This document shows, piece by piece, positions 1-64,000 of a stretch of 64,000 bases of DNA (within the stretch, counting starts at the first letter, position 1; the number at the start of each line of letters is the position of its first letter). A program made the translations under genes and the position numbers. Where the stretch lies: positions 659,258 through 723,257 of the forward strand of contig JACKCN010000001.1 in NCBI GenBank assembly GCA_020634015.1. Reading direction: 5' to 3'. The notes under the pieces are model-generated. The model was not told the origin of the DNA. It was given only the letters and a program-made list of their open reading frames with translations, and searched no databases. Source of the stretch: Candidatus Delongbacteria bacterium. GTDB taxonomy: Bacteria > CAIWAD01.

Positions 1-822
1 AAGTCCTTGAATGCCAGGCACTGGCTGTAGTCCAGGCGCGCCTGGGCGTCGGCCGCGGGGGGATCCCCGTCGAAGACGCTGGCGCAGATATCCGTGTTCA
101 TCGCGGCCAGGGCGATATCATAGGAGTCGGTCGCGCTGCACATCGCGAAGAGAAAACCACCCGCCTCGATGAAATCACGAATGGTGAGCGACACCGCCAG
201 CCGCATCCGTGATACCTTCTTGAAACCCAGTTCAGCGGCCAGGGCTTCCGTGGTGCGCTGCTGTTCGATGTACCAGGGCGCGGTGGCGTAGCTGCCGTAG
301 AACTTTCCGTATTGACCGGTGAAGTCCTCGTGATGCAGGTGCAGCCAGTCGTAGTCCTTGAGGTCGCCGCGCAGGACTTCTCGATCATAGACCGTGTCGT
401 ATTCGATTTCGGCGTACTTCAGTGCCATGGTCACCGCATCGTCCCAGGGCTGGCTTTCCGGCGGAGTGTAGATCGCCACCTTGGGCGCCTTCTCCAGCAG
501 GATCCGCTCCATGTTGCTGCTTTCGATCTGGGCATAGATCGTGGCCGTTTCCGCTCCGCCGATCTCGCTGTAGGTGACACCGCGCACGCGCAGTTCGCGC
601 AACAGGCCCTCGAATCCATCACAGAGGAACGCGCCACCACGGTAGTTCAGCAACCATTCGACATTCACGCCCTGGCTCAGGGTCCAATAGGCCACACCGT
701 AGGCTTTCAGGTGGTCACGCTGCGAGCTGTCCATGGGGATCAGAACCTTGGACTGCACGGAGGTGCCCAGCAGCAGGCAGATCAGCAGCAGCAGGCGACG
801 CAGCAGTCGATCCGGGATCACG
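1..822 (-). CDS. Secreted class-I glutamine-amidotransferase-like (DJ-1/ThuA-like) domain protein; the C-terminal part runs off the window edge
   Basis: My own translation of the reverse strand gives an open frame from GTG at 822 to position 1. The GTGA overlaps the stop of the upstream gene at 818-820. The N-terminus is signal-peptide-like (RRLLLLICLLLGTS) and there is a nucleophile-elbow-like segment GGFLFAMCSATDS. It is absent from the ORF track because there is no stop inside the window. Confidence 0.45.
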
Positions 823-1552
823 GAGTGTCCTTTCCGTTTCGAGCCGACGATTCCTGACCCGTGCGGGGACTCTGGCCCACATGCGCGAGTGCGGACGGTG
901 ACATGCGGCCAACGATCGCCGGAGCTTCGTGCACCAGCTCGTCATTTTCCAGGGCGGCAACCATGAAGAGGGCGAAATCCACCCGGCGTGTCCGATTGCT
1001 CCTGAGGATCGGGTCGCCCACGTGGTGACTCCAGACGGGCAACCCCTGGCTTTCCCCCTCTTCCAGATCGCTGCCACGCACGACCGTCCAGCGTGTCTGG
1101 CTGGCGAAGATCCGTCGGCAGGCCTCGACCTGGTCATTCAGGTCCACCAGGCGCAGCAGGCGCGCCATCCAGCCGAAGAACGCCACCAATCCCTTGAAGA
1201 TCGGTGAATACACATCCTGACCATCCCGTGTGATGTGCCACCCACAGGAAAAGACCAGCCGAGCGCCGGGTTCGGCGTGTTCCAGCACCGCCCGGGCGGT
1301 CCCGGTGGAGTAGCCATGCACTCCCCAGGGCACCAGCACCACCAGCACTCCATCACACGCGCGCACCGCCCGCTGGATCACGCCGGCATCATCGGTGGCA
1401 CCGGCAACGATCGTGATCTGGTCCTTCCAGGGGGCCAGTTTTTCCACACTCTGGGGTCGGCACACTCCAACGACCTCATGGCCACGATCGAGTGCATGCT
1501 GGATCATGTAGCGACCCAGTTTGCCCGATGCGCCCACAATGCAGACCTTCAT
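818..1552 (-). CDS. NAD(P)H-binding NmrA-like / atypical SDR family protein
   Basis: N-terminal Rossmann motif MKVCIVGASGKLG. The ATG overlaps the stop of the upstream TPR gene (ATGA), so it sits in an operon. Confidence 0.6.
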   Translation of the reverse strand: MKVCIVGASGKLGRYMIQHALDRGHEVVGVCRPQSVEKLAPWKDQITIVAGATDDAGVIQRAVRACDGVLVVLVPWGVHGYSTGTARAVLEHAEPGARLVFSCGWHITRDGQDVYSPIFKGLVAFFGWMARLLRLVDLNDQVEACRRIFASQTRWTVVRGSDLEEGESQGLPVWSHHVGDPILRSNRTRRVDFALFMVAALENDELVHEAPAIVGRMSPSALAHVGQSPRTGQESSARNGKDTP

Positions 1553-3384
1553 CCAGCAACCCTTTCCGTGCCCGTCTTCATGGTACCGAGTTGGCGGATC
1601 TCGCGCCGGACCTGATCCTGCAGAATGCTCTCCGGCCAGTCTTCCAGCAGGGATTCCAGAATGCGCTGCCGCTCGGCAACCGGGGCGCCCGCGCGACAGA
1701 GCACTTCGTACTCCATCCAGGTCAGTCGGTCCAGCCGGATCGACTCCCCGTGTGCCAGCCGGTAACGGGCTTGTTCGGCACGTGCCGCCTCCACCGGGAG
1801 GAAACGGCTGGCCAGAGTGCAGGCCTGCCAGTCAAGCCATTCGCGTACCCCGCTGGATCCGCGGGGTTCCGGAGTCTTCAGGGTTTCCACGGCCTGCGCC
1901 ACGTGCGTGAGCCATGCCTGCCGATCGGCGAGGGCTGCGCTCCGCACCAGCAACGAGTCGCTGCCGGCAAAGGCCAGCAGGTCCATCAGGTCAATCGCGT
2001 CGTTGAAGATCGGGTGCTGGCTTTCCTTCTGCAGAAATACGGTCAGGCCTTCGCGCGCCTGACTGAGCCGCCCGGACCACCAGGCAAGCTGGATCTGCAG
2101 AAACTCCAGCTCCACCAGAATGTCGGGCTGGTTGCGCGCGGCTTCCAGTCCCCGCACGCGCAGGGACTCGGCATCCGTGAACCGGCCTGTGCTTCCCAGC
2201 AGACGAATCTGGTACAGAATGGCGCGCAGTTCCCGGGGTCTGGTACTCAGCACCCGGTCCAGCCGTGCAATGGCCTCCTCCGCCCGATCCAGCCGCTGAT
2301 GCAGCAGTCGGGCCGCAAGCAGTTGGGCTTCCAGAGCCTGGGGTCCCGGTTCCAGCGCCAGCGTGTCGTATTCGGCCAGCGCCTCCAGCGGGCGTTCGAG
2401 TCCTTCCAGGGCCAATCCACGATCCATGCGCAGTCCCGGGTCCGTGCGTGCGGTACCTTGACGTGTCTGGATTTCGTCCAGCAGCGACAAGCCCATGGCG
2501 AAGCTTCCGTCCCCGACCGCCGCGTGCGCCAGAGTCTGCAACAGCCCCTCATCCCCCTTGGGATCCAGTTTGCCAGCGAGCTGGTGCGCCTGCTGGTAGG
2601 CTTTCTGCTGGATGCAGACTTCAAAGACCTGGCGCGCCAGCTCTTCACGCCCGCGCGCCTGTTCCTTGAGGGCGCGTGTCACCATCAGAGCCACCAGGTC
2701 GGAGTCCGGGCCGGCTTTCTCTGCCAGACGCAACAGGCGATGTCCAACCGTGTTGCGCGCATTGGAATCGTACTCGGTGACCAGACTGTATTCGTCAAAG
2801 GCCTGTGCCCAGTGTTCCTGCTGCTCGAAGGCCTGTGCCATTTCCATGGCCCAGAGCCCGGGTTTCGAGCGGGCCTTGCGCTGGCGCTCCACATAGTCAC
2901 CGGCTCGCTCGAACAGACGCTGATCCTGGAAACCGCGGAACACGATGCTGGCTTCCATTTCATCACGGGCGTTGCGCTCCATGGTCTTCCAGATGGCATC
3001 CGCTCTGTCGCTCTCGCCCATGCGATTCAGAGCACCCGCAATCCGGGAGGCCGTATTGAGACTCTGGAACCCGGTGAAATCCGCGGGCCAGCCGGGAATG
3101 GTCGCTTCCAGCAGTGCGATGCTCCGGTTGGCCTCGTCGTCCAGGCGCAATTGCACCTGCAGGTCCAGCAGGATCTGAAGATTGCTGGGTTGAGGATCCT
3201 GGGCAACCACCTGCCGCATCAGGTCAAGCGCGGATTGGTATTCGCCCATGCTCTGAAGCTGCATGGCCTGCTGGCGCAGCCGATCCCGGGCCGGACCCGC
3301 CACAATGGTCTGTGCCAGGGCAGTCCCGGCGCAAAGAGCCAACAGGATCAACACCAGGGCGGAATTGCGTTTGCCAGGGGACAC
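1549..3384 (-). CDS. TPR-repeat protein with N-terminal signal peptide
   Basis: 650-aa open frame with repeated TPR-like helical segments. A GTG at 3384 is preceded by GGAG and gives a signal peptide SPGKRNSALVLILLALCAGTALAQ; the frame stays open up to 3501. Confidence 0.55.
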   Translation of the reverse strand: MSPGKRNSALVLILLALCAGTALAQTIVAGPARDRLRQQAMQLQSMGEYQSALDLMRQVVAQDPQPSNLQILLDLQVQLRLDDEANRSIALLEATIPGWPADFTGFQSLNTASRIAGALNRMGESDRADAIWKTMERNARDEMEASIVFRGFQDQRLFERAGDYVERQRKARSKPGLWAMEMAQAFEQQEHWAQAFDEYSLVTEYDSNARNTVGHRLLRLAEKAGPDSDLVALMVTRALKEQARGREELARQVFEVCIQQKAYQQAHQLAGKLDPKGDEGLLQTLAHAAVGDGSFAMGLSLLDEIQTRQGTARTDPGLRMDRGLALEGLERPLEALAEYDTLALEPGPQALEAQLLAARLLHQRLDRAEEAIARLDRVLSTRPRELRAILYQIRLLGSTGRFTDAESLRVRGLEAARNQPDILVELEFLQIQLAWWSGRLSQAREGLTVFLQKESQHPIFNDAIDLMDLLAFAGSDSLLVRSAALADRQAWLTHVAQAVETLKTPEPRGSSGVREWLDWQACTLASRFLPVEAARAEQARYRLAHGESIRLDRLTWMEYEVLCRAGAPVAERQRILESLLEDWPESILQDQVRREIRQLGTMKTGTERVAG

Positions 3385-3604
3385 GTGTGTAACTCCAGGT
3401 GATGGGGCTGCGCGGGGGCGAAACCCGGGCAAGGTCCTGTGGATCGGGTTCGGCATTCCCGCTGGGTCGGCCTCACCTGCCGGATCCGCCCGTGCAGGCA
3501 CTCAATGAGGCGTAGGCTCCGCATACACGCAAGCGGCTTCCGGAAGCCGTACTCGGACATCCCTGTCAGACGGTGTTCCAGCCGCTTTCGATCCTGGCCC
3601 CCGC

Positions 3605-4009
3605 ATGACCGGAATTGAACAAACTTCAAGAAAAGAGTTGGGGTTCCTTAGCCCACAAAGTGTTATTATTGCTGACCTTATTGGCATGGACGATTGTGGT
3701 ACATGGTTTGCTGGTTACAAGGCCAATCCAGGAACAGGGATGAAGCCAAACGAGCTACACGAATATCAGACGGTCGCCGACGCATTGATCCGGTTGAACC
3801 GCGCAGCGAGCACTTTGTTGAAACATGGTGCGAACCCCGAAGCGATCAAGATGATCCTCACGGGAACTGCTCAGTTGTTTTCGGAACTGGAAGATCGCAT
3901 GTCGCGCAGCCTGTCCCCAGAGGACCAGAAATCGGTCCAACTTCACTTTCCCACGGACAGTGAAGCGGGGTTCCACATCGGCGATTCCGGCGCGGAAAGC
4001 GAAGCCTGA
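3605..4009 (+). CDS. Hypothetical small protein (start uncertain, possibly ATG 3739)
   Basis: ORF in a locally AT-richer patch (3620-3770). No recognisable domain. Confidence 0.3.
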   Translation: MTGIEQTSRKELGFLSPQSVIIADLIGMDDCGTWFAGYKANPGTGMKPNELHEYQTVADALIRLNRAASTLLKHGANPEAIKMILTGTAQLFSELEDRMSRSLSPEDQKSVQLHFPTDSEAGFHIGDSGAESEA

Positions 4010-4115
4010 ATCCAGCCGCGCTGCGGCACTGCGCCTTCCTTGCTGACCACGCGCCCTTCCTTTCCCACCAGTCCTCCAGATTTCCCCCTGCCCGGAAAGT
4101 CCGGCTTCTGACATG

Positions 4116-5480
4116 TCAGCCATTGTGGCCATTGCGATAGGAGTAGCGCATCATCGCGTTGCAGCGCGCAATGGCCTGTCCCCCGAATTCTCCCCGGATC
4201 CGGTCGATGGCACGATCCACCGCACGCTCCCGCTCGGGAGCCACCTCGGACAGCAGATCGCCCTGGACCCACTGGCTGCGGCTCGCCTGGACCAGGCCGC
4301 TCACCGAGACCCCGATCAGTCGCAGGGACTCACCCTCATGCCAGTTGTTCTGCAATAGGTGCATCGCCCGATCGAAGATCACCCGATCCCGGTCGGTGGC
4401 CGCGGGCAATGCCGTCTGTCGGCTGCTGGTGACGAACCCCGAGCTGCGCAGGCGCAGGGTCACGACCTTGCCCAGCCATCCGCCCGCGCGCATGCGCCCG
4501 CCCACCTTCTCGCAGAGATGCAGCAGTTCGGAACTGATCGCAGGCAGGCTGTGCTGGTCGCGCCCGAAGGTGCGCTCCTGTCCCACGGACTTCTCTTCAC
4601 GCCGGTAACCGAAGGGCTTGACCACCCGGCTGCCCACTCCCAGCGAGAGCTGCTTGAGATTGTGTCCCATGTGGGGACCGAAGCGGCGCACCAGCACCTC
4701 CTCGGGATAGGCGGCCAGCTCGCCCAGGGTGTGGATGCCAAGGCGATTGAGTGACGCCGTGGCCGCCTCGCCAATGCCGTGCATCTTCTGCACGGGCATG
4801 GGCGCGAGCACGGCAGGAGCCGCTTCGGAACTGAGCACATAGATGCCCGCCGGCTTGCGCATCTTGGAGGCCATCTTGGCCAGCAGGCGGTTGGAACCGA
4901 TGCCGATCGAGCAACTCAGCCCCAGCTCGTCCCGCACGCTTTTCTGGATGGCCAGGGCGATGTCCACCGAGCGCCCCTGGACACGATGGCAGCGGCTCAC
5001 ATTCAGGAAGGCCTCGTCGATGCTCACCGGTTCCAGCTCGGGACTGAAGCGGCGCAGCAGGTCCATCACCTCCAGCGAGGCCGAACCGTATTTGCCGTGT
5101 GACCCGGACAGGAAAATGCCGTCGGGGCAGAGGCGCCAGGCTTCGGCCAGCGGCATGCCCGAGCGTACTCCAAAGGCACGGGCTTCGTAGGAACAGGTGG
5201 TGACGACTCCACGCGGACTCACACGCGCCTCGCCGGGGGCCAGACGGTCGACCACTCCTCCGATGATCAGGGCCTTGCCCCGCAATGCGGGATTGTCACG
5301 TTGTTCCACGGCCGCGAAGAATGCGTCCATGTCAATGTGGAGGATCGAGGGCTCTTCCTCCGGGTCCGGCTCCGGCAGGGCCGGGGCCGTGGCGTCCTGA
5401 CCCGAGGGCAGGGTTTCGCCCTGCAGGTCACGAAAGCGCTCGTAGAGTTTCTCCGTCCAGCCATCGGGTGCGAAGGCCAT
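4116..5480 (-). CDS. dinB: DNA polymerase IV (Y-family translesion polymerase)
   Basis: HIDMDAFFAAVEQRDNPALRGKALIIGG and downstream Y-family motifs. It has an N-terminal extension of about 40 aa, and the frame is open further upstream to 5801. Confidence 0.85.
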   Translation of the reverse strand: MAFAPDGWTEKLYERFRDLQGETLPSGQDATAPALPEPDPEEEPSILHIDMDAFFAAVEQRDNPALRGKALIIGGVVDRLAPGEARVSPRGVVTTCSYEARAFGVRSGMPLAEAWRLCPDGIFLSGSHGKYGSASLEVMDLLRRFSPELEPVSIDEAFLNVSRCHRVQGRSVDIALAIQKSVRDELGLSCSIGIGSNRLLAKMASKMRKPAGIYVLSSEAAPAVLAPMPVQKMHGIGEAATASLNRLGIHTLGELAAYPEEVLVRRFGPHMGHNLKQLSLGVGSRVVKPFGYRREEKSVGQERTFGRDQHSLPAISSELLHLCEKVGGRMRAGGWLGKVVTLRLRSSGFVTSSRQTALPAATDRDRVIFDRAMHLLQNNWHEGESLRLIGVSVSGLVQASRSQWVQGDLLSEVAPERERAVDRAIDRIRGEFGGQAIARCNAMMRYSYRNGHNG

Positions 5481-5506
5481 GGCCGCCGTCCTTCCTCCTG
5501 GCCCGC

Positions 5507-5785
5507 TCAGCCCACCAGGCAGACGCGGGAGAGTTCCCAGCCCAGGGTATCCAGCGAGAAACAGAGTTCGTAGACATCGTCGCCTTCGGCGCACACGGAA
5601 TAGTGCAGGCGGCGCTGGGTGCCCAGGTCGCTGACCCAGCCCCCGTTGACCTGGGACACGCGGTAGACGGAATTCTTCCAGCGAAAGCGCAGGGGACGCT
5701 GGCGTCCGTTCTGGAACAGGCTGATCACCTCGATGGGGTCGCCGATCTGTTCGTATCTCATCTTGCCTTCCATGCGCCCCCGCAA
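5507..5785 (-). CDS. Small uncharacterised protein encoded between lexA and dinB
   Basis: 92-codon ORF, 13 nt after the lexA stop and 24 nt before the dinB ATG. I recognise no motif (RPLRFRWKNSVYRVSQVNGGW). Its context is an SOS operon. Confidence 0.45.
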   Translation of the reverse strand: MRGRMEGKMRYEQIGDPIEVISLFQNGRQRPLRFRWKNSVYRVSQVNGGWVSDLGTQRRLHYSVCAEGDDVYELCFSLDTLGWELSRVCLVG

Positions 5786-5797
5786 GCGGGGGCGGTC

Positions 5798-6433
5798 TCA
5801 ATAACTGCGCATCAGCCCGATGACCTTGCCCGCGATCCGGAACTCGGGGGAACGGCGATCCACCAGGATCGGCTCGTAGCGCTCGTTGGCCGGTTGCAGG
5901 CGCACGCGCTCCCCTTCCGGGAAATAGAACTTGACCGTGGCCTCCTCGTCGAGGATGGCCACCACCATGTCGCCCGTCATGGCGCTCTCCTGGGAACGGG
6001 CGATGACCAGGTCCCCGTCGAGAATGCCCGCCCCGATCATGCTGTCGCCGCGCACGTGCAGGGCAAAACTGTCGCGGTGATCGATCAGCTCGGAGTCGAC
6101 CTGGACATAGCGCTCGAGGTTGCCCGTGGCCAGAATCGGTTCGCCGGCGGCCACGCGCCCCAGCAGGGGAATGGCATGGCTGTCCGAGCCTTCGGTGAGC
6201 GCCATGGCCTCCATGGTCAGTTCCAGGCTGCGCGCCTTGTTGGCCCGGCGCTGCAGGTAACCCTTGCTCTCCAGGGCGTCCAGCAGGGCCTTGACCCCGT
6301 TGGTGGAGCGGATGTCGAAATGCTCGCCCAGTTCGCGGTAGCTGGGAGGCGCGCCCCGGCTCTCGAGCTGCTCGCGCAGGTAGCGCAGCACATCCTCCTG
6401 GCGGCTGGTGAGATTGCGGTTGAAACTGCTCAT
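5798..6433 (-). CDS. lexA: LexA repressor (S24 peptidase, SOS regulator)
   Basis: N-terminal wHTH, cleavage-site region VAAGEP, and catalytic Ser/Lys-containing C-terminal domain (GDSMIGAGI ... VIARSQ). Confidence 0.9.
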   Translation of the reverse strand: MSSFNRNLTSRQEDVLRYLREQLESRGAPPSYRELGEHFDIRSTNGVKALLDALESKGYLQRRANKARSLELTMEAMALTEGSDSHAIPLLGRVAAGEPILATGNLERYVQVDSELIDHRDSFALHVRGDSMIGAGILDGDLVIARSQESAMTGDMVVAILDEEATVKFYFPEGERVRLQPANERYEPILVDRRSPEFRIAGKVIGLMRSY

Positions 6434-6500
6434 CCGGGTCCTCCTGGCAGGTGGCGTCCGCGTCCCGGTTGAAGCTGAAATCCCGGGGGCGTCATTTTTT

Positions 6501-6535
6501 GTTCAGTATTTTATGAACACTTGTTCAGTGCTGCA
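6501..6535. promoter_or_regulatory. Candidate LexA operator(s): GAAC-N4-GTTC (Cheo-type) box overlapping a GTTC-N10-GAAC palindrome
   Basis: TTTTTTGTTCAGTATTTTATGAACACTTGTTCAGTG. GAACACTTGTTC lies at 6515-6526, about 80 nt upstream of the lexA start (6433, minus strand) and about 145 nt upstream of the divergent DUF4287 gene. Confidence 0.5.
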
Positions 6536-6669
6536 AGGAAAAAGTCGCGCCCGGATGGCCGCCGCTTCCCGCGGGCATCCGCGGGAAGCGGCGGAGGGAA
6601 GTTTTTCCTCGCGCCCAGCGCCGGCAATGGCGATTTTTCCACCCCACAGCAACACAGGAGAGACATGCC

Positions 6670-7263
6670 ATGAACGCCCTGGACAAGGCTCTGGCCACCC
6701 AACTGGCCAACATCGAGACCCGCAGCGGCAGGACGCTGTCCCAGCTTCACCAACTGATCCAGCGCAGCGGGCTGGAAAAACACGGCCAGATCCGCGACAT
6801 GCTGAAAGGCGAGCTGGGGCTGGGCCATGGCGACGCCAATACTCTGGCCCACATGGCGCTCAACAGCCCGGAACGGCTGGTGTCGGTCTCCGCGGCCAGC
6901 GCCCCTTCTGTGGAACAGGACCTGGAGGCGGTGCTGGACGGACTGTATTCGGGCCCGAAATCCGCCCTGCGCCCGTTGCACGAGGCGCTGATGCGGCAGA
7001 TCAATCAATTCGGACCCTTTGAGATCGCGCCCAAAAAGACCTACATAAGTCTCCGTCGGGCCAAGCAGTTCGCCATGGTCGGCCCGGCCACCAGGACCCA
7101 GGTGGAAGTGGGACTGAATTGCCGGACGCTCTCCGGCGGGGAACGGCTGAAGGTCCAGAAGCCGGGCGGCATGTGTTCGCACACGGTGCGACTGAGCGGC
7201 CCGGAGGACGTGGATGGGGAGCTGCTGGGCTGGATTCGCCAGGCCTTCGACACGGCCGGTTGA
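6670..7263 (+). CDS. DUF4287 / DUF5655 domain protein
   Basis: N-terminal ANIETRSGRTLSQLHQLIQRSGLEKHGQIRDMLKGELGLGHGDANTLAH matches the DUF4287 pattern. AGGAGA RBS present. Confidence 0.65.
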   Translation: MNALDKALATQLANIETRSGRTLSQLHQLIQRSGLEKHGQIRDMLKGELGLGHGDANTLAHMALNSPERLVSVSAASAPSVEQDLEAVLDGLYSGPKSALRPLHEALMRQINQFGPFEIAPKKTYISLRRAKQFAMVGPATRTQVEVGLNCRTLSGGERLKVQKPGGMCSHTVRLSGPEDVDGELLGWIRQAFDTAG

Positions 7264-7319
7264 TCCCGCGGCGGACGGTGGGTGGTGCAGGAACCGATGT
7301 TCCAGAAAGGAAGACCGGA

Positions 7320-7919
7320 ATGAAAAAGGGGTGGATCATCCTGTTGGGTGTGGTCGCGTTCATCGTGATCGTGGTCATGATGCTGATGTCCAGCTACAAC
7401 GGATTCGTCGCCAAGGACGAGGCCGTGACCAGCCAGTGGGGCAATGTGGAGACCGTGTACCAGCGCCGTGCGGACCTGATTCCCAACCTGGTGGAGACGG
7501 TCAAGGGCTATGCGGCCCACGAGCAGGAAACCCTGCAGGGCGTGGTCGAGGCGCGCGCCAAGGCCACCCAGATGCAGGCCCAGCTCACGCCCGAAACCCT
7601 CAATGATCCGGCGATGATGCAGAAGTTCCAGGCCGCCCAGGGGCAGCTCAGTTCCGCACTCGGTCGCCTGATGGTGATCGTGGAACAATACCCGGACCTG
7701 AAGGCCAACCAGAACTTCCTGGACCTGCAGGCCCAGCTCGAAGGCACCGAGAACCGCATCGCGGTGGAACGCCGACGCTACAATGAAATGGCCCAGGCCT
7801 ACAACACGGCCATCCGGCGCTTCCCGGGTGCCATGATCGCCAGCCTGACCGGCTTCGAGAAGCATGCGTACTTCGAAGCGGCCGAAGGCTCGGAACAGGC
7901 CCCCGCGGTGAAGTTCTGA
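7320..7919 (+). CDS. lemA: LemA family protein
   Basis: N-terminal TM segment, then the LemA-type sequence NGFVAKDEAVTSQWGNVETVYQRRADLIPNLVETVKGYAAHE. RBS AAAGGAAG. Confidence 0.85.
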   Translation: MKKGWIILLGVVAFIVIVVMMLMSSYNGFVAKDEAVTSQWGNVETVYQRRADLIPNLVETVKGYAAHEQETLQGVVEARAKATQMQAQLTPETLNDPAMMQKFQAAQGQLSSALGRLMVIVEQYPDLKANQNFLDLQAQLEGTENRIAVERRRYNEMAQAYNTAIRRFPGAMIASLTGFEKHAYFEAAEGSEQAPAVKF

Positions 7920-7936
7920 ACGGAACGGGGGTCTTC

Positions 7937-8689
7937 GTGCGCACGATTCATGCACGCTGCCTGATGCTCCTGGGCCTGCTGCTGATGCTGGCAGGCCCGG
8001 GTCCGGCCGCGCTCCCCCGGGTGCCGGCCAAGCACTTTTCCGACCAGGTGGGCCTGGTCAGCCGGGCCCAGGCCGATCTGCTGGCCAATGAGCTCTACGA
8101 GTTCGAACAGCGCACGAAGATCCAGTTCGTGATCGCCATTCTGCCCGAACTGGAGGGCGAGCTCGAGGACTTCGCCTCGAGCGTCTACGAGCACTGGGGC
8201 CTGGGCACCAAGGGCGACTACCGCGGGGTGCTCTTCCTGGTCTTCCCCGCCCAGGGCAAGTCCCGGCTGGAAGTGGGCTATGGTCTCGAGGAGGCCCTGC
8301 CCGACGTGATCGCCAACCGCATCCTCCAGGAAATGCAGGAGCTGCCCCGTGATCCGGCCATCGGCCGTTTCGCCCTGGTGATGCAGCGGGTGGCCCAGCG
8401 TGTGGCCCCCGACGATCCGCTGGCCCAGGGCCTGACCCAGGCGCCGCGTACGACATCCCGCAAGGGCAAGTCTTCCGGACTGCTGGGGCTGCTGATTCCC
8501 CTGATCATTCTCTACCTGATCTTCGGACGCAACCGCCGGGATGCGGGTCTGTTCGTGCTGGGCATGCTGATGAACTCGGGTGGCCGGGGCGGAGGCTTCG
8601 GTGGCGGAGGAGGATTCGGCGGCGGCGGGGGTGGCTTCTCTGGAGGCGGAGGTTTCTCGGGTGGCGGTGGTGCAAGCGGAGGGTGGTGA
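7937..8689 (+). CDS. TPM-domain (YgcG-like) membrane protein with Gly-rich C-terminal tail
   Basis: It follows lemA. Contains a TPM phosphatase-like domain, a TM segment, and a GGGFGGGGGF tail. Confidence 0.75.
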   Translation: MRTIHARCLMLLGLLLMLAGPGPAALPRVPAKHFSDQVGLVSRAQADLLANELYEFEQRTKIQFVIAILPELEGELEDFASSVYEHWGLGTKGDYRGVLFLVFPAQGKSRLEVGYGLEEALPDVIANRILQEMQELPRDPAIGRFALVMQRVAQRVAPDDPLAQGLTQAPRTTSRKGKSSGLLGLLIPLIILYLIFGRNRRDAGLFVLGMLMNSGGRGGGFGGGGGFGGGGGGFSGGGGFSGGGGASGGW

Positions 8690-9150
8690 GCATGGGCCGA
8701 CGTCTGACAGCGAGCGGCTTCCTCAGTCAGGAGGAGCAGGACCGGATCAAGGCCGCCATCGCGGCCACTGAAGCCGCCTGCAGCGCCGAAGTGCGGCTCT
8801 GTCTGGAAACCGCCCTGCCCAAGGAAACCCAGGACCCCGAACTGCGGGCACGGCAGGTTTTCGAGCAACTGGGCATGCACGCCACCGAGGCACACAACGG
8901 GGTGCTGTTCTATCTGGCGGTCAAATCCCGACGCTTTGCCGTGCTCGGTGACGAAGACCTGCACCGCCGCGTGGGCGAGGGGTTCTGGCAGGACGTGATC
9001 GCCGGCATGACCGGGCATTTCCGCGAGGACCGTTTTGGCGACGGCCTTTGCGCGGGCATTGCCCAGGTGGGAGAGCGGCTGGCCGAGTATTATCCCTACA
9101 TGCCCGATGACCGCAACGAACTGAGCGACGAGATCGACTTCAAGGACTGA
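8683..9150 (+). CDS. TPM-domain protein (second of the LemA-TPM-TPM trio)
   Basis: LSQEEQDRIKAAIAATEAACSAEVRLCLE ... GVLFYLAVKSRRFAVLGDEDLHRRV is typical of TPM domains. Confidence 0.7.
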   Translation: MVSMGRRLTASGFLSQEEQDRIKAAIAATEAACSAEVRLCLETALPKETQDPELRARQVFEQLGMHATEAHNGVLFYLAVKSRRFAVLGDEDLHRRVGEGFWQDVIAGMTGHFREDRFGDGLCAGIAQVGERLAEYYPYMPDDRNELSDEIDFKD

Positions 9151-9165
9151 GCGCCGCTCCCCGGA

Positions 9166-9837
9166 TCACATCCGGCCCGCGTAGGGCACCACCGGCACGG
9201 CCAGCGAATCCGCGGCACTCTCGAAGAGCGCGACGTTGCCCTCATTCTGAAAGAAGAAGATCCGGTTGGCGTGTTCGCGCCGTGGCGAGTCGGCACTGGG
9301 CTGGAAGCGTTCTTTCGTGACCGGATCGGTCAGCATGCCGGTATACTGCCAGGGAGCCACGAGGAACTTCTCGCGGTTCTCGTCGCTGGACAGGTAATAG
9401 GTTTCATAGTTCACGAAGACGCGGTGATCGACGTCCAGCAGGGCCTGCTTTTCCGGATCGACCACACACTCCACCGAGATGCCCAGATTGTTCAGCCAGA
9501 TTTCGGGACCTTGCACGAAGGTCACTCCACAGGGCCTTCAGCAGAATCCCACCGGATGGTCGTTGACGTATGACGCGCCCATCTTGCGGTTCAGACGCAC
9601 CTGGCGCACGGCGCAGCGGTCGTTGAGCGTGATCTTGCCGTCGGCGAAATAGCGCATGACCGAAAGGCTGTCCTCCGGGTGAAGCAGTTCACCCAGTGGC
9701 ATCACGGGCATTGGCGCCATGTCGGCCATGGCGGACTCTTCGGAGCTTGGCTCCGCCCGGGGAGCGGGCGCCTCCGCCGCCCGGCACAGGGTTGCCAGCA
9801 CGAGCAGGCCCAGACCGACGTTCCATGATCGACTCAT
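9166..9837 (-). CDS. Periplasmic YHS/TRASH-like domain protein interrupted by an in-frame TGA (9538-9540): a Sec candidate, a pseudogene, or an error
   Basis: Two track ORFs (9538..9837 and 9166..9525) are in the same frame, separated only by TGA. Translated across it: ...NDRCAVRQVRLNRKMGASYVNDHPVGFC-TGA-RPCGVTFVQGPE..., which matches the YHS pattern DPVCGM...YYFCSxxCxxxF with the TGA at the Ser position. Downstream there are two degenerate YHS-like units lacking Cys. N-terminal signal peptide. Confidence 0.45.
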
Positions 9838-10181
9838 TCATCACTCCTTGCCGTGATTCCGCTGTATTGTGTTGGGTCGCTGCGCATCGTTGGGAGAGAT
9901 CGCGCCCAGATAGTGTGATCCTGACCGCGGATGCACAAGGAAATTCCGGATTGCCTGAAATTCTTTCGTGAGGATTCGCTGGCCAACCCGTCCATTCACG
10001 CGCGACGCTCAGGACTGAGGATGATCATGACTGCAACCAACCCCTTCGTGGCATTGACTGTCAGCGGTGTCGTCGCATCTCTCCCGAGCCTGCTGGTCCG
10101 GTGGCGGCCGGGCGAACCGGAACTCAACCGCTTGCGGGATCGGCCGCCCCACGACCGCGCATGGGCTCCGGAGTCCGGCTC

Positions 10182-10808
10182 ATGAGCACGCTGAGTCTGG
10201 CACTGGCACTGGACTTTGCCGGCGTGGCGGTCTTTGCGGCCAGCGGGGCGCTCTCGGCGGGACGCCAGCGGCTGGACCTGCTTGGCGTCCTGGTGATTTC
10301 CGTGGTCACCAGCCTCGGGGGCGGCACCCTGCGTGACCTGCTGCTCGACCGTCACCCACTGTTCTGGATCACGGATACCCGCTATCTGCTGGTGAGTACC
10401 CTGGCCGCTCTGCTGACCCTGCTCTGGGTGCGTCGTTTTCCGGTACCCGAGCGTGCCCTGCTGTTGGCTGACGCTCTGGGTCTGGCCCTGTTCACCATCA
10501 TGGGTGCGCGCATCGCCGCACGGGCCGGGCTGGGAGTTCCCATCAGCATGATGATGGGGGCGATCACCGGTGCGGCCGGTGGTGTGATCCGCGATGTGCT
10601 CTCGAATGATGTACCGCTGATCCTGCGGCGCGACCTCTACGCCACCGCCTCACTGGCGGGCGCGGGTGTGTATCTGGGTCTGCGCGAGGCATTGGCGGAT
10701 CCGGCCCCCGCGATCTGGGCCGGCCTGGCGACCGTGGTGGCCCTGCGTCTGCTGGCGATTCACCGTGGTTGGCGCCTGCCCGTGTTCTACTGGAACGACC
10801 ATCGATGA
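10182..10808 (+). CDS. UPF0126 / Gly_transporter (PF03458-like) membrane protein
   Basis: Two repeats of the trimeric intracellular cation-channel-like TM module (LDFAGVAVFAASGAL ... ITGAAGGVIRDVL). ATG at 10182 with GGAG upstream. Confidence 0.7.
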   Translation: MSTLSLALALDFAGVAVFAASGALSAGRQRLDLLGVLVISVVTSLGGGTLRDLLLDRHPLFWITDTRYLLVSTLAALLTLLWVRRFPVPERALLLADALGLALFTIMGARIAARAGLGVPISMMMGAITGAAGGVIRDVLSNDVPLILRRDLYATASLAGAGVYLGLREALADPAPAIWAGLATVVALRLLAIHRGWRLPVFYWNDHR

Positions 10809-10821
10809 CTGCGGAGGACTG

Positions 10822-12387
10822 ATGACACAGATTCTGGCCAGAAGCTCGGTTCTCTGCCTGTGTGCCGCACTGGCCACAAGTGCCTTGCCACAGCCACAGG
10901 GAAGTCCGCTCAAGGATCCCGGCCCACTTGAAACCCTGCTGCTGCAGGGCTCGATTCCCGAGCTGCAGGCGGCCATGGACGAAGGACGGCTCACGGCCGA
11001 GGCACTGACCCGATTTTTCCTCGAGCGCATCAAAGACCACGACGGCCCGCTGCAGGCGGTGATCGCCACCAATCCCGAAGCCCTCGCCCAGGCCCGTCGG
11101 CTGGACCAGGAACGGAAGCTGGGCCAGTCGCGTGGCCCCCTGCACGGGATTCCCCTGCTGCTGAAGGACAACATCGAGATGCGCGAACTTCCCACCACGG
11201 CCGGTTCACTGGCGCTGGCGAACAACCTCAGCGGACGTGATGCGCCCGTGGTGGCCAATCTGCGCGCGGCAGGAGCGGTCCTGCTGGGCAAGACCAACCT
11301 CAGCGAGTGGGCCAACTTCCGCTCGGAGCGTTCCTCCTCGGGCTGGAGCGCCGTGGGTGGGCAGACCCGCAACCCCTGGGACACCGGGCGCAGCCCCTGC
11401 GGCAGCAGTTCGGGCTCGGGAGTGGCCGTGGCCGCCGGATTCTGTGTGGCCGCGCTGGGCACCGAGACCGATGGCTCCGTGATCTGCCCCTCGTCGGTCA
11501 ATGGCATCACAGGACTCAAACCCAGCATCGGACTGTGCAGCCGTACGGGCATCGTGCCCATTTCGCACAGCCAGGACACCGCGGGACCGATGACACGCAC
11601 ACCCGGTGATGCCGCTCTGGTGCTTCAGGCGATGCGCGGCGAGGACGCCCGCGACCCGGTGACCGCGCGGGGCTCCGGCGTGCCGGCGATCTCCCATCCT
11701 TCCGGCGATCCCGCATTGCTCAGGGGCGCACGCATCGGTGTGCTGCGTTCGGCCACCGGGTATCACGAGGGTGTGGACTCGCTCTTCGATCAGGCTCTCG
11801 AGTGCCTGCGCGGTGCCGGTGCGATCCTGCTGGACGGTCTGGGTCTGGAAGAGCCGACCGGCTTCGGCGACGACAGCTACCATGTGCTGCTCTGCGAGTT
11901 CAAGCACGACCTCAACCAGTATCTGGGCGCGCTGCCCGACTCGCTGCCCGTGCACACTCTCGCCGGGCTGATCCAGTTCAATCTGGATCACACGCGGGAC
12001 GAGATGCCGTGGTTCGGCCAGGAGATCTTCGTGAAGTCGCAGGCCACGGGCGGGCTGGAGGATCCGGGGTATCCCGGGGCCCTCGAGCGGGTCCGCAGCG
12101 CCACGCGCGAGCATGGGCTGGATTCGCTGCTGACCCAGTACTCGCTGGATGCCTTGCTGGCCCCCACCACGGGCCCCGCCTGGAGCATCGATCTGGTGAC
12201 CGGCGACCACTTTCTGGGCGGGTTCTCAAGTTATCCTGCCATCGCGGGATACCCCCACCTGAGCCTGCCCATGGGACTTGTACACGGACTGCCCGTGGGC
12301 CTCTCGTTGAGCGCGGGAGAATTCGCTGACGCCCGCCTGCTGGAGTTGGGCGCCTCCCTGGAGGCACTGTTGAGGAAACAGCCATGA
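10822..12387 (+). CDS. Amidase-signature family amidase with signal peptide
   Basis: GGSSSGSGVAVAAG and the Ser-cisSer-Lys context (KDNIEMRELPTTAGS). GGAGGA RBS. Confidence 0.85.
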   Translation: MTQILARSSVLCLCAALATSALPQPQGSPLKDPGPLETLLLQGSIPELQAAMDEGRLTAEALTRFFLERIKDHDGPLQAVIATNPEALAQARRLDQERKLGQSRGPLHGIPLLLKDNIEMRELPTTAGSLALANNLSGRDAPVVANLRAAGAVLLGKTNLSEWANFRSERSSSGWSAVGGQTRNPWDTGRSPCGSSSGSGVAVAAGFCVAALGTETDGSVICPSSVNGITGLKPSIGLCSRTGIVPISHSQDTAGPMTRTPGDAALVLQAMRGEDARDPVTARGSGVPAISHPSGDPALLRGARIGVLRSATGYHEGVDSLFDQALECLRGAGAILLDGLGLEEPTGFGDDSYHVLLCEFKHDLNQYLGALPDSLPVHTLAGLIQFNLDHTRDEMPWFGQEIFVKSQATGGLEDPGYPGALERVRSATREHGLDSLLTQYSLDALLAPTTGPAWSIDLVTGDHFLGGFSSYPAIAGYPHLSLPMGLVHGLPVGLSLSAGEFADARLLELGASLEALLRKQP

Positions 12388-12869
12388 GTGTGACATCCAC
12401 CGGATCGCCGGCGAGCGCGATCAGCTACCGCGTGAATCAGCCGATCACGCCCGAGGACTACATCGACTTGCTGCAGCGTTCGGGACTGGCCGAGCGGCGC
12501 CCCGTACACGACCGTGCCAACATCGCGGGCAGTCTGGCCGCGAGCAACCTGCTGGTGAGTGCCTGGCACGGTGATCTCCTCGTGGGTGTGTCCCGCTCGC
12601 TCACCGATTTTCACCAATCCTGTTATCTGGCCGATCTGGCCGTGGATCGCACGGGCCAGCGCTCGGGAATCGGGCTGGAACTGATCCGACTGACGCGCGA
12701 GCAGCTGGGGTCGATCTGCAAGTTGATCCTGCTGGCGGCTCCCGCGGCCGCTGAATACTACCCCCGCATCGGTTTTCGTCACGACGAGCGCTGCTGGATT
12801 CTGGAACGGCAGGATCCGCTGGGTGTGCCACGCACGCAGGACGACACACACGGAGGACCCACGCGGTGA
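12384..12869 (+). CDS. GNAT family N-acetyltransferase
   Basis: ATGA overlap with the amidase. Acetyl-CoA binding-like segment TGQRSGIGLELIR. Confidence 0.65.
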   Translation: MSVTSTGSPASAISYRVNQPITPEDYIDLLQRSGLAERRPVHDRANIAGSLAASNLLVSAWHGDLLVGVSRSLTDFHQSCYLADLAVDRTGQRSGIGLELIRLTREQLGSICKLILLAAPAAAEYYPRIGFRHDERCWILERQDPLGVPRTQDDTHGGPTR

Positions 12870-13831
12870 ACTGGATCCTGATTCTGGCGCTCTGCCTCTG
12901 CTCCAGTGTCACGGCGCGCCAACGGCAGATACCGGCTCCCACGAGACGGATCACGGACACCGGCACGCTCGAGCGGGTCGAGGCCTTTCCCTCCGATCAC
13001 GTGCAGGCCCGTGCGATCGAGGTCTGGCTGCCTCCCGACAGTCTCTGGGACGGCCACCCGCTGCCCGTGCTCTACATGCACGACGGACAGAATCTATTCG
13101 AGGATTCACTCAGTTTCAGCGGTGTGGACTGGAATGTGGACAGCGTCCTGGTCGCCCTGTCGCGCCAGGGCTTCTGCTCGCTCGCGTTGCTGGTGGGCAT
13201 TGCCAATACTCCGCTGCGGCGTCCCGAATACATGCCCGATGCGCTCTATGCGCAATTCACGCGCGCGGAGCGTCGTCAGTTTCGCCAGCAGTTCGGCGAC
13301 AAGGCCCGCGGTGACGACTATCTGCGCTTCCTTGTCGAGGAGCTGAAGCCCTGGATCGATGCCAGCTACCCCACTCTGCCCGACCGCGATCACACGGTGC
13401 TGATGGGGTCCAGCCGGGGCGCATTGATCTCGCTGGCGGCCATGATCCAGTATCCGCAGGTCTTTGGCGCGGCGGCCTGCCTCTCGACTCATTGGCCGGG
13501 CGCCATGGCTCACGAAGAGGACTGGTTGCGCCAATGCCTGCCCGAGCCGGACGGACACCTGCTCTACGTCGATCACGGCGACCGGACCCTCGATGCGGAC
13601 TACCCGCCCCTGCAGCGTGCGGTGAACCAGGTGCTGCGCGAAAAGGGCTGGCTCTCCGGCCGGGATTTCCTCTATCGCTCATTTCCTGGCCATGAGCATT
13701 CCGAAGCCGCTTGGCGTCTGCGGCTGGACGAGCCCCTGATGATGCTGCTGCCGCCCCTGGCGCTGACTCGGGATCCCTGGCGCGACGAGCCAACCCGGCC
13801 AGGCGCAACTCCGGAATGTCCCGCCCCCTGA
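12866..13831 (+). CDS. Putative esterase (PF00756-like alpha/beta hydrolase) with signal peptide
   Basis: PVLYMHDGQNLF ... LMGSSRGALISL nucleophile elbow (GSSRG). Start overlaps the GNAT stop. Confidence 0.7.
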   Translation: MNWILILALCLCSSVTARQRQIPAPTRRITDTGTLERVEAFPSDHVQARAIEVWLPPDSLWDGHPLPVLYMHDGQNLFEDSLSFSGVDWNVDSVLVALSRQGFCSLALLVGIANTPLRRPEYMPDALYAQFTRAERRQFRQQFGDKARGDDYLRFLVEELKPWIDASYPTLPDRDHTVLMGSSRGALISLAAMIQYPQVFGAAACLSTHWPGAMAHEEDWLRQCLPEPDGHLLYVDHGDRTLDADYPPLQRAVNQVLREKGWLSGRDFLYRSFPGHEHSEAAWRLRLDEPLMMLLPPLALTRDPWRDEPTRPGATPECPAP

Positions 13832-13910
13832 GCATATTCCACCTTCTCGCAGACGCGGGGCGCAAACAACCAACAGACCGTTCCCACCAAACCAACAGGA
13901 GACTTGCACG

Positions 13911-14417
13911 ATGAGCATCGCCGCATCCATGCTGCCCGAACTGGACAACGAACTGAAGAACACGCGCAAGGTGCTGGAACGCCTGCCCGACGAATCCTTC
14001 GGCTGGAAGCCCCACGCCCGCTCCATGTCCCTGCTGCACCTGTCCTCGCATGTGGTCAACATGCTCGCCTGGGGCACCATGACCGTGCAGACCGACTCCT
14101 TCGATGTGGCTCCCGTGGGTCAGGAACCGATGAAATCACCCGAGCATTCGGGCAGGGCCGCCGCGCTGGAAGCCTTCGACCGCAATGCCGCGGAGTTCCG
14201 CTCAGCCCTGGCCGCCGTGGAAGATGGCGAGATGATGCAGACCTGGTCACTGCTCGCCGGTGGCGAGGTCATCTTCGCCATGCCACGGGTGGCCGCGCTG
14301 CGCTCGATGATCCTGAACCATCTGATTCACCATCGGGCCCAGCTCACGGTCTACCTGCGCCTGCTGGACAAGCCGGTTCCCGCGCTGTATGGCCCCAGTG
14401 CGGACGAAAACTTCTGA
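13911..14417 (+). CDS. DinB_2/DinB-YfiT-like four-helix-bundle family protein (not a polymerase)
   Basis: LSLLHLSSHVVNMLAWG ... LNHLIHHRAQLTVYLRLL, typical DinB_2 His residues. AGGAGA RBS. Confidence 0.75.
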   Translation: MSIAASMLPELDNELKNTRKVLERLPDESFGWKPHARSMSLLHLSSHVVNMLAWGTMTVQTDSFDVAPVGQEPMKSPEHSGRAAALEAFDRNAAEFRSALAAVEDGEMMQTWSLLAGGEVIFAMPRVAALRSMILNHLIHHRAQLTVYLRLLDKPVPALYGPSADENF

Positions 14418-14435
14418 GCATTGCCCCCGATTGAC

Positions 14436-14471
14436 GAACGGCCCCCTACGCACAAGCCCGGGGGGCCGTTC
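14436..14471. terminator. Bidirectional stem-loop between convergent genes
   Basis: GAACGGCCCCC-tacgcacaagcc-CGGGGGGCCGTTC: an 11-12 bp GC stem, followed by TTCTGCTT. Confidence 0.55.
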
Positions 14472-14503
14472 TGCTTGATCGCCAGCAGATCCGGCGCGCA
14501 TGC

Positions 14504-15232
14504 TCAGGGCCTGGATGTGCCGGCCTGGGGCAGATGTTCCAGAATCAACTGCCCCAGGCGGGCATAGTCTCCATCCAGATGGTGTCCTCCCGCAATGGAA
14601 ATGACCGTGGCCAGGCCGTCGGGCAGGGACGAGCCGATGCAGTCCGGATCCTCGCTGCCGTAGAGACAGAGGATCGGCATGCCGGACAGGCTTCGCAATT
14701 CGGGCAGGACCTCCAGCAGGGGGCCGCTGGGTGAGGCCCCGAGGGCGTCCCACAGGTGGACTTCCAGCGAGGTCTCCGCGGAGGGAGCGATCAGCACCAG
14801 CTGGGCGACCCGCGCACGCAGGTCTTCGGGCAGACGGTTGATCATGAAAGGCAGGACATCGGCTCCGCGGGAAAACCCCACCAACAGGACAGACTGCCTG
14901 CCGGTACGGGCCAGTCCCCGGGCAATGATCCGGCCGAGGGTTCGGCCGGACTGCTCGACGGTCTTCGGCTGGCTGAAGTACTTGCGAGCATCCAGACCAA
15001 TGACGGGCAGCCCCGCCGCGGACAGAGTCGCGGCCAGCTCCCGGTCGATGCTGGCCCAGCCTCCATCTCCACTGATCAGCACCACAAGAAGATCCGGCCC
15101 GGGGCCATCGGCCACAACCTCCACCAGCGGCAGGTCCGCCAACGCATCACCCGTGATCGCACGGGCGGCACACAGGGCTGAGGGCAGCAGACACTGCAGG
15201 CCCAGCAGCAGAGAACTGACCAGGGATTTCAT
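14504..15232 (-). CDS. VirJ/AcvB-like alpha/beta hydrolase with signal peptide
   Basis: VLLVGFSRGADVLPF nucleophile elbow. Signal peptide MKSLVSSLLLGLQCLL. Confidence 0.55.
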   Translation of the reverse strand: MKSLVSSLLLGLQCLLPSALCAARAITGDALADLPLVEVVADGPGPDLLVVLISGDGGWASIDRELAATLSAAGLPVIGLDARKYFSQPKTVEQSGRTLGRIIARGLARTGRQSVLLVGFSRGADVLPFMINRLPEDLRARVAQLVLIAPSAETSLEVHLWDALGASPSGPLLEVLPELRSLSGMPILCLYGSEDPDCIGSSLPDGLATVISIAGGHHLDGDYARLGQLILEHLPQAGTSRP

Positions 15233-15490
15233 ACGGGGCCCTTTGCGGACAACAAGGAGCGGGAGCTGTCTGGAACCATCATCGACATGGCGAAACCTGC
15301 CGATGCCCCGACGGGTTCCTGAACCGAACCCACTGCCAGTGCCACTCCAGAAGAGGCAGCCGCGGATCCATTTCCGGGAAACGCCTGCGGCTTGGCCGGT
15401 TGCACAGGGTTCTGCATACTGCCGGCCTGCGGGATGGGCCCTTGCAGGGGCGAGTCACGCCACATTCCGGCATCAGCAAGCGCGGAGGCC

Positions 15491-16918
15491 ATGATGAACG
15501 AATTCCGACTGGAACACGACAGCATGGGAGAGGTCCGGGTCCCCGCCGACGTGTACTGGGGTGCCCAGACCCAGCGCTCGATCGAGCATTTTCCCATCGG
15601 CCGCGAACGATTCCGCTGGCCGCGTTCCGTGATCCGGGCCTTCGCCCTGGTCAAGGGTGCCGCCGCGCGCGCCAATGCCGAACTGGGACAACTGGACAAA
15701 GAGCTTGCCAAGGCCATCTCCGGGGCGGCCGCGGAAGTGGAATCGGGGCGCTGGGACACACAGTTTCCACTGGTGGTGTTCCAGACCGGATCCGGCACCC
15801 AGAGCAACATGAACGCCAACGAAGTGCTGGCCAACCTGGCCAACGAACGCCTGGGTCACGCGCTGGGCAGCCCCGGGCCGGTCCATCCCAATGACCATGT
15901 CAATCGCGGCCAGAGTTCCAATGATGTCTTCCCCACCGTGATGCATGTGGCCGTGCTGGGGGAACTGCAGGAGCGTCTGCTTCCGGCTCTCACCGGCCTG
16001 AAGAAAACCTTCGGGGCACTGGCGACTGAGCATGCCCTGCTGGTCAAGACCGGGCGCACGCACCTTCAGGACGCCACCCCGATCACACTGGGCCAGGAGG
16101 TCGGGGCCTGGGCCGCCCAGCTGAGCCTGGCACTGGACGCCCTTGACAGCGCCCGGCCCGGCGTGCTGCAGCTGGCCCTGGGCGGCACCGCTGTGGGCAC
16201 CGGGCTGAACGCACATCCCGGCTTTGCCGAGGCCGTGATCCAGGATCTGGCGCGGATCACGGGTCTGCCCTTGCGCCAGGCTCCCAATCTCTTTGCCGCC
16301 CTGGCCGGCCACGAGCCCCTGCTGCAGCTGAGCGCCGCTCTGCGCACCACGGCCGCGGCCCTGCTCAAGATCGCCAACGACATCCGCTGGCTGGCCAGCG
16401 GACCGCGCTGCGGCATCGGCGAGCTGCGTCTGCCCGAAAACGAACCGGGCTCTTCGATCATGCCCGGCAAGGTCAATCCCACCCAGTGCGAAGCGCTCTC
16501 GATGGTCTGCGTGCAGGTCTATGGCAACGACGCCGCCCTGGCCTTCGCCGCCAGCCAGGGGAATTTCCAGCTGAATGTCTACAAGCCCGTGATCCTGCAC
16601 AATGTGCTGGAAAGCATCGGGCTGCTGGCCGACGCCTGCGCGGCCTTTGACACCCACTGTGCCCGGGGAATCGAACCGGACCGGGCGCGCATCGCCGACC
16701 TGCTGGAGCGCAACCTGATGCGAGTCACGGCACTGGCTCCCCGGATCGGCTACGAACGGGCCGCGGCACTGGCGCATTCGGCCAGCCTGCGCGGGCTGAG
16801 TCTGCTGGAGGTCGCCCTCGAGGACAGCAGCCTGGATCCGGACGAGCTGGCGCGCTGGCTCGATCCCGCGCGACAGGCCCTGCCCAACCGGAAGACGGAC
16901 GACGATGACTCCCGCTGA
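15491..16918 (+). CDS. fumC: Class II fumarate hydratase
   Basis: [37 protein letters not shown] signatures. Confidence 0.9.
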
Positions 16919-18545
16919 CTCACAGGCCCTGAATGACGTGCTGGCCTGGCACCGGCTCAGCAGCCACGCGCCCGGGCGATTCGCACCCGGACCGGGTGGC
17001 CTGGACTGGATCACCCAGCCCGATCCGTTCCAGCACTGGGTGGGCACCCAGCGCCTCACTCTGCCGCTGCGTCCTGTCCGTCCGGACGACACCCACCCGG
17101 AGCCATCGACGGACGCGCGCACACGGCTCGGCCAGTTGTTGCAGGACAGTCTGGGGCTTTCGGCGTGGAAGGAATTCGGCCAGTCCCGCTGGGCCCTGCG
17201 GATGAATCCCTCCAGTGGCAACCTGCATCCCACCGAAGCCACCCTGATCTGCCCCGCGATTCCCGGCCTGAGTGACACGCCCTTCGTGGCGCACTACGCT
17301 CCCCGCGATCACAGTCTGGAACTGCGGGCCCGTGTGCCTCTGGCGCTGTGGGAGGCTCTGGTCGGGGAACTGCCCCGGGAGTCTTTTCTGCTGGGTCTTT
17401 CCAGCATTGCCTGGCGCGAAGCCTGGAAGTACGGCGAACGTGCCTTCCGTTATGTGCACCTGGATCTGGGCCATGCCCTGGGCGCCCTGGCCTTCGCGGC
17501 CGCTCCCCTGGGGCTGAGCGCGCGCTCCTGCCCGGCGCTGTCACACGCCCAGCTTGAGACCCTGCTGGGGCTGGACTCGACGCGCGGCCCCTTTCACGAG
17601 ATCCCGGACATTCTGGTGGTGCTGGCCCAGGCCGACTCGCTGCCCGATGGGGCTTCAGGCCTGTCACTGACGGTTCCCGAGGGTTGGAATGAGCTGCACT
17701 GGCAGGGAGAACCCGAGTCCCTGGGAGCCCTTCCCCGTGTCTGGCCCGGACTGCGACGCATGAGTGAGCTCTGCCGCTCGTCCGCGCCGATGACCGACCC
17801 GGACGAAGCGCCCTTGCCTCCGCTGTCCGACAGGTGGCCACGCCCGGGCCCGTCGCTGCGTGCCCTGATCCACGGTCGACGCAGTGCCGTGGCCATGGAC
17901 GGTGAGACGGCGATGCCCCTTGAGGATTTCCAGCGGATTCTGCAGCGTTGCCTGCCGGGCGCCGGACATCTGCCCTGTGCCAGCCTGCCCCAGCGGCCCC
18001 GGGTGTCCCTGCTGATCTTCGTGCACCGTGTCACGGGACTGGAGTCGGGTCTGTATCTGCTGCTTCGGGATCCGGCTCACGAAGAACGGTTGCGGGCCGT
18101 CAGCGATCCGGGCCTGCTCTGGGCACCTTGCGGCGAATCGCTGGCCGAACTGCCGCTGCGACTTCTGCAACCGGGCGACTGGCGCTCGCGGGCGGCCGCG
18201 CTCAGTTGCGGGCAGGAGATCGCGGGCGAGGGCTGCATCAGTCTGGGCATGCTGGCCGAGTTTCGCCCAGGACTGGAACAGGTCGGCCCCGCCCTTTACC
18301 CGCGCCTCTACTGGGAATGCGGTCTGCTGGGCCAGGTGCTCTATCTGGAAGCCGAGGCGGCAGGACTGAGCGGCACGGGCATCGGTTGTTTCTTCGACGA
18401 GGCCGTGCACACGAGCATCGGGCTGAAGGACGACAGTTTCCGCAGCCTGTATCACTTCACCATTGGCGGCGCGGTTCGCGATACCCGACTGCGCACCCTG
18501 CCACCCTATGCCGATCGCGGCACAGACAGCGGAGATGACGCATGA
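16905..18545 (+). CDS. Tandem nitroreductase-like (SagB-type dehydrogenase domain) protein
   Basis: Two nitroreductase-fold halves ([18 protein letters not shown] ... [11 protein letters not shown]). 14-nt overlap with the fumC end. Confidence 0.55.
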
Positions 18546-19135
18546 ACAGCTGGGACGAACGCTACTCCGCCAGCGAGTATGTTTACGGAACCGAACCCAA
18601 TGGCTTTCTGGTGCAGGTGGCGGACCGACTCAGGCCCGGTGACCTGCTCTCGCTGGCCGAAGGCGAAGGGCGCAACGCCGTGTATCTGGCCGGACTGGGT
18701 CACCGCGTGAGTGCCGTGGATTCCTCGGCCGTGGGTCTGGCCAAGGCCCGTGAGCTGGCTGCGCGCAAGGGCGTGAGGCTTGAAACCACCTGTGGCGATC
18801 TGGCGGAGTACGATCCCGGTCAGGACCGCTGGGACAGCGTGGTGTCGATCTTCTGCCATCTGCCCGGGGCTGTGCGTGCCGACCTGTACCGGCGCGTGTG
18901 CTCGGGTCTGCGTTCAGGCGGGTTGCTGGTGATCGAGGCCTACACGCCCGCCCAGCTGGCCCATGGCACGGGCGGCCCGCGCGATGTGTCGCTGCTGGTG
19001 TCGCTCGAGACCCTGCGTACGGAGCTGGAGGGTCTGGAATTCCTGATCGCACGGGAAACGGAACGCACGGTCGTGGAAGGCACTCTGCATACGGGACTGG
19101 CCTCCGTGGTCCAGGTTCTGGCCCGCAAGCCCTGA
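18542..19135 (+). CDS. Class I SAM-dependent methyltransferase (TehB-like)
   Basis: DLLSLAEGEGRNAVYLAGLGHRVSAVD SAM-binding motif I. ATGA overlap with the previous gene. Confidence 0.7.
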   Translation: MNSWDERYSASEYVYGTEPNGFLVQVADRLRPGDLLSLAEGEGRNAVYLAGLGHRVSAVDSSAVGLAKARELAARKGVRLETTCGDLAEYDPGQDRWDSVVSIFCHLPGAVRADLYRRVCSGLRSGGLLVIEAYTPAQLAHGTGGPRDVSLLVSLETLRTELEGLEFLIARETERTVVEGTLHTGLASVVQVLARKP

Positions 19136-19186
19136 GAGTTCCTGCTGACTCTTCCGCTCATCCGGAATCAGACCTCAGTCCGGGGA

Positions 19187-19720
19187 TCACGCGGAGCCGC
19201 GGATCACCCAGACCTCCTCCCCATCCTCCATATCCTCGGTGCGCACCAGCCCCGCAAAGGCGGCCACCCGCTGGCTGGCGACGTGCGCGGGGTGCACGCA
19301 GGCGCGAACCTCGGGCACTCCCTGCTCCAGCAGCCAGGCGACCAGCGCCCGGGCCGCTTCCCCGGCAAAACCTTGCCCCTGCCATTCCGTTCCGATCACC
19401 CAGGCCACATGGGCATGGTCCTGACACACCGTGCTCTGGGAGTAGCCCAGCGGCTGGCCCCCGGTCTTGTGTTCGATCAGCCAGTTCAGCCAGATCTCCT
19501 GGCCGTCGGGAGAACGACGCTGTTCGCGAAACCTCAGCAGCTCAGTCAGCGCAGCTTCCGATTCGGGAGGATCGCCACCCGTGAACTCGTGCAGGCGCAC
19601 GTCGGCCAGCAGGGGATACAGGATGCGGGCGTGCGTGCTGCGCAGGGGTCGCTGGAGCAGTCGCGCGCTCTCGAGCAGCGGGGCATGGTCGGCAGGAAGC
19701 TGGAACACGGCGATCTCCAT
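19187..19720 (-). CDS. GNAT family N-acetyltransferase (RimJ/RimL-like)
   Basis: QGQGFAGEAARALVAWLLE motif A-like segment. ORF open to 19804; I chose ATG 19720. Confidence 0.6.
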   Translation of the reverse strand: MEIAVFQLPADHAPLLESARLLQRPLRSTHARILYPLLADVRLHEFTGGDPPESEAALTELLRFREQRRSPDGQEIWLNWLIEHKTGGQPLGYSQSTVCQDHAHVAWVIGTEWQGQGFAGEAARALVAWLLEQGVPEVRACVHPAHVASQRVAAFAGLVRTEDMEDGEEVWVIRGSA

Positions 19721-19779
19721 CGGGTGGCGCCCGGCCGTGGGGAGGTGATCCGGACCTTGGGTTCGGCGCGGGAGTGGGC

Positions 19780-20712
19780 TCAGGACTGGCGCGAATTGGC
19801 CCATTCGTGGTACAGTTGGCGAATCAGGCCATCGGCCAGGCCGGCCTGCGGCACCTGCATCCAGGTCGAGCGGGCGGTCTGCATCACGAAAAGGTAAATC
19901 CTCAGGGCATGGGGCAGCACGTCGGCGCGGTCCGGGCGCAGCCCCAGCTGGCGAATGCGCTGGGAAACCGTCAATCCGCTGATGCGCTCCAGCTGGCGCT
20001 GGATGCGCAGTTGCGACAGGGAATGATCCGGTTTGAGCCCCACCAGCGAGACCAGCTTGTTGATGTTGCCGCCGCTGCCGATGGTGATCACGGGCCCCCG
20101 CGGCCGGTGTTCACGCAGCCACTGGGCCATTTCCTGCCAGACACCCGGGTCGGTGCGTTCGGTCAGCAGGCGCACGGTACCCACGGGAAAGGAGCGACTC
20201 TGGGCCGCTCGTCCGGGCACCAGCAAGGTCAGCTCGGTGCTGCCGCCCCCCACATCCGTATAGAGGTAGTTTCCCGCCCGGTCCAGGCCCGCCTGTCCCG
20301 CGTTGGCCAGCAGGATGTGCGCTTCCTCGCTGCCCGTGATCAGTTCCAGATCCAGCCCCGCATCCTCGCGGATCTGCCGGGCCAGCTCGTCGGCGTTGGC
20401 CAGACTGCGCAGCGCGGAGGTGGCACAGGCGCGCCAGCGCAGCGGCTGCCAGGCCTCCATCAGCAGGCGAAAGGCTTTCAGGCTGTTGACCAGACGTTCG
20501 GCCGTGGCGGCACTGAGCTGCCCACTGATGAACGCCTCGGTGCCCAGGCGCAGGGGCATCCGGAACAGCGAGACCTTGCGGAAACAGGGCTCGCCGTCTT
20601 CATCCAGCACCTGCATGAAGAGCAGGCGCAGGGCATTGGAGCCCACGTCGATGGCGGCGAAGCGATGACCGAATTCACCGGGTTGGGGAGCGGGCGAAGA
20701 CTGGAATTCCAA
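19780..20712 (-). CDS. ppx: Exopolyphosphatase / guanosine pentaphosphate phosphohydrolase family (Ppx/GppA)
   Basis: AAIDVGSNALRL ... DVGGGSTEL ASKHA-fold motifs. Immediately downstream of ppk1. Confidence 0.8.
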   Translation of the reverse strand: MEFQSSPAPQPGEFGHRFAAIDVGSNALRLLFMQVLDEDGEPCFRKVSLFRMPLRLGTEAFISGQLSAATAERLVNSLKAFRLLMEAWQPLRWRACATSALRSLANADELARQIREDAGLDLELITGSEEAHILLANAGQAGLDRAGNYLYTDVGGGSTELTLLVPGRAAQSRSFPVGTVRLLTERTDPGVWQEMAQWLREHRPRGPVITIGSGGNINKLVSLVGLKPDHSLSQLRIQRQLERISGLTVSQRIRQLGLRPDRADVLPHALRIYLFVMQTARSTWMQVPQAGLADGLIRQLYHEWANSRQS

Positions 20713-20725
20713 GGGCCGTGTTTCC

Positions 20726-22909
20726 TCAGGCTGGATGCGTGCGCATCACCAGGTTGCGGATTTCCTCCTGGGCACGCAGGCCGGACTGATGGTCGCCATC
20801 ACGATAGCTGTTCGGCTGCTCCGTATCCAGCAGGCGGGCCTTGCGACTGTCCATCCAGTAGATCTCCAGCAATTCCTGCAGGTAGGCCTGGATGCCCGGG
20901 TCCATGATCGGGACGGCGGTTTCCACCCGGCGCTCGAAGTTGCGCGGCAGAAAATCCCCACTGCCGATGTAGTAGCGCGGGCTGCCGCCGTTGTGAAAAC
21001 TGTAGATGCGTGAATGCTCGAGGTAACGGTCCACCACGGCCATGGCCTGGATCTGGCGCCCCACCGTGTCCTTGCCGGCGCGCGCGCAGAACATGCCGCG
21101 CACGTTCAGGCGCACCCGCACGCCCGCTTCGGCGGCTTCGTAAAGCTGGTCGATCAGGGCATAATCGCCCAGGTTGTTCAGCTTCAGATGGATCTCGGCC
21201 CGGCGCCCGGCACGGGCCTCGCTGATCTCCTTGGCGATCAGCAGTCCCAGGGCCTCGCGCGTGTTCCAGGGGGAGGCCAGCAGATGGTGGAACTTGAGCT
21301 GCAGGTAGGGCTTGGTGAAGAACTCGAAGAGCTGGCTCACCTCGTGCACCAGCTCGGGGCGAGCGCTAAGCAGCATCATGTCCTCGAAGGCACCCGCCGT
21401 GTCCTCGTTGAAGTTTCCCGTGGCAATGCAGACATACCCGGCGGTCTTGCCGCGCTCCTCGCGCTCGATGTGCACCAGCTTGCTGTGCACCTTGAGCCCC
21501 GCCACCCCGAAGACCACATCGATGTCCTCGTCCTGCAGTTGCTGGGCCCAGTTCAGGTTGGCATTCTCGTCAAACCGGGCCTGGAGTTCCACCACCACCA
21601 GCACGCGTTTGCCGTTGCGTCTGGCCGTGATGAGCGCACGGATCACATCGGAATTCTGCGCCAGTCGGTACAATGTGATCCTTATCCGCTGCACCTTGGG
21701 GTCCAGCGCCGCCTCGCGCAGCAGCATCACGAACTGCTGGAAGGGGTTGTAGGGAAAGTGCAACAGCCGATCACGCTTGCGGATCGCGCTCAGCAGACTG
21801 CCATCCAGCGGCAGACCCGAATGGGTCACCGGGGCTTCGGCCGGATAGCGCAACGAACGGCTTCCCACCTGCGGAAAGCGGATCAGATCACTGCGGTTGT
21901 GGTAACGCCCACCGGGCAGCAGAGTATCTTCCTGTGTCACACCCATCTTGCGCATCAGTTGCTTGAGAAAGTCCCGGGGCAGGCTGCCGTCGTAGACGAA
22001 GCGCACGGGCAACCCTTCCTTGCGGCGCTTCAGGCCCTCGGCCATCTTGGCGCTGTAGCTGAGGGAGATATCGTCTTCCAGATCCAGTTCCGCATCGCGG
22101 GTCAGCTTGACCGTCCAGGCTTCGTAGACATCCTGCTTGAACAGGGCGAAGATCTCGGGCAGCATCAGGCGCACGATGTCGTCCACGAAGATCAAGGTGT
22201 CCTCGTCGTCCTGCCCCGGAATCACCACGAATCGCTGAAGATCCGGGGGCAGCTCGATCATCGCATAACGCTGCTTGCGCTTCTTTCGTGAATCGCTCAT
22301 CCGCACGGCCAGGTAGATGCTGCGTTCCTGCAGCGAGGGCAGCGGCTCGCCCGGCTTGAAGAGCACGGGCGACAGTTCGGTCTGCACATTGGCCCTGAAG
22401 AAGCTCCGCACCCAGGCTTCCTGTTCGGGACTGAGCTGGGTTTCGTTGAGCAGATGGATCCGGTTGCGGTGCAGCTCCTGGATCACATCATCGTAGGTGG
22501 AGTTGTAGTCCGCATGCAACTGTGCCACGGTACGGGTCACGGCTTCCAGCACGCGATGCGGATCATGGCCGATGTAGCTGCGCGCCCGGTCGCCCAGTTG
22601 GCAGAGCCGGCGCAGGGTGGCCACCCGTACCCGGAAGAACTCGTCCAGGTTGGAAGAGTAGATGCCCAGGAAGCGGATCCGCTCGATCAGGGGCACGCTG
22701 GGATCGCTGGCCTCCTGGAGCACGCGCTGGTTGAACAACAGCCAGCTCAGTTCCTTGGGCAGATAACGTGGATTGTCGTCGCAGTAGGTGATCACGAAAT
22801 GCTCGTCGCTGCTGAATGCCGTTGCGTCGGGACGGGCCCCAGTCTCGTTGCTCAGGATGAGATTTCTGCAAGCAAGCGCCCATGATACCAATCGGCCGCT
22901 CGATCTCAT
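20726..22909 (-). CDS. ppk: Polyphosphate kinase 1
   Basis: ELSWLLFNQRVLQEA, RFLGIYSSNLDEF, and C-terminal PLD-like HKxxxxD-like regions over 700+ aa. Start approximate; frame open to 22942. Confidence 0.9.
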   Translation of the reverse strand: MRSSGRLVSWALACRNLILSNETGARPDATAFSSDEHFVITYCDDNPRYLPKELSWLLFNQRVLQEASDPSVPLIERIRFLGIYSSNLDEFFRVRVATLRRLCQLGDRARSYIGHDPHRVLEAVTRTVAQLHADYNSTYDDVIQELHRNRIHLLNETQLSPEQEAWVRSFFRANVQTELSPVLFKPGEPLPSLQERSIYLAVRMSDSRKKRKQRYAMIELPPDLQRFVVIPGQDDEDTLIFVDDIVRLMLPEIFALFKQDVYEAWTVKLTRDAELDLEDDISLSYSAKMAEGLKRRKEGLPVRFVYDGSLPRDFLKQLMRKMGVTQEDTLLPGGRYHNRSDLIRFPQVGSRSLRYPAEAPVTHSGLPLDGSLLSAIRKRDRLLHFPYNPFQQFVMLLREAALDPKVQRIRITLYRLAQNSDVIRALITARRNGKRVLVVVELQARFDENANLNWAQQLQDEDIDVVFGVAGLKVHSKLVHIEREERGKTAGYVCIATGNFNEDTAGAFEDMMLLSARPELVHEVSQLFEFFTKPYLQLKFHHLLASPWNTREALGLLIAKEISEARAGRRAEIHLKLNNLGDYALIDQLYEAAEAGVRVRLNVRGMFCARAGKDTVGRQIQAMAVVDRYLEHSRIYSFHNGGSPRYYIGSGDFLPRNFERRVETAVPIMDPGIQAYLQELLEIYWMDSRKARLLDTEQPNSYRDGDHQSGLRAQEEIRNLVMRTHPA

Positions 22910-23098
22910 CGGCGGATCCCGCCCGGGACTTCTGTCTCCCAACCATCGTCTGTCTGTCGTGGTTCCGGGCCGATGGCGCCCTTGCCAGTCCAGGATCTTG
23001 TTTTCATGATACTTGCGTCAGATCCGGGTGAGACTCAGTGTCTCTTCCGGCGGGCAGGAGCAAGGAAATCCGGATGAGTGGCCTCTTTTGTTAAAATT

Positions 23099-23112
23099 TT
23101 GACATTTATCAA
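23099..23112. promoter_or_regulatory. FNR/CRP-family-like palindrome TTGAC-N4-ATCAA upstream of the hydrogenase operon
   Basis: TTGACATTTATCAA in the AT-rich divergent ppk/hyd intergenic region, about 92 nt upstream of the hydC ATG. Confidence 0.3.
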
Positions 23113-23203
23113 TGCCGCACTGCCCGCCAGAAGAGACCATTCCCACGACGACGGAGATCCGGGTCCCCGGAGACCGCGCTTGACACAATCGTGAGGACCG
23201 TCC

Positions 23204-23683
23204 ATGATGAAGACCAAGGCACGCATTCAGCACCTGGTGGAGACATACGGGTCCGGGCGGGAAAACCTGCTCCCCATCCTGCAGCACATCGTGCGGGAGG
23301 ACCATTTCCTTCATAGCCAGGTCCTCGAGGCGCTCGCGCACGAGATGCAGATCTCCGCGGCGGACGTCTACGGGACCGCATCCTTCTACAGTTTCCTCGA
23401 AACGGAACCTCGAGGCAGGCACATCATCCGGGTGTGCAAGACCATCTCCTGCTACATGAAAGGCAAGGATGCCCTGGTGGCCGCCATCGAGGATCGCCTG
23501 AAGATCCGCATGGGCGAGACCACGCGCGACGGCCAGTTCAGCCTGCTGGCCGCCAACTGCATGGGCTGGTGCCACAAGGGGCCGGCGATGCTGATTGACG
23601 AGCAGGTGTACACCGAACTGACCCCAGAAGGCGCGGTGGCCATCATCGAGCAGTTCATGCAGGAGCGGAGGATACGGGCATGA
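23204..23683 (+). CDS. NuoE-like thioredoxin-fold [2Fe-2S] subunit (HydC/HndA-like)
   Basis: CKTISCYMKG ... ANCMGWC cysteine pattern of NuoE/24-kDa subunits. GAGGA RBS. Confidence 0.8.
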   Translation: MMKTKARIQHLVETYGSGRENLLPILQHIVREDHFLHSQVLEALAHEMQISAADVYGTASFYSFLETEPRGRHIIRVCKTISCYMKGKDALVAAIEDRLKIRMGETTRDGQFSLLAANCMGWCHKGPAMLIDEQVYTELTPEGAVAIIEQFMQERRIRA

Positions 23684-24864
23684 CCAAGGAAGAGAAACTG
23701 TCGGCCCTGCAGAACCGCCAGATCCACGTCAACATGATCTTCGAGAGCGTGGACTGCCGGGCGATTCTGGAACATGCCCTGCAACTGGGCAGCGGTCAGG
23801 TGATCACCCTGATCGAGGAAGCCGATCTGCGCGGCCGTGGCGGTGCCGGTTTTCCTACCGGCAGGAAGTGGGCCATGGCGGCACGCCAGCCCGGCGATCG
23901 CAAATTCGTGATCTGCAATGCGGACGAAGGCGAACCGGGAACCTTCAAGGATCGCCAGATCCTGGAAGACCAGCCGGACAAGGTGTACACGGGAATGGCC
24001 CTCTGCGGCATGGCCATCGGCGCCCGCGAAGGCATCCTCTACCTGAGAGGTGAGTACGCCTACCTGTTGCCCTCGCTGCGCAGCCGGGCCGCGCTGTTCA
24101 ATGCCCTGCTGGAAGACCTGACGATTCCCTTCACGATCGATTTCCGGCTGGGCAGCGGAGCCTATGTCTGCGGCGAGGAGACCGCGCTGATCGAGTCGAT
24201 GGAAGGCCGGCGCGGCGAACCGCGCAACAAGCCGCCCTTTCCTGTGGAACAGGGCTACCTGAACCTGCCCACAATCGTCAACAATGTGGAAACCCTTGTC
24301 TACTGCACCATGATCGTCAAGGACGGCCCACAGCGCTTCCATGATCTGGGCACCTCCCAGTCACACGGCGCCAAGGTCTTCTCCGTCTCCGGCGACGCCG
24401 ACATCGAGGGGATCTACGAACTGGAGCTGGGCATGACCCTGCAGGAGTTCGTGGACATCTTCGGCGATGGTGACACCAAGGCCGTGCAGGTGGGCGGATC
24501 TTCGGGCCATTGCGTACCGCGCAAGCGCTTCGAGGAAACCGTGATCGGTTTCGAAGGCATGCCCACGGGCGGCTCGATGATGCTCTTCAACAGCACACGC
24601 TCGATGTACCACGTGCTGCACAATTACCTGGAGTTCTTCGAGGAGGAATCCTGCGGGCAATGCACGCCCTGCCGGATCGGCTGCCAGCAACTTCTGCGCG
24701 GCATCGAAGCCATCAAGCACCACGAACGGGGCCCGGAATACCTGGACGAACTGATCCGTCTGGCCCGCACCATGAACATCGCGGCCAAGTGCGGGCTGGG
24801 GCAATCGGTGGCCAACCCCTTCATCTCGATCGTGCAGAACTTCCGCGAGGAAATCCTTTTCTAG
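23680..24864 (+). CDS. NuoF-like NAD(P)H-binding flavoprotein subunit (HydB/HndC-like, minimal form)
   Basis: GRGGAGFPTGRKW, the FMN region, and ESCGQCTPCRIGC. It lacks the extra ferredoxin domains usual in bifurcating HydB. ATGA overlap with hydC. Confidence 0.8.
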   Translation: MTKEEKLSALQNRQIHVNMIFESVDCRAILEHALQLGSGQVITLIEEADLRGRGGAGFPTGRKWAMAARQPGDRKFVICNADEGEPGTFKDRQILEDQPDKVYTGMALCGMAIGAREGILYLRGEYAYLLPSLRSRAALFNALLEDLTIPFTIDFRLGSGAYVCGEETALIESMEGRRGEPRNKPPFPVEQGYLNLPTIVNNVETLVYCTMIVKDGPQRFHDLGTSQSHGAKVFSVSGDADIEGIYELELGMTLQEFVDIFGDGDTKAVQVGGSSGHCVPRKRFEETVIGFEGMPTGGSMMLFNSTRSMYHVLHNYLEFFEEESCGQCTPCRIGCQQLLRGIEAIKHHERGPEYLDELIRLARTMNIAAKCGLGQSVANPFISIVQNFREEILF

Positions 24865-24873
24865 GACAAGACC

Positions 24874-26643
24874 ATGACCCATCTCACGATGAACAACCTG
24901 CCCATGGACGTCGCAGAGGGCACGTCGATACTGGAAGCCGCCCGCGAGGCGGGAATCCACATTCCCACACTGTGTCACCACAAGGACCTTTGCGTGGCGG
25001 GCAACTGCCGGGTCTGTGTGGTGGAAGTGGAAGGCCAGCGCGCCCTGCAGGCCGCCTGCGCCCTGCCGGCAAGCGAAGGCATGAAGGTCTTCACCAATTC
25101 GGCGCGCGTGCGCTCGGCGCGCCAGATCGTGATCGAACTGCTGCTCTCCGAGCACCGCAGCGACTGCCTGAAATGCTACCGCAACGGAAACTGCGAGCTG
25201 CAGGACCTGGCCTACGAGTACCGGGTGGAAGAGCGCACATTTCTGGATCTGGCGACCCACGCGCACATCGATCGCAGTTCACTCTCGATCATCAAGGACG
25301 ATTCCAAGTGCATCCGCTGCCAGCGCTGCGTGCGCACCTGCGACGAGTTGCAGAAAGTTTCGGCCCTGACCGTGGCCCACAAGGGCAAGCACATGAAGAT
25401 CGAGACATTCTTCGCCAATCCGCTCTACGACGTGGTCTGCAGTACCTGCGGGCAATGCGTCAACCGTTGCCCGACCGGAGCGCTGGTGGAACACACCGTG
25501 GTCGATGATGTCTGGGCGGCCATCGAGAATCCCGAGCTGCACGTGATCGTGCAGACCGCTCCCGCGGTGCGGGTGTCCATTGGCGAGGAACTGGGCTACG
25601 ACCCGGGGTCCCGTGTCACGGGCAAGATGGTCACGGCCCTGCGTCGCCTGGGTTTCGACAAGGTCTTTGACACCGACTTCGCCGCTGACCTGACGATCAT
25701 CGAGGAAGGCAGCGAGCTGCTGCAGCGCCTGAAGAACGTGCTGGTCAACGGGCGCACGGACGTGGCTCTGCCCATGATCACCAGCTGCTCGCCGGGTTGG
25801 GTCAAGTTTCTCGAGCACCTCTTCCCCGACCGCCTGGATCACCTGAGCACCTGCAAGTCGCCGCAGCAGATGTTCGGCGCGCTGGCCAAGACCTGGTACG
25901 CCCGCAGGATGAAGATCGCGCCCGAGAAGATCGTGGTGGTCTCGATCATGCCCTGCACGGCCAAGAAGTACGAGGCCGCGCGGCCCGAGATGCGCGGCGA
26001 GACGGGACTGCCCGACGTGGACTATGTGCTCACCACGCGCGAACTGGGTCGGATGATCCGCCAGGCCGGACTGGACTTCCGCAAACTGGTGCCCGAGGAC
26101 TACGATTCGATGATGGGCCACTCCACCGGAGCCGGCGTGATCTTCGGGTCGACGGGTGGCGTGATGGAAGCGGCCCTGCGCACGGTGCACGAATTGGTCA
26201 CCGGCCGGGAAGTGCCCTTCGAACACCTGGACGTGCTGCCCGTGCGCGGCATGGAAGGTGTGCGCCAGGCGGTGATCCCCCTGCACGACTGCCTGCCCGC
26301 CTGGGAGTTCCTCAACGGTGTGGAACTGAAGGTGGCCGTGGCTCACGGACTGAACAACGCCTGGGAACTGATGCGGACGATCGAAGCGGGCAATTCGGGC
26401 CTGCACTTCGTGGAAGTGATGGCCTGCCCCGGAGGCTGCCTCGGCGGCGGCGGTCAGCCCATTCCCACCGACCTGGAGATCCGCAAGGAACGCATGAAAG
26501 CGATATTCGCCGAGGATTCGGCCATGACCCTGCGCAAGTCGCACAACAATCCTGATGTGATGCGACTCTACGAGGAATTCCTGCACGTGCCCCTGGGAGA
26601 ATCCTCCCACAAGTTGCTGCACACCTCGTATACCAGGCGTTAG
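24874..26643 (+). CDS. [FeFe]-hydrogenase large subunit-like protein (HydA-like) with a variant L1 motif
   Basis: N-terminal [2Fe-2S] plus [4Fe-4S] ferredoxin-like Cys clusters. H-cluster motifs L2 MPCTAKKYE and L3 EVMACPGGCLGGGGQP are present, but L1 reads TSCSPGW instead of TSCCPxW. Confidence 0.8.
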   Translation: MTHLTMNNLPMDVAEGTSILEAAREAGIHIPTLCHHKDLCVAGNCRVCVVEVEGQRALQAACALPASEGMKVFTNSARVRSARQIVIELLLSEHRSDCLKCYRNGNCELQDLAYEYRVEERTFLDLATHAHIDRSSLSIIKDDSKCIRCQRCVRTCDELQKVSALTVAHKGKHMKIETFFANPLYDVVCSTCGQCVNRCPTGALVEHTVVDDVWAAIENPELHVIVQTAPAVRVSIGEELGYDPGSRVTGKMVTALRRLGFDKVFDTDFAADLTIIEEGSELLQRLKNVLVNGRTDVALPMITSCSPGWVKFLEHLFPDRLDHLSTCKSPQQMFGALAKTWYARRMKIAPEKIVVVSIMPCTAKKYEAARPEMRGETGLPDVDYVLTTRELGRMIRQAGLDFRKLVPEDYDSMMGHSTGAGVIFGSTGGVMEAALRTVHELVTGREVPFEHLDVLPVRGMEGVRQAVIPLHDCLPAWEFLNGVELKVAVAHGLNNAWELMRTIEAGNSGLHFVEVMACPGGCLGGGGQPIPTDLEIRKERMKAIFAEDSAMTLRKSHNNPDVMRLYEEFLHVPLGESSHKLLHTSYTRR

Positions 26644-26664
26644 CCCGCCCGGCGATCGGACCGC

Positions 26665-26700
26665 GCGCGCCCCTGCTCCAGTTGGGGCGCGTTTCTTCTC
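26665..26700 (+). terminator. Rho-independent terminator after hydA
   Basis: GCGCCCC-tgctccagtt-GGGGCGC followed by GTTTCTTCTC. Confidence 0.5.
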
Positions 26701-26962
26701 GGGCAGAGCCCGAATGCATGATTCCGGCCGTTGTCACTCCTCGTGCGGCCGGACGGACCGCGCCCCCGGGGCTGGATCGCCCGGGGGCGTGCGTCTCCAG
26801 CGCACGGGCTGCAGAATCCGCACAACCGTTCTTCCCGATCAGGTCACAGGAAAACGCCCCCGACTTCTGGAATCGGGGGCGCTCTCGTGGGGAAACCCGG
26901 TATCAGGCAACGGAGCCGGTCACAGGAAAATCATGCATACCGGACACCGGGGGTGGAAAGGG

Positions 26963-29900
26963 TCATTTCAACAGCACCATTTTGCGGCTGAGACTGCGCC
27001 CATCGGCCTGAAGACGATAGATGTACACGCCACTGGCCAGACCATTACCGTCAAAATCCAGTGTGTAGTTGCCCGCCGGCTGTACGCCATCGACGAGGGT
27101 CGCCACCAGGGCCCCGCGCAGATTGAAGACCTGCAGGCGCACCTGGTGCTGGCGCTCGAGTTCATAGGAGAGGCTGGTCACCGGATTGAAAGGATTGGGC
27201 CAGTTGGCCCACAGCGCCAGTTCGGCGGGCAGGCCCGGCTCTTCGTCCAGATCGGTGCTGCCGCGCAGACTCAGGTCGAAGTTCAGCAGGCGCGTGTAGG
27301 CATCGGATTCATCGGCCTGCACCTGGGACTGGCCACTGTGATACCCGGCCAGACTGCAGTACACCACATAGCTGTTCTGGTCGACCAGGCCAGCCAGGCT
27401 GTAGGCCCCCTGGGGACCGCTGAGCGCCCAGCGCACATCCTGCCCATCGGTCGAGACCGCCAGCAGCAGCGCTCCCGCCAGGGGCAGGCCCGCTTCGCTG
27501 CGCACCAAGCCGGTGACCGTGCTGGCCCCTGCGCTGGTGGCCAGACTGCGCACGCTCATGTCCTGGTTCGTCATGTCCGTGCTGCCGCTGTAGGACATGG
27601 CTCCATCCAGGCTCCAGCTGTCTCCCGAGAACACGGGCATGTGTCCCGGGGCGAAGTAGAGCAGGGTCAGGCGATGATCGCCATCGTTGCCCACCCGGTA
27701 GTTGCCCTGCAGATCGGTGGGCACGGTGCACAATGCGCCCGTGTCCGCATCCAGGGCCACCACCAGACCATCGGCGCGCGCCTCGCCGGACTGGTCCAGC
27801 AGCCTGCCGCTGATGCTGTTCTGGGCGTCGGCGGCGGCCGTCAGGTTGAAGTTCAGGTTGCTGATGCTGGCATCGCTGGTGAAGCTGAACTGGGTGGCAT
27901 CGGCGAAGCTTTCGGCGTTGCTGAAGAAATCCATCAGATAGCCTTCGCGCTCGGCGGAGATCGAGAAGGGCACGATCGGCAGGCGGTCCAGAATGATGGT
28001 GGCGCCCCAGTTGCCCTGCGGGTCCGTGTTCACGCGGGCCTCCTCCAGCTCTCCGGCCGGAGTCCAGAACCGCAGGGCCACGCCGGGAATTCCCTGCAGG
28101 TCCGCGTCACTCACACGCCCCGCCAGCTGAATCGTGATCTGGCCACCGTCGACACGCGGAATGCCGAAATTCATGCCGTCACGTACCATCGTGGGTGCCA
28201 GGTCGATCACCGTGGCCGCGTCCAGGCTCTGGGCATCCTCCCAGTACTCGGTGTAATCCACGGGGGCTCCGTTGCCTCCGCTGAGCACATGGCAGCGCAC
28301 GAACCAGGCACCCGCGGGCAGGTCCAGCGACCAGTGTCCCGAGCTGTTGGTGAAGGTGTGGAAGGACAGGGGATCACCGGGTTCGGCGCTGATCGCTTCC
28401 ACCATCGCATACACCGGCAGGCCCGTGTCCTCGGTGCGCACATTGCCCGCCAGCAGGCCCAGCAGCATGCCGTTGTCGAGGGACATCATCTCGATGTTGA
28501 CCCGCAAGGTATCCGGGGCATGGTGACCCATCCCGTGCAGGTTCAGCTCCAGCTGGGCTTCGCTGTACCCGTCGGCATTGGCACTCAGGGTGGCGAAAGG
28601 CGCGTCCACGGCCAGCGGTCCGAAAGCGAAGTGGCCGTCCTCGTCGGACAGCCCCAGCCATTGCTGGTCACCGGCCTGCAACAGCAGCTCGGCGTCTCCA
28701 ATGGGGTCATGGCTGAACATGTCAAGCACCCGGCCCAGAATCACCGGATCGTGCGGCTCGCCGTCGTCACGGGCGTTGAGGAACAGGTCAAGGGAATTGT
28801 CACCCGGCTGCAGCAGAAGCGGCATGAAGAGCGTGTGATACCCCAAGGCCGCGGCCATCAGTTCACTGCTTCCGCCGTGCAGGCCTTCCAGCAGGAAGTG
28901 CCCCAGAGAATCACTTTCAGCCGTCACGGGCTGGCCCATGAATCCGGGAGCCGACAGACAGACGTGCGCCATGGGCATTCCGCTCCCCGCATCGCTGACC
29001 GTGCCCGACAGACTGGCGGCCTGCCCATTGCCTTCGAATGGCTCCATGCTGAAATCCAGCACGTTGTCGCCGGTTTCAAGGAAAAACTCCAGGTCAAAGG
29101 GAAAGTAGCCGGGAGCATCCGCGTGCAGGTCCGTGGGACCCGAGAAGAGCGGGTGTCCGTGGTCCGTCGAGTAGTTGCCGTCCTCGTCGGTCAGCAGGAC
29201 CTGGCCGTGATGCGGTCCGGGCAGGTGGATCAGCGCTCCGGGCACTGGAGCTCCGCTGAGGGCATCGCTGACCCGGCCACTGAGAAACGCATCGTGATCG
29301 CCGCCGTCGTGCAGCCCGATGTGGCGCGTGTTCTCCCCGGCCCCCAGAGTCACGGCCTGCTCCCAGGGCAGAAAACCCTCGGCATGGGCGTGAAGCACCA
29401 CGGTGCCGGTGGGCAGTTCATTGAACTGGTAGTGTCCATTCTCGGTGCTGAAGGTTTCCCGGTGCACGCCCTGATTGGTGTCCAGTTCGATGCGCGCACC
29501 GGCCACCACTGTGTCACTGCCGTCAATGAACACGGTGCCGCCGAGTGTGGCCAGCTCTCCTCCACCGCCCAGCGGAACCATTTCCAGATCCAGCACGAGC
29601 TGCTGGGATGGCTCCAGATCCACCAGCATCTCCAGACTGTGGAACCCTTCCCGCTCGACCCGGAAGTGGCAGATCCCGGGCAGCAGGTTCTCGGCAAGAT
29701 AGACGCCATTGCCACTGCTGAGGACCACGGGGTGATCGGGCTGCAACAGGAAGTGGAACGCGGCCCCCTGCACGGGCTGGTCATTGTTGGCATTGCGCAC
29801 GATGCCGGAGAGACGGGCGAGGTCGCCACCGCCCGGATTCTCGAGCAGCAGGTTGCGCGTGTTCAGCCCCTGCCCGGGTGTGAATTCCACACTGCGCGCC

Positions 29901-30673
29901 AGGTACCCGGGAAAGAATGCGTTGAGATGGCACACGACACCGGCGAGGATTCCGTTGAACTCGTAGTGTCCGTCAGGGCCGCAGACCGTGTTCCGGGGCG
30001 GAAACTCGCCCTGATGCAGGGTCAGCTGCGCTCCCGGCAGGACCAGCGAATCGGGGGCGCCGCTGACCATGCCGACCAGGCGGGCGGCCGGAGTGTCGTT
30101 GCGCACCAGCACGAAATCATACTCCGTATCCTGGGGGCCAACGGTCACGGCGGGATTCTCGTGTGTCTGGTACAGAGGATGATAGGCGTGGAATGACCCG
30201 ACCCCGACAAAGGCCGGGTACGACCAGTACCCCGCCTCATCGGTGAACACCAGCATGTCCGTGGGCCCATCGGGACCCACGACCCGCACATTGGCCACAC
30301 CCTGGCCTTCTCCGTTGGTGGCACGCCCGTGCAGTTCGACCACCTCGGGGAAGGTGTTCTGGGGGTCCATGCCGATGGTGACGCTGTTCTCACCCGGCTG
30401 CAGATCCATCAGCAATTCGGCTGGATGATAGCCTTCGCGTGTGACGCTCAGGAACAGCGGTCCGCTCTCGAGACCTTCCAGCACGAACTGGCCAGCCCCA
30501 TTGCTGAAGACCGGTGGGTATGCGGGCTGGGTATCCACGCGTGCATTGTGCAGCGGCTGGCCGCTCAGGATGTCGAAGACCTGGCCCTGAAGACGGGCGG
30601 AAAAGGCGGGCAGGCCAAGCGCCAGAGTCAGCAGGAGTGCCAGCAGGCGGGTGTGGAATGGTCTAGCGGTCAT
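26963..30673 (-). CDS. Giant T9SS cargo protein with multiple carboxypeptidase-regulatory-like (CarbopepD_reg) beta-sandwich repeats and a type-A Por C-terminal sorting domain
   Basis: Signal peptide MTARPFHTRLLALLLTLALGLPAFSA. About 10 repeats of the type GxVxDxxSGxPxxGAxV. C-terminus ...NYTLDFDGNGLASGVYIYRLQADGRSLSRKMVLLK. Confidence 0.75.
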   Translation of the reverse strand: MTARPFHTRLLALLLTLALGLPAFSARLQGQVFDILSGQPLHNARVDTQPAYPPVFSNGAGQFVLEGLESGPLFLSVTREGYHPAELLMDLQPGENSVTIGMDPQNTFPEVVELHGRATNGEGQGVANVRVVGPDGPTDMLVFTDEAGYWSYPAFVGVGSFHAYHPLYQTHENPAVTVGPQDTEYDFVLVRNDTPAARLVGMVSGAPDSLVLPGAQLTLHQGEFPPRNTVCGPDGHYEFNGILAGVVCHLNAFFPGYLARSVEFTPGQGLNTRNLLLENPGGGDLARLSGIVRNANNDQPVQGAAFHFLLQPDHPVVLSSGNGVYLAENLLPGICHFRVEREGFHSLEMLVDLEPSQQLVLDLEMVPLGGGGELATLGGTVFIDGSDTVVAGARIELDTNQGVHRETFSTENGHYQFNELPTGTVVLHAHAEGFLPWEQAVTLGAGENTRHIGLHDGGDHDAFLSGRVSDALSGAPVPGALIHLPGPHHGQVLLTDEDGNYSTDHGHPLFSGPTDLHADAPGYFPFDLEFFLETGDNVLDFSMEPFEGNGQAASLSGTVSDAGSGMPMAHVCLSAPGFMGQPVTAESDSLGHFLLEGLHGGSSELMAAALGYHTLFMPLLLQPGDNSLDLFLNARDDGEPHDPVILGRVLDMFSHDPIGDAELLLQAGDQQWLGLSDEDGHFAFGPLAVDAPFATLSANADGYSEAQLELNLHGMGHHAPDTLRVNIEMMSLDNGMLLGLLAGNVRTEDTGLPVYAMVEAISAEPGDPLSFHTFTNSSGHWSLDLPAGAWFVRCHVLSGGNGAPVDYTEYWEDAQSLDAATVIDLAPTMVRDGMNFGIPRVDGGQITIQLAGRVSDADLQGIPGVALRFWTPAGELEEARVNTDPQGNWGATIILDRLPIVPFSISAEREGYLMDFFSNAESFADATQFSFTSDASISNLNFNLTAAADAQNSISGRLLDQSGEARADGLVVALDADTGALCTVPTDLQGNYRVGNDGDHRLTLLYFAPGHMPVFSGDSWSLDGAMSYSGSTDMTNQDMSVRSLATSAGASTVTGLVRSEAGLPLAGALLLAVSTDGQDVRWALSGPQGAYSLAGLVDQNSYVVYCSLAGYHSGQSQVQADESDAYTRLLNFDLSLRGSTDLDEEPGLPAELALWANWPNPFNPVTSLSYELERQHQVRLQVFNLRGALVATLVDGVQPAGNYTLDFDGNGLASGVYIYRLQADGRSLSRKMVLLK

Positions 30674-32276
30674 GGGTTGCAATCCTTTCGGGGATGCGTG
30701 TGTCCTTGTTGCGCACCGCACGGCTGATCAGGGCGGAGAGGTGAGGATAACTGAGCCCCAGCCTGTCACTCATCAGCTTGCGGTTGTGCTCGTAGCGCTG
30801 GAAGAGCCAGGCCAGGATCGTATCGTCGAATTTCTGGTTGATGTCCTTCCAGTCCAGATCGGGGTGCAGCCGGACGAATCGTGTCACGGATGCGGGAGTG
30901 GCCGGGGACCCCATCTGGCGGTGGCGCTGGCGCACGTTGCTGAGGGTTCGATGCGCGATTCCCAGTTGCTGCACGGCCTGCTTCTGTGTGCCATGTTCCT
31001 GCACGCGCAGCTCCAGCAGGGCATTCTGGAAGATCGTGCGGATTTCCTTGAGGCTGTGTGCCAGAGCGAATGCGAACTCCGCATCGTCCAGAGCCGCGCC
31101 CTCATCTGTCGACGTTCCGGGATGGCTCGCGCTGAAACGCACGTGGCTCTCGATGGCTTCCAGTCGGGTGGGAGTGGCCGGATATCCGGCCCTCAGCAGT
31201 TCCATCGTGCTGAGATAGGCTCTGGAATGGAACTGCCGGGACGGCTCGAGCTGATTCAGGCTCTCGTGACACTGGGCCAGATACAGGCAGAGCGCGGGTA
31301 CGATGATCAGCGTGCCCTGCTCCAGGGCGATGTTCAGCCCTTCGGTGAACAATTCGATCGCCTCGGCGTGACATCCTTCCTGCTTGAGGCAGCGTCCCAT
31401 CAGATCCAGGCTGTCGATGCGCGAGTAGGGGAACTCGGCCAGAGAGAGCGCGTGTGCCAGCTCCTGCATGCCCTGGTCGCGCTTGCCCTGCTGGATGTGT
31501 AGCATGCCCAGATCATTCAGCATCAGGGCCCGACAGAACTGCAGCTCAGGTCCGGCGGCCAGCTCCAGTCCGCGCAGGCACCAGGCCTCCGCGTCTTCGG
31601 GCCGCGAATCCACCAGGGCCAGCTGGGCCAGCATGCGGAAGTGCGCCACCGCGGTGGCCTTCTGACCATGCTGCATGAACCACTGAGCCGAGAGTTCCAG
31701 CTGGGCGGCCACGGACTCGCCACGAGCGGCCTGCAGCGCCAACCTGTAGTAATGATGCTGGCGCCGGAGAAACTCGGACCGGGCCAGACGCTGGATGTTG
31801 TCCAGCATCGAGCCAGCAGCGTCGGAATTGCCGATCAGCATCAGGAAACGCGCCATCTCCAGTTGCACGAAGGCCCGCTGCTCGGCATCGGTCGCGGGAG
31901 TCAGGAGGCTCCAGGCCTGGCCCAGCAACTGCCCGCCTTCGCGCAGCCGCATCTGGCTGTTCAGTCCGCGCGCCAGTCCGGCAAGCAGCACCGCCTTGTG
32001 CGAAGGGTCGCGTTCCAGTTGCAGGAGGGTGCGAAAGGCCTGACAGGTATCGGGAATGGTCTTTCCGCAGAACATGGAAAGGTGGCCGACCGCATCCAGC
32101 CACTTGGAATCGGGTTGAACTCCGTCCAGTGGGCCCAGCTCTGAGGTCGGGGACGGCCCCATGCGGAAGACTGCCGGCAGAAACGCGGTATGGGGAGCTG
32201 TGTTCATGGCGCGAAACCTGCCATCTGCTGACCGGGTTTGCCAGAAATTTTTCCATCTGGTCGCATTTTTTTCCAA
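30663..32276 (-). CDS. TPR-like regulator with two C-terminal Fis-type HTH motifs
   Basis: Helical TPR-like body. QKQAVQQLGIAHRTLSN and KLMSDRLGLSYPHLSALI HTH_8-like segments. Start could be 32207. Confidence 0.5.
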   Translation of the reverse strand: MEKNATRWKNFWQTRSADGRFRAMNTAPHTAFLPAVFRMGPSPTSELGPLDGVQPDSKWLDAVGHLSMFCGKTIPDTCQAFRTLLQLERDPSHKAVLLAGLARGLNSQMRLREGGQLLGQAWSLLTPATDAEQRAFVQLEMARFLMLIGNSDAAGSMLDNIQRLARSEFLRRQHHYYRLALQAARGESVAAQLELSAQWFMQHGQKATAVAHFRMLAQLALVDSRPEDAEAWCLRGLELAAGPELQFCRALMLNDLGMLHIQQGKRDQGMQELAHALSLAEFPYSRIDSLDLMGRCLKQEGCHAEAIELFTEGLNIALEQGTLIIVPALCLYLAQCHESLNQLEPSRQFHSRAYLSTMELLRAGYPATPTRLEAIESHVRFSASHPGTSTDEGAALDDAEFAFALAHSLKEIRTIFQNALLELRVQEHGTQKQAVQQLGIAHRTLSNVRQRHRQMGSPATPASVTRFVRLHPDLDWKDINQKFDDTILAWLFQRYEHNRKLMSDRLGLSYPHLSALISRAVRNKDTRIPERIATHDR

Positions 32277-32369
32277 CCTCCCGGGACTCCTGTCCGGTCA
32301 ATTCCATTGAAACAGCCTGCGATCGGAAGTCTGGACGGTCGCGCGGGGCACACGGTCGACGAGTCGAGG

Positions 32370-32807
32370 TCAGGGAATCCGTCGGGCTGCCGGATGAACA
32401 TCCAGCTCCCAGCAGAACTCACCCTGTGGGTGGAGCCAGGTCCGCCTGGTCCGTCTTCCGGGATCCGGTTCCGGGCTGGCCGTGCTGAAGGTGGCGCAGA
32501 GGCGATAGCGGGATTCGTCCAGGATCCGGTAGCCATAGTCCGTGCCGTGCATGGGGTCCACCAGTTCGAGCGAGGCCCGGGGATCTTCGGCCAGCACGCG
32601 CAGCGAATCGGGCAGGCGGCCATGATCATTCCAGTAGGCATCAATGGCAACGACCAGCCCTTCGAGGTGGCTCACGCGCAGCTCGTCGAGGCGCAGCAGA
32701 CGCTGCTCGGCGGGAGAGGGCAACACCCCCAGCGAACGGGCCAGCACCAGCAACAGGATCACCAGTACAATGGCGCTGGCGATGCGCAGCAGACGAGCCC
32801 CGGTCAT
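32370..32807 (-). CDS. Hypothetical membrane-anchored protein
   Basis: N-terminal TM segment ASAIVLVILLLVLA. Overlaps the upstream gene's stop. Confidence 0.4.
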   Translation of the reverse strand: MTGARLLRIASAIVLVILLLVLARSLGVLPSPAEQRLLRLDELRVSHLEGLVVAIDAYWNDHGRLPDSLRVLAEDPRASLELVDPMHGTDYGYRILDESRYRLCATFSTASPEPDPGRRTRRTWLHPQGEFCWELDVHPAARRIP

Positions 32808-33463
32808 GCCAGCTCCTCGGAACTCCGCAGATCGCGGATGTAGTACAGGAACGCCGCACCGGCCAGCAGGGCCACCACAGCCACTTTCAACAGAAAACGC
32901 ACCTTCAGATCACCGTCGAGCAGGTTGTAGACCAGTACCACCAGGTCTCCCATCAGGCTGCTGGCCGCGATGAACAGGGTCAGGGCGGTCAGCCACTGGC
33001 GCACGCGCGAGGCACGTCGCATGGGCTCTTCGATCAGACTGCGGGTCAGTCGCCAGTTGAGCGCCAGGAACAGCGGAGCACAGATCACCAGCCAGGAAAT
33101 GGCCCAGCGGATGGTGGTCTGGCGTCCATTGGTGGTCATGTACTCCAGAGGATCGGGAAAGGCCTGTTCGATCAACTGGAAGGCCAGGGTCCCCAGGTTC
33201 CAGAGACCGATGTACAGCGCCAGAAACAGCAGCAGGTAGAACCAGGTCTCGCGCGGCGACACACCGGGGCGCGGACGGGGAACGGGCAGCGGCGACTCAC
33301 TGTCAGCCCAGGCCTGCAACGCGCGCTCGATATCTCGCTGGCTCCAGCCAGCCGCCAGCAGGCTCTCGGCAATGCTGGCTCTGGTCATTCCGTGTGACAA
33401 TGCGCTGTGAACGAAACGGCCCAGTTCGGGGGATTGGCTGCCCATCGTGAGACCCTCCTGCAC
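32804..33463 (-). CDS. Membrane protein (soluble N-domain plus about 4 TM helices)
   Basis: Hydrophobic segments FYLLLFLALYIGLW, WLVICAPLFLAL, LTLFIAASSLMGDLVVLV, AVVALLAGAAFLYYI. Confidence 0.45.
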   Translation of the reverse strand: MQEGLTMGSQSPELGRFVHSALSHGMTRASIAESLLAAGWSQRDIERALQAWADSESPLPVPRPRPGVSPRETWFYLLLFLALYIGLWNLGTLAFQLIEQAFPDPLEYMTTNGRQTTIRWAISWLVICAPLFLALNWRLTRSLIEEPMRRASRVRQWLTALTLFIAASSLMGDLVVLVYNLLDGDLKVRFLLKVAVVALLAGAAFLYYIRDLRSSEELA

Positions 33464-33472
33464 TCGTGTGAC

Positions 33473-34060
33473 TCAGGCGCGACTGCGTTCAACCAGTGCC
33501 GCGAAGCCCTGGCGCAACATCTGCTCGGCGTCGTCGAACTCCAGCATCCGGCTGCGATGGATGTAGGCCAGAAACAACCCGACCCAGGCGAAGACGAAGG
33601 TCTTCTCGTTGAGATCGGCGCGCAGGTCGCCTTCGTCGATGGCCAGGCGCACGGCGCGCTCGAAGGTGTCGTACAGTCGGCGCTGATAGAGCACCAGCTG
33701 ATCGTGGATCTCGCCGGGCCGGTCGTCGAACTCGAAGGCGCTGGACATGATCAGGCAGCCGCCGGGCAGGAACTCGGCATTCTCCCAGGCCAGCCAGCCT
33801 TCGAAGAGCGCCTGCACGCGCTCCAATCCACGCGCCTTTTCAAGCGCGGGGTCGAAGACGAAGTGCACCCAGCGTTCGGCCGTGGCTTCCACGACCATCT
33901 TCTGGAGGTTTTCCTTGGACTGGAAATGGGCGAACAACCCGCTCTTCGACATGTGAAGCGTGCGGGCCAGGTTGCCTATGGTCAGACCTTCGAGTCCAAG
34001 GATGCTGGCCATGCGGATGGCCTGGTCGAGGATCTGTTCGCGGGTTCGGATGCCTTTCAT
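33473..34060 (-). CDS. TetR/AcrR family transcriptional regulator
   Basis: N-terminal HTH REQILDQAIRMASILGLEGLTIGNLARTLHMSKSGLFAHFQSKE. Confidence 0.85.
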   Translation of the reverse strand: MKGIRTREQILDQAIRMASILGLEGLTIGNLARTLHMSKSGLFAHFQSKENLQKMVVEATAERWVHFVFDPALEKARGLERVQALFEGWLAWENAEFLPGGCLIMSSAFEFDDRPGEIHDQLVLYQRRLYDTFERAVRLAIDEGDLRADLNEKTFVFAWVGLFLAYIHRSRMLEFDDAEQMLRQGFAALVERSRA

Positions 34061-34198
34061 GGCCCGAGAATAGAAAAAGACGATTTCACTTGCGAATTAG
34101 ATCGATCGTTCGTTTTCTTATGGCACGATCGTTCGGTTTATTCACAGCAGCTGGACCCCTACAAGCGGCTGCTTCAACCCGGATCCCTGGAGGTGACC

Positions 34199-34786
34199 AT
34201 GAATCGCAATGCAACGACCGCCCTGCCTGAAGACATTTCACGACCGTTCAGGACACTCAACCCGTTCTCCGCTTCCACCCTGCTGGCCGCGCTGATGCTT
34301 CTGGCGGGCATGATCCCGAGCGTCCAGGCGGCGCGGATCACCAACGCGGGTCCACGAGTGGGCATGATGGTGCTCAAGGGGGCCGACAAGAATCATGCGG
34401 CCGACGCCGACATGTCCTCGATGCTGAGCGCATTCGGTTGGCACATGGAAACCGAATTCTCCAGCACCATTGGTGGCGCGCGTGGCAACACCTCGCTGGT
34501 GCTGCTGGCCGTTGGCGCCGATCAGGGCAAGCTGCTGCCGAGCGCCACCTGGCTGATCGGTGCCCGCAGCCCGGGCGGCTGGGAAGTGGGCATGGGTCCC
34601 AACGCCAGTCTGGCGGGCAGTGGATTCACCGTGGCCATGGGGCGCACCCGCAAGAGCGGTGAACTGAACCTGCCCTTCAATGTGGCCGGCACCTTCTCCC
34701 CTGACAGCTTCCGCCTCAGCCTGCTCACCGGCTTCAACATGCGCAGTGACGACATGGACACCCGCTCGCGTCACCGCGTGCGCTGA
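34199..34786 (+). CDS. Small secreted/outer-membrane-like hypothetical protein, divergent from tetR
   Basis: ATG 34199 with GGAGGTGA RBS. Signal peptide LLAALMLLAGMIPSVQAA. The 5' part of the track ORF 33407..34786 is antisense to tetR. Confidence 0.5.
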   Translation: MNRNATTALPEDISRPFRTLNPFSASTLLAALMLLAGMIPSVQAARITNAGPRVGMMVLKGADKNHAADADMSSMLSAFGWHMETEFSSTIGGARGNTSLVLLAVGADQGKLLPSATWLIGARSPGGWEVGMGPNASLAGSGFTVAMGRTRKSGELNLPFNVAGTFSPDSFRLSLLTGFNMRSDDMDTRSRHRVR

Positions 34787-35033
34787 CAGTTTTCAGGCAA
34801 GTGGATGAGCGCACTCGTGCGCCCGTACTGATTCCACCCCCTTTGCGCAGCAGAGTCAGCCAGCGTGGGCCACAGAAGACACATGTCGACCAACCGAGGC
34901 GAAGCCATCCATACCTCCCCCCACGAACTGGGGGAAGGTGGCTTGGCTTCGACTCGGACAATCAGAAGCTGGGAGCAGGGGACCACTCCAGCTGACTCTG
35001 CACCGCAATCGGGCAATTCCATGGGAGGATTCC

Positions 35034-35510
35034 ATGCTTGTCAACCCCGGGCGAATCACGATCCTGGCATTGTTGCTGGCACTTCTGTCCAGTCACACAT
35101 TCGCGCAGTCCCCGTCAGAAAGCGCCGGAATCCTCCAATCGGATGGTTCTGAAGTCAGGACACTGAACATCAAGAGTTGCAATGACTCCAGGTTGAGTGG
35201 AGTACAACAGGCAACGCTGCACCACTCGTCGGCTGGTTGGTTCTGGGGAGGAGTCGGCTCCGGGCTTGTTCTGGGGCCGATCGGAGCAGCGGCGATCACG
35301 CTGTCCGCGCGTTCGTCCAGCCCGATTCCACCTGAGATCCCGCAGGATGTCAGCAGGCAGTGCTTCCTCGAGGGCTATGATTCCACAGCCAGACGACAGA
35401 ATGTGGGTCGAGCACTCTGCGGTGGATTGATCGGGACAGCCATTCTGACTGCCGCGACCGTGTACTCGCTCAATCACATGAGTCCGGATCTGAACCCGAG
35501 GATCTACTGA
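35034..35510 (+). CDS. Hypothetical exported/membrane protein
   Basis: ATG 35034 with GGGAGGA RBS. Signal peptide ITILALLLALLSSHTFAQ. C-terminal hydrophobic segment. Confidence 0.4.
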   Translation: MLVNPGRITILALLLALLSSHTFAQSPSESAGILQSDGSEVRTLNIKSCNDSRLSGVQQATLHHSSAGWFWGGVGSGLVLGPIGAAAITLSARSSSPIPPEIPQDVSRQCFLEGYDSTARRQNVGRALCGGLIGTAILTAATVYSLNHMSPDLNPRIY

Positions 35511-35865
35511 TCAGGAAACGAGTGTGGTGACGGTCCCTTCGACCGTCATTGTGTCCGAGGTGGCGTCCGTCGAGGTGGCGGACAAGGTGGTGGACGAGGT
35601 GGCGGTCAGGATGAGGGTCGAAGCGATTGACGTCGCATCGCCCGCGCTGATGGGCGCGACGGCGGTCCCCCGCCGTTGCCTGATGTTGATGCCTCATTCG
35701 GGGCATGGCGGGGGATGAGACGCAAGCACTCAGCGCAAGGGAATGGGCACGCTGCGCGTTGCCCATCCTGCGGATCTATTGCCGAAGTACCGGCGCTGGA
35801 GCCAATGACCTGGGTGAATCCGAGGAGCGTTTGTCCAGGCAGCAATCCGCTGTCGGGGAATTGTG

Positions 35866-38370
35866 TCAGTCCTTCTGGACGGGAACTCCCTGATCGGCCA
35901 CCACGTCGCCTCCGCTCATGCCTGTGTGACGGTAGTAGATCTGCAGGTACTCGTAGGCCAGATCGCTGGGAATGGAATCGTAGCGGCCCAGGTGCGCGTT
36001 GTTGAAGCCTTCGGCCAGGCCGCTGACTCGCAGCATGCCCTGCCCCACGGCCACTTCGCTGGCCAGTACCATGCCGCGCTCGTCGCTGTAGAAGGGCGTG
36101 CCACCCAGGACCTGGCGCGCATTCTCAAGGTACACCGGAAAGCGTGTCCCGGAACCGACCAGACGCGCATCACGCACGTTCTGCTCGCCCAGTTCGATGC
36201 CATATCCCCGCAGCCAGTCGTTGAGGTCACCGCAGTCCTGCCCCGGCATTGAGGCCACCAGGACTTGCCCGCCTTCCTTCATGAACAGATCCAGTTCCTT
36301 GCGGAAATCGGGAGCCGGTGCGCCCATGGGATTCAGCAGGATGTACTGGCGTGTGCCCGGGAAGAGGGTCTGGCTGGCGCGCTCGGGAATGTCGCCGGAA
36401 CGGTAGAGCCAGACATAGAAAGTTTCCATGTTCAGCGGGTCGTCGTGATCCAGCTTGTTCTTCGCGGGCAGCTCGATCCGGGAGAGGCCGGTATCCAGCA
36501 CGACCCCCGGGAGTTCGTGGCGTCGTTCGGGCATGGTGTACACGGACGCGTTGATCGCCTTCACCAACGGAATCACCAGGGCGGCCGTCAGAGCCAGCGC
36601 CAGCAGCCAGTCCACGCGGCCCGTTCCGCCTCGACGCAGGGCACCCAGGCCCAGCAGCAGGGCCAGCAGGCCGAAGATCCAGCGCTCGTCGACAGGCAGG
36701 GATTTCTGGTTCAGCCAGCCCACGATGCCCATCAGGTGTTCCAGCCGACCCTCGAGGAACATGGCGAAGTTGCTGTAGGTCGTGCTGTCGCTGAAACCCA
36801 GCACCTTGCCCTTGCCGTAGCGCACGGACACCACCTGGAACAGGTTGCCCCAGCGCAGTTCCGTGCGTGGATAGTAGACATCGAAGAAGTTGGAGGTGGC
36901 GTAGCTCAGCAGGTCGCTGCCGGTCTGGGGGCCGCGTGACACGCAGCGGGTGTTCCAGCCGGGCCTGATGCTGCACCCCGTGAGATAGCGGTACCAGGGC
37001 AGATTCTGGAAAGCCGGGTGGGCGATCACATCGTCCTGCTGCCAGAACTGGTCCTCCGTGCTCAGCAGGTCGAAGACCGTGTCCTTGTTGTAGATGAAAC
37101 CAAAGTGCCGGGTCAGTTCGTTGAGAAAGGTGCTCATCCCGAACACGTCGGTATGATCGCTGATCAGGTACAGCCCCCCGCCCGCGTGCACGAAGTCCAG
37201 CACGGAACGGATTTCATCCTCGGAATAGGCCCGGGTCGGGGTCTTGAGGATCAGCACATCCACCGTGTCCAGCAGGGCGGGCGTGAGCGGATCGAAGTTG
37301 ATGCGCGAATCGTAATGGCGCGCCAGCAGGCGGCCCAACCCATGATAGTTGTAGGTGGTGCGGGTACCGAACTGGGTGGTGTTCATGGGGTCGCCCGTCC
37401 ACTCCCAGTCGCTGTGGCCATCGTCCACCAGCACCCGGCCCGGGTTGGCACCCAGGGGAAGCTCGAGGAACACCGCCAGCCAGAAACAGAGTGCGGCACC
37501 GAAGGCCAGCAGCAGCGACTTCCGCGAGGGTGCCGCAAGTTCCGATACGGCAGCCGGTTGCAACCCACTGGCCAGCAGGCCCGCCAGCAGGATGGGCGGC
37601 AGGCCGGTGAGCGCCTGGTAGAGCGGACTCCAGGGCACTTCAAAATCGTAGAGCATGGGCGCCAGCTGGCTCTGGAACACGAAGATCAGCGCACCCCAGA
37701 GACTGGCCAGTGCCACCAGGATGCCCAGCCGCGCCAGGCCGGACAGCACAGGGCGAGCTCCTGAAGAGGAGGCCAACAATGCACGCAGCCAGAAGACCAG
37801 GAACAGTCCCAGTGCCAGCACGCGGTAATACAGGCCCGTCCATTCACCGCCCAGGGAGAACGGCAGCATTTCGTCCGGTGTCCCCAATACCCAGTCGGCC
37901 CCCAGCATGGCCGCATTGCTGCCGCCGGCCCTTGCGATGGCCTGCGCCAGCAGACCGGTGATGGCATCCCGTGGCAGCATGGCATGCAGGTAGGAAGCGG
38001 GAAGAATCAACGCATGTCCCAGAGTTCCCGCGGCCCCCGCGAACACCAGAGCCCATCCGGTGCGAGCACAGGACCCGCCCGGAATCAGCAGGGCCAGCGC
38101 GCCGCCCGCCAGCAGGACCACTCCCGGCATCCAGGCCGAAGGCAGCAACCACAGCAGAGCCAGCGCGGACAGCAGAAGTGCCGCAGCCTGCGGGCGTGAG
38201 ACAGCAGGTGCGCCCCCCCCGATCCAGCGGGCAGCCACGGCGACCCCCAGCAGCAGCGCACTCCAGCCCATGCCGTGCTCGGGCAGAACATACAGGGGGC
38301 TCAGGCAGGTGGCCGAGGCGATGCCGGCCCAGACGGCCAGCGCGGTCCAGGTTGTGGTCTGGCGGGTCAT
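35866..38370 (-). CDS. Large polytopic membrane protein with two extracytoplasmic GATase1/ThuA-like (DUF4350-like) domains; paralog of the upstream gene
   Basis: ATG 38370 overlaps the stop of the upstream paralog (ATGA). N-terminal multi-TM region. Twice the pattern hydrophobic run ... VHAGGGLYLISDHT / KEGGQVLVASMPGQD, separated by a TM segment. Confidence 0.55.
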   Translation of the reverse strand: MTRQTTTWTALAVWAGIASATCLSPLYVLPEHGMGWSALLLGVAVAARWIGGGAPAVSRPQAAALLLSALALLWLLPSAWMPGVVLLAGGALALLIPGGSCARTGWALVFAGAAGTLGHALILPASYLHAMLPRDAITGLLAQAIARAGGSNAAMLGADWVLGTPDEMLPFSLGGEWTGLYYRVLALGLFLVFWLRALLASSSGARPVLSGLARLGILVALASLWGALIFVFQSQLAPMLYDFEVPWSPLYQALTGLPPILLAGLLASGLQPAAVSELAAPSRKSLLLAFGAALCFWLAVFLELPLGANPGRVLVDDGHSDWEWTGDPMNTTQFGTRTTYNYHGLGRLLARHYDSRINFDPLTPALLDTVDVLILKTPTRAYSEDEIRSVLDFVHAGGGLYLISDHTDVFGMSTFLNELTRHFGFIYNKDTVFDLLSTEDQFWQQDDVIAHPAFQNLPWYRYLTGCSIRPGWNTRCVSRGPQTGSDLLSYATSNFFDVYYPRTELRWGNLFQVVSVRYGKGKVLGFSDSTTYSNFAMFLEGRLEHLMGIVGWLNQKSLPVDERWIFGLLALLLGLGALRRGGTGRVDWLLALALTAALVIPLVKAINASVYTMPERRHELPGVVLDTGLSRIELPAKNKLDHDDPLNMETFYVWLYRSGDIPERASQTLFPGTRQYILLNPMGAPAPDFRKELDLFMKEGGQVLVASMPGQDCGDLNDWLRGYGIELGEQNVRDARLVGSGTRFPVYLENARQVLGGTPFYSDERGMVLASEVAVGQGMLRVSGLAEGFNNAHLGRYDSIPSDLAYEYLQIYYRHTGMSGGDVVADQGVPVQKD

Positions 38371-41045
38371 TTGCGGGTCCCTCCACCGGCTGGAGTGGGC
38401 CGGGCGGGCAACTCCACCGAATTCCCCGGGGGAGATGTGCGGGGTGTCACACCGGGTTGAGGCTGCGGTCGGGGCATCGGTGTCTGCCGTCCGGCGGCCC
38501 CACCGGGTCGCATGCCACCGGGGAAGCGCGGTGGCCCCCCGGGTTGCCCCGCAGTGCTGGAGTGGATCTGGGGCAGATTGAACATGCCATACACCAACTG
38601 CTGACGTTTGTTCAGGCGGTCCGGCGGCAGGTCCGGCCCCGGAGTCAGGACTCGGTTCAGACTGTCGGAGTACTGTTCCATCCACGCACGCAGGGCGGGA
38701 GCCACTGGAGTGGGGCGCTGCTGGGGTTGCATGGAATCAAGGAACCGGCGTGCCGTGTTGAGGGGCCGCCCGTTGCGTTGCGAGCCCTCGAGACTCCACT
38801 TGGTCAGCAGGTGTTCGTCGCCCATGATGCTGACCATGCCCTTGCCGATGTGCTTCATGCCCACGATGGGATAGTCCCAACAACTGATCAGGGTATCCAG
38901 AGCGCCTTCAGTACTCATCACGGGCCAGGCCTCGTAGAACTGGAATTCGGCCGGCGTGCCCTGGCGCGTGCGGCTCTCGGGAGCCGTTCCAAGCGGCGTA
39001 TCACCAATATCCAGCTGAAGTTCCTCGAGCAGAGGCAGCAGTGCATCCCGGCGGCGCCAGTCTCCGGCGATCATCAGCCTGCCCCCATTCTCGACCCAGG
39101 TACGCAACTGGCGCGATTCACGCGGCGTCCAGCGGCGTGCGCTGCCATTCACCAGAAACCAGTGACACCCCTCGAGCTGGCGCACATCGAAATCCCAGAG
39201 AAAGAGCGGCAGCTTGTTGGAATTGTAACACGCCTCCACCAAGGACATCACACTCCAATCCATCGTGCTGCTGCTGTGGAAGGATGGCAGATGAGAATAG
39301 TCGATCCAGCAGATCGCCTCCTTGCGCACAGCCACTGGGCTGGCCTGACTGCCCTGAACCCAGGCGGCCGCCAGCAGCATGCCCGAGGCCGGCAAGGCCC
39401 AGGCCAGCAGACTGCGAACACGCCCATCGGCCAGCAGCAGGGGCAACGCGACCATCAACAGCAACCAGCCCAGCAGGGGCCAGACCGGGTGGCGTCCGAA
39501 GACGGGATGGGCCAGCAACCCGCGCACCAGATTCAGATGGAACGGCCAGACCTGGGGCGTGCTCAGGCTCATCAGGCCAGAGGTATCTCCGATGGCGCAG
39601 ATCACACCACTGCCGCGAGCCTGGCTGGCGACCAACACGATGCTGCCGAAGCGCTCGTCCCAGCCGTAGCGGTTGTCACCCATCTTGCCGCGAGGGTTGT
39701 CCGGATTGCCCCGGTCGGAAAAGGCCATGGTGCCCACAATCATTGGCTGGGCAGGCCATCCGGTCTGCAGCGAACCGCCGATGCTGATTCCCAGCTGCTG
39801 GGCATTGCGCATCCCGCGGGTCGTGGGGCCGGGCAGGTATCGTTGCACATGATTCCAGTTCCAGCCGCGCCAGGCGGGAATCGCGCTGTCGTCCTTGAGT
39901 CTCATGCTGGTTTCGCGCAGCAGGTCGTTCACACCCGAACGGATGTCATTGACGTTGGTGTGTTCGCCCACCAGCACCAGCGCGCCGCCATTGTCGGTCC
40001 ACTCCATCAGGGTGTCACGCAGTTCACGGGGCAGGGGCTCGGTGGGATGGATCACGAAGACCAGGTCGTAGTCATCTGCGCGTCGCTGGAGTTCCTCGTC
40101 CTTGAGAATGTCCACCCGGGCGCCCCAACGCTTCAGCACCTCCAGCAGCCCACCCATGCGCGGACCGGGCCGGGTGCCCTCCCGCGTGCTCTCCCAGGAC
40201 CAGTCCCCCTCCTCGCGAAAGGCGATCGTCACCCCGTCAAGAGACGCGCGGGACGCGGGCAGGGCCGCATGCCACACGATCGCCAGTCCAAGCACGGCCA
40301 GCACGGGCAGGGCCCAACCGGGAAGCCGTGCACGGAAGGACGAGGTTCCGGCTGGATTCGCGCGCAGCAGAAGTTCCAGCAGCAGCATGCCGCAGGCGAA
40401 CCAGGCCAGGGGGAAGAGGTCGATGTTCGCCGGTGGCACATCAAGTGATCCGATCCAGACCCCCATCGCGATCAGTCCGCCCAGCAGGGCACTGGTTCCG
40501 GCCAGCACACTGCGCGAAGCCCGCAGGACAAGTCCCGCCAGCAGCCGGATTGCGAAATGGAACACCAGCAGGAACACTCCCGTGCTGTCGCCCCACTGCA
40601 GATTGCGATCCGCCAGAGAGCCCAGGAATCCGGTGACATGCAGCGAAAGCCAGTCGGAGAGCCAGAAAAGCTGTGGTGTCGAGAACAGCAGACTGCCCGC
40701 GGCCGCCAGAAGCATCACGACCGCGGGATGGCGCAGGCCTGGATGCCGCAGAAAAAGGAACACGGCCAGTGGCAGCAGAAAGAAGGCACTCAGGCCGGGC
40801 ACGCTGAAGAACACGACCAGCAAGGCGGGAATCGCCCAGAGATCGTGGCGGCTTCCTTGCAGAGGAAGCAGTGCCAGCAGGGTACCGGGCAGCAACAGCA
40901 GCAGGGCAAGGGGGAGTGCACTGGTGCTGTGCAGCACGGGCAGCCAGCCACCGGCGACGAGAGTGCCCAGCCCCAGCAGGAACTCGGCAAGGATGCCCAG
41001 TGGCGACAGGCTGTTCGGGAAAAGGCGCCGAATCATGGTGATCAC
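38367..41045 (-). CDS. Large polytopic membrane protein with two extracytoplasmic GATase1/ThuA-like (DUF4350-like) domains and a Pro-rich C-terminal tail
   Basis: 892 aa. About 8 N-terminal TM helices. DLVFVIHPTEPLPRELRDTLMEWTDNGGALVLVGEHT and RQLRTWVENGGRLMIAGDW repeats. Tail PRPQPQPGVTPRTSPPG. Confidence 0.55.
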   Translation of the reverse strand: MITMIRRLFPNSLSPLGILAEFLLGLGTLVAGGWLPVLHSTSALPLALLLLLPGTLLALLPLQGSRHDLWAIPALLVVFFSVPGLSAFFLLPLAVFLFLRHPGLRHPAVVMLLAAAGSLLFSTPQLFWLSDWLSLHVTGFLGSLADRNLQWGDSTGVFLLVFHFAIRLLAGLVLRASRSVLAGTSALLGGLIAMGVWIGSLDVPPANIDLFPLAWFACGMLLLELLLRANPAGTSSFRARLPGWALPVLAVLGLAIVWHAALPASRASLDGVTIAFREEGDWSWESTREGTRPGPRMGGLLEVLKRWGARVDILKDEELQRRADDYDLVFVIHPTEPLPRELRDTLMEWTDNGGALVLVGEHTNVNDIRSGVNDLLRETSMRLKDDSAIPAWRGWNWNHVQRYLPGPTTRGMRNAQQLGISIGGSLQTGWPAQPMIVGTMAFSDRGNPDNPRGKMGDNRYGWDERFGSIVLVASQARGSGVICAIGDTSGLMSLSTPQVWPFHLNLVRGLLAHPVFGRHPVWPLLGWLLLMVALPLLLADGRVRSLLAWALPASGMLLAAAWVQGSQASPVAVRKEAICWIDYSHLPSFHSSSTMDWSVMSLVEACYNSNKLPLFLWDFDVRQLEGCHWFLVNGSARRWTPRESRQLRTWVENGGRLMIAGDWRRRDALLPLLEELQLDIGDTPLGTAPESRTRQGTPAEFQFYEAWPVMSTEGALDTLISCWDYPIVGMKHIGKGMVSIMGDEHLLTKWSLEGSQRNGRPLNTARRFLDSMQPQQRPTPVAPALRAWMEQYSDSLNRVLTPGPDLPPDRLNKRQQLVYGMFNLPQIHSSTAGQPGGPPRFPGGMRPGGAAGRQTPMPRPQPQPGVTPRTSPPGNSVELPARPTPAGGGTRK

Positions 41046-41407
41046 GGAAAGTTCATCCGGTTTTGTGTGTCAATGGGAATTCTGTCGGGGAGACTGCCTT
41101 GCGCGTTGCAATGTAGAACCTTGACCGGCGCGAAAGAAAACAAAAGCGGAAGTCCCGAGGATCGGCGGTGTCAGCCAGCGGCCGACAAGAGGCCTGTGCG
41201 GGTGAGACCGGACATCTGGATCCATTCCAGGAGCCGCGACTGGCAGCCAGATCCCGGCCAGATCATTGGCCGACAACTTTTCACGGCATTGTGTTGCCCA
41301 TTCTGAAGTCAGGATCTGAATCATTTCATCGTTATCACAACGACAGAAGAGGTGCGGGCGTCAGATTGTTTCGTAACGCGGTAATGATTCAGCAAGCCGA
41401 ATAATTC

Positions 41408-41436
41408 TTGACTTCTACTGTATGGGGCCATACAAT
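41408..41436 (+). promoter_or_regulatory. Sigma-70-like promoter TTGACT-N17-TACAAT for the giant repeat gene
   Basis: TTGACTtctactgtatggggccaTACAAT in the AT-richer intergenic region, about 100 nt upstream of ATG 41538. Confidence 0.5.
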
Positions 41437-41537
41437 GCGCCACAGTGCACCAGCGGCCCCTCCCCCCCGGACTGCCGGTTCTGATCGCTTGCAACACACT
41501 GAACTTGAATTCAATCCGAACCACCGGGAGGTAAACC

Positions 41538-44500
41538 ATGTTTGCCCGTTGGACTCCGCTCACTCTCCTGTCCATGCTCGGTGCGGGACTGCTGATCGCC
41601 TCAGCGCCGTCCCTGCACGCCGCAGGAAAGACGCCCCTCTTCGATTACCAGACCAAATCCACCGTCCAGCGCTTCAACCAGCAGCTGATCAACGTGGAGA
41701 ACGGCAAGTCTGCCGCCGAGGAGGGCAATGCGGTCACCAAGCCAGCCGGGCATGCCACGGCCGGAGACATCACGAATCCGCAGATGGATCCCGCCTGCCA
41801 GACCAACCCACAGTTCGACCCGGCCTGTCAGACCAATCCCGCGACCGATCCGGACTGCGTGACCAATCCGGTCACGGACCCGGCCTGTCGCACGAATCCG
41901 CAGTTCGATCCGACCTGCGTGCCCACCGACCCGGCCGTGGACCCCAATTGCATGACCAATCCGGATTTCGACCCGGCCTGCGTGCCCACCAATCCTCAGA
42001 TCGACCCGACCTGCCAGACCAATCCCGACTACGATCCGGTCTGCGGTCCTACCAATCCGGCCTTCGACCCGACCTGTCAGACCAATCCCGACTGGGATCC
42101 CGATTGCCAACCGACCAATCCCTCCTGGGACCCGATGTGCAACACTAATCCCCAGTACGATCCGACCTGCACCACCGACCCGTCGGTGAATCCTGAGTGT
42201 TACCAGACCAATCCGCAGTATCACTCGGCCTGTCAGACCCAGCCCCAGTGGGACCCCGCCTGCGGCTTCACCGATCCGGCCATGGATCCGAACTGCTTCA
42301 CCAATTCGGCATACATGCCCGAGTGCAGCACCAACCCGCAGTTCGACCCTTACTGCGAGACGAATCCCCAGTACATGGCGGGCTGCGACACCAATCCGAT
42401 CTACAACCCGGATTGCTACACCAACACGTTCTTCGATCCCAGCTGTCTGACTCAGCCAGCCTACGACCCGCACTGCTTCACGAATCCGGTGGACGGAACC
42501 AGCTGCGTGTCTAACCCGCTCTATGATCCGAGTTGCGAGACCAACCCGGTGTATGGCTTCTGCCAGACCAACCCCGACTTCGAACCGGGCTGTGAGACAA
42601 ACCCACTGTACCAGTCTTCCTGCGTGACCAGCACCTACTTTGACCCGTTCTGCCATACCAACCCACAGTATGCGCCGTCCTGTGCCACCAACCCTGAATT
42701 TGACGCGACCTGCAGCACCAACCCGCTGTATTCGCCCAATTGCCTGACGAACCCCGACCTGGATCCGCTCTGCGAGACCAACCCGGCCTGGGGCATTCCG
42801 TGCAGCACCAATCCCCAGTACACGCCCAATTGCGTGACCAACCCGCTGTACCAGAGCGCGTGCGAGACCAACCCGAATTATGTCGAGCATTGCGACACCA
42901 ATCCGGTGTACACACCCAACTGCGAGACCAACCCGATCTGGAGCGAGGCCTGCACCACCAACCCGGACTGGGACTTCTGCCACACCAATCCGCAGTATGG
43001 CCCGACCTGCCAGACCAATCCGCAGTACTTCCCCGAGTGCCAGACCAACCCGGCCTGGTCCAGTGCCTGCTCCACCAATCCGCAGCACGATCCGCATTGC
43101 GAAACCAATCCGGAGTATCAGGCCAACTGCCAGACAAACCCGCTGTTCAATCCGCTGTGCAGCACCGACCCCAGCTTCGATCCGGGCTGCCATACCGATC
43201 CGGATTTCGATCCGGCCTGCTACACCAATATGTGGTACGGTGGGTTCTGCGAGACCAATCCGATCTATGACACTCCCTGTGAGACCAACCCGGCCTGGGG
43301 CTTCTGCACCACAAACCCGACGGTCGAGCCGAATTGCCAGACCAATCCGCAGTACAGCCTGAACTGCAGCACCGATCCGTATTTCGACCCGTCCTGCTAC
43401 ACCAATCCGGCCAGCAGTCCCTTCTGCGTTACAAACCCGGACTACATGGCGGACTGCAACACCAACCCAGTGTACCAGGCAAGCTGCAGCACCAATCCGG
43501 ATTTCGACCCCGATTGCCAGACCAATCCGAGCTGGGGCGGCGACTGCAGCACCAATCCGCAGTACGATCCGGCCTGCCTGACCAATGCGCTGTACGATCC
43601 GGCCTGCCATACCAATCCGTTCTTCGACAGCCACTGCGAGACCAACCCGCAGTACTTCGAGAACTGCAGCACCAACCCGATCTATCAGTCGGGCTGCGAC
43701 ACCAATCCGGACTACGGATTCTGCATCACCAACCCGAACCATTTCCCGGGCTGCCACACCAATCCGCAGTACTATCTGGATTGCAACACCAACCCGAACT
43801 GGGTCTCGACCTGCATGACCAGTCCGCAATTCGACCCGACCTGTCAGGTGACCAATCCGGATCTGTATGCCAACTGCCACACCAACCCGGACTACAGCCC
43901 ACTGTGCCAGATGACCAATCCGGAATACTCCCCGGAATGCCAGACCGATCCGTCCTGGGATCCCACCTGTCTGGACACCAATCCGGTGTTCTCACCGAAT
44001 TGCTACACCAACCCGGTGCATGATCCGACCTGCCTGACACATCCGCAGTTCCAGCCGGAGTGCGAGACCAACCCGCAGTTCCTGCCCGGTTGCGACACCA
44101 ACCCGATCTACAACCCGGATTGCTGGTCGAATCCCTTCTTTGACCCGACCTGTTCGACCAATCCGAACTACGACCCGACCTGCTTCACCAACCCGGTGGA
44201 TGGCACGAGTTGCGTCTCCAACCCGCTCTACAATCCGCAGTGCGATACCAATCCGTCCTGGGGATTCTGCCAGACCGATCCGCAGTACGAGCCCGATTGC
44301 AATACGGATCCGCTCTTCAACCCGACCTGCGTGACCAATCCGTACTTCGATCCTTCGTGCCACACGAATCCGGCCTACACTCCGGATTGCGAGACCAATC
44401 CGCAATACCAGCCGGGATGCGATACCAATCCGCTGTACAACCCGGCCTGCCAGACGCACCCGGACTTCGACCAGCAGTGCCAGACCAATCCGGCCTATGG

Positions 44501-45986
44501 CGTGATCTGCGATACCAATCCGCAGTACAGTCCGAATTGCGAGACCAATCCGTTCTACGCGGCGGATTGCGCCACCAACCCGCAGTTCGACACCTTCTGC
44601 GAGACGAATCCGCAGTACACCCCGAACTGCTCGACCAACCCGCTCTTCGATTACAGCTGCGAGACCAATCCGGCCTGGGACTTCTGCGTGACCAACACCC
44701 TGTTCGACCCGTCCTGCGACACGAACCCGCAGTACTTCGATCATTGCAACACCAACCCGGTGCACGATCCGCAGTGCCACACCAACCCGCAGTTCGACCA
44801 CCACTGCCAGACCAATCCTGAGTTTGGTCCGGACTGCACGACCAATCCGCTGTGGCAGGTGAGTTGCGAGACCAGTCCCTTCTACGATCCGGGTTGCGTG
44901 ACCCAGCCGGCCTACGACCCGCATTGCTTCACCAACCCCGTGGACGGTACGGTCTGCGACACCAACCCGATCTACCAGCCCGGTTGCGAAACCAATCCGG
45001 CCTATGGGTTCTGCACCACCAACCCGGAATTCGAACCCGGTTGCGAGAGCAATCCGCAGTACAGCCCGTTCTGCACGACCAACCCGAGTCACGATCCGGA
45101 TTGCACGTCAAACCCGGCCTACAGCCCGTTCTGCGACACCAACCCGGCCTACAACCCGGATTGCAGCACCAACCCGATCTACGATCCGGCGGCCTGCCTG
45201 ACGCACCCGGTCTACGATCCGCAGTGCCAGACCAATCCCGACTGGGGTGTGATCTGCACCACGAATCCGACCTACGACCCGGCCTGCATGACCAATACGC
45301 AGTTCGATCCGGCCTGCATGACCAATCCATACCTGGATCCGCATTGCAGCACGAACCCGTCGATTCACCCGGGCTGCAGCACCAATCCGATCTTCAACCA
45401 GAATTGTCAGACCAACCCGGTGCATGGCTTCTGCCTGACCAATCCCTTCTGGCACGGTGGCTGCAACACGAACCCGGCGTTCTATCCGTGGTGCTCGACC
45501 GATCCCACCTGGGATCCGGCCTGCGTCACCAATCCTGCGCTCGATCCGGGCTGCGCCTTCACCGATCCGGCGTTCAATCCCTTCTGCGCGACCAACCCGA
45601 TGTGGGACAACAGCTGCGTGACCCGGCCCCAGTACGACCCGGGCTGCCAGACCAACCCGCATTGGCAGTTGAACTGCTGCATCTCGGTCAGCGAGCTCGA
45701 GATTCAGCTGGTGAACCTTGATCCGGTGATCCAGATCCACTGGAACGATGTGCCGTACGCCACGTCCTATCGGGTCGAGGGACGCCGCGCCACCGGACGC
45801 TGGATCGTGATCGGCGAAACCACCGAGACCTTCATGGACTTCACGCCTCCGCTGACCACGGCCGACGCGGTGTTCAGCTTCCGCGTGATCACCATCTGCC
45901 CGGACCCGCCGATCGAGTCCGATGAAGGCCACCCCGGCCCCCTGGACACACCGGTGCTCCAGCCCGGATATGGTTTCACCCGCTAG
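41538..45986 (+). CDS. Giant secreted Cys-decapeptide tandem-repeat protein (about 130 units C-x-T-N-P-x-[YFW]-[DN]-P-x) with a C-terminal FN3/Ig-like domain
   Basis: Uninterrupted 4449-nt ORF. RBS GGGAGG 7 nt before the ATG. Signal peptide MFARWTPLTLLSMLGAGLLIASAPSLHAAG. 30-nt periodicity across about 3.9 kb with exactly one Cys per unit. C-terminal about 100 aa (IHWNDVPYATSYRVEGRRATGRWIVIGE...) is FN3-like. Terminator follows. Confidence 0.8.
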   Translation: MFARWTPLTLLSMLGAGLLIASAPSLHAAGKTPLFDYQTKSTVQRFNQQLINVENGKSAAEEGNAVTKPAGHATAGDITNPQMDPACQTNPQFDPACQTNPATDPDCVTNPVTDPACRTNPQFDPTCVPTDPAVDPNCMTNPDFDPACVPTNPQIDPTCQTNPDYDPVCGPTNPAFDPTCQTNPDWDPDCQPTNPSWDPMCNTNPQYDPTCTTDPSVNPECYQTNPQYHSACQTQPQWDPACGFTDPAMDPNCFTNSAYMPECSTNPQFDPYCETNPQYMAGCDTNPIYNPDCYTNTFFDPSCLTQPAYDPHCFTNPVDGTSCVSNPLYDPSCETNPVYGFCQTNPDFEPGCETNPLYQSSCVTSTYFDPFCHTNPQYAPSCATNPEFDATCSTNPLYSPNCLTNPDLDPLCETNPAWGIPCSTNPQYTPNCVTNPLYQSACETNPNYVEHCDTNPVYTPNCETNPIWSEACTTNPDWDFCHTNPQYGPTCQTNPQYFPECQTNPAWSSACSTNPQHDPHCETNPEYQANCQTNPLFNPLCSTDPSFDPGCHTDPDFDPACYTNMWYGGFCETNPIYDTPCETNPAWGFCTTNPTVEPNCQTNPQYSLNCSTDPYFDPSCYTNPASSPFCVTNPDYMADCNTNPVYQASCSTNPDFDPDCQTNPSWGGDCSTNPQYDPACLTNALYDPACHTNPFFDSHCETNPQYFENCSTNPIYQSGCDTNPDYGFCITNPNHFPGCHTNPQYYLDCNTNPNWVSTCMTSPQFDPTCQVTNPDLYANCHTNPDYSPLCQMTNPEYSPECQTDPSWDPTCLDTNPVFSPNCYTNPVHDPTCLTHPQFQPECETNPQFLPGCDTNPIYNPDCWSNPFFDPTCSTNPNYDPTCFTNPVDGTSCVSNPLYNPQCDTNPSWGFCQTDPQYEPDCNTDPLFNPTCVTNPYFDPSCHTNPAYTPDCETNPQYQPGCDTNPLYNPACQTHPDFDQQCQTNPAYGVICDTNPQYSPNCETNPFYAADCATNPQFDTFCETNPQYTPNCSTNPLFDYSCETNPAWDFCVTNTLFDPSCDTNPQYFDHCNTNPVHDPQCHTNPQFDHHCQTNPEFGPDCTTNPLWQVSCETSPFYDPGCVTQPAYDPHCFTNPVDGTVCDTNPIYQPGCETNPAYGFCTTNPEFEPGCESNPQYSPFCTTNPSHDPDCTSNPAYSPFCDTNPAYNPDCSTNPIYDPAACLTHPVYDPQCQTNPDWGVICTTNPTYDPACMTNTQFDPACMTNPYLDPHCSTNPSIHPGCSTNPIFNQNCQTNPVHGFCLTNPFWHGGCNTNPAFYPWCSTDPTWDPACVTNPALDPGCAFTDPAFNPFCATNPMWDNSCVTRPQYDPGCQTNPHWQLNCCISVSELEIQLVNLDPVIQIHWNDVPYATSYRVEGRRATGRWIVIGETTETFMDFTPPLTTADAVFSFRVITICPDPPIESDEGHPGPLDTPVLQPGYGFTR

Positions 45987-46012
45987 TCCACACCACAGCC
46001 CACTCAACAGGA

Positions 46013-46045
46013 ACCCCGCCGCGAGGCGGGGTTCTTTCTTTCTTC
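46013..46045 (+). terminator. Rho-independent terminator of the giant repeat gene
   Basis: AACCCCGCC-gcga-GGCGGGGTT followed by CTTTCTTTCTT. Confidence 0.7.
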
Positions 46046-46092
46046 CCTGGATGATCAGGCGGGAGTATTGAAAGTCAGGTGGCAATGCGGGT

Positions 46093-46778
46093 GGCGTCGT
46101 GCCTGCTGCAAGGCCAGCAACCGCCGCTGGCGTCACGCCTGCTGCAAGGCCAGCAACCGCCGCTGGCATCACGCCTGCTGCAAGGCCAGCACCCTCCGCT
46201 GGCATCATGCCTGCTGCAAGGCCAGCAACCGCCGCTGGCAGGACGCCTGCTGCAAGGCCAGCATCCTCCGCTGGCAAAACGCCTGCTGCAAGGCCAGCAT
46301 CCTCCGCTGGCGCCATGCCTGCTGCAAGGCCAGCATCCTCCGCTGGCACGACGCCTGCTGCAAGGCCAGCAACCTCCGCTGGCATCATGCCTGCTGCAAG
46401 GCCAGCATCCTCCGCTGGCAAAACGCCTGCTGCAAGGCCAGCAACCTCCGCTGGCAGGACGCCTGCTGCAAGGCCAGCACCCTCCGCTGGCAAGACGCCT
46501 GCTGCAAGGCCAGCAACCGCCGCTGGCAGGACGCCTGCTGCAAGGCCAGCACCCTCCGCTGGCAAGACGCCTGCTGCAAGGCCAGCAACCGCCGCTGGCG
46601 TCATGCCTGCTGCAAGGCCAGCAACCTCCGCTGGCAGGACGCCTGCTGCAAGGCCAGCAACCTCCGCTGGCAGGACGCCTGCTGCAAGGCCAGCATCCTC
46701 CGCTGGCATCACGCCTGCTGCAAGGCCAGCATCCTCCGCTGGCACAACGCCTGCTGCAAGGCCAGCAACCTCATATCA
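46093..46778. repeat. Near-perfect 33-bp tandem repeat array (about 21 copies), possibly encoding a Pro/Ala/Thr-rich low-complexity peptide
   Basis: Unit cctgctgcaaggccagcaNNcNccgctggcNNNaNg repeated head-to-tail with variation confined to two short patches. All six frames are open across it. The + frame from GTG 46099 reads (PAARPA[TSP][AS]AGxT)n to 46815. Confidence 0.8.
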
Positions 46779-46950
46779 TCTGGGCCCAAGGAATTGGTAT
46801 CGCCGGGAGGGATGAACGATATTCCGCAATCTCATTTCCCGTTCTGGATCATCGGTCCAGAATTGTCCATCAGCTGGCACCTTCTTGCCAGCAATCCAGA
46901 CGGACGCTCACCCCGGAAGTCAACAGCAACCCGCCATCCCGGAGGTACCC

Positions 46951-47616
46951 ATGGATTTCGCGACCCTGCTCAATGTTCTGTTCATGGGAGCGCTCAGCCT
47001 GATAATCTGGCGCAGCTATCTGGGACGGACCTATGCCGCGAGCCAGATCTACCACACCTTCTGGCCGCGCTTTCTGGCCAGTTTTCCTGACAGCGCTGTG
47101 ATCGGCCTGATCAACACGGTTGTGGGCATCCTCCTGGCGCTGCCTGTGACCCAGTTTGTGAATGTGGATGAACAACCCGTCCTGCTCGGGACAGTGGCTG
47201 TCCTGGCGATCTGTATCCAGATCATCATTCCATTCCTCTACACGATCATGATGCATGCTCGTTCAGGGCAGACCGTCGGCAAGATGTTGACCGGAGTACG
47301 GGTCGTGGACGCCATGACAGGAAACCCCATCACCACGAAACAGGCCTGGTTGCGCGATGGCCTGCCTCTCGTGCTCTGGGGACTGGCAATGGTCTACTTC
47401 ACGGTGAACCTGGCGCTTGAATCCAGCGACCTGCAGGCCTTGAAGACGGGAAACATGCTGGACGGACTGATGGTCTTTCTGTCGCTGTCGATGATCTGGT
47501 GGATTCTGGAAATCCTCACGATGTTCAGCAACCCCAAACGACGTGCTCTGCACGACTACATCGCCGGTACGGTTGTGATCCGGATGCACATTCGCGATGA
47601 CTCCTCAGAACAGTGA
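46951..47616 (+). CDS. RDD family membrane protein
   Basis: ATG 46951 with GGAGG RBS. Three or four TM helices. C-terminal HDYIAGTVVI, typical of RDD. Confidence 0.7.
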   Translation: MDFATLLNVLFMGALSLIIWRSYLGRTYAASQIYHTFWPRFLASFPDSAVIGLINTVVGILLALPVTQFVNVDEQPVLLGTVAVLAICIQIIIPFLYTIMMHARSGQTVGKMLTGVRVVDAMTGNPITTKQAWLRDGLPLVLWGLAMVYFTVNLALESSDLQALKTGNMLDGLMVFLSLSMIWWILEILTMFSNPKRRALHDYIAGTVVIRMHIRDDSSEQ

Positions 47617-47715
47617 TGTCCGGAACGGCCACCAAGTCCGACACGGCTCCGGACCAAAGAGAACGGGGTCATCCAGTGGATGGCCCCGTGAGTTTGCAAG
47701 CGGTCATGCGTTGGC

Positions 47716-48966
47716 TCAGTCGAGGCGATGTACCACCAGGCCGCTGCGCAGTTTCGGTTCGAACCAGGTGGACTTGGGAGGCATCACACGTCCGCTGTCG
47801 GCCACGGCCATCAGGTCGTCGAGACTGGTGGGATGCATCGCGATGGCCATCACGAATTGGCCCTCGTCCACCCGACGTTCCAGCTCGCGCAGACCACGGA
47901 TGCCGCCCACGAAGTCGATGCGCTCATCCGTGCGCGGGTCGGCGATGCCCAGCATGCCGGTCAGCACGTGCTCCTGGAGGATGGCCACATCCAGACGGGC
48001 CACCGCGTCGTCCACCTCGCTCCACTCCGCAGGGGCTTCCACCTTGTACCAGATGCCATCCAGATACAGGCCGAACTGCCCCTTGCCGCGAGGACGCCAT
48101 GGCTCGCCGCGGTCCGACATGCGCTCGATCCTGAACTTGGTCGCGAGCTCAGCCAGAAACTGTTCTTCGGTACGATTGTTCAGATCCTTCACGACGCGAT
48201 TGTAGTCGATGATGTTCAACTGGTCGCTCGGGAAGCACACCGCCATGAAGAAATTGTATTCCTCCTGGCCGGTGTGGGACGGATTCTCGGCACGGCGCTT
48301 GGCCCCCACCTTGGCCGCACTGGCACTGCGGTGGTGTCCGTCGGCCACATAGAGCGCACGCACCTTCTGGAAATGGGCGGTGATCTCCTTCTGCACCTTG
48401 GGATCATCGACCACCCAGAACTCGTGCTGCACCCCGTCCACTTCGAACCAATACAGACACTTGTGGGCATCGCACCAGTCCTCGACCAGCCTGTCGATCT
48501 TCTCGTTGGGGCGGTAAGTCAGAAAAACGGGGCCCGTGTTGGCATTGGTCTCGTCCACATGGCGAATCCGGTCGCGCTCCTTGGTCTCGCGCGTGTGCTC
48601 GTGTTTCTTGATGGTGTTGTTCTCGTATTCCTCCACCGAGACGCAGCCCACCACACCGGTCTGGATGTTGCCGTTCATTTCCTGGCGATACAGGTAGAAG
48701 CAGGGCCGGTCATCCTGCACCAGGCGCCCCAGTTCGATCATCCGGTCCAGATTCCGGCGGGCCATGGCGTACACCGCATCGTCGTAAGGATTGGTGTCCT
48801 CGGGCAGATCGATCTCCGACTTGACCACGTGCAGAAAGCTGTACTCGTTGCCCTCCGCTTCCTGCCTGGCCTCCTTGGAATCCAGCACATCGTAGGGCTT
48901 GCTTGCAATGCGCGCGGCCAGATCGGCCCGGGGACGAAAACCGGCGAACGGAACGAAGGTGGCCAT
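47716..48966 (-). CDS. DUF1015 domain protein
   Basis: MATFVPFAGFRPRADLAARIASKPYDVLDSKEAR ... typical DUF1015 N-terminus. Sits downstream of serA/serC-like genes as in the known conserved cluster. Confidence 0.8.
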   Translation of the reverse strand: MATFVPFAGFRPRADLAARIASKPYDVLDSKEARQEAEGNEYSFLHVVKSEIDLPEDTNPYDDAVYAMARRNLDRMIELGRLVQDDRPCFYLYRQEMNGNIQTGVVGCVSVEEYENNTIKKHEHTRETKERDRIRHVDETNANTGPVFLTYRPNEKIDRLVEDWCDAHKCLYWFEVDGVQHEFWVVDDPKVQKEITAHFQKVRALYVADGHHRSASAAKVGAKRRAENPSHTGQEEYNFFMAVCFPSDQLNIIDYNRVVKDLNNRTEEQFLAELATKFRIERMSDRGEPWRPRGKGQFGLYLDGIWYKVEAPAEWSEVDDAVARLDVAILQEHVLTGMLGIADPRTDERIDFVGGIRGLRELERRVDEGQFVMAIAMHPTSLDDLMAVADSGRVMPPKSTWFEPKLRSGLVVHRLD

Positions 48967-49088
48967 GGACAATCTCCTTTGGATCACGGCAACGATGTGC
49001 GGACCTGTGGGCCGGCACGGAACACGCTATGGTCGGAATGGAATCGGGCCCGGAACGGTGGCGCCGGGCCCGCGGAAACACTGCGGAA

Positions 49089-50000
49089 TCACAGTCCCAG
49101 GACTTCGGCGATGATCTCCACCACCTCGCCCCCGATCCGGTCCTGGGCTTCGCTGGTCTGGGCGCCGATGTGGGGTGTCACACTCACACGGGGATGCGCC
49201 GCCAGCGCCTGGTTGAATCCGGGTTCGCTGGCGAAGACATCGATGCCCGCGCCCCCCAGCTTGCCGACTTCGAGCGCGGCCAGCAGGGCGGCTTCGTCCA
49301 CGGTTCCACCACGGCTGCAGTTGACAAGGATCGCGTCGGGCTTCATGGTCGCAAGTTCGGCGGCCCCGATCAGCGGAGGTGCGCCCTTGCTGTGAGGCAC
49401 GTTCAGGCTGATGTAATCGCTCTGCGGCAGCAGCTCCTTCAAGCTGCAGCGAGTGGCACCTTCCAGCGGCGCGATATCCGCATAACTGTCGCAGTAAACC
49501 ACGGACATTCCCAAGGCGAGCGCGCGCTTGGCGGTCTCGCGGCCGATGCGGCCGAAACCGATCACACCCAGGGTGGCCCCATTCAGCTCGCGACCCTCGT
49601 AGCGCTTCTTGTTCCATTGGCCCTGGCGCATGGTCACATTGGCATCGGGCAACCAGCGGCTCACGGCGAACATGTGCGCGATGACCAGTTCGGCCACGCT
49701 GGCACTGCTGGCGCCGGGTGTGTTGCGCACCGCGATGCCCTTTTCCGCCGCATAGGCGTGATTGATGTTGTCAATGCCCACACCACCCCGGATGAAGAGC
49801 CGGCAGTGCCCGGCAGCGGCGGCGTCCACCTCGGGATCACGCAACTGGGTGGCGCTGCGCACCACGACCGCATCCACGAGTTTCAGTTGCGCCAGCAGAT
49901 CATCACCGGTGTAGTGAGTCGTATCCACGGTCACGCCCAGGCGTTCGAGAGCCTCGATGGCGGATGCGGAAAGCCCGTCGTTCAGCAGAACACGCGGCAT
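49089..50000 (-). CDS. serA: D-3-phosphoglycerate dehydrogenase-like 2-hydroxyacid dehydrogenase
   Basis: GVIGFGRIGRETAKRA NAD-binding motif. Catalytic His/Glu/Arg context. Confidence 0.8.
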   Translation of the reverse strand: MPRVLLNDGLSASAIEALERLGVTVDTTHYTGDDLLAQLKLVDAVVVRSATQLRDPEVDAAAAGHCRLFIRGGVGIDNINHAYAAEKGIAVRNTPGASSASVAELVIAHMFAVSRWLPDANVTMRQGQWNKKRYEGRELNGATLGVIGFGRIGRETAKRALALGMSVVYCDSYADIAPLEGATRCSLKELLPQSDYISLNVPHSKGAPPLIGAAELATMKPDAILVNCSRGGTVDEAALLAALEVGKLGGAGIDVFASEPGFNQALAAHPRVSVTPHIGAQTSEAQDRIGGEVVEIIAEVLGL

Positions 50001-50025
50001 GATAGTCTCCTTGCGGCAGATGCCG

Positions 50026-51099
50026 CTACTTGAGGTCCAGAATGTCTTCCATCGCGACAAAGAGCTCGTCGAGCCCGGCAGCCGTGCACTCGGCCATGTG
50101 AGCGATGCGGAAGGTCTTGTCCTTCAGCTCGCCGTAGCCGTTGGCGATCTGGAAGCCGCGCTGGCCCAGGGCACCATTGAGTTCGCTGACATTGAAACCG
50201 CGCGTGTTGTGGATCACGGTCACGGTGCGCGAGGCGAAGGCATCGTCCACCAGCAGCTCGAAATGCTTGCGGCCCCAGGCCCGCACCTTCTCCATGTTGG
50301 CCTTGTGACGATCCCAGCGCACCTGCAGACCTTCTTCCAGGATCAGGTCCAGCGCCTTGTCCAGCGCATACATCAGACTGAGCGCGGGGGTGGAACTGTA
50401 TTGGTGGTCCTTCTTGAAGACGAAGTCGTAGAGCTGGACCATGTCGAAATAGAAGCCGCGATTCTGCACACCCCGGGCGCGCTCGATGGCGCGCTCGCTC
50501 ACGCTGCAGGCCGAGAGGCCGGGCGGCACGCCCAGCGCCTTCTGGGTGGACGTGATGCAGCAGTCCACGCCCAGCTCGTCCACGGGAATCGAGGTACCGG
50601 CCATGGAACTGACCGTATCCAGCAGCCAGAGCACATCGGGATAACGACGGCGCACCTCGGCGATCTCGGCCACCGGATTCATCACGCCGCTGGAGGTCTC
50701 GTTGTGGGTCACGGTAAAGGTGTCGTACTTGCCCGTGGCCAGGGCCTTCTCGACCTCGGAGGCCAGGGTGGGCTGTCCCTGGGGCACTTCGAAGAGGTCG
50801 GCATCCTTGCCGTTGAGCACGGCCATGTCATGCCAGCGCTTGCCGAACGCCCCCACGCTGAAAACTGCGGCGCGCTTCGCACTGAAGCTGCGGATCGCAC
50901 CTTCCATCAGACCGCTGCCCGATGAGGTGGAGAGCAGGATCACCTGCTCGGTCTGGAAGACCTTGCGCAGTTTCTCGGAAATGCCGCGCTGCAGGGCGCT
51001 GGCATCCTTGCTGCGGTGGCCGATCATCGGATGGGTCATCGCAGCCAGTACGTCGGGCCGGACATCCACCGGACCGGGAATGAAGAGTTTCTTGGCCAT
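50026..51099 (-). CDS. Class V aminotransferase (phosphoserine / serine-pyruvate aminotransferase family)
   Basis: PLP-fold. TSTQKALGVPPGLS lysine region. Located between serA and hldD. Confidence 0.75.
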   Translation of the reverse strand: MAKKLFIPGPVDVRPDVLAAMTHPMIGHRSKDASALQRGISEKLRKVFQTEQVILLSTSSGSGLMEGAIRSFSAKRAAVFSVGAFGKRWHDMAVLNGKDADLFEVPQGQPTLASEVEKALATGKYDTFTVTHNETSSGVMNPVAEIAEVRRRYPDVLWLLDTVSSMAGTSIPVDELGVDCCITSTQKALGVPPGLSACSVSERAIERARGVQNRGFYFDMVQLYDFVFKKDHQYSSTPALSLMYALDKALDLILEEGLQVRWDRHKANMEKVRAWGRKHFELLVDDAFASRTVTVIHNTRGFNVSELNGALGQRGFQIANGYGELKDKTFRIAHMAECTAAGLDELFVAMEDILDLK

Positions 51100-51132
51100 C
51101 TCTCGCTCCTGGCGATTGGGGGTCACTGTGAC

Positions 51133-52128
51133 TCAGGAAAGGGAATCCGTGCCGCTCGCACCCAGGCGCGCGCAGCCGTTTTCCAGATAGTTGCATACAT
51201 AATCCCTGACGGCCTCCTCGAGACCCGTCGCGGGCAATGGCAGGCCGATGGCCGTGCTGCGGCTCATCTCGGCGCAGGTGTGATACTGATACTGGCCGCG
51301 CAGTTCGGTGGGCATGGGCACCCAGTCGATCTTTGGTTCACGGCCCAGTGCCTGGAACACGGCCAGCGCCAGATCCTCGAAACGACGGGCCATTCCCGTG
51401 CCCAGATTGAACAGTCCGTGCACCTCGGGCATGCGCCAGGCGGCCAGCATGGTCTCGACCACATCCTTGACGTAAACGAAATCACGGCTCTCGTCGCCAT
51501 TGGCGAATCCATCGCGGTGATTGGCGAAGAGTCGCACCGGCCCGCCCGCGTGGATCTGTTCCCAGGCCTTCAGCACCATCGAGCGCATGCTCTCCTTGTG
51601 ATACTCGTTGGGCCCGAAGACATTGAAGAACTTGAACCCCACGGCCGTCTCGAGCAGCCCTTCATCGCGCAGCCAGCGATCGGCGAGCTGCTTGGACCAG
51701 CCATATCCATTGAGAGGAGCCAGCCGGTCGATGCCTCCGGGGTCGTCGGCATAACCCAGGGCGCCATCTCCGTAGGTGGCCGCGCTGGAGGCGTAGATCA
51801 AGCGGATTTTCTGCTGGGCGCAGATCCGGGCCAGGTCGCGGGTGAGGAGAGCGTTGTTGCCCATCAGGTAGTCCGCATCGCGCTCGGTCGTGCTGCTGCA
51901 GGCCCCCATGTGAAACACCACCTCGCAGTCCTCGGGCAACCCCCACTCCAGCGACTCGGCGAACTCCTGCTTGCCCTGGAACTCGGCGAAGGCCAGCGGC
52001 GCCAGATTGCGCCATTTCTCCCCCGTGCCCAGGCGGTCCACGACCAGAATGTCCCGGCGATCGAGCTGGTTCAGTCTCCAGATCAGGGCGCTGCCAATGA
52101 AGCCAGCTCCGCCGGTCACGATGATCAT
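51133..52128 (-). CDS. hldD: ADP-L-glycero-D-manno-heptose 6-epimerase
   Basis: MIIVTGGAGFIGSALIWRL ... YGWSKQLADRW (YxxxK). GGAGGA RBS. Confidence 0.85.
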   Translation of the reverse strand: MIIVTGGAGFIGSALIWRLNQLDRRDILVVDRLGTGEKWRNLAPLAFAEFQGKQEFAESLEWGLPEDCEVVFHMGACSSTTERDADYLMGNNALLTRDLARICAQQKIRLIYASSAATYGDGALGYADDPGGIDRLAPLNGYGWSKQLADRWLRDEGLLETAVGFKFFNVFGPNEYHKESMRSMVLKAWEQIHAGGPVRLFANHRDGFANGDESRDFVYVKDVVETMLAAWRMPEVHGLFNLGTGMARRFEDLALAVFQALGREPKIDWVPMPTELRGQYQYHTCAEMSRSTAIGLPLPATGLEEAVRDYVCNYLENGCARLGASGTDSLS

Positions 52129-52512
52129 GGGGTTCCTCCGGATCAGGGTCCGTGGATCAGCCGCTGGCAGCTGGTCCGGCCTGCTTGACAGAGTGACAGA
52201 ATTCTCCCGCGGGGTACCGCACCGAGGACGCGGGGATCGCGGACGCGTGACCCGGGACGATTGCGCTCGATTCGAGCTGAATCCGCTTCCAAAGCCACTG
52301 GAAAATCGCCGGAGAGTATAGCAATTGCCATGACGCAAGCTTGATCCCGGTCAGTTTCAGGGCTGGCATGGGGCTTGCTTCAGCAGGACTGGTGCCACCC
52401 GCGCGGAGTCCCGCGGGTCCAGTGGTTGACACTTTCCCGCGCCTCCCGCTGCGGGGCGATTGCTACACTGCCGACCGCTCCGGCCGTACCGCCATGTCCA
52501 AGGAGAACCCCC

Positions 52513-55500
52513 ATGCTGCTCAGTTCAACCCTTCTGTCACTGATGATGGGTACCGCATTGCCGGCCACCCACGTGCAGGCCGCGCCAGAACCGGCCGCCC
52601 CGGCGACTGCCGCGCACCTGCCGCTGATCGAAACCGGCGCTCCCAGCCGGGAAATGATCGAGTTCTTCCGCCAGCAGGAGAAGCCCTGGCGCCGCCTGCC
52701 GCACTCCCACGGGGGTTCCGGCCTGCGCGACAGCCGCACCCTGTCCCAGTACGACGTCAGCTACTACGAGCTGGAGCTGGACATGCCCACGGCCAGTGCG
52801 GGAATGACCGGTGTCGTGCGCATGCACTTCCGCTCGCTCGAGCCGGACCTGGCCAGCATTGAGCTGCACGCGGGCGACAACCTGGGCCTGGACCAGGTGC
52901 TGGTCAACGGTCAGGCCGCCAGTTTCAGTCACACGGGCGATGACTTCACGGTCACGCTGCCCCAGCCCCTGGGCGAAGGCGAGTCCGCCGTGCTGGAAAC
53001 CCACTACACGGTCACCTATGGGGGCGGGGGCGTGCTGCCCGCCACGCGCACCAATGTGCAGACCAGCCAGAGCGTGGCCACCCTCACCACCCAGGCCGAA
53101 CCCTGGGACGCCCGTCGTTTCTGGCCCTGCCGCGACGAGCCCATCGACAAGGCCGACAGCCTGCTGGCACACATCACCACCCAGGACTACAACACCGTGG
53201 TGTCCAACGGAGTGCTGCGCTCGAATCTGGTCAATGGGGACGGCACCCGCACGGTGACCTGGTTCGAAGGCCTGCCCATGTCGACCTACCTGTTCTCGGT
53301 CTGCATCGCGCCCTACAATCACCGCAGCGACACCTGGAGCTGGAACGAGACCAGCATGCCCATGGAAGAATGGTCCTGGGGTCTCAGTCCCAGCGAGCAG
53401 CAATTCGTCTCACAGACGGGCATGGACGCGCTGACCGCCTTCTCCGATCTCTTCGGCCTGTATCCCTTCCATGAGCAGAAGTATGGCCATGCCCAGTATA
53501 CCTGGGGCGGGGCAATGGAACACCAGAGCGTGAGCTCGATGGGCTTCTACAACCAGGCTGTGATCGCCCACGAGCTGATGCACCAGTGGTTCGGCGACAA
53601 GCTGACCTGCGAGAGCTTTCACCACATCTGGCTCAACGAGGGCTGGGCCACCTATGGAGAAGCCCTGTTCTTCGAGTCGATCGGTGGCAGCCAGACCCTG
53701 CATGACTACATGGATTTCGAAGAGTATTACGGGGGCGGCACGATCTACGTCGAGAACCCCGAGTCGGAAAACATCTTCGACGGCAATCTGAGCTACGCCA
53801 AGGGCGCCTGGGTGCTGCACATGCTGCGTCACGTGATGGGCGACGAAGGCTTCTTCACGGCCGTGCGCGCCTATCTGGGCGGCAGCGACCCCTCGGCCTA
53901 TCGCACCGTGGACACCGCCGAATTCCAGTCCTTCATGGAAGCGGAATACGGCGAGTCACTGGACTGGTTCTTCACCCAGTGGATCCACGGCGAGTACTGG
54001 CCCGACTATGTCTGGAACTGGCAGACCCGCAGCGAGGGCCCACAGCTCTGGCTGGACATGGGTGTGGTCCAGCGCCAGCTGCCCGAACGCCAGTTGTTCA
54101 CCATGCCTCTGGATCTGGTCGTGTACTATCCCAACCAGCCCGATACCCTGGTGCGTCTCTTCAACGACCAGCCCAGCCAGAACTGGAGCATCGCACTGGC
54201 CGAACAGCCCGATTCGGTGCGCCTGGACCCGCAGAACTGGGTGCTGAGCAATGTCACTCGGGCCAGCGATCTGGACTCCGATCCGCGGCTGGTTGAGGTG
54301 CGGATAGTCGATGGGGAGGGCGCTGTCATGGAAGCCCTGCCCGACACCGATGCCTTCGGTCTTGAACTGGACCTGCAGAACTTCGGCGGCCCACTGACCG
54401 GGCTGAGTGCCGAACTGCAGAGCACGGATTCGCGGATTGCCCTGACTCCGCAGCAGCTCACTCCGGGAGCCCTCGAGCTGGGCCAGACGATCACGCTGGA
54501 ATTCGATGCCGCCAGCCTCTCACGCCTCGAGGGCCGCGTGGCCTTCAGCCTGGAACTGGCCTGGCCGGATCACGCGCTCAGTCTGCCCTTCAGCCTGCCC
54601 GGCTCGCATCCCAGCCTGATTCTGGTGGACGACGATACCGAAGGCAACTGGGAGCAACTCTTCCTCGCCGCCGCCGGCGACGAGGTCGTGCAATTGCTCA
54701 GCCCGGCTGAATTCCTGAGCCAGACTCCCGACACCCAGGCATTGCTGATCTGGCATCAGGGCAATGCCGGACGCATGCTGAGCCCGGACGAGCGCTCGGC
54801 TCTCGAGAGCTTCGTGGAACTGAGTGGACACGTGGTGCTCAGTGGCCAGGACCTGCTGCAATCCCAGGATCCTGTCTGGGCCCAGCAGTTCCTTGGCCTG
54901 GAAGTGATCCAAAGCTCGGTCAGCTCCAGTGCGGTCAGTGGCGAGATCACATCGATCTTTCCCGGCCAGCTGTTGTTCTTCATCAACGGAGGCGCGGGCA
55001 ACCAGACCCATATGGATCGTCTGGATCCGCTCAATGCCTTCCCTGTTTTCCATTATTTCAATTCGGTGGAAAGTGGAGATGCGGGCGTGGTGCATGAATC
55101 GGACATCAGCGGGGGCCGCGTGCTCAGTCTGGGCTTCGGGTTGGAAGGCATCAGCGGCGCGGGCACCAGCATGGACCTGGGCGAGGTGCTGGAACGCCTG
55201 ATCGCCTGGTCCCGCGGCGAGGTCGGCCTGAATGAACCCGGCCACGCATTGCCGCGCAGCCCCGTGCTGGACAGCGCCTGGCCCAACCCCTTCAATCCCG
55301 AAACCCGCGTATCCTTCACGCTGCCGCGCGAGGGCAATGTGGAGCTGATGGTCTACAATCTGGCGGGGCAGCTGGTGGACACCCTGCACCGCGGGCGTCT
55401 GGCGGCGGGAACCCACCAGGTGCTCTGGCGGGCCGAAGGGCGCTCCAGCGGAGTCTACCTGCTGCGTCTGGACGGTCCGGGAGGTGGTGATACCATGAAA

Positions 55501-55518
55501 GTGCTGCTGCTCAAGTGA
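52513..55518 (+). CDS. M1 family zinc aminopeptidase with C-terminal T9SS (Por) sorting domain
   Basis: HELMHQWFGD ... WLNEGWATY (HExxH-x18-E). Signal peptide. C-terminus WPNPFNPETRVSFTL ... GVYLLRLDG ... KVLLLK. AAGGAGAA RBS. Confidence 0.8.
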   Translation: MLLSSTLLSLMMGTALPATHVQAAPEPAAPATAAHLPLIETGAPSREMIEFFRQQEKPWRRLPHSHGGSGLRDSRTLSQYDVSYYELELDMPTASAGMTGVVRMHFRSLEPDLASIELHAGDNLGLDQVLVNGQAASFSHTGDDFTVTLPQPLGEGESAVLETHYTVTYGGGGVLPATRTNVQTSQSVATLTTQAEPWDARRFWPCRDEPIDKADSLLAHITTQDYNTVVSNGVLRSNLVNGDGTRTVTWFEGLPMSTYLFSVCIAPYNHRSDTWSWNETSMPMEEWSWGLSPSEQQFVSQTGMDALTAFSDLFGLYPFHEQKYGHAQYTWGGAMEHQSVSSMGFYNQAVIAHELMHQWFGDKLTCESFHHIWLNEGWATYGEALFFESIGGSQTLHDYMDFEEYYGGGTIYVENPESENIFDGNLSYAKGAWVLHMLRHVMGDEGFFTAVRAYLGGSDPSAYRTVDTAEFQSFMEAEYGESLDWFFTQWIHGEYWPDYVWNWQTRSEGPQLWLDMGVVQRQLPERQLFTMPLDLVVYYPNQPDTLVRLFNDQPSQNWSIALAEQPDSVRLDPQNWVLSNVTRASDLDSDPRLVEVRIVDGEGAVMEALPDTDAFGLELDLQNFGGPLTGLSAELQSTDSRIALTPQQLTPGALELGQTITLEFDAASLSRLEGRVAFSLELAWPDHALSLPFSLPGSHPSLILVDDDTEGNWEQLFLAAAGDEVVQLLSPAEFLSQTPDTQALLIWHQGNAGRMLSPDERSALESFVELSGHVVLSGQDLLQSQDPVWAQQFLGLEVIQSSVSSSAVSGEITSIFPGQLLFFINGGAGNQTHMDRLDPLNAFPVFHYFNSVESGDAGVVHESDISGGRVLSLGFGLEGISGAGTSMDLGEVLERLIAWSRGEVGLNEPGHALPRSPVLDSAWPNPFNPETRVSFTLPREGNVELMVYNLAGQLVDTLHRGRLAAGTHQVLWRAEGRSSGVYLLRLDGPGGGDTMKVLLLK

Positions 55519-57608
55519 GACACCTGCTTGCCCTGCTGGGACTGGCTGGCTGCGTGCTGGCCCAGGTTCCCGAACTGCTCGACAGCCGTCCCGGTGCCGA
55601 CTGTTTCCGGCTGGCTCCCTGGCCCGCGGGGGGTCTGATCGCCGGAGGAGATGGCGTGTTGCAACTCGTCTCGCCAACGCCTGAACTGGCCCCCGTGATG
55701 GGCGAGTGGCTCAGCCCGGGCACTCTGTCCGATCTGGCCGGCGATGGCGAGCATCTGCTGCAGGCGCTCGGTGGTGCGGGCCTGCTGGTCTGGGACGCCA
55801 GCACGGGCCTGAGCGAGCCCTGGACCCTGGCGGTTCCGGCCACCAAGGTCTGCGTGGATCAGGATTGGGCGACAAGCGCCGCCGGTTCCCAGCTGAGCCT
55901 GATCCAACTGAACGGAGCCGCTCCCGAAGTCGTGCACACGGCCAGCCTGCCCTCGGCCTGTGCCGCACTTGCCCAGCGCGATACTCTGCTTTATGCCTTC
56001 GACGACAGCCAGCTCCATCTGTACCACATCGATGCCACTGGCTTCGCGCTGCGCACCAGCCAGACTCTTTCTGCGCCCGTGCTGAAAGCCCGTGTGTCCG
56101 CCGACGAATTGCTGCTGGTGCACATGGATGGAGTCGTGGAACGGATTTCCCTCAATGCCCAGGGTCGGCCGACAGGGTCCGAAAATTGGTCCAGCATGCT
56201 GGCCCCCAACGACATTCTGGCCCTTGGCTCACAGCGTTACCTGCTGAGCGTGCCCGGAACGGGACTGCTGCCGCTGTTCTGGCCTGCGGGCGAAGCCGCG
56301 CAGCCGGGCACTCCCCGCCGGTTCGCCGACTGGAACGGCCAGCTCTGCGCTCTGGGCAATGGGCGCATCGCGGTGGCCGAAGGCGAAGCCGGTGGCGCGC
56401 TGTATCTCACGGACTCCGAGGGCGTGCCCCAGGCGCTGGGCCGCTTCTCAACCCGACCTCTCGCACGCAAACTGCTGCTCGACGATCAACTGCCCCATCA
56501 CGTCTGGCTGCTTGACGGAAGGCTCGGTCTGCGCCGTTTCCACAGCGAGCTTCTCACCGAGCGCATGCAGCTGGCCTTCCCTCGGCCCGTGATCGGTGGA
56601 GACCTGCGCGAGGGCTGGGCCGGGGCCGTCACCGAGGGCTCGGGACTGCGTTTCTATCAGGTCTTCGCCGACAGCTCGGCGATCAACGGCATCCACAGCA
56701 CCGACCCGATCGTGGACCTGGCGATGGGCCCGGAGCTGATGCTGGCCTACATCACGTCCAATGGTTTCGTGGCCATCAAGCAGATCAATCCCTTTCCCTA
56801 CACGCTGTTCCACTACGGCACGATCTTCCTCAACTGCCTGCCGGGAGCCGCCTTCTGGGTGGGCGACCAGTTCTTCCTTGGCAGTCAGGACGGACGCCTG
56901 TTCCACGTGGATGTCAGTGACCCGCAGGCTCCCACGCTGGTGGAAACCCTGCAACTGGCCGGCCCCGTGCGCGACGCCGACCCCTATCCGCCCGCCGCGC
57001 TGGACCGCATGCTGGTGAGCGCGGGCGACCTCTACCGCCTGGCCTTCCAGGGAGCGGGTCCCGTGATGATCGAAGACAGCTACCACCACGCCTGGGGCCC
57101 CGTGGCCTGCGCCTCGGTGGGCGAGCTGGTCTGCTTCGCCACCGGCAACACGCCCGTGATCGGTGCCTTTCCCGGCACGCGCGGCAATCCCTTCGGCCCC
57201 CTGCTCTCGCCGGAGACCTCACCCGCGCCCGCCATGGCCGACCTGCTGGACATGGGCGGGCTGGAGGTGCTGGGACTGACGGAAGCCGGCGATCTCAATC
57301 GTTACACCTTCGCGCAGTTGGACACGCCTGCGCCAGTCGCGTTGCCCTCGAGTCTCGGCCTGCGTGCCTTTCCCAATCCGGCGAATCCGGGCACGGTGCT
57401 GCAGTTTGAGCTGCGCACTCCTGCGCGTGTGACGGTGACCCTGGTGGACATGGCGGGGCGTGTGTGCCTCAGCCAGGCAATGGGCGAATTGGGCAGCGGG
57501 CAGCAGCGGGTGGCCCTGGATCTGGCGGGATTGGCCAGTGGGGTGTATCTGTGTCGGGTGAGCGCGGGCGCGGAATGGGAGAGTGTGCGGCTGAGTCTGG
57601 TGAAGTGA
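55515..57608 (+). CDS. Hypothetical secreted protein with C-terminal T9SS sorting domain
   Basis: GTG start overlaps the M1 peptidase stop (GTGA). Signal peptide. C-terminus AFPNPANPGTVLQFEL ... GVYLCRVSAGAEWESVRLSLVK. Confidence 0.6.
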   Translation: MRHLLALLGLAGCVLAQVPELLDSRPGADCFRLAPWPAGGLIAGGDGVLQLVSPTPELAPVMGEWLSPGTLSDLAGDGEHLLQALGGAGLLVWDASTGLSEPWTLAVPATKVCVDQDWATSAAGSQLSLIQLNGAAPEVVHTASLPSACAALAQRDTLLYAFDDSQLHLYHIDATGFALRTSQTLSAPVLKARVSADELLLVHMDGVVERISLNAQGRPTGSENWSSMLAPNDILALGSQRYLLSVPGTGLLPLFWPAGEAAQPGTPRRFADWNGQLCALGNGRIAVAEGEAGGALYLTDSEGVPQALGRFSTRPLARKLLLDDQLPHHVWLLDGRLGLRRFHSELLTERMQLAFPRPVIGGDLREGWAGAVTEGSGLRFYQVFADSSAINGIHSTDPIVDLAMGPELMLAYITSNGFVAIKQINPFPYTLFHYGTIFLNCLPGAAFWVGDQFFLGSQDGRLFHVDVSDPQAPTLVETLQLAGPVRDADPYPPAALDRMLVSAGDLYRLAFQGAGPVMIEDSYHHAWGPVACASVGELVCFATGNTPVIGAFPGTRGNPFGPLLSPETSPAPAMADLLDMGGLEVLGLTEAGDLNRYTFAQLDTPAPVALPSSLGLRAFPNPANPGTVLQFELRTPARVTVTLVDMAGRVCLSQAMGELGSGQQRVALDLAGLASGVYLCRVSAGAEWESVRLSLVK

Positions 57609-57714
57609 GTGGGCGGACCTCTGGTGCAGTGCCTGGCGCCCCGAAGTGCTTCGGGCTACTTCAGGACCGGATGGAAGCCAGAGGGGAGAGCCAAGGCAGG
57701 TGGGTGGGGTGCTG

Positions 57715-58032
57715 TCACACAGCCCGGACGCGCAGGCGAATTCCTAGTGCTTTGGTGACTTTCAGGATGGTGGCGAAGCTCGGGTTGCCGTGCTCGCTCA
57801 GGGCTTTGTACATGCTTTCACGACTCAGACCAGCCTCACGGGCGACCAGCGCCATGCCCTTCGCGCGGGCGATATCGCCCAAGGCCCGAGCGATTCCCGC
57901 GATGTCATCCGGGGCTTCCTCGAACCAGGCATCCAGGTAGGCGGCCATTTCCTCCGGTGTACGCAATTGCTCGGAGACATCGTATTCCACGGTCCGAATG
58001 ACTGGCGAGGTGGTCTTGGTGGTTCTGGGCAT
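57715..58032 (-). CDS. HigA-family addiction-module antidote (XRE-type HTH) protein
   Basis: PEEMAAYLDAWFEE ... IARAKGMALVAREAGLSRESMYKALS ... PSFATILKVTKALGIRL matches the antidote family that pairs with RelE/HigB-like killers. Confidence 0.7.
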   Translation of the reverse strand: MPRTTKTTSPVIRTVEYDVSEQLRTPEEMAAYLDAWFEEAPDDIAGIARALGDIARAKGMALVAREAGLSRESMYKALSEHGNPSFATILKVTKALGIRLRVRAV

Positions 58033-58036
58033 CGTG

Positions 58037-58329
58037 CTATTCCTCAAGACTTCGTACCAGCGTTCGCGCAAGAAGGATGTCTGCTCTTTGGGAGGACTTG
58101 ACCCCTCCGACCAGCAAGATGATCAGTTCCTGCCCTCTTTGAGTGTAGTACACGCGATAGCCGGGACCCACATCCACTTTAGCTCTGAGATTCCGGACGC
58201 CAGATTCCGGTACTTCCCTGGATTGCCGTGGGCCAATCGGTCCACACGCACCTGAATCCGAGCCCTCGCTGCTCGATCCTTGAGTGCATTGATCCAGTCG
58301 CGATACATCTCGGTCATCCGAACGCGCAT
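58037..58329 (-). pseudogene. RelE/ParE-superfamily (HigB-like addiction-module killer) toxin gene disrupted by a 1-nt deletion
   Basis: The N-terminal half is in one frame (MTEMYRDWINALKDRAARARIQVRVDRLAHGNPGKYRNLASGISELK) and the C-terminal half in the +1 frame (KVDVGPGYRVYYTQRGQELIILLVGGVKSSQRADI). The join at about 58188 lies in a G run (AAAG-TGG). Confidence 0.6.
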
Positions 58330-58499
58330 GGCGGAGTGTAGCCTTTGGGATACAACTTGTCAAGAACAATTGCACAAGTCATGGATTGGCAGCCCGTGGG
58401 AAACGCTTCTGGTCGAAGGCGCAGAAAAGTGAAGATTCCAGGATCCTGCACGGCAGTAGGCTGATCAAGTCCGGCTGGAAGCCACGATGGCATTCTCGG

Positions 58500-59303
58500 T
58501 CAGGAAGAGCGGGCGGCCAGCAGGTGGTCGACCAGTTCGGCGAAGCCGGCGCCGCCGCGCGCGGGTGTGATCCAGGCGGGCTCGTGCTCGAGCAGATCAC
58601 GGAAGTCCAGCAGGTTGGCCACGCCCACGGAGCCTTCGCGGAAAAAGGAGAACATCGGCTCGTCGTTGGGGCTGTCGCCGGCGAAGGCGCAGATCGACTG
58701 GGTGGGCGGGGAATCGGGGTCCATGTCGAAGTGCTGGCGCAGGTACTCGCGGGCGGCGCTCAGTTTGTCAAAGTGACCGTACCAGCCATTGACATGAATC
58801 GAACTGATCTTGGCGGTGGCGCCCGCCTCCTCGAAGAGCCGCTGGATCTTCAGAACATCCTCGCGGGGCAGGCGCGGCACATCCTCACAGAAATCGATGG
58901 CCAGATCGTATTCGCGATAGCTCTGGTCGCTGGCGATGGCACACCCCGGCACCTCGCGCAGGATGCGCTCGCGCACGGCCTGCAGTTTTTCGCGAAAGCC
59001 TGTCCGGGTGGCGCTGTCGTACACGAAGTCGCGCCGCAAGCGGCCGCCCTCCATGCGGAAGACCAACCCGCCGTTCTCGCCGATCACGCCGTGCACGGGC
59101 CACATCCGGGCGATGTGATCACACCAGCCCGCCGGCCGGCCCGTCACGGGCACCACGGCCAGTCCCGCCTCATGAGCCTGCCAGAGAGCCCGGTACGCGG
59201 GCGCGGGAATCCGTCCTTCGCTCGAGATGGTGTCGTCGATGTCGCTGAAGAGAATGCTGACCCGGGCCGCTTTCTCGCGTGTCCATTCGGCAAGCGGACG
59301 CAT
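58500..59303 (-). CDS. HAD-superfamily (Cof-like, IIB) phosphatase
   Basis: ILFSDIDDT motif I. The ATG shares one nucleotide with the stop of the upstream CDP-alcohol phosphatidyltransferase gene. Confidence 0.65.
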   Translation of the reverse strand: MRPLAEWTREKAARVSILFSDIDDTISSEGRIPAPAYRALWQAHEAGLAVVPVTGRPAGWCDHIARMWPVHGVIGENGGLVFRMEGGRLRRDFVYDSATRTGFREKLQAVRERILREVPGCAIASDQSYREYDLAIDFCEDVPRLPREDVLKIQRLFEEAGATAKISSIHVNGWYGHFDKLSAAREYLRQHFDMDPDSPPTQSICAFAGDSPNDEPMFSFFREGSVGVANLLDFRDLLEHEPAWITPARGGAGFAELVDHLLAARSS

Positions 59304-59890
59304 CAGGCGGTACGGCCCTGGGCGGCCCCGATGCCTGCCAGCAGCCGGCGGTTGCTGGCGACATAGTCCACGAAGGACCAGGCCGTCCAGAGTGCGGCCA
59401 CCAGCACCAGCCACCAGGCCGCGCGCTGGATCAGGGCGTCGTTGAACCATTGCGGGAAGGGGTGCACGAGGATGCGCGCCAGCAGGATCGCGATGATCAC
59501 GGTGGCCTGGATGATCGCCTTCAGCTTGCCGCTGCCACGGGCGGCCAGCACCAGCCCTTTGGAGGCGCAGACCGTGCGCAGGGTGCTGACGGCGCTGTCG
59601 CGGTAGACGAAGATCAGCACCATCCACCAGGGAATCAGGCCCACGCTCATGAAGGCGATGAAGACGGTGATGCGGCTGATCGAGTCGGCCAGCGGATCCA
59701 GCAGCTTGCCGAAGTCGGTGACTTCGCCACGGCTGCGCGCGATGTGGCCGTCGAATCCATCGGTCAACTCGGACATCACCACGATGGCCAGGGCCGCGAC
59801 CCGCGCCCAGAATCCTTCCTGCATGAACGCGAGAACGAAGATCGGGCTCAGGAAGATGCGCGCCGCGGTGAGCTGGTTGGCAAGGGTCAT
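59303..59890 (-). CDS. CDP-alcohol phosphatidyltransferase (PgsA-like)
   Basis: DGFDGHIARSRGEVTDFGKLLDPLADS signature (D-G-x2-A-R-x8-G-x3-D-x3-D). Multi-TM. Confidence 0.75.
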   Translation of the reverse strand: MTLANQLTAARIFLSPIFVLAFMQEGFWARVAALAIVVMSELTDGFDGHIARSRGEVTDFGKLLDPLADSISRITVFIAFMSVGLIPWWMVLIFVYRDSAVSTLRTVCASKGLVLAARGSGKLKAIIQATVIIAILLARILVHPFPQWFNDALIQRAAWWLVLVAALWTAWSFVDYVASNRRLLAGIGAAQGRTA

Positions 59891-60010
59891 GGGGGGTCCC
59901 CGCAGTTGTTCGGTGCCTGGCAGCGGTTTCGGAGCCTGTCGGAACGCTGGCGAATGTACCATTGCCAAGGCACCCAAACCCGCCAGGCAGTTCCTGGACG
60001 GTCCGGCCCG

Positions 60011-61909
60011 CTATTTGTGCTGGCTGTTCCCGTTGATGCCCCGGTTGCGCAGGCTCACCGGGCGGATCATGTTCTGAGGATCAAGGATGCTGGCGATCTC
60101 CTCCTCCGTGACCCAGCCATGCTCGCGCACCAGCTCCGAGACCGGCCTGCCGGTCTTGAGCGCTTCCTTGGCCACCTGGGTCGAGCGGCTGTAGCCGATG
60201 TGCGGCAGCAGGGCCGTGACCAGCCCGATGCTGCCCATCACCATCTCGCGGCAATGCTCCTCGTTGGCCGTGATGCCTTCGATGCAGAACTTGCGCAGGG
60301 TGGTGAAGGCCCGGGTGAGCATGTCGATGCTCTGGAAGATGTTGAAGACGATCACCGGCTCCATCACGTTCAGCTGCAGCTGGCCATTTTCCGCCGCCAT
60401 GGTCACGGTCAGATCGTTGCCCACCACCTGATAGGCGACCTGGTTGACCACCTCGGGAATCACCGGATTGACCTTGCCCGGCATGATGCTGGAACCGGCG
60501 GCGCGCGGCGGCAGATTGATTTCGCCCAGCCCGCAGCGCGGCCCGGAACTGAGCAGGCGCAGGTCGTTGCAGACCTTGGAGATCTTGATCGCGATCCGGC
60601 GCAGGGTGCTGGAAAATGCCTGCAGCGAGCCCGTGTCGCTGCTGGCCTCGATCATGTCGGGGCTCAGGCGGAAATCCATGCCCGTGACCTTGCGCAGCGC
60701 GCGCAGGGCTTCCTGGGGATAGGCCGGGTCGGCGCAGATGCCCGTGCCGATGGCCGTGCCGCCCAGATTGGTCTCCATGAACTGGCGCGCCGTCTCGCGC
60801 ACGCGTTCCATGTCCTCCTCGATGCCGTGCGCCCAGGAGAGGAATTCCTGCCCCAGGGTCATGGGCACCGCATCCTGCAACTGGGTGCGCCCCATCTTGA
60901 TCACCCACTCGAACTCACGCGCCTTGTGTTTCAGCGCCACCACCAGATCATCCATCGCGTCCAGCATCTGGGGATAACTGAGCAGAATCGCCAGACGGAA
61001 GGCCGTGGGGTACACGTCGTTCGTGCTCTGTGACATGTTGACGTGGTCGTTGGGATGCACACGCTCGTAGTGGCCCTTGGCCTCGCCCAGAATCTCGAGC
61101 GCCCGGTTGGCGATGACCTCGTTGGCGTTCATGTTGGTGCTGGTGCCCGCACCTCCCTGGATCATGTCCACCACGAACTGGTTGTGCAGGTGGCCGTTGA
61201 GGATGTCGTCGCAGGCCCGCGTGATCGCTCCCGCGACCTCGGGTTCAAGCATGTCCAGCTTGAGGTTGGCCAGGGCAGCGGCCTTCTTCACCATCGCCAG
61301 CGCCCGGATGAAGTGGGGAAAGTGGCTGATCCGGATGCCCGAGATGTCAAAGTTCTCGAGGGCCCGCATGCTCTGCACGCCGTAATACGCGTTCTCGGCA
61401 ATGCGCATCGGGCCGATCAGGTCGTGCTCCTCGCGCGTCTCACCGGTCTGGTAGACCGAGGCCACGCCTTCCTGCCCGCTCGAGGACAGGCCGGCCATCA
61501 GGCGCCGGAAGACCACCCGCCCCGCGCGCGAGATCATCTTGGCCGCGGCCAGCGGGTTCCGTTCCATGTAGGCCAGAAACTGTTCGCGCTCGAGGTACCA
61601 GAGCTCACTGTCCTCCACCACCCGGGCCGAGGTGGAATGGGAGCTCTCGTCCAGCAGACAGGCCTCGCCGAAGTAGTTGCCCTCGCGGTACACCAGCAGC
61701 AGCTTGTCCTGGTCGTGTTCGCCGCCCATCACCTGGATCTTGCCGCTCTGCACGAAGTACACCCGGTGGCGGTGGTCGCCTCCCTGATAGATCGAACTGC
61801 CCGCCGGCAGCGATGTGTGCTGGAACTGGGCGGCAATCTCCTTGAGTTCCGCCTCCTGCAGCACTTCGAAGATCTCATTTGTCTGCAGGCGCTGGATCAG
61901 GTAGTTCAC
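60011..61909 (-). CDS. Cyclic-nucleotide-binding (CAP effector-like) domain fused to aspartate ammonia-lyase
   Basis: The N-terminal about 150 aa carry the beta-roll and FGEACLL phosphate-binding-cassette-like motif. The C-terminal about 470 aa carry GTSTNMNANEV, SQSTNDVYPT, and [15 protein letters not shown] (the aspartase-type SS loop). Confidence 0.8.
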   Translation of the reverse strand: MNYLIQRLQTNEIFEVLQEAELKEIAAQFQHTSLPAGSSIYQGGDHRHRVYFVQSGKIQVMGGEHDQDKLLLVYREGNYFGEACLLDESSHSTSARVVEDSELWYLEREQFLAYMERNPLAAAKMISRAGRVVFRRLMAGLSSSGQEGVASVYQTGETREEHDLIGPMRIAENAYYGVQSMRALENFDISGIRISHFPHFIRALAMVKKAAALANLKLDMLEPEVAGAITRACDDILNGHLHNQFVVDMIQGGAGTSTNMNANEVIANRALEILGEAKGHYERVHPNDHVNMSQSTNDVYPTAFRLAILLSYPQMLDAMDDLVVALKHKAREFEWVIKMGRTQLQDAVPMTLGQEFLSWAHGIEEDMERVRETARQFMETNLGGTAIGTGICADPAYPQEALRALRKVTGMDFRLSPDMIEASSDTGSLQAFSSTLRRIAIKISKVCNDLRLLSSGPRCGLGEINLPPRAAGSSIMPGKVNPVIPEVVNQVAYQVVGNDLTVTMAAENGQLQLNVMEPVIVFNIFQSIDMLTRAFTTLRKFCIEGITANEEHCREMVMGSIGLVTALLPHIGYSRSTQVAKEALKTGRPVSELVREHGWVTEEEIASILDPQNMIRPVSLRNRGINGNSQHK

Positions 61910-61969
61910 TCTGGGCTCCTTGCGGAAACGGACCGTGAGCCGGTCCGGGGTGGATCATCTCGTCGGCGT

Positions 61970-63304
61970 CTACAGATAGCGCAGGGGCTGGCCCTGGGGC
62001 GAGCCCAGGAAGACTCCTTCGCGCCAGACCAGGTTGCCACGCAGCACGGTGGCCTTCACGCGGCCGCAGAGTTCGCGGCCTTCCCAGGGCGTCCAGCCCG
62101 CGCGGCTCTGCAGGTGTTCGGCGCGCACGGCCCAGCGCTCGTCGGGGTCCACGATCGCCAGATCACCATCGAACCCGCGCGCCAGCCGTCCCTTGCCCAG
62201 GACACCGTAGATCCGTGCCGGTCCCTCGCTGTAGAGGCGCACCAGATCATCCAGTCCCAGTCGGCCGTGACTCACCTGATCCAGCAGCACGGGCAGCACG
62301 GTCTCGACCCCGGGCATGCCGCTGGGGCAGTCGGGGTAATCGCGCGCCTTCTCCTCCAGAGTGTGCGGAGCGTGATCGCTGCCGATGACCGTGATCAGCC
62401 CCGAGCGCAGGGCCGCCCAGAGCGCCTTGCCGTGCTCGGCCTCGCGCACCGGAGGATTCATCTGGGCGTGACTGCCCAGCTCTTCGTAACACCCGGGTGC
62501 GGTCATCAGCAGATGCTGGGGAGTGGTTTCCACGGTCACCAGCGGATTGCCCCGCCAGCGCTCGAGCAGCTCCATTTCCTCGCGGCTGTTGGTGTGCAGC
62601 ACATGCACGGGCCGCCCACAGGCCAGAGCGGTTTCCACCAGCCGCTCGACCGCCAGTCGGGCACATTCCGGGTCACGCAGGCGCGTGTGCCAGCGCGGAT
62701 GATCGGCCTGCTTGCCATGCAGGGCCTTCAGTTCCAGCAGGCGCGCATTGTCCTCGGCGTGCACGGCCACCCGACGTGTGCCGTGAGCCAGCACGGTGCG
62801 CAGGTCCTCGGCATTGTCCACCAGCAGGCTGCCCGTGGACGACCCCATGAAGATCTTGACCCCCGCGCAGCCCGGCAGCCGTTCCAGCTGTCCCAGCTCG
62901 CGCGCATTGTCCGCCGTGGCGCCCATGAAAAAAGCGAAGTCGGCCCAGCTGCTGGCGCGCGCCCGTTCAATCTTGTCCGCCAGACTGGCCGCATCCACGG
63001 TGGCCGGCCGCGTGTTGGGCATTTCCATGTAGGAGGTGACCCCGCCAGCGATCGCCGCCCGGCTGCCGCTGCCCAGGTCTTCCTTGTGGGTCAGCCCCGG
63101 CTCGCGAAAGTGCACCTGGCTGTCCAGCATGCCCGGCAGCACCACCAGCCCGTCCAGATCGAGGCTCTCCTCGTCCGCCGCCGCCTTCAGCCCGCTGCCC
63201 AGTTCCACGATGCGCCCCGCGCGGATCCGCAGGTCCCTCAAGGGCAGATCGCCCTCCTGGAATACCCGCCCACCCCGCACCAGCAGGTTGCCCGCCTTGT
63301 CCAT
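61970..63304 (-). CDS. pyrC: Dihydroorotase-like cyclic amidohydrolase
   Basis: DSQVHFREPG (HxH metal site), KIFMGSSTG, VIGSDHAPH. The ORF is open upstream; I chose ATG 63304. Confidence 0.75.
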   Translation of the reverse strand: MDKAGNLLVRGGRVFQEGDLPLRDLRIRAGRIVELGSGLKAAADEESLDLDGLVVLPGMLDSQVHFREPGLTHKEDLGSGSRAAIAGGVTSYMEMPNTRPATVDAASLADKIERARASSWADFAFFMGATADNARELGQLERLPGCAGVKIFMGSSTGSLLVDNAEDLRTVLAHGTRRVAVHAEDNARLLELKALHGKQADHPRWHTRLRDPECARLAVERLVETALACGRPVHVLHTNSREEMELLERWRGNPLVTVETTPQHLLMTAPGCYEELGSHAQMNPPVREAEHGKALWAALRSGLITVIGSDHAPHTLEEKARDYPDCPSGMPGVETVLPVLLDQVSHGRLGLDDLVRLYSEGPARIYGVLGKGRLARGFDGDLAIVDPDERWAVRAEHLQSRAGWTPWEGRELCGRVKATVLRGNLVWREGVFLGSPQGQPLRYL

Positions 63305-63395
63305 GCTCGTCTCCCGGATTCGCCGCCCCGCGCTCCTCGGCAGGGCCGCCTGTGGCCGTGTGGGTCCCGCTTTGCTCCACGGGACCGTGGAAAGT

Positions 63396-63426
63396 AAAAA
63401 AGCCCCGGACAGGTTGCCCGGGGCGA
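63396..63426 (-). terminator. Rho-independent terminator downstream of the VOC gene
   Basis: On the minus strand, GCCCCGGGCAACCTGTCCGGGGC followed by TTTTTT. Confidence 0.5.
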
Positions 63427-63578
63427 TTGGGGGTCGAGGGGATGGAGTGAACTGACAGCAGCTGTTTCCGGGCCCCTTTCGAAGCTCCGCGAGTTTCTCC
63501 TGAATCGGCGGATGCACCGGTTCAGCTGCGGGCCGCGCAGCGGGGCGTCTGCTGCAACCGGCTGCGCGAGGCACTGGC

Positions 63579-63983
63579 TCAGGCGGTCTTGTTGGCCGGG
63601 TCCCAGAGTCGGGGCTCCCAGAGCTCGACCTTGTTGCCGTCGGGGTCCATGATCCAGGCGAAGGTGCCGTTCTCGTGTGACTCGGGTCCCTGGATGATCT
63701 CCACGCCGCCCGCGCGCAGCTGCTCCAGCATGTCGGCCATGTCGTCAACACGGTAGTTGATCATGAAGCTGGATTGGCTGGGGCTGAACCACTGGCTGTC
63801 CTTCTCGGCCACATGCCACACGGTCAGCCCGCCATCGTCGGCCTTGTCGTCCGGCCAGCGCAAAATGGCACCGCCCCAGTCTTCCAGAGCCAGGCCCAGA
63901 TGTGTTCTGTACCACGCAGCCAACGCGGCGTGGTCGCCCGTGCTCTTCAGGAACACGCCGCCGATTCCGGTGACCTTCGCCAT
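63579..63983 (-). CDS. VOC (glyoxalase/bleomycin-resistance fold) family protein
   Basis: Beta-alpha-beta-beta-beta modules. GGGAGGG RBS upstream. Confidence 0.7.
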   Translation of the reverse strand: MAKVTGIGGVFLKSTGDHAALAAWYRTHLGLALEDWGGAILRWPDDKADDGGLTVWHVAEKDSQWFSPSQSSFMINYRVDDMADMLEQLRAGGVEIIQGPESHENGTFAWIMDPDGNKVELWEPRLWDPANKTA

Positions 63984-64000
63984 CCTTGCCCTCCCTGCAT

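What the first reader, a model, noticed from the sequence alone, without database searches (positions are those of the whole stretch)
35866..41045. Two tandem paralogous giant membrane proteins with duplicated extracytoplasmic GATase1/ThuA-like domains, divergent from the repeat-protein gene
The genes are 892 aa and 834 aa. They are translationally coupled (ATGA) and share one architecture: an N-terminal multi-TM region, a periplasmic domain, a TM segment, and a second periplasmic domain. Each periplasmic domain carries a ...GG(G/A)L(Y/V)L(I/V)...H(T) motif reminiscent of ThuA/DUF4350/GldG-like modules. The first paralog ends in a Pro-rich tail. They share a 490-bp AT-richer intergenic region with the giant Cys-repeat gene, which suggests a functional link, for example an export, anchoring or modification platform. 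I could not assign a family with confidence.
Basis: partly seen in the sequence, partly recalled or inferred. Interest (0 to 1): 0.6.

Follow-up and report, generated by a model that had tools for sequence, protein, structure and literature searches.

The report
Membrane protein pair for cysteine-repeat proteins
Two overlapping genes encode related membrane proteins, each with two outward-facing GldG/IFT52-type domains, and in dozens of unrelated bacteria this same pair lies next to secreted proteins that share a short tag at their start and usually carry long runs of evenly spaced cysteines, which points to an undescribed machine for handling those proteins.

Summary
Gene A (38367-41036, 889 aa) and gene B (35866-38370, 834 aa) lie on the minus strand, overlap by ATGA and share one architecture. 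Each has a polytopic N-domain of about 9 helices, a GIFT/GATase1-like domain, a two-helix membrane hairpin and a second GIFT domain. A also has a disordered Pro-rich tail. Pfam, PDB profile search and Foldseek all place the soluble domains with IFT52-GIFT, OST48, GldG and DUF4350. The N-domains match nothing known.

In 72 of 85 non-redundant loci from more than 15 phyla, archaea included, A precedes B. In 34 of the 41 loci with at least 5 kb on both sides, an adjacent gene (median gap 129 bp over all 61 loci with one) encodes a Cys-periodic protein and/or a protein with a shared N-terminal "SP[LI]F" box after its signal peptide. Repeat types differ between lineages. Some boxed proteins are DsbA-like instead. 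No ABC transporter or other family recurs nearby.

The best reading is a self-contained module in which an A/B membrane complex docks, anchors or matures SPLF-box clients. The biochemical step is inferred, not shown. I found no published description of this module.

The parts
38367..41036 (-). Gene A, 889 aa (ATG at 41036; an in-frame GTG at 41045 would give 892 aa), the upstream member of the pair
   Evidence: ORF. 100% identical to the 889-aa database protein P0042. Pfam DUF4350 at 1.4e-13, above its cut-off. AF2 model.
40251..41036 (-). A N-terminal polytopic membrane domain (aa 1-262, about 9-10 helices)
   Evidence: Hydropathy and AF2 helices. No homology to any Pfam or NCBIfam family, or to B's N-domain.
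39507..40244 (-). A first extracytoplasmic GIFT/GATase1-like domain (aa 265-510), containing GGALVLVGEHT at 350-360 (nt 39957-39989)
   Evidence: Weak Pfam ABC_transp_aux hit. hhalign to B domain 1 at E 7e-29. H359 and T360 are 99% conserved, and D441 and D484 100% conserved, across 70 homologues. Foldseek matches.
39357..39485 (-). A two-helix membrane hairpin (aa 518-560) with a basic cytoplasmic turn (DGRVRS)
38781..39329 (-). A second GIFT domain (aa 570-752)
   Evidence: Best Pfam DUF4350 stretch. hhalign to A domain 1 at E 1.5e-9 and to B domain 2 at E 1.6e-17.
38370..38564 (-). A disordered Pro/Gly-rich C-terminal tail (aa 825-889)
   Evidence: pLDDT below 50; sequence.
38367..38370 (-). 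ATGA overlap of the A stop codon with the B start codon (translational coupling)
   Evidence: The same abutting or overlapping A-then-B order is seen in 72 of 85 loci.
35866..38370 (-). Gene B, 834 aa, the downstream member of the pair
   Evidence: 100% identical to P0001. Pfam ABC_transp_aux at 9.2e-10, above its cut-off. AF2 pLDDT 91.9.
37456..38370 (-). B N-terminal polytopic domain (aa 1-305). It has 9 helices and a small three-stranded sheet (152-172) followed by the PEWTG motif (E176). Conserved loops on the outer face are S-P-L-Y 24-27 and E-x-P-W-x-P-L 244-250.
   Evidence: AF2 and alignment A3. E176 is 80% and W247 86% conserved over 84 homologues. No relatives outside the family.
36703..37443 (-). 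B first GIFT domain (aa 310-556), containing GGGLYLISDHT at 397-407 (nt 37150-37182). It is the most conserved part of the module.
   Evidence: Pfam ABC_transp_aux and IFT52_GIFT. W322, E323, Y340, H406, T407, D528, S529, T530, S533 and F535 are 100% conserved; H451 and C466 are at least 93% conserved over 84 homologues. Foldseek matches IFT52 at E 1.7e-7 and OST48.
36541..36687 (-). B two-helix membrane hairpin (aa 562-610) with the turn RRGGTGR
   Evidence: sequence.
35926..36531 (-). B second GIFT domain (aa 614-815)
   Evidence: The A1 profile hits IFT52 (5fmr_A) at E 4e-8 over residues 648-739. hhalign to B domain 1 at E 1.8e-15.
41037..41537 (.). Divergent intergenic region, richer in A+T (GC 0.51-0.57). 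It carries a sigma-70-like site on the + strand at 41408-41436 (TTGACT-17-TACAAT).
   Evidence: No Rfam match.
41538..45986 (+). Client gene: a 1482-aa secreted protein made of about 130 copies of C-x-T-N-P-x-(F/Y/W)-(D/N)-P-x (period 10-11), ending in an Fn3-like domain
   Evidence: Orthologous arrangement in L003, L004 and JGI contig vn7geCdi (no DNA held; the 1485-aa neighbour is inferred from size and position). Counted as Cys-periodic.
41538..41714 (+). Signal peptide (aa 1-28, ...SLHA|AGK) and the N-terminal SPLF box (aa 26-59; core TPLF at aa 32-35, nt 41631-41642)
   Evidence: Matches the box profile at E 1.5e-7. N-terminal layout.

Best explanation
A and B are the two subunits of a cytoplasmic-membrane complex. 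Together they have about 22 membrane helices and four GIFT-type domains on the outer face of the membrane. The complex is dedicated to a class of Sec-exported client proteins.

Clients are marked, at or within about 12 residues of their mature N-terminus, by a short amphipathic box: SP[LIMV][FY]xx[ST]Lxxx[LV]xxF. Most clients are long rods of low-complexity repeats with one cysteine every 4-14 residues and a Thr or Ser beside it. Here the client is the 1482-aa protein encoded divergently at 41538-45986.

The most likely working model is that the complex captures the box as the client emerges from the Sec translocon. It then holds the N-terminus at the membrane, acting as an anchor and assembly platform while the periodic cysteines are oxidised. 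In some lineages it recruits a DsbA-like oxidoreductase that carries the same box.

Shown: the architecture, the domain family, the conserved A-then-B pairing, the conserved adjacency to boxed and Cys-periodic proteins, and the absence of other recurrent partners.

Inferred: the heterodimer, physical recognition of the box, and docking/assembly rather than chemical modification.
For: Architecture and topology. The basic turns of the hairpins put all four soluble domains outside the cytoplasm.

Domain family: Pfam, PDB profile search hitting IFT52 at E 4e-8, and Foldseek matches to IFT52, OST48 and GH42-type domains. In their solved contexts, IFT52 and OST48 are scaffolding subunits of multiprotein complexes (established knowledge; PDB entries listed).

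Pairing: A lies immediately upstream of B on the same strand in 72 of 85 non-redundant loci from Planctomycetota, Thermodesulfobacteriota (including the complete Desulfonema magnum genome), Verrucomicrobiota, Ignavibacteria, Chloroflexota, Bacillota, Myxococcota, Alphaproteobacteria, anammox bacteria and Thermoplasmatota.

Client linkage: a Cys-periodic or boxed ORF is present in 61 of 85 loci, and in 34 of the 41 loci with at least 5 kb on both sides. The nearest such ORF is within 1.5 kb in 56 of 61 loci (median gap 129 bp), and 80% are on the same strand as the pair. The repeat chemistry differs completely between lineages: CxTNPxxDPx here; ETxCPxx in Desulfonema and Verrucomicrobia; TCxGxx in Ignavibacteria and Planctomycetes; STCA in Bacillota; GSxC in Polyangium. 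The periodic Cys and the N-terminal box persist throughout.

Box specificity: among 7022 six-frame ORFs (1.38 million residues) from all loci plus the whole window, hits with E below 2e-3 occur only in ORFs beside a pair, and the next best hits have E above 0.03. A profile built from Cys-repeat clients alone recovers the DsbA-like proteins L059 (1e-4), L061 (2e-4) and L032 (2e-6), which Pfam confirms as Thioredoxin_4/DSBA.

Signal-peptidase-type sites lie 0-12 residues before the box.

Self-containment: among 97 other immediate neighbours, no Pfam family occurs more than three times, and no ABC transporter family is among the 25 most frequent listed.

Functional surface: residues after strands 1, 3 and 4 of B's first GIFT domain are 93-100% conserved at about 28% overall identity. 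These positions form the canonical ligand crevice of flavodoxin-like folds.
Against: No physical interaction has been tested, and no multimer model could be run.

The near-invariant polar set in B's first GIFT domain (W322/E323, K376, H406/T407, H451, C466, D528-T530) looks as much like an active site or metal site as a docking surface. That favours the enzyme rival.

The box could be a folding or export element that co-occurs with the pair for another reason.

The TPR-type and archaeal boxed proteins were not recovered by the held-out profile (E 0.16-4). They share only the SPL[FY] core and its position.

My thresholds for 'Cys-periodic' were ad hoc. The box seeds were picked by a regular expression from the same loci, so the statistics are partly circular and lack an independent genomic background.

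In the window's own clade, three of the polar residues that the wider B family conserves in the membrane domain are replaced (R229 to I, H133 to P, Q118 to G). This clade may therefore work somewhat differently.

Some clients carry a type IX secretion C-terminal domain. Those clients must eventually leave the inner membrane.
Confidence: 0.45

Rival explanations
1. A/B is a modifying enzyme acting at the outer face of the membrane. One version is an OST-like or PMT-like glycosyltransferase in which a polytopic domain transfers a lipid-linked sugar onto the Thr/Ser beside each Cys, with the GIFT domains playing the OST48 role. Another version is a thiol-directed or peptide-cleaving activity seated in B's first GIFT domain (conserved His/His/Cys/Asp).
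For: B's first GIFT domain has enzyme-like conservation, including H406, T407, H451, C466 and D528-T530. The fold is shared with OST48, the partner of the STT3 glycosyltransferase, and with ThuA-like enzymes and glycosidase domains. Every repeat type keeps a Thr or Ser next to the Cys. The wider B family conserves R131, H133, E176 and R229 near the outer membrane face. In two loci that have B but no A, B lies among GT2 and GT4 glycosyltransferases and Wzx-type flippases. In L025, a PMT_2-type GT-C gene ends 4 nt before B.
Against: Neither membrane domain shows sequence or profile similarity to GT-C, PMT, STT3, O-antigen ligase or exosortase families. Sugar-activating or glycosyltransferase genes do not recur near the A+B module (3 of 97 neighbours). 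The putative membrane-domain catalytic residues are replaced in the window's own clade. GIFT domains have no demonstrated catalysis in IFT52 or OST48.
Confidence: 0.27
2. A/B is a dedicated export or release conduit (a small secretion system). It moves the rigid Cys-periodic rods beyond the cytoplasmic membrane or hands them to an outer-membrane system such as type IX secretion.
For: GldG-type domains are historically tied to the gliding/type IX apparatus, and archaeal DUF4350 proteins have been proposed as parts of a secretion complex (PMC5898192). Some clients carry Por_Secre_tail domains. The N-terminal tag resembles a sorting signal.
Against: Clients already have ordinary Sec signal peptides. 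No ATPase or other energy-coupling gene recurs nearby. The module also occurs in single-membrane Bacillota and in archaea, where no outer membrane needs crossing. Most clients lack any type IX domain.
Confidence: 0.12
3. A and B are GldG-like accessory subunits of an ABC transporter or gliding machine, and the adjacency to the repeat gene is incidental.
For: Pfam ABC_transp_aux hit above its cut-off for B. The organism has type IX secretion cargo nearby (26963-30721). Desulfonema and Polyangium are gliders (general knowledge).
Against: The GldG equivalog model TIGR03521 scores 10.8 bits against a cut-off of 389.85. No ABC ATPase or ABC-2 permease lies within 10 kb here, nor among the 25 most frequent families listed for 97 neighbours elsewhere. 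The architecture differs: GldG has single helices at each end and one soluble region. Linkage to Cys-periodic or boxed proteins holds across phyla, most of which do not glide.
Confidence: 0.04

Closest known systems
GldG / Pfam ABC_transp_aux (PF09822), the accessory protein of the Flavobacterium gliding ABC transporter GldAFG
   Same: Both have a membrane-anchored, outward-facing GIFT/GATase1-like domain with the GGxLL strand and the G-D-S/T-x-F strand. The Pfam match for B is above its cut-off.
   Different: GldG has one helix at each end and is encoded with an ABC ATPase and permease. A and B each have a 9-helix N-domain, two GIFT domains separated by a helical hairpin, and no ABC partner. 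The GldG equivalog model fails (10.8 vs 389.85 bits).
DUF4350 (PF14258) / arCOG01314 proteins of archaea and bacteria (Makarova et al. 2015, PMC5898192)
   Same: Same domain superfamily. A passes the DUF4350 cut-off. Function is unknown, and these proteins are also predicted to be part of an envelope complex.
   Different: [quoted passage not shown] They are encoded with MoxR-type AAA+ ATPases and vWA proteins. None of these partners occurs here or recurs near the A/B module.
IFT52 GIFT domain and OST48/Wbp1 N-terminal domain (eukaryotic scaffolding subunits)
   Same: These are among the best structural matches (5fmr/5fms E 1.7e-7, TM-score 0.65-0.74 normalised to the target; 6c26_B, 7oci_G, 6s7t_G). 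IFT52 is the best sequence-profile match (E 4e-8). Like OST48, A and B are membrane-anchored with the domain on the non-cytoplasmic side.
   Different: Identity is only 11-16%. There is no polytopic domain in IFT52 or OST48. The H-T/His/Cys/Asp-Ser-Thr set conserved in B is specific to this family.
Signal-plus-cognate-machine sorting systems (PEP-CTERM/exosortase, type IX C-terminal domain/PorU, Bacteroidetes lipoprotein export signal, SipW-type signal peptides)
   Same: The logic is the same (a 'works like' comparison). A short conserved tag on many otherwise unrelated, often low-complexity secreted proteins is encoded next to a dedicated polytopic membrane protein.
   Different: The tag is at the mature N-terminus rather than the C-terminus. 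The membrane proteins are unrelated in sequence to exosortases, rhombosortases or signal peptidases. No processing has been shown.
Disulfide-stapled beta-helical repeat proteins such as the Tenebrio antifreeze protein (TCTxSxxCxxAx)
   Same: This concerns the clients only. The TCxGxx-type clients (L009, L046, L079) have the same Thr-Cys periodicity (resemblance recalled from knowledge, not tested).
   Different: The window's repeat (CxTNPxxDPx, Pro-rich, period 10-11) is a different sequence type. No structure was predicted for it.

Membership tests
GldG (NCBIfam TIGR03521 equivalog) | Full-length match to the equivalog model at or above 389.85 bits | tested here: not met
   B scores 10.8 bits at E 0.13. 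A has no hit.
GldG (NCBIfam TIGR03521 equivalog) | Encoded with the ABC ATPase GldA and the ABC-2 permease GldF | tested here: not met
   No ABC domains in the genes flanking the pair. No ABC family among the 25 most frequent families listed for the 97 neighbours in other loci.
Pfam ABC_transp_aux (PF09822) domain | Score at or above the gathering cut-off of 34.7 bits | tested here: met
   B scores 38.7 bits (residues 359-462, partial profile 34-148 of 288). A scores 25.9 bits, below the cut-off. All 39 B-family and all 13 A-family members match at E of 0.1 or better.
Pfam DUF4350 (PF14258) domain | Score at or above the gathering cut-off of 30.4 bits | tested here: met
   A scores 52 bits in two stretches, the best in the second domain. 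B scores 23.7 bits, below the cut-off.
GIFT domain fold (IFT52 / OST48 / GldG superfamily) | GATase1-like alpha/beta fold superimposable on the IFT52 N-domain | tested here: met
   Foldseek: B vs 5fmr/5fms at E 1.7e-7 to 3.6e-6, TM-score 0.65-0.74 normalised to the target. A vs 5fmr at E 1.4e-5, TM-score 0.60. Sequence profile vs IFT52 at E 4e-8.
ThuA (PF06283) | Pfam match of the query itself | tested here: not met
   Neither window protein hits at E of 1 or better. 23 of 39 relatives give weak hits, the best at 2e-5. There is structural resemblance only to the ThuA-like 4e5v.
Class I glutamine amidotransferase / DJ-1-PfpI enzymes | Nucleophile Cys at the elbow after strand 4, with a His (and Glu) partner | tested here: not met
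   The elbow reads S-D-H-T in B and G-E-H-T in A, with no Cys there. A conserved Cys (C466) lies elsewhere. Its spatial relation to the His residues could not be inspected.
Exosortase / archaeosortase | Match to Exosortase_EpsH or the TIGR exosortase models, with a conserved Cys-Arg-His set | tested here: not met
GT-C glycosyltransferases (PMT/STT3/ArnT type) | Sequence or profile similarity to a GT-C family, with an acidic motif in the first outer loop | tested here: inconclusive
   No Pfam hit. hhalign of the 84- and 66-sequence N-domain alignments against the PMT_2 protein of L025 gives probability 0.1%. A fold-level test could not be run.
arCOG01314-type DUF4350 module (with MoxR ATPase and vWA protein) | Signal peptide plus a single C-terminal helix; operon with an AAA+ ATPase and a vWA protein | tested here: not met
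   The architecture differs. No AAA+ or vWA family recurs among the neighbours. Description of the arCOG.

The most novel reading that the evidence does not exclude
The pair is the core of a previously unrecognised, ancient protein-sorting and assembly system found in many bacterial phyla. Its A/B core, though not yet its tag, is also found in Thermoplasmatota archaea. A heterodimeric GIFT-domain membrane machine reads an N-terminal 'SPLF box' and thereby anchors, matures or covalently processes a whole class of giant, disulfide-laddered cysteine-periodic surface rods. It also recruits box-tagged DsbA-like and TPR helpers. This would be an N-terminal counterpart of the exosortase, type IX and sortase tag-and-machine systems.
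Probability: 0.4. Interest if true: 0.85.

Novelty: new variant of a known kind. Interest (0 to 1): 0.66.

Why it matters
GIFT/DUF4350/GldG-type domains are widespread but have no known molecular function in prokaryotes. This locus offers a concrete, testable handle on that question: a self-contained module of two membrane proteins plus clients that can be recognised by a short N-terminal tag.

The module is conserved across phyla and includes cultivable hosts (Desulfonema magnum, Polyangium). It also explains where a puzzling class of giant, cysteine-periodic, low-complexity secreted proteins belongs, and it predicts their partners.

If the tag-reading model is right, it adds a new kind of envelope protein-sorting system. 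It would also give annotators a rule for naming several hundred 'hypothetical' gene triplets.

Tried and rejected
1. Identity of the N-terminal membrane domains. Nothing was found outside the family itself. The searches were:
- Pfam and NCBIfam on whole proteins and on 15 isolated domains.
- phmmer of B residues 1-308 against 1.84 billion representatives. It gave 5 hits, all family members.
- Profiles A3 and A6 against PDB sequences.
- Profile A6 against 5.8 billion proteins. It gave one fragment.
- hhalign against a PMT_2 GT-C protein, and A's domain against B's.

3. An exosortase-like reading arose from a remembered resemblance: a strand-strand-strand-'CSG' pattern against 'PEWTG'. It was considered and not adopted, because there is no model hit and no conserved Cys.

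4. The ABC-transporter accessory reading was rejected.

5. A regulatory RNA in the divergent intergenic region: no Rfam match.

6. Literature searches for DUF4350, GldG/GIFT, the Pfam accessions, cysteine-rich repeats and periodic cysteines found no description of this module.

7. The weak NCBIfam hits of two clients to the 'Cys-every-fifth RiPP CefA' model are below the cut-off and I read them as compositional.

8. The Pfam 'Extensin_1' hit of the giant protein is compositional: Pro-rich repeats.
Full report
**What is in the sequence**

On the minus strand there are two long ORFs at 38367-41045 and 35866-38685. The downstream gene (B) starts at the ATG at 38370, which overlaps the stop codon of the upstream gene (A) as ATGA. 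B is 834 aa and identical to a protein of a Candidatus Delongbacteria MAG (P0001). A is 889 aa from the ATG at 41036, the form on record (P0042). The window has about 64% GC. The 500-bp divergent spacer up to the 1482-aa repeat gene (41538-45986) falls to 51-57% GC and carries one sigma-70-like site facing the repeat gene. It has no Rfam match.

**Architecture**

Hydropathy and AlphaFold2 agree on one plan for both proteins. The B model has pLDDT 91.9 and pTM 0.92 from a 39-sequence alignment. The A model has pLDDT 71.7 from 13 sequences.
- A polytopic N-domain of about nine helices. In B it includes a small three-stranded sheet followed by the motif PEWTG.
- An alpha/beta domain.
- A hairpin of two membrane helices with an Arg-rich turn.
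- A second alpha/beta domain.
- In A only, a disordered Pro-rich tail (825-889).

By the positive-inside rule, the basic hairpin turns (RRGGTGR in B, DGRVRS in A) are cytoplasmic. All four soluble domains, and the conserved loops of B's N-domain, are therefore on the outer face. This topology is inferred, not measured.

**Domain family**

Pfam gives DUF4350 for A above its cut-off and ABC_transp_aux (the GldG family) for B above its cut-off. IFT52_GIFT falls just below threshold. DUF4350 and ABC_transp_aux are hit by every family member and IFT52_GIFT by all but one. ThuA, OST48_N, DUF4159 and the GATase-like domain of site-1 protease appear sporadically.

The B model's best Foldseek matches are the IFT52 GIFT domain (E 1.7e-7, TM-score up to 0.74 normalised to the target). 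They are followed by OST48/Wbp1 of the oligosaccharyltransferase, GATase1-like domains of mannosidases and other glycosidases, and ThuA-like proteins. For the A model, GH42-type domains rank first and IFT52 third. The B-family profile also finds IFT52 by sequence in the second domain (E 4e-8).

Local profile comparisons give:
- first vs second domain within B: E 2e-15
- first vs second domain within A: E 1.5e-9
- like-with-like across the two proteins: E 7e-29 and E 2e-17

The domain duplication therefore preceded the gene duplication. A and B align over 495 columns from the last helix of the N-domain onward (E 1e-45). Their N-domains show no detectable similarity to each other or to anything else.

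**The link to the repeat gene is conserved**

The neighbour encodes a signal peptide followed by about 130 copies of C-x-T-N-P-x-(aromatic)-(D/N)-P-x and an Fn3-like end.
- In relatives with 47-56% identical B proteins, a divergent gene of 960-1589 aa sits in the same position. Its sequence could be read in two of them and shows the same repeat.
- At 39-46% identity, the repeat genes lie on the same strand, upstream or downstream. Several carry a type IX secretion C-terminal domain.
- At 27% identity, an 1812-aa C-x-x-T-x-D-P-x-D-P protein precedes the pair.

A scan of one genome per species found at least 375 relatives and returned 80 loci. Profile searches of their ORFs show A immediately upstream of B in 72 of 85 non-redundant loci. 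B is matched end to end, so the whole architecture is old. The hosts span Planctomycetota, Thermodesulfobacteriota (including the complete genome of Desulfonema magnum), Verrucomicrobiota, Ignavibacteria, Chloroflexota, Bacillota, Gemmatimonadota, Myxococcota (Polyangium), Alphaproteobacteria, anammox bacteria and Thermoplasmatota archaea. The archaeal loci also hold deoxyhypusine synthase, eIF-6 and topoisomerase VI genes.

**Clients differ in repeat chemistry but share periodic Cys and an N-terminal tag**

ORFs with at least 4.5% Cys at regular spacing occur in 51 of 85 loci, often at giant size:
- Desulfonema: 1450 aa with 153 Cys, ETxCPxx
- Ignavibacteria: two proteins of about 1040 aa with 150 Cys each, TCxGxx
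- Bacillota: 827 aa, STCA
- anammox: 1453 aa

Reading their N-termini revealed a common element just after the signal peptide: SP[LIMV][FY]xx[ST]Lxxx[LV]xxF. In the window protein it reads GKTPLFDYQTKSTVQRFNQQL. A profile of this 34-residue box was searched against all 7022 six-frame ORFs of the loci and the window. It scores below E 2e-3 only in ORFs that flank a pair, including 13 that were not seeds. Nothing else scores better than E 0.03.

Taken together, a Cys-periodic or boxed ORF is present in 61 of 85 loci, and in 34 of the 41 loci with at least 5 kb on each side. The nearest one is within 1.5 kb of the pair in 56 of 61 loci (median gap 129 bp), and 80% are on the same strand. Some 'negative' loci are false negatives. 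For example, the Anaerolineae loci have a divergent 1065-aa SSPFFEATLQQ... protein with TDPxxC repeats.

The N-termini look like ordinary Sec signal peptides, with AxA-type sites 0-12 residues before the box. The box would therefore sit at the mature N-terminus.

**Boxed proteins that are not repeats**

In Desulfonema magnum and two other deltaproteobacterial loci, a boxed protein next to the pair is a DsbA-like thioredoxin (Thioredoxin_4 5e-23, DSBA 3e-19). A box profile built from Cys-repeat proteins alone still finds these (E 1e-4 to 2e-6).

Three planctomycete loci have boxed TPR proteins. The archaeal loci have boxed proteins of about 185 aa with a Cys-bearing C-terminal helix. These two classes were not recovered by the held-out profile (E 0.16-4). 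Their membership rests only on the SPL[FY] core, its position and the adjacency.

A Pfam census of boxed proteins found Por_Secre_tail (4), TPR (3), DsbA-like (2) and PD40 (2).

**Nothing else recurs**

Among 97 other immediate neighbours, no Pfam family appears more than three times. No ABC transporter, AAA+ ATPase or vWA protein is among the 25 most frequent families listed. The module is therefore A, B and one or more clients.

A few loci have B without A despite enough upstream sequence. Two of these lie in glycan-assembly clusters (GT2, GT4, Wzx-type flippase). In one, a PMT_2-type GT-C glycosyltransferase gene ends 4 nt before B.

**Conserved surfaces**

Over 84 B and 70 A homologues at about 28% identity, B's first GIFT domain stands out:
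- 100% conserved: W322, E323, Y340, G397-G398, H406, T407, D528, S529, T530, S533, F535
- at least 92% conserved: D316, K376, P378, T379, N417, D430, H451, C466, Y490, Q512, R522 (position 522 is K in the window protein; R is the family consensus)

These residues fall after strands 1, 3 and 4 and on the G-D-S-T strand. This is the crevice where flavodoxin-like folds bind ligands. That placement is inferred from the secondary-structure order, because coordinates could not be inspected. A keeps H359/T360, D383, D441, E461 and D484-T485.

In the membrane domain, the wider B family conserves R131, H133, E176, R229 and W247 near the outer face. The window's clade keeps only E176 and W247.

**How it most likely works**

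The data establish a conserved three-part module. They do not establish its chemistry. I favour a docking and assembly platform (confidence 0.45) for four reasons.
- The closest structural relatives are scaffolding subunits.
- The tag sits at the membrane-proximal mature N-terminus.
- Clients are chemically diverse rods that share only Cys periodicity.
- A dedicated thiol oxidase carries the same tag, as if recruited to the same site.

The main rival (0.27) is an enzyme: OST-like glycosylation of the Thr/Ser beside each Cys, or a His/Cys-based activity in B's first domain. It is supported by the enzyme-like conservation and by the glycan context of B-only loci. It is weakened by the absence of any GT-C, peptidase or sortase signal and of sugar genes near A+B modules.

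A secretion-conduit reading (0.12) lacks an energy source and does not fit single-membrane hosts. The ABC-accessory reading (0.04) fails its membership tests.

**Caveats**

- The Cys-periodicity thresholds and the box seeds were chosen by me from the same loci.
- The background is limited to those loci and this window.
- The heterodimer is inferred from invariant adjacency.
- No multimer prediction, coordinate inspection or distant fold search was possible.

**Novelty**

The domains belong to known but functionally opaque families. The architecture, the A/B pairing, the N-terminal box and the linkage to Cys-periodic proteins were not found in Pfam, NCBIfam or the searchable literature. I rate it a new variant of a known kind. 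There is a 0.4 chance that it is a new tag-and-machine sorting system.

Noticed in passing
window 46101-46772 (ORFs 46068-47090 + and 46078-46770 -): A 36-bp tandem repeat of 18.7 copies with 91% matches (consensus GCCTGCTGCAAGGCCAGCAACCTCCGCTGGCATCAC). Each unit holds a GCCAGC...GCTGGC palindrome. The array starts about 50 nt after a terminator-like hairpin (about 46013-46048) that follows the giant gene. It is open in frames on both strands (ACCKASNRRWQD... and GCWPCSRR...), which probably reflects repeat DNA rather than genes.
   Followed up: partly
window 26963-30721 (-) and 30663-32276 (-): A 1252-aa protein with nine CarboxypepD_reg domains and a type IX secretion C-terminal domain, preceded by a TPR/HTH protein. 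The same two genes lie near the pair in relative L004, so the organism has type IX secretion cargo close to this module.
   Followed up: partly
window 38290-38301 (B residues 24-27, S-P-L-Y): B's own first membrane helix is followed by S-P-L-Y (family pattern P-x-Y/F-x-L-P). This is the same layout as the client tag: basic N-terminus, hydrophobic helix, then SPL[FY]. It could mark the site that client tags occupy in the partner subunit, or it could be chance.
   Followed up: no
L029 5595-6215; L036 15149-15838 and 15918-16658; L042 7775-8500; L075 11642-12388; L078 8058-8738; L080 7601-8269: Thermoplasmatota loci carry, just after the pair, small proteins of about 185 aa. Each has an N-terminal helix plus SPLF, a helical middle, a P-L-P-L-G-L-S motif and a C-terminal membrane helix with conserved Cys. 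They have no Cys repeats and no Pfam family.
   Followed up: partly
L025 4631-6226 and 6230-8848; L016 9212-15292: Loci that have B but no A lie in glycan-assembly clusters (GT2, GT4, Wzx-type flippase). In L025, a PMT_2-type GT-C glycosyltransferase gene ends 4 nt before B, which recalls the STT3-OST48 partnership.
   Followed up: partly
L046 3640-6147; L019 12547-13842: Some Cys-periodic clients end with a hydrophobic helix followed by a basic cluster (…SPSPLTMLASLGFACLGMISTRRSRVG; …GTPLGLLVVFCVGLGVVARKRQ). This resembles PEP-CTERM-like C-terminal sorting signals, so clients are anchored or sorted in several different ways at their far end: type IX domain, Fn3-like end, or helix plus basic tail.
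   Followed up: no
L009 3691-5037 and 6001-7389; L079 1-3111 and 3287-6439; L046 3640-6147: The TCxGxx-type clients (up to 153 Cys per 1040 aa) look like very long versions of the disulfide-stapled beta-helix of the beetle antifreeze protein (TCTxSxxCxxAx). No structure was predicted.
   Followed up: no
L050 6136-7083; L052 8112-8894: Clients with GSxC pentapeptide repeats (Alphaproteobacteria, Polyangium) give sub-threshold hits to NCBIfam NF038108, 'Cys-every-fifth RiPP peptide CefA' (24.9 and 21.2 bits, cut-off 30). The hits are probably compositional.
   Followed up: no
window 42001-46000: The giant repeat gene has a strong negative GC skew (-0.22 to -0.26) compared with about 0 elsewhere in the window. 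This is presumably a codon-composition effect of the ACC/AAC/CCG/TGC-rich repeat.
   Followed up: no
window 32804-33463 (-), 33407-34786 (+), 34938-35510 (+): A DUF5671 membrane protein and two ORFs with no Pfam match lie between the pair and the TPR/type IX genes. A 185-aa gene, convergent on the pair like the ORF at 34938-35510, also follows the pair in L004. Whether these belong to the module is unknown.
   Followed up: no

What the first reader, a model, noticed from the sequence alone, without database searches (positions are those of the whole stretch)
41538..45986. 1482-aa secreted protein built from about 130 tandem Cys-containing decapeptide repeats (C-x-T-N-P-x-aromatic-D/N-P-x)
Almost the whole ORF is a 30-nt periodic array. 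Each unit has exactly one Cys, near-invariant Thr-Asn-Pro at positions 3-5, an aromatic residue at 7, Asp/Asn at 8 and Pro at 9. Some units are 9 or 11 residues. Higher-order blocks recur three times, for example QPAYDPHCFTNPVDGTSC...YGFC. The units are degenerate at the DNA level, which points to selection on the protein rather than recent slippage. The gene has its own sigma-70-like promoter, a strong RBS, a Sec signal peptide, a C-terminal FN3/Ig-like domain, and a clean terminator. About 130 regularly spaced extracytoplasmic cysteines suggest a disulfide-ladder solenoid or a massive thiolate metal/metalloid-binding surface fibre; I do not recognise it as any described repeat family. It is divergently arranged with two giant paralogous membrane proteins and followed by a perfect 33-bp array, so these could form a novel cell-surface system.
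Basis: seen in the sequence. Interest (0 to 1): 0.9.

Follow-up and report, generated by a model that had tools for sequence, protein, structure and literature searches.

The report
Giant cysteine-decapeptide repeat secreted protein
A real, conserved gene encodes a 1,482-residue exported protein made of about 130 ten-residue units with one cysteine each; it belongs to a small, undescribed family from uncultured anaerobic bacteria and almost always sits beside the same two membrane-protein genes, but its chemistry and function are still unknown.

Summary
ORF 41538-45986 (+) encodes 1,482 aa with 130 regularly spaced Cys (spacing 10 aa x110, 11 x11, 9 x8) and the consensus C-x-T-N-P-x-[YFW]-D-P-x. 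It is a genuine gene: GC3 is 0.82, like its neighbours. Independently assembled orthologues are colinear unit for unit, with dN/dS about 0.29.

No described family fits. The single Pfam hit, Extensin_1, is an artefact of periodic proline. There is no TSP3, NCBIfam, PDB, phage or defence match. AlphaFold2 gives no confident fold for the repeats.

I found a small family, apparently in Candidatus Delongiibacteriota/Calditrichota-like uncultured bacteria. It has a signal peptide, a conserved N-terminal motif, and 4-139 units. It ends in either a T9SS type A sorting domain (short members) or a 'CC' plus FN3-like beta-sandwich (the window's type).

The second type lies divergently next to the same pair of GldG-like (DUF4350/GIFT) polytopic membrane proteins in 7 sequence-verified loci, plus one inferred.

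The downstream array is 36 bp, imperfect, and not conserved, so it is not part of the system.

Best guess (about 0.4): a cysteine-stapled, turn-rich envelope fibre docked to that membrane pair. A thiolate metal/sulfur binder remains open.

The parts
41408..41436 (+). sigma-70-like promoter candidate (TTGACT-17-TACAAT)
   Evidence: It matches 10 of 12 positions. One such site is within chance expectation for the region (mean 1.6), so this is suggestive only.
41526..41531 (+). Shine-Dalgarno-like GGGAGG, 6 nt upstream of the ATG
   Evidence: Read directly from the sequence.
41538..41621 (+). Sec-type signal peptide (residues 1-28, MFARW...SLHA|AG); no lipobox
   Evidence: All family members have an n-region, a hydrophobic core and an AxA-like site 2-4 residues before the conserved mature N-motif. 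This is an inference; no signal-peptide predictor was available.
41631..41705 (+). Conserved family N-terminal motif TPLFDYQTKSTVQRFNQQLINVENG (residues 32-56)
   Evidence: It aligns in all 14 family members compared. AF2 predicts a helix for the equivalent segment of P0012, at low confidence. There is no Pfam hit.
41769..45677 (+). Array of about 130 Cys-decapeptide units, C-x-T-N-P-x-[YFW]-D-P-x (residues 78-1380)
45675..45983 (+). 'CC' junction plus FN3-like beta-sandwich (about 75 aa) and a Pro-rich tail (residues 1380-1482); both the CC and the Cys after the last strand are conserved
   Evidence: AF2 predicts 6 strands at pLDDT 54-79. The best Foldseek matches are FN3 scaffolds (5j7k, probability 1.0, TM 0.51, E 0.03). 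The domain aligns in 5 homologues. There is no T9SS CTD hit.
46009..46046 (+). Intrinsic-terminator-like hairpin (12-bp stem, 8 GC pairs) followed by a T-rich run
38367..41036 (-). Partner 1 (W_892, 889 aa): about 8 N-terminal TM helices, two large soluble DUF4350/ABC_transp_aux (GldG-like, GIFT) domains separated by a TM hairpin, and a Pro-rich tail
   Evidence: Pfam DUF4350 scores 52 bits against a gathering threshold of 30.4. The family profile hits the IFT52 GIFT domain in the PDB at E 1.7e-4. TM scan. Homologues lie divergently next to Cys-repeat genes in L004, L002, L059, L061, L063 and L014.
35866..38370 (-). Partner 2 (W_939; real length about 834 aa): same overall build, translationally coupled to partner 1 by an ATGA overlap
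   Evidence: Pfam ABC_transp_aux scores 38.2 bits against a gathering threshold of 34.7. The ATGA overlap is seen. A homologous second gene follows the W_892 homologue in every locus examined.

Best explanation
SHOWN. The ORF is a genuine gene under purifying selection. It encodes a Sec-exported, very acidic protein (pI about 4, 161 kDa) of an uncultured, probably anaerobic bacterium; related loci are labelled Delongbacteria.

It belongs to an undescribed family built from:
- a signal peptide;
- a conserved motif of about 25 residues, [ST]-P-L-[YF]-x-[YW]-Q-T-x-S-T-x-x-R-F-x-x-x-L-[IV]-[DN]-V;
- 4 to 139 units of C-x(1-3)-T-[ND]-P-x-[YFW]-x-P-x;
- one of two alternative C-terminal modules. Short members end in a T9SS type A sorting domain. 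The window's type ends in 'CC' plus an FN3-like beta-sandwich.

The window's type is encoded divergently from an operon of two GldG-like (DUF4350/GIFT) polytopic membrane proteins in nearly every locus.

INFERRED. The array is not a globular or beta-solenoid fold. It is a turn-rich rod or 'wire'. Each unit carries two Asx-Pro turns, and its T-N-P-x-Y segment is an NPxY-type reverse turn.

The invariant cysteines staple the rod. The staples could be disulfides between neighbouring units or between molecules, possibly together with cations bound by the many Asp/Asn residues.

This would give a long envelope fibre or tether, on the order of 100 nm or more, whose length is set by unit number.

The C-terminal beta-sandwich docks the fibre to the extracytoplasmic GldG-like domains of the two membrane proteins, which hold or assemble it. 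In this role it replaces the T9SS sorting domain used by the short paralogues.
For: The gene is real:
- GC3 is 0.817 in this frame against 0.48 antisense, matching neighbouring genes.
- Independent assemblies give colinear orthologues: L004 at 64% identity with dS about 1.0 and dN/dS 0.29, L063 at 72% identity, and L002 at 50% identity with dN/dS 0.27.
- The odd 9-residue units sit at the same positions in the orthologues.

The repeat has a defined local structure rather than being a loose linker:
- Between orthologues, C1 is 100% conserved, T3 97-98%, P5 94-98% and N4 83-87%. Only positions 2, 6 and 10 vary freely, at 29-59% identity.
- The protein contains 83 NPx[YFW] and 172 [ND]P motifs.

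The anatomy is stalk-like. The end modules are conserved while the array ranges over 5, 76, 115, 123, 130 and 139 units.

The C-terminal modules alternate:
- Short members hit Por_Secre_tail above the gathering threshold.
- The window's type has the CC-beta-sandwich instead.

The link to the membrane pair:
- A W_892 homologue is divergently adjacent in the window, L004, L002, L059, L061, L063 and L014. The L014 locus encodes a mini protein of only 5 units.
- There is also one locus with a 1,485-aa gene without Pfam hits whose sequence I could not see.
- Short CTD-type paralogues have no such neighbour.

DUF4350/GldG-like domains have been predicted to be extracytoplasmic parts of secretion or membrane-remodelling complexes (PMC5898192).

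A second undescribed family (P0001-P0005, P0018) has exactly two Cys, 10 residues apart, flanking the same [ND]-P-x-Y-[DN] core in each 20-aa repeat. That pattern fits a Cys-closed loop.
Against: - AF2 gives no confident structure for the repeats: pLDDT about 26 in the window block and 30-40 in P0012. The fold is therefore unknown.
- The window's type has no T9SS CTD and no lipobox. No known route across the outer membrane is evident, so it may be periplasmic.
- The window encodes a HydABC-type [FeFe]-hydrogenase, which points to an anaerobe. Anaerobes often lack oxidative protein folding, which weakens the disulfide part of the model.
- The number of array cysteines is odd in L004, L059, L063, P0075, P0014 and P0053, so not all Cys can be paired within one chain.
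- Unit-length alternation does not keep a fixed two-unit register.
- The topology of the partner proteins could not be resolved by hydropathy and charge.
- One W_892/W_939 locus (L060) has a different upstream gene.
- No expression or localisation data exist.
Confidence: 0.4

Rival explanations
1. Thiolate polymer. The roughly 130 cysteines stay reduced in an anoxic habitat, and together with the Asp/Asn residues they bind metals, metalloids or (poly)sulfide. The protein would then act as a high-capacity extracytoplasmic sink, store or mineral-attachment surface whose capacity scales with unit number.
For: - One strictly invariant Cys per unit.
- Extreme acidity: 165 D+E against 13 K+R.
- The organism probably is an anaerobe (FeFe hydrogenase genes).
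- Cys parity is not conserved.
- Unit number varies from 5 to 139.
- AF2 failing is what would be expected for a ligand-dependent fold.
Against: - There are no CxxC, CxxCH or other recognised metal motifs.
- No metal-resistance, sulfur-metabolism or transporter genes are conserved next to it. The conserved neighbours are GldG-like proteins.
- Strict conservation of T3, P5 and the aromatic at position 7 is not explained by thiolate binding alone.
Confidence: 0.25
2. An ordinary T9SS-dependent surface adhesin or fibril, like its short paralogues. The C-terminal beta-sandwich would act as a non-canonical sorting domain, and the GldG-like pair would act in the gliding/T9SS context.
For: - Short family members carry type A CTDs.
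- The window genome has at least three proteins with CTD or CTD-like hits: Por_Secre_tail is above the gathering score in two (28.1 and 27.6 bits against 27) and below it in the third (20.3 bits).
- T9SS CTDs are also small C-terminal beta-sandwiches.
- GldG is a gliding-associated protein.
Against: - There is no hit to Por_Secre_tail, CHU_C or any NCBIfam model, which includes the T9SS sorting-domain models, at E<=1.
- The sandwich is followed by a Pro-rich tail of 25-35 residues, rather than lying at the extreme C-terminus.
- P0010 and P0007 have an FN3-like domain and also a true CTD, so the two are not equivalent.
Confidence: 0.15
3. Disulfide-ladder beta-solenoid. Pairs of 10-residue units would form coils cross-braced by disulfides, as in insect antifreeze beta-helices.
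For: The spacing of Cys, Thr and aromatic residues is regular. Long-short unit alternation (21-22 aa) occurs locally in the N-terminal part and in short members.
Against: - AF2 predicts no strands in the repeats.
- Two Pro and two Asx-Pro motifs per 10 residues disfavour beta-strands.
- Self-identity at lag 20 (0.336) is lower than at lag 10 (0.393), and the long-short register shifts.
- Cys parity is not conserved.
Confidence: 0.07
4. A member of the plant-type extensin / proline-rich cell-wall protein family (Pfam Extensin_1).
For: Extensin_1 scores 164.1 bits, above the gathering threshold of 105.
Against: - The score depends on periodic Pro only. It falls to zero with Pro->Ala and stays at 119.9 bits with every Cys->Ala.
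- It scales with array length: 163.7 bits for L004, 88.3 for L059 and 48.6 for L002, the last two below threshold.
- It is absent from the short family members.
- There are no SPPP or PPxYK motifs.
Confidence: 0.02
5. Not a real gene: a collapsed or chimeric repeat assembly, or a non-coding satellite with an accidental ORF.
For: Repeats are hard to assemble, and the exact protein is not in the 15-billion-protein collection.
Against: - Units are only about 53% identical at the DNA level, so collapse is unlikely.
- Five independent assemblies carry colinear orthologues with dN/dS about 0.27-0.29.
- Codon-position GC matches that of real genes.
- The neighbouring W_892 protein is present at 100% identity in an independent ENA assembly.
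Confidence: 0.01

Closest known systems
T9SS type A cargo proteins (Por_Secre_tail / TIGR04183 C-terminal sorting domain)
   Same: Short members of the same repeat family (P0007, P0010, P0012, and at weaker scores P0014) end in this domain, and NCBI names them only by it. The window genome has other proteins with CTD hits.
   Different: The window protein and its orthologues lack the domain. They carry a 'CC' plus FN3-like sandwich with a Pro-rich tail instead.
Thrombospondin type 3 repeats (the calcium-binding 'wire'; Kvansakul et al. 2004, PMC381422, as cited in PMC4034032; structural details recalled from my own knowledge)
   Same: Works-like analogy only. Both are Asp/Asn- and Pro-containing short repeats with little regular secondary structure, stapled by regularly spaced cysteines.
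   Different: There is no DxDxDG motif (0 matches) and no Pfam TSP_3 hit at E<=1. The window protein has one Cys per 10 residues and an invariant T-N-P. Calcium binding was not tested.
Plant extensin / proline-rich proteins (Pfam PF02095 Extensin_1)
   Same: A decapeptide periodicity of Pro and Tyr. The formal Pfam score is above threshold.
   Different: The match is an artefact of periodic Pro and array length. Extensins lack the Cys and T-N-P positions, and the source here is bacterial.
High-sulfur keratin-associated proteins with Cys-rich penta/decapeptide repeats (PMC2116416, PMC4929423)
   Same: Works-like analogy. Both are Cys- and Pro-rich short tandem repeats, and in the keratin case they are thought to act through disulfide cross-linking into a tough matrix.
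   Different: There is no sequence relationship. KAP units hold several Cys each, and those proteins are intracellular and eukaryotic.
GldG / ABC_transp_aux / DUF4350 / IFT52 GIFT-domain proteins (for the two partner genes)
   Same: W_892 and W_939 pass the Pfam thresholds for DUF4350 and ABC_transp_aux respectively. The W_892 family profile hits the solved IFT52 GIFT domain.
   Different: They have an 8-10 TM N-terminal domain and two GIFT-like domains. No ABC-2 permease or ATPase genes were found among the window ORFs I scanned. They are coupled to a Cys-repeat gene, an association not described before as far as I could find.
Undescribed 20-residue two-Cys repeat proteins (P0001-P0005, P0018): C-S-x-[ND]-P-L-Y-[DN]-x-x-C-P-G-Y-x-x-A-Y-x-x-Q-Q
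   Same: They share the C-x2-[ND]-P-x-[YF]-[DN]-x2-C half-motif and were the only hits of the whole-protein search.
   Different: Their period is 20 residues with a Cys-free second half. Their N- and C-terminal domains differ, and the E-values are weak (1e-6 to 1e-10). The similarity may be convergent.

Membership tests
Pfam Extensin_1 (PF02095) | Score above the gathering threshold | tested here: met
   164.1 bits against a threshold of 105
Pfam Extensin_1 (PF02095) | The match rests on family-specific residues and is shared by the protein's true relatives | tested here: not met
   Cys->Ala still scores 119.9 bits, and Pro->Ala gives no hit. L059 scores 88.3 and L002 48.6, both below threshold. 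Short relatives give no hit.
Pfam Extensin_1 (PF02095) | Ser-Pro(n) / PPxYK hydroxyproline-rich motifs of plant cell-wall proteins | tested here: not met
   0 SPPP and 0 PP.[YH]K matches
Thrombospondin type 3 repeat (Pfam TSP_3) | Profile match and the DxDxDGxxDxxD calcium motif | tested here: not met
   No Pfam hit other than Extensin_1 at E<=1. There are 0 D.D.DG matches.
T9SS type A C-terminal sorting domain | Por_Secre_tail / TIGR04183 match at the extreme C-terminus | tested here: not met
   There is no hit for the whole protein or for residues 1380-1482. The feature is met in paralogues P0007, P0010 and P0012, at 30-35 bits against a threshold of 27.
T9SS type B C-terminal sorting domain | CHU_C (PF13585) / TIGR04131 match | tested here: not met
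   No hit at E<=1 in Pfam or at E<=0.1 in NCBIfam
Fibronectin type III fold (C-terminal domain) | Seven-strand beta-sandwich similar to solved FN3 domains; Pfam fn3 match | tested here: inconclusive
   AF2 pLDDT is 54-79 with 6 strands. The best Foldseek hits are FN3 domains (probability 1.0, TM 0.51) but with E of only 0.03. There is no Pfam fn3 hit. Tissue_fac scores E 0.16, and the L002 orthologue hits GH85_C at 27.4 bits.
Disulfide-braced beta-solenoid (e.g. insect antifreeze type) | Predicted or observed stacked beta-strand coils; a fixed two-unit register | tested here: not met
   AF2 predicts no strands in the repeats. Lag-20 identity is below lag-10 identity, and the register shifts. 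This is a prediction only, not an experiment.
All-paired disulfide protein | An even number of cysteines in the mature chain, conserved across relatives | tested here: not met
   Array Cys counts are 130, 123, 139, 115, 76, 76 and 5. Short members have 6-25, some of them odd.
GldG-like / DUF4350 / GIFT (partner proteins) | Pfam match above threshold and similarity to a solved GIFT domain | tested here: met
   W_892 scores 52 bits for DUF4350 (threshold 30.4). W_939 scores 38.2 bits for ABC_transp_aux (threshold 34.7). The family profile hits IFT52 (5fmr) at E 1.7e-4.
GldAFG-type ABC transporter system | Adjacent ABC-2 permease and ATPase genes | tested here: not met
   None was found among the ORFs I scanned between about 19.8 and 57.6 kb of the window. 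ABC-2 and ATPase genes lie about 8 kb away in L059, L060 and L062 only.
Anti-phage defence or phage protein | PADLOC or PHROGs profile match | tested here: not met
   No hits for the repeat protein or either partner. The repeat DNA pattern is absent from the viral contigs.

The most novel reading that the evidence does not exclude
The Cys-decapeptide array is a previously unknown kind of extracytoplasmic polymer. It would be a ligand-dependent thiolate/carboxylate 'wire' that binds metals or (poly)sulfide, or is reversibly cross-linked by redox state. It would be sorted and anchored not by the T9SS but by a dedicated C-terminal beta-sandwich recognised by a two-protein GldG-like membrane complex. 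Together these would form a new envelope apparatus of candidate-phylum anaerobes.
Probability: 0.2. Interest if true: 0.85.

Novelty: new variant of a known kind. Interest (0 to 1): 0.68.

Why it matters
If the reading is right, this is a new building block for bacterial cell envelopes. It is a ten-residue, one-cysteine unit that can be stacked from 5 to about 140 times. Current structure prediction does not see it, and Pfam, NCBIfam and the PDB do not describe it.

It also gives a first concrete partner for a branch of the poorly understood GldG/DUF4350 (GIFT-domain) membrane proteins.

The alternation between a T9SS sorting domain and a 'CC'-beta-sandwich on the same passenger sets up a natural experiment on how such proteins are routed and anchored in little-studied FCB-related candidate phyla.

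A polymer carrying about 130 regularly spaced thiols and about 165 carboxylates could also interest people working on metal or sulfur binding and on protein materials.

Tried and rejected
1. Whole-protein homology search in 5.8 G proteins gave only 5 weak hits, all from a different 20-aa repeat family. The protein itself is not in the collection.
2. Looking up the DUF1015 neighbour to identify the organism found nothing on record.
3. A genome scan with the whole protein used patterns that were too specific and gave no relatives.
4. A two-unit DNA pattern that included the TWY-GAY-CC codons matched only 5 times, too strict. I replaced it with a three-unit C-x-T-N-P pattern.
5. The metagenome scan with that pattern returned 44 loci, all simple CFTNP/CHTNP/CWTDP-type satellites and none a family member. 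The viral scan returned 0.
6. The exhaustive profile search gave 299 hits. Most are unrelated 10-aa-periodic eukaryotic or simple repeats; only 12 of the top 150 are true members.
7. I tested a TMEM260-like glycosyltransferase upstream of one short paralogue (L011) as a possible Thr-modifying partner. It is not conserved in L013 or on the P0012 contig, so I rejected it.
8. I tested whether the FN3-like end of the different upstream gene in L060 belongs to the CC-sandwich family. It does not (E 0.14).
9. A Cys-parity test and a unit-length-parity test for a fixed disulfide register showed no consistent register.
10. A lanthipeptide/ranthipeptide-like Cys-Thr/Asp cross-linking idea was rejected. 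The protein is large and Sec-exported, and none of the scanned or listed neighbouring genes matches a maturase family.
11. Rfam and tRNA scans of the window found nothing.
12. Hydropathy and charge analysis of the partner proteins could not decide their topology.
13. Literature searches for the motif, for Delongbacteria and for the accession numbers found no description of this protein.

Full report
**1. What is there**

ORF 41538-45986 (+) translates without interruption into 1,482 residues. Of its 132 cysteines, 130 form one array from residue 87 to 1380. Successive cysteines are 10 residues apart 110 times, 11 apart 11 times and 9 apart 8 times.

In the ten-residue units the conservation is: C1 100%, T3 95%, N4 84% (D 7%), P5 94%, Y/F/W at position 7 85%, D at position 8 44%, P9 67%. 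Positions 2, 6 and 10 are variable.

The periodicity is far beyond chance. DNA self-identity at lag 30 is 0.527, against 0.31 in a control gene. A degenerate three-unit DNA pattern matches 36 times inside the ORF and nowhere else in the window, with none in shuffles.

A large internal duplication of about 57 units is visible: protein self-identity is 0.407 at lag 569 aa. The 9-residue 'xGF' units recur at spacings of 14, 11, 14 and 18 units and are repeated 57 units later.

Units are only about 53% identical at the DNA level, and TRF sees fragments only.

Flanking signals:
- A promoter-like TTGACT-17-TACAAT lies at 41408-41436. It is only suggestive, since 1.6 such sites are expected by chance in the region.
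- GGGAGG lies 6 nt before the ATG.
- A 12-bp-stem terminator lies at 46009-46036.

The mature protein would be 161 kDa with pI about 4.05, carrying 165 Asp+Glu against 13 Lys+Arg.

**2. It is a real gene**

Third-position GC is 0.817 in this frame, like the neighbouring genes (0.78-0.82), and 0.48 in the long antisense ORF.

Scanning one genome per GTDB species with the three-unit pattern found two proteins of identical architecture. One is in 'MAG: bacterium 8_bin.8' (L004, 1,590 aa). The other is in a MAG labelled 'uncultured Bacteroidaceae' (L002, 960 aa).

Three more came from the neighbour-gene route:
- L059, bin name Delongbacteria_CAIWAD01, 1,334 aa with 119 Cys.
- L061, 959 aa.
- L063, 1,410 aa with 127 Cys. 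It shares 77-79% nucleotide identity with the window and the same synteny, down to the TetR and DUF5671 genes.

The window protein and L004 align colinearly, unit for unit, at 64% identity with dS about 1.0 and dN/dS 0.29. Indels are confined to the N-terminal part of the array. Against L002, dN/dS is 0.27.

Between orthologues, C1 is 100% conserved, T3 97-98%, P5 94-98% and N4 83-87%. Positions 2, 6 and 10 are 29-59% identical.

An assembly artefact or a non-coding satellite is therefore excluded for practical purposes. The array is stable, not hypervariable.

**3. Known families**

Pfam gives a single hit, Extensin_1, at 164 bits against a gathering threshold of 105. I tested what drives it:
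- Changing every Cys to Ala leaves 119.9 bits. Changing every Pro to Ala abolishes the hit.
- The score scales with array length (L004 163.7, L059 88.3, L002 48.6).
- Short relatives do not match at all.
- There are no SPPP or PPxYK motifs.

The hit is the summed weak match of a 10-residue proline periodicity. It does not indicate membership.

Other searches were negative:
- No TSP_3 hit and no DxDxDG motif.
- No NCBIfam hit.
- No solved-structure relative of the repeat profile.
- No PADLOC or PHROGs hit.
- No match in viral contigs.
- Literature searches found no description.

**4. The family**

An exhaustive HMM search of 1.84 billion representative proteins with a 10-unit profile returned 299 hits. 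Most are unrelated 10-residue-periodic repeats. Twelve of the top 150 are clearly the same family.

All twelve have:
- a signal peptide;
- a conserved motif directly after it, [ST]PL[YF]x[YW]QTxSTxxRFxxxL[IV][DN]V, aligned;
- 4-26 units of C-x(1-3)-T-[ND]-P-x-[FWY]-x-P-x.

Eleven of them are 230-550 aa long and end in a T9SS-type C-terminal domain. I scanned four against Pfam: Por_Secre_tail is above the gathering threshold in P0007, P0010 and P0012, and just below it in P0014. Where named at all, NCBI calls cluster members 'T9SS type A sorting domain-containing protein', from Calditrichota, Candidatus Delongbacteria or 'bacterium'.

The twelfth, P0075 (237 aa, 5 array cysteines), ends like the window protein. 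It has a 'CC', a beta-sandwich of about 75 residues with a conserved Cys after the last strand, and a Pro-rich tail.

The family is rare. A family-profile search of the 5.8-billion-protein index gave 7 proteins. A scan of 241 million metagenome records for three consecutive regular units gave no further giant member.

One MAG (GCA_964345075.1) holds both a long CC-sandwich member (L002) and a short CTD member (P0158). Sample SRR26424594 holds both L063 and P0157.

**5. Structure prediction**

AlphaFold2 on residues 1189-1482, with an alignment of internal blocks, gives pLDDT about 26 and no secondary structure for the repeats. For the C-terminal domain it gives 54-79, with six strands.

The best Foldseek matches in the PDB for that domain are FN3 domains (5j7k: probability 1.0, TM 0.51, rmsd 3.6 Å, E 0.03), so the similarity is weak but consistent.

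On the short member P0012, with 7 homologues in the alignment, the repeats score 30-40. The N-motif is a low-confidence helix, and the T9SS CTD scores above 90.

There is thus no support for a beta-solenoid. The repeat fold remains unknown.

**6. The neighbours**

Upstream and divergent lie two translationally coupled genes joined by an ATGA overlap.

W_892 (38367-41036, 889 aa):
- about eight N-terminal TM helices;
- two large soluble domains separated by a TM hairpin;
- Pfam DUF4350 at 52 bits;
- its family profile matches the solved IFT52 GIFT domain at E 1.7e-4.

W_939 (35866-38370, about 834 aa) has the same build and hits ABC_transp_aux at 38 bits.

The two are only distant paralogues of each other.

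W_892 has just ten homologues in the indexed database, one of them 100% identical from an ENA assembly. In every locus examined, a W_939 homologue follows on the same strand.

The divergent upstream gene in each locus is as follows:
- A Cys-decapeptide protein of the CC-sandwich type in the window, L004, L002, L059, L061 and L063.
- A 1,485-aa gene without Pfam hits in one locus where no DNA was available.
- At the mini-member P0075 (L014), the upstream fragment is a W_892-family N-terminus (hmmsearch E 6e-25).
- One locus (L060) is an exception. It has an unrelated beta-helix protein upstream.
- Two loci are uninformative.

Short CTD-type paralogues have no conserved neighbour.

So the CC-sandwich C-terminus and the GldG-like pair go together. 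DUF4350/GldG-like proteins have been predicted to be extracytoplasmic components of secretion or membrane-remodelling complexes (PMC5898192).

**7. The organism**

The window also carries several features of an uncultured T9SS-bearing anaerobe:
- HydABC-type [FeFe]-hydrogenase genes (23204-26640).
- Polyphosphate kinase and Ppx.
- At least three proteins with T9SS CTD or CTD-like hits, one of them below the Pfam gathering score.

One related locus comes from a bin named Delongbacteria, and one short-paralogue cluster member is named Candidatus Delongbacteria by NCBI (phylum Candidatus Delongiibacteriota). The window's own taxon was not determined directly.

**8. How it most likely works (inference)**

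- Seven of ten positions are constrained, so the unit has a defined local conformation.
- T-N-P-x-[YFW] is an NPxY-type reverse-turn sequence, and each unit holds two Asx-Pro motifs: 83 NPx[YFW] and 172 [ND]P in total. That these motifs favour tight turns is from my own knowledge.
- The end modules are conserved while unit number runs from 5 to 139. This is the anatomy of a stalk or tether.
- A separate undescribed family (P0001-P0005, P0018) has two Cys, 10 residues apart, flanking the same [ND]-P-x-Y-[DN] core in each 20-residue repeat. That is most simply read as a Cys-closed loop.

I therefore favour, at about 0.4, a non-globular, turn-rich rod stapled through its cysteines, possibly with bound cations. 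It would be docked by its C-terminal sandwich to the GldG-like pair.

Evidence against:
- The likely anaerobic lifestyle.
- Array cysteine counts that are often odd.
- The lack of a known route across the outer membrane.
- The unresolved topology of the partners.

The main rival, at about 0.25, is a reduced thiolate/carboxylate polymer that binds metals or sulfur species. No metal motif or metal- or sulfur-related neighbour supports it, but nothing excludes it either.

**9. The tandem DNA array**

The array after the terminator (46101-46772) has period 36, with 18.7 copies at 91% match. Variation is concentrated at two sub-sites.

It has no counterpart in any related locus, including the downstream flanks of L004, L002 and L061. 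Its coding status is ambiguous: one frame reads LLQGQ[QH]PPLAxR with mostly synonymous variation, while another reads ACCKASxxRWxx with a gene-like GC3. It is not part of the conserved system.

**10. Verdict**

The repeat module is an undescribed family, and its coupling to a GldG-like membrane pair is new. Its parts, however, are of known kinds: a Sec signal, a beta-sandwich, GIFT-domain membrane proteins, and T9SS CTDs in the paralogues. I therefore file it as a new variant of a known kind (secreted tandem-repeat envelope proteins). I give about 0.2 probability that it is something categorically new.

Noticed in passing
window 46101-46772 (+): A tandem array of 36-bp units with 18.7 copies at 91% match, sitting between the terminator of the repeat gene and the RDD-family gene. 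Variation is concentrated at two sub-sites. One frame reads LLQGQ[QH]PPLAxR with mostly synonymous changes; another reads ACCKASxxRWxx with a gene-like GC3. It is absent from all related loci and has no Rfam match.
   Followed up: partly
window 23204-26640 (+): Three genes typical of a trimeric electron-bifurcating [FeFe]-hydrogenase: a thioredoxin-like 2Fe-2S subunit, an Nuo51-like subunit, and an Fe-only hydrogenase large subunit. They indicate an anaerobic, fermentative lifestyle.
   Followed up: partly
window 26966-30721 (-), 52375-55515 (+), 55515-57605 (+): Three large proteins with Por_Secre_tail (T9SS C-terminal sorting domain) hits. One has nine CarboxypepD_reg domains (28.1 bits against a gathering score of 27). 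One is an M1 peptidase whose hit is below the gathering score (20.3 bits). One is a 697-aa protein (27.6 bits). The genome therefore appears to use the T9SS.
   Followed up: partly
P0001-P0005, P0018: A second undescribed family of 830-1,160-aa secreted proteins with a 20-residue repeat, C-S-x-[ND]-P-L-Y-[DN]-x-x-C-P-G-Y-x-x-A-Y-x-x-Q-Q. It shares the Cys-bounded [ND]-P-x-Y half-motif and has its own conserved N- and C-terminal domains. No Pfam hits.
   Followed up: partly
L059 12024-17228, L060 10059-15856, L062 5575-10896: In the higher-GC relatives, the W_892/W_939 pair is followed a few kb away, on the opposite strand, by a recurring set of genes: a 640-aa protein, a 126-129-aa protein, an ABC-2 permease and (where the locus extends that far) a ~174-aa protein. 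An ABC ATPase gene was seen in L059, and a NosD-like beta-helix protein in L060 and L062. This set was not found among the window ORFs I scanned.
   Followed up: no
L060 2-2566 (+): This is the one W_892/W_939 locus without a Cys-repeat gene. It has instead a beta-helix repeat protein of more than 854 aa that also ends in an FN3-like segment. That segment is not significantly related to the CC-sandwich profile (E 0.14).
   Followed up: yes
L003, L008, L009, L019, L024, L029, L031, L038, L042, L057: A 15-nt satellite reading C/P-F-T-N-P, usually flanked by LHVLQIH-type repeats, recurs in many low-GC (0.35-0.41) MAG and metagenome contigs. It is unrelated to the family but matches the same degenerate DNA pattern.
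   Followed up: no
L011 7230-9596 (+): A TMEM260/DUF2723-like putative glycosyltransferase lies directly upstream of one short T9SS-type family member. It is not conserved at the other short-member loci.
   Followed up: yes
window 19783-22942 (-): Adjacent polyphosphate kinase (PPK1) and Ppx/GppA phosphatase genes.
   Followed up: no

What the first reader, a model, noticed from the sequence alone, without database searches (positions are those of the whole stretch)
60011..61909. Cyclic-nucleotide-binding domain fused to aspartate ammonia-lyase
A CAP-effector-like beta-roll with an FGEACLL PBC-like motif is fused in frame N-terminal to a complete aspartase carrying [15 protein letters not shown]. 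The PBC region lacks the canonical R[ST]A and instead reads TSARV, so the ligand may not be cAMP/cGMP. A ligand-gated aspartase would be an unusual metabolic control point. A conventional fumC lacking this domain is also present in the window.
Basis: seen in the sequence. Interest (0 to 1): 0.6.

Follow-up and report, generated by a model that had tools for sequence, protein, structure and literature searches.

The report
Sensor-fused aspartase with altered binding cassette
A real, single gene joins a CRP-like small-molecule sensor domain to a complete aspartase; the fusion is widespread across more than ten bacterial phyla, is annotated only as "aspartate ammonia-lyase", appears unstudied, and its sensor has swapped the residue pair that normally clamps the cAMP phosphate, so its ligand is unknown.

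Summary
Window 60011-61909 (-) is one 632-aa ORF with a Shine-Dalgarno site. It holds a cNMP_binding domain (residues 33-118), a long C-helix, a short tether and a full aspartase. It is not a frameshift or misassembly. All 120 best database relatives share the architecture, as do 39 of the 80 best aspartase loci in species-representative genomes, from Acidobacteriota to Actinomycetota.

The sensor is a distinct CNB subfamily. The phosphate-clamp Arg is always His (or rarely Tyr), in 0 of 160 cases Arg. The beta2-beta3 Gly that co-evolves with that Arg is an invariant Arg47. Arg136 on the C-helix is also invariant. The ribose-contacting Gly-Glu is kept.

Context points to a catabolic aspartase: DcuA transporters adjoin the fusion gene in five phyla. 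No cyclase lies nearby.

Fused enzymes are not a clade (0 of 100 bootstraps). One old fusion with repeated sensor loss is the simplest reading.

No paper found describes this fusion.

The most likely function is an allosterically gated aspartase responding to an anionic ligand. I favour a nucleotide, with 2-oxoglutarate or a C4-dicarboxylate, or haem, as alternatives. Gating and ligand are inferred, not shown. I rate it a new variant of a known kind, of moderate interest.

The parts
60011..61909 (-). Complete fusion gene, 632 aa, GTG start: sensor, tether and aspartase
   Evidence: ORF. Three Pfam domains. The identical protein occurs in three public assemblies and is in NCBI as MCA9784497.1, named 'aspartate ammonia-lyase'.
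61916..61921 (-). Shine-Dalgarno AAGGAG, 6 nt upstream of the GTG start
   Evidence: Read directly from the sequence.
61556..61813 (-). Beta-roll of the cNMP_binding (CAP effector-type) domain, residues 33-118
   Evidence: Pfam PF00027, E 7e-18. AF2 pLDDT is about 90-98. Best Foldseek hits are T. thermophilus CAP, Mtb CRP, GlxR and DNR.
61619..61675 (-). Binding cassette (PBC-equivalent), residues 79-97: YFGEACLLDESSHSTSARV
   Evidence: Family consensus F-x-G-E-[GA]-A-L-L-x4-H-[ST]-[TA]-[ST]-[CA]-R-A. HMM alignment to PKG places 'spHstsa' on 'EPRTASI'.
61637..61639 (-). His91 codon (CAT) at the position of the canonical phosphate-clamp Arg (PKA RI-alpha Arg209, CRP Arg82)
   Evidence: His in 117/121 and 36/39 sequences; all others have Tyr and none has Arg. 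Register.
61769..61771 (-). Arg47 codon (CGC) in the beta2-beta3 loop, at the position of the canonical Gly (PKA Gly169) that co-evolves with the clamp Arg
   Evidence: Arg in 117/121 and 39/39 sequences. It aligns with the Gly of PfPKG 'EVGSRFY'. The Gly169-Arg209 coupling is from Kannan 2007.
61484..61555 (-). Long C-helix, residues 119-142, with invariant Arg136 (codon 61502-61504). Its small and hydrophobic residues follow a heptad-like pattern (A122, L126, V129, M/V133, L137, A140), like a CRP dimerisation helix
   Evidence: AF2 helix 119-142. Arg136 is present in 121/121 and 39/39 sequences. Dimerisation is inferred.
61442..61483 (-). Tether, residues 143-156, ending in the conserved Y-x-[ST]-G junction
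   Evidence: pLDDT is below 50. Gly148 occurs in 105/121, Tyr153 in 62/121 and Gly156 in 114/121. The junction motif is seen across phyla. dN/dS is 0.03 against the nearest relative, from about 14 codons only.
60056..61441 (-). Aspartate ammonia-lyase catalytic module, residues 157-618
   Evidence: PRK12273 scores 725 bits. Best PDB matches are the aspartases 6wng, 3oce and 1jsw at 512-561 bits, against fumarases at 373 bits or less.
60464..60496 (-). SS-loop signature [11 protein letters not shown], residues 472-482
   Evidence: Invariant in all 121 family members and aligned to the 6wng aspartase.
61970..63304 (-). Upstream gene on the same strand: dihydroorotase (pyrC-type), separated by a 60-nt gap
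   Evidence: NCBIfam PRK09060 scores 559 bits against a 482 cutoff. The same neighbour is present only in close relatives.
58500..59890 (-). Downstream genes on the same strand: pgsA (59303-59890) and a HAD-IIB hydrolase (58500-59303)
   Evidence: TIGR00560 pgsA scores 118 bits against a 109 cutoff, and TIGR01484 is also matched. No terminator-like site lies between them and the fusion gene.
15494..16918 (+). Separate conventional class II fumarase (fumC) without a sensor
   Evidence: tblastn gives 40% identity to the lyase module. TIGR00979 scores 645 bits, and the protein carries the fumarase-type motif [10 protein letters not shown].

Best explanation
This is a native catabolic aspartase (L-aspartate to fumarate plus ammonium). 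Its N-terminus carries a CRP-like effector domain that acts as a built-in allosteric sensor.

The sensor keeps the CNB fold, the PBC length, the ribose-contacting Gly-Glu and the small residue at the Ala202 position. It has exchanged the canonical Gly(beta2-beta3)/Arg(PBC) pair for Arg47/His91 and added an invariant Arg136 on the C-helix.

I propose that Arg47, His91 and Arg136 together hold an anionic small ligand. A nucleotide-type ligand (cyclic or not) seems most likely, bound in a non-canonical way. I further propose that binding repositions the C-helix and the short conserved tether, and so controls the N-terminal domain and active-site access of the aspartase tetramer. The C-helix probably pairs with that of a second subunit, as in CRP.

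By analogy with cAMP-CRP control of aspA transcription and GlnB stimulation of AspA in E. coli, the ligand-bound form is probably the active one.

Shown: the fusion, its breadth, the residue signature, purifying selection, and the aspartate-uptake context. Inferred: ligand binding, ligand class, dimerisation, and direction of regulation.
For: - Single ORF with an RBS and uniform GC3.
- All 120 best relatives are fused, as are 39 of the 80 best loci in species-representative genomes across at least ten phyla.
- The apparent stand-alone sensors are frameshifted fusion genes.
- The sensor is under purifying selection, with dN/dS 0.36.
- Its invariant set is R47, G56, E82, H/Y91 and R136, despite only 31% median pairwise identity.
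- The His91=Arg209 and Arg47=Gly169 register comes from HMM alignment to PKG. Kannan 2007 shows those two canonical positions co-evolve and are in contact.
- The fold is closest to CRP-family effector domains, including the C-helix.
- The Ala202-equivalent stays Ala or Ser, unlike nucleoside-binding trypanosomatid PKA, where a Glu blocks the phosphate site.
- A DcuA transporter lies next to the fusion gene in five phyla, and an SDF symporter with a sigma54 two-component system lies next to it in another locus. This matches the E. coli dcuA-aspA unit.
- Post-translational control of plain AspA by GlnB is documented.
Against: - No ligand, binding or kinetic data exist.
- I could not inspect model coordinates, so the proximity of Arg47, His91 and Arg136 is inferred from homology, not measured.
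- The tether is predicted to be disordered, and the monomer model says nothing about packing on the tetramer.
- No cyclase, phosphodiesterase or other cNMP component was found in the window or next to any homologue.
- Loss of the clamp Arg usually lowers cNMP affinity strongly (Kannan 2007).
- Many lineages appear to have discarded the sensor, so it is dispensable for the enzyme.
Confidence: 0.5

Rival explanations
1. The sensor binds a carboxylate metabolite rather than a nucleotide. Candidates are 2-oxoglutarate, as in NtcA, or a C4-dicarboxylate or amino acid such as fumarate, malate or L-aspartate. Aspartase flux would then be set directly by nitrogen/carbon status or by its own substrate or product.
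For: - Two invariant Arg residues, a His and a Ser/Thr-rich stretch (positions 92-94) form a typical carboxylate-binding set. The resemblance to DcuS/CitA-type sites is from my own knowledge.
- NtcA shows that the CNB pocket can bind 2-oxoglutarate.
- E. coli AspA is tuned by the 2-OG-responsive PII protein GlnB.
- No cyclase is linked to any locus.
Against: - Glu82 is kept in 157 of 160 sequences. In canonical domains it binds the ribose 2'-OH, and a conserved acidic residue in the pocket is awkward for a dicarboxylate.
- NtcA has Val at that position and keeps the PBC Arg (from the sequence as I recall it, not tested here).
- Overall sequence and fold similarity is highest to cAMP and cGMP binders.
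Confidence: 0.22
2. The sensor is a haem-based gas or redox sensor of the CooA/DNR type, with His91 (or Tyr) as the axial ligand and the conserved arginines holding the propionates. Aspartase would then respond to O2, NO, CO or redox state, for example to feed fumarate respiration.
For: - In CooA the haem-ligating His sits at the position structurally analogous to Arg209 (Kannan 2007).
- Position 91 alternates only between His and Tyr, both classical haem ligands.
- Many small residues line the pocket: G/A83, A84, A72, A/C95, A97 and A130.
- The haem-binding regulator DNR is among the closest folds.
- The window organism and many hosts are anaerobes.
Against: - The rest of the cassette is canonical (G-E, length, [ST] at +3), whereas haem-binding relatives have thoroughly remodelled cassettes.
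- No conserved second axial ligand is evident. Residue 2 is not a conserved Pro, and no second invariant His, Cys or Met exists.
- The fusion also occurs in strict aerobes such as Chthoniobacter and Nocardia.
Confidence: 0.08
3. The domain no longer binds any ligand. It would serve as a structural, oligomerisation or partner-docking module, for example to tether aspartase to a transporter or to stabilise the tetramer, like the ligand-free CNB-homology domains of KCNH channels.
For: - The canonical clamp is lost.
- The sensor diverges fast, at 31% median identity against 66% for the enzyme, and has been lost repeatedly.
- AspA is known to contact DcuA and DcuB.
Against: - The residues that stay invariant across more than ten phyla are exactly the pocket-facing positions (PBC, beta2-beta3 loop, C-helix face) rather than a surface patch.
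- Glu82 would have no reason to be conserved in a ligand-free domain.
- dN/dS of 0.36 shows continuing constraint.
Confidence: 0.12
4. The sensor is an ordinary cAMP or cGMP receptor in spite of the His, so this is simply cAMP-activated aspartase.
For: - Gly-Glu, cassette length and the [ST] at +3 are canonical.
- Best matches are cAMP and cGMP receptors.
- aspA belongs to the cAMP-CRP regulon in E. coli (my own knowledge).
Against: - No sequence of 160 retains the clamp Arg, and both members of the co-evolving Gly/Arg pair are replaced. A family under selection for standard cNMP binding would be expected to keep them.
- No cyclase is linked to any locus.
Confidence: 0.2
5. The fusion is an artefact: a frameshift, misassembly or wrong start codon joining two genes.
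For: Two MAG homologues are split by frameshifts, which shows that such errors occur in this gene family.
Against: - The identical 632-aa protein is found in three independent assemblies.
- About 160 homologues are fused.
- The gene has an RBS at the start and uniform GC3.
Confidence: 0.01

Closest known systems
Aspartate ammonia-lyase (AspA of E. coli, AspB of Bacillus sp. YM55-1; PDB 1jsw, 1j3u, 6wng)
   Same: Residues 157-618 align end to end with solved aspartases at 512-561 bits. The SS loop [11 protein letters not shown] and all superfamily signature regions are invariant. The gene pairs with DcuA in several phyla, as in E. coli.
   Different: It carries 156 extra N-terminal residues forming a sensor domain and tether. 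No solved aspartase has these. TIGR00839 falls just under its equivalog cutoff, at 666 against 681 bits.
Effector (cAMP-binding) domain of CRP/CAP-family regulators (T. thermophilus CAP 4ev0, Mtb CRP, GlxR)
   Same: These are the best structural matches: TM about 0.7-0.8, rmsd 2.2-2.6 A, and up to 34% identity. The match includes the long C-helix used for dimerisation.
   Different: There is no helix-turn-helix output domain; the output is an enzyme. The clamp Arg is replaced by His, the beta2-beta3 Gly by Arg, and the residue equivalent to CRP Thr127 (by my hand alignment) is an invariant Arg.
Mycobacterial protein acetyltransferase Pat (Rv0998 / MSMEG_5458): an N-terminal CNB domain fused to a GNAT enzyme, activated by cAMP
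   Same: It follows the same design principle: one N-terminal CNB domain allosterically controls a C-terminal enzyme on the same chain. The Pat model NF058543 weakly matches residues 12-129 (E 4e-6).
   Different: The catalytic partner differs (GNAT against a tetrameric lyase). Pat has a canonical Arg-containing cassette and binds cAMP (my own knowledge). Here the cassette is non-canonical and the ligand is unknown.
Non-canonical CNB modules with other ligands: NtcA (2-oxoglutarate), CooA (haem), trypanosomatid PKA-R (purine nucleosides)
   Same: All show that changes at the Arg209 position re-target the pocket. CooA also has His at that position.
   Different: NtcA and CooA are transcription factors with remodelled cassettes. 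Trypanosomatid PKA-R also carries Ala202 to Glu, which blocks the phosphate site. This family keeps Ala or Ser there and adds Arg47 and Arg136.
GlnB (PII) stimulation of E. coli AspA
   Same: It is post-translational tuning of aspartase by a small-molecule-sensing protein that reports metabolic status.
   Different: It acts in trans through a separate PII protein. Here the sensor is fused in cis and belongs to an unrelated fold.

Membership tests
Aspartate ammonia-lyase (fumarase/aspartase class II superfamily) | Lyase_1 and FumaraseC_C domains over the full length | tested here: met
   PF00206 at E 1e-91 and PF10415 at E 2e-21.
Aspartate ammonia-lyase (fumarase/aspartase class II superfamily) | SS-loop signature GSSxMPxKxNP | tested here: met
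   [11 protein letters not shown] at residues 472-482, invariant in 121 family members.
Aspartate ammonia-lyase (fumarase/aspartase class II superfamily) | Scores as aspartase rather than fumarase, above curated cutoffs | tested here: met
   PRK12273 scores 725 bits against a 510 cutoff, while fumC_II scores 477 against 665. PDB aspartases score 512-561 bits against 373 or less for fumarases. The strict equivalog TIGR00839 is narrowly missed, at 666 against 681.
Aspartate ammonia-lyase (fumarase/aspartase class II superfamily) | Catalyses L-aspartate deamination | not testable with these tools
   Needs an enzyme assay measuring fumarate at 240 nm.
Cyclic-nucleotide-binding domain (PF00027 / CAP_ED) | Profile match above the gathering threshold, and the beta-roll plus alpha-helical fold | tested here: met
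   64.8 bits against a 27.5 cutoff. The AF2 sensor model has pLDDT 90.6. Foldseek gives probability 1.00 to CRP, PKG and HCN CNB domains.
Cyclic-nucleotide-binding domain (PF00027 / CAP_ED) | Gly-Glu of the phosphate-binding cassette (ribose 2'-OH contact) | tested here: met
   Gly81 is present in 112/121 and Glu82 in 120/121 sequences; in the genome set the figures are 32/39 and 37/39.
Cyclic-nucleotide-binding domain (PF00027 / CAP_ED) | Phosphate-clamp Arg of the cassette (PKA Arg209, CRP Arg82) | tested here: not met
   His91 in the window protein. Across the family, 153 have His, 7 have Tyr and none of 160 has Arg.
Cyclic-nucleotide-binding domain (PF00027 / CAP_ED) | Beta2-beta3 loop Gly (PKA Gly169) co-conserved with the clamp Arg in canonical binders | tested here: not met
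   Arg47 occupies this position (117/121 and 39/39 sequences). The coupling is described in Kannan 2007.
Cyclic-nucleotide-binding domain (PF00027 / CAP_ED) | Binds cAMP or cGMP | not testable with these tools
   Needs ITC, DSF or a co-crystal structure.
CRP/FNR transcription factors | C-terminal helix-turn-helix DNA-binding domain | tested here: not met
   No HTH_Crp_2 or Crp domain is present; the C-terminal part is a lyase.
CooA-type haem sensors | His at the Arg209-equivalent position acting as haem ligand | tested here: inconclusive
   His is present at that position. Haem binding cannot be tested here. No conserved second axial ligand was found.
Trypanosomatid-type nucleoside-binding CNB (ribose-binding cassette) | Glu at the Ala202-equivalent position, together with loss of the clamp Arg | tested here: not met
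   Position 84 is Ala 82, Ser 22, Thr 7 and Cys 4 of 121, and never Glu. The criterion is taken from PMC10959531.
CNB-enzyme fusions of the Pat (Rv0998) type | N-terminal CNB domain fused to a GNAT acetyltransferase | tested here: not met
   The partner is a lyase and no GNAT domain is present. Only the design principle is shared.

The most novel reading that the evidence does not exclude
The Arg47/His91/Arg136 module is a new ligand class of the CNB fold. It would sense a central metabolite rather than a cyclic nucleotide: 2-oxoglutarate or a C4-dicarboxylate, or alternatively haem or a gas. Bacteria of more than ten phyla would then gate aspartate deamination directly by nitrogen/carbon or redox status through a cis-fused sensor. 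That would be a one-protein equivalent of the GlnB-AspA and CRP-aspA controls of E. coli.
Probability: 0.3. Interest if true: 0.7.

Novelty: new variant of a known kind. Interest (0 to 1): 0.55.

Why it matters
Aspartase sits at the junction of amino-acid catabolism, nitrogen supply and fumarate respiration, and it is an industrial biocatalyst. Its known controls are transcriptional or act through separate proteins. This family shows that many phyla, including gut Bacteroidales, soil Acidobacteriota and Verrucomicrobiota, and Actinomycetota, have wired a small-molecule sensor directly onto the enzyme. Databases nevertheless label these proteins as plain aspartases.

The sensor is also a clean natural experiment in CNB allostery. 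Both members of the Gly169/Arg209 pair, which was proposed to couple phosphate binding to the rest of the domain, are exchanged together across a large and ancient family.

Identifying the ligand would define a new metabolic control point. It could also give a switchable aspartase for biocatalysis. Cultured carriers (Chthoniobacter flavus Ellin428, Nocardia sp. JMUB6875) make the question directly testable.

Tried and rejected
1. Representative-library search with the sensor alone. It was swamped by multi-CNB proteins such as PKG-like ones, whose domain scores add up, so it gave no estimate of family size.
2. Genome scan with the sensor-only alignment A2. I re-ran it with the full-length alignment and separated fused from unfused loci by query coverage and an HMM.
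3. Sensor-profile search of the large protein database. It returned mostly contig-end fragments. The two apparent free-standing sensors turned out to be frameshifted fusion genes, so there is no true split-gene (Rosetta-stone) evidence.
4. AFDB fold search for organism names and architectures. The library was unavailable.
5. Conserved-neighbour analysis. No cyclase, phosphodiesterase, PII or haem gene recurs. Only DcuA recurs, in 5 of 45 fused loci. The pyrC and pgsA neighbours of the window are shared only by close relatives.
6. Rfam scan of the window. It found no riboswitch or other RNA element.
7. Single origin as a clade. This was rejected: fused lyase domains are never monophyletic. My second bootstrap criterion, that unfused Rikenellaceae group with fused Bacteroidota, was too permissive to carry weight by itself. 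The identity values (71-75% against a 63% median) are the better evidence.
8. Reading the Arg in 'TSARV' as a shifted clamp. This was rejected: it lies at +5, where canonical domains also have Lys or Arg, and it is only about 68% conserved.
9. I could not measure distances between Arg47, His91 and Arg136, because model coordinates are not exposed by the tools.
Full report
**Observation.** Window 60011-61909 (minus strand) is one uninterrupted 632-aa ORF starting at GTG. AAGGAG lies 6 nt upstream of the start. Pfam finds cNMP_binding at residues 33-118 (E 7e-18), Lyase_1 at 168-497 (E 1e-91) and FumaraseC_C at 563-615. NCBIfam names residues 157-618 aspartate ammonia-lyase: PRK12273 scores 725 bits against a 510 cutoff. 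The strict equivalog TIGR00839 is narrowly missed, at 666 against 681. The best solved relatives are aspartases (6wng, 3oce, 1jsw; 512-561 bits), well ahead of fumarases at 373 bits or less. No PDB entry covers both halves. GC3 is 0.89 in the sensor half and 0.90 in the lyase half.

**Not an artefact, and common.** The identical protein occurs in three independent assemblies with the same neighbours. It is in NCBI as MCA9784497.1 and two other accessions, from Calditrichaeota/Cloacimonadota MAGs, named only 'aspartate ammonia-lyase'. All 120 best hits in the 5.8-billion-protein collection (52-84% identity, 614-658 aa) carry the same three domains. A scan of one genome per species kept the 80 best aspartase loci, and 39 of them encode sensor and lyase in one ORF. 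The carriers are:
- Thermoanaerobaculales, Holophagae and other Acidobacteriota
- Bacteroidales, Rikenellaceae, Rhodothermaceae, Melioribacteraceae and Chlorobiota
- Gemmatimonadota, Myxococcota and Desulfobacterales
- Anaerolineae and Planctomycetaceae
- Verrucomicrobiota, including the isolate Chthoniobacter flavus Ellin428
- Nocardia sp. JMUB6875, also an isolate

Two apparent stand-alone sensors on long contigs are frameshifted copies of the fusion gene.

**The sensor.** AlphaFold gives a confident beta-roll with a 24-residue C-helix (119-142). The sensor-only model has pLDDT 90.6. In the full-length model the 13-residue tether (143-155) is disordered. Foldseek places the sensor closest to the effector domains of CRP-family regulators: T. 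thermophilus CAP at 34% identity, Mtb CRP, GlxR and DNR, with rmsd 2.2-2.6 A.

Across the family the sensor diverges much faster than the enzyme. Median pairwise identity is 31% for the sensor and 66% for the lyase. dN/dS against the nearest relative is 0.36 for the sensor and 0.17 for the lyase. A small set of residues is nevertheless essentially invariant in 121 database relatives and in the 39 independent genome loci:

| Residue | Database relatives (121) | Genome loci (39) |
|---|---|---|
| Arg47 | 117 | 39 |
| Gly56 | 121 | 39 |
| Glu82 | 120 | 37 |
| Position 91 | His 117, Tyr 4 | His 36, Tyr 3 |
| Arg136 | 121 | 39 |

No sequence has Arg at position 91.

**Register of the altered residues.** Profile alignment to solved PKG domains puts the family's 'P-H-s-t-s' on the canonical 'P-R-T-A-S'. 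It also puts Arg47 on the Gly of 'E-V-G-S-R-F-Y'. His91 is therefore the replacement of the phosphate-clamp Arg (PKA Arg209), and Arg47 replaces the beta2-beta3 Gly (PKA Gly169).

Kannan et al. 2007 showed that exactly these two positions co-evolve and are in contact in canonical cAMP binders. So this family has exchanged both members of the pair. Canonical domains also have a basic residue there (by my hand alignment), and it is only about two-thirds conserved.

By my hand alignment to E. coli CRP, anchored on the Asn-Pro that starts the C-helix, Arg136 falls at the position of Thr127. That residue contacts the adenine of cAMP. This step rests on a remembered sequence and is inference.

Other CNB proteins recovered with the sensor profile keep PRSA or SRTA. 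The His signature is therefore specific to the aspartase fusion.

**What the pocket might bind.** Three readings remain open.

- **(a) A nucleotide-type ligand.** Gly-Glu, the cassette length and the [ST] at +3 are canonical. The Ala202-equivalent stays Ala or Ser. In nucleoside-binding trypanosomatid PKA it becomes a Glu that occludes the phosphate site. A guanidinium from Arg47 could reach the place vacated by the clamp Arg. This is inferred from the Gly169-Arg209 contact.
- **(b) A carboxylate metabolite.** Two Arg residues, a His and Ser/Thr suit a dicarboxylate. NtcA binds 2-oxoglutarate in the same pocket. E. coli AspA is tuned by the 2-OG-responsive GlnB. The conserved Glu82 argues against this reading.
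- **(c) Haem.** CooA uses a His at this very position as its haem ligand, and position 91 alternates only with Tyr. However, the rest of the cassette is not remodelled, and no second axial ligand is conserved.

I rank them (a) > (b) > (c). A fourth possibility is a domain that binds no ligand at all.

**Role of the enzyme.** Gene neighbourhoods differ among distant members. An all-against-all comparison of flanking ORFs from 45 fused and 41 unfused loci found one recurrent neighbour at fused loci. It is a DcuA_DcuB transporter, next to the fusion gene in Syntrophobacteraceae, Nocardia, Anaerolineales, Chthoniobacter and Planctomycetaceae. Another member lies behind an SDF symporter, a HisKA/sigma54 pair and amino-acid-binding proteins.

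This mirrors the co-transcribed and physically interacting DcuA-AspA unit of E. coli, which takes up aspartate for fumarate respiration and nitrogen supply. No cyclase, phosphodiesterase, PII protein or second CNB protein was found beside any homologue or among the window genes I scanned. Rfam finds no riboswitch.

In the window the gene lies between a dihydroorotase and pgsA plus a HAD hydrolase, all on the same strand. A terminator-like hairpin occurs only upstream of the dihydroorotase gene. That arrangement is shared only with close relatives.

**Evolution.** On lyase-domain trees, fused and plain aspartases interleave, and fused sequences were monophyletic in 0 of 100 bootstrap replicates. 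Unfused Rikenellaceae enzymes are 71-75% identical to fused Bacteroidales ones, which exceeds the fused-to-fused median of 63%. They also begin MDITK(M)PLSGKTRKEHDLLG, keeping the SG-x-TR stub of the fusion junction. All sensors share one distinctive signature. The simplest account is therefore one old fusion followed by repeated loss of the sensor. This is tentative, because it rests on neighbour-joining only.

**Mechanism proposed.** The protein would be a catabolic aspartase whose N-terminal CRP-like module binds an anionic ligand through Arg47, His91 and Arg136. Binding would reposition the C-helix, which probably pairs with that of another subunit as in CRP. The signal would pass through the short, conserved Y-x-S-G tether to the N-terminal domain of the lyase, and so alter active-site access in the tetramer. 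The fusion, the residue signature, its conservation and the metabolic context are shown. Ligand binding, its identity, dimerisation and the direction of regulation are inferred.

**Comparison with what is known.** The catalytic half is a member of the aspartase family. The sensor is a member of the CNB fold family but fails two features that define canonical cyclic-nucleotide binders. It is not a CRP/FNR transcription factor, because it has no HTH domain. The nearest design precedent is the mycobacterial CNB-GNAT acetyltransferase Pat (my own knowledge; weak model match).

The 2007 census of 30 CNB families lists no lyase fusion. Five full-text searches combining aspartase terms with cyclic-nucleotide terms found nothing relevant. 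Subscription-only literature was not searched, and the domain architecture is of course visible in domain databases.

**Verdict.** This is a real and widespread fusion. It appears uncharacterised, and its sensor cassette is distinctive. I rate it a new variant of a known kind (an enzyme fused to a CNB sensor), with interest 0.55.

Noticed in passing
window 23204-26643 (+): A NuoE-like 2Fe-2S protein, a NuoF-like flavoprotein and an [FeFe]-hydrogenase (large and small subunit domains) lie in a row. This is a HydABC-type, probably electron-bifurcating, hydrogenase cluster, and it indicates a fermentative anaerobe.
   Followed up: no
window 41538-45986 (+): A 1482-aa ORF has unusual codon-position composition (GC1 0.49 against about 0.65 elsewhere) and Pfam Extensin_1 proline-rich repeats. 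It could be a real repetitive surface protein or a spurious ORF over other genes.
   Followed up: no
window 26963-30721 (-), 52375-55518 (+), 55515-57608 (+): Three large proteins end in the T9SS C-terminal sorting domain (Por_Secre_tail). One has five CarboxypepD_reg repeats and one is an M1 peptidase. This fits an FCB-group host, consistent with the Calditrichaeota/Cloacimonadota labels on the identical NCBI protein.
   Followed up: partly
window 19780-22942 (-): Polyphosphate kinase PPK1 lies next to a Ppx/GppA phosphatase.
   Followed up: no
window 16905-18545 (+): A 546-aa ORF with nitroreductase-family similarity starts inside the last codons of fumC. The possible functional link to fumC was not examined.
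   Followed up: no
window 63402-63424 (-): A strong terminator-like hairpin (10-bp stem, 8 GC pairs, T-run) lies between the glyoxalase-family gene and the dihydroorotase gene. No such site lies between pyrC, the fusion gene, pgsA and the HAD hydrolase, so these four may form one transcription unit.
   Followed up: partly
L010 6001-7858 and L011 6001-7853: In two MAGs the fusion gene is split by a frameshift into a 'cyclic nucleotide-binding protein' and a separate lyase ORF. These could be sequencing errors or pseudogenes. Such splits could mislead architecture counts.
   Followed up: yes
L040, L048, L049, L055 (unfused Rikenellaceae aspartases): These plain aspartases begin MDITK(M)PLSGKTRKEHDLLG. 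They retain the SG-x-TR junction stub of the fused enzymes, as if the sensor had been deleted. They are 71-75% identical to fused Bacteroidales lyase domains.
   Followed up: partly
P0318 (234 aa) and P0288 (295 aa): P0318 joins the C-terminus of glucose-6-phosphate dehydrogenase to a canonical CNB domain (PRSA), which is another fusion of a metabolic enzyme to a CNB domain. P0288 joins the N-half of a succinyl-CoA ligase alpha subunit to the C-half of a His-type sensor on a 1.2-kb contig, and is probably a chimeric assembly.
   Followed up: no
window 4116-6433 (-) and 57715-58071 (-): A LexA repressor is followed by an IMS-family (Pol IV/ImuB-like) polymerase. A separate small gene encodes an HI1420-type antitoxin.
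   Followed up: no
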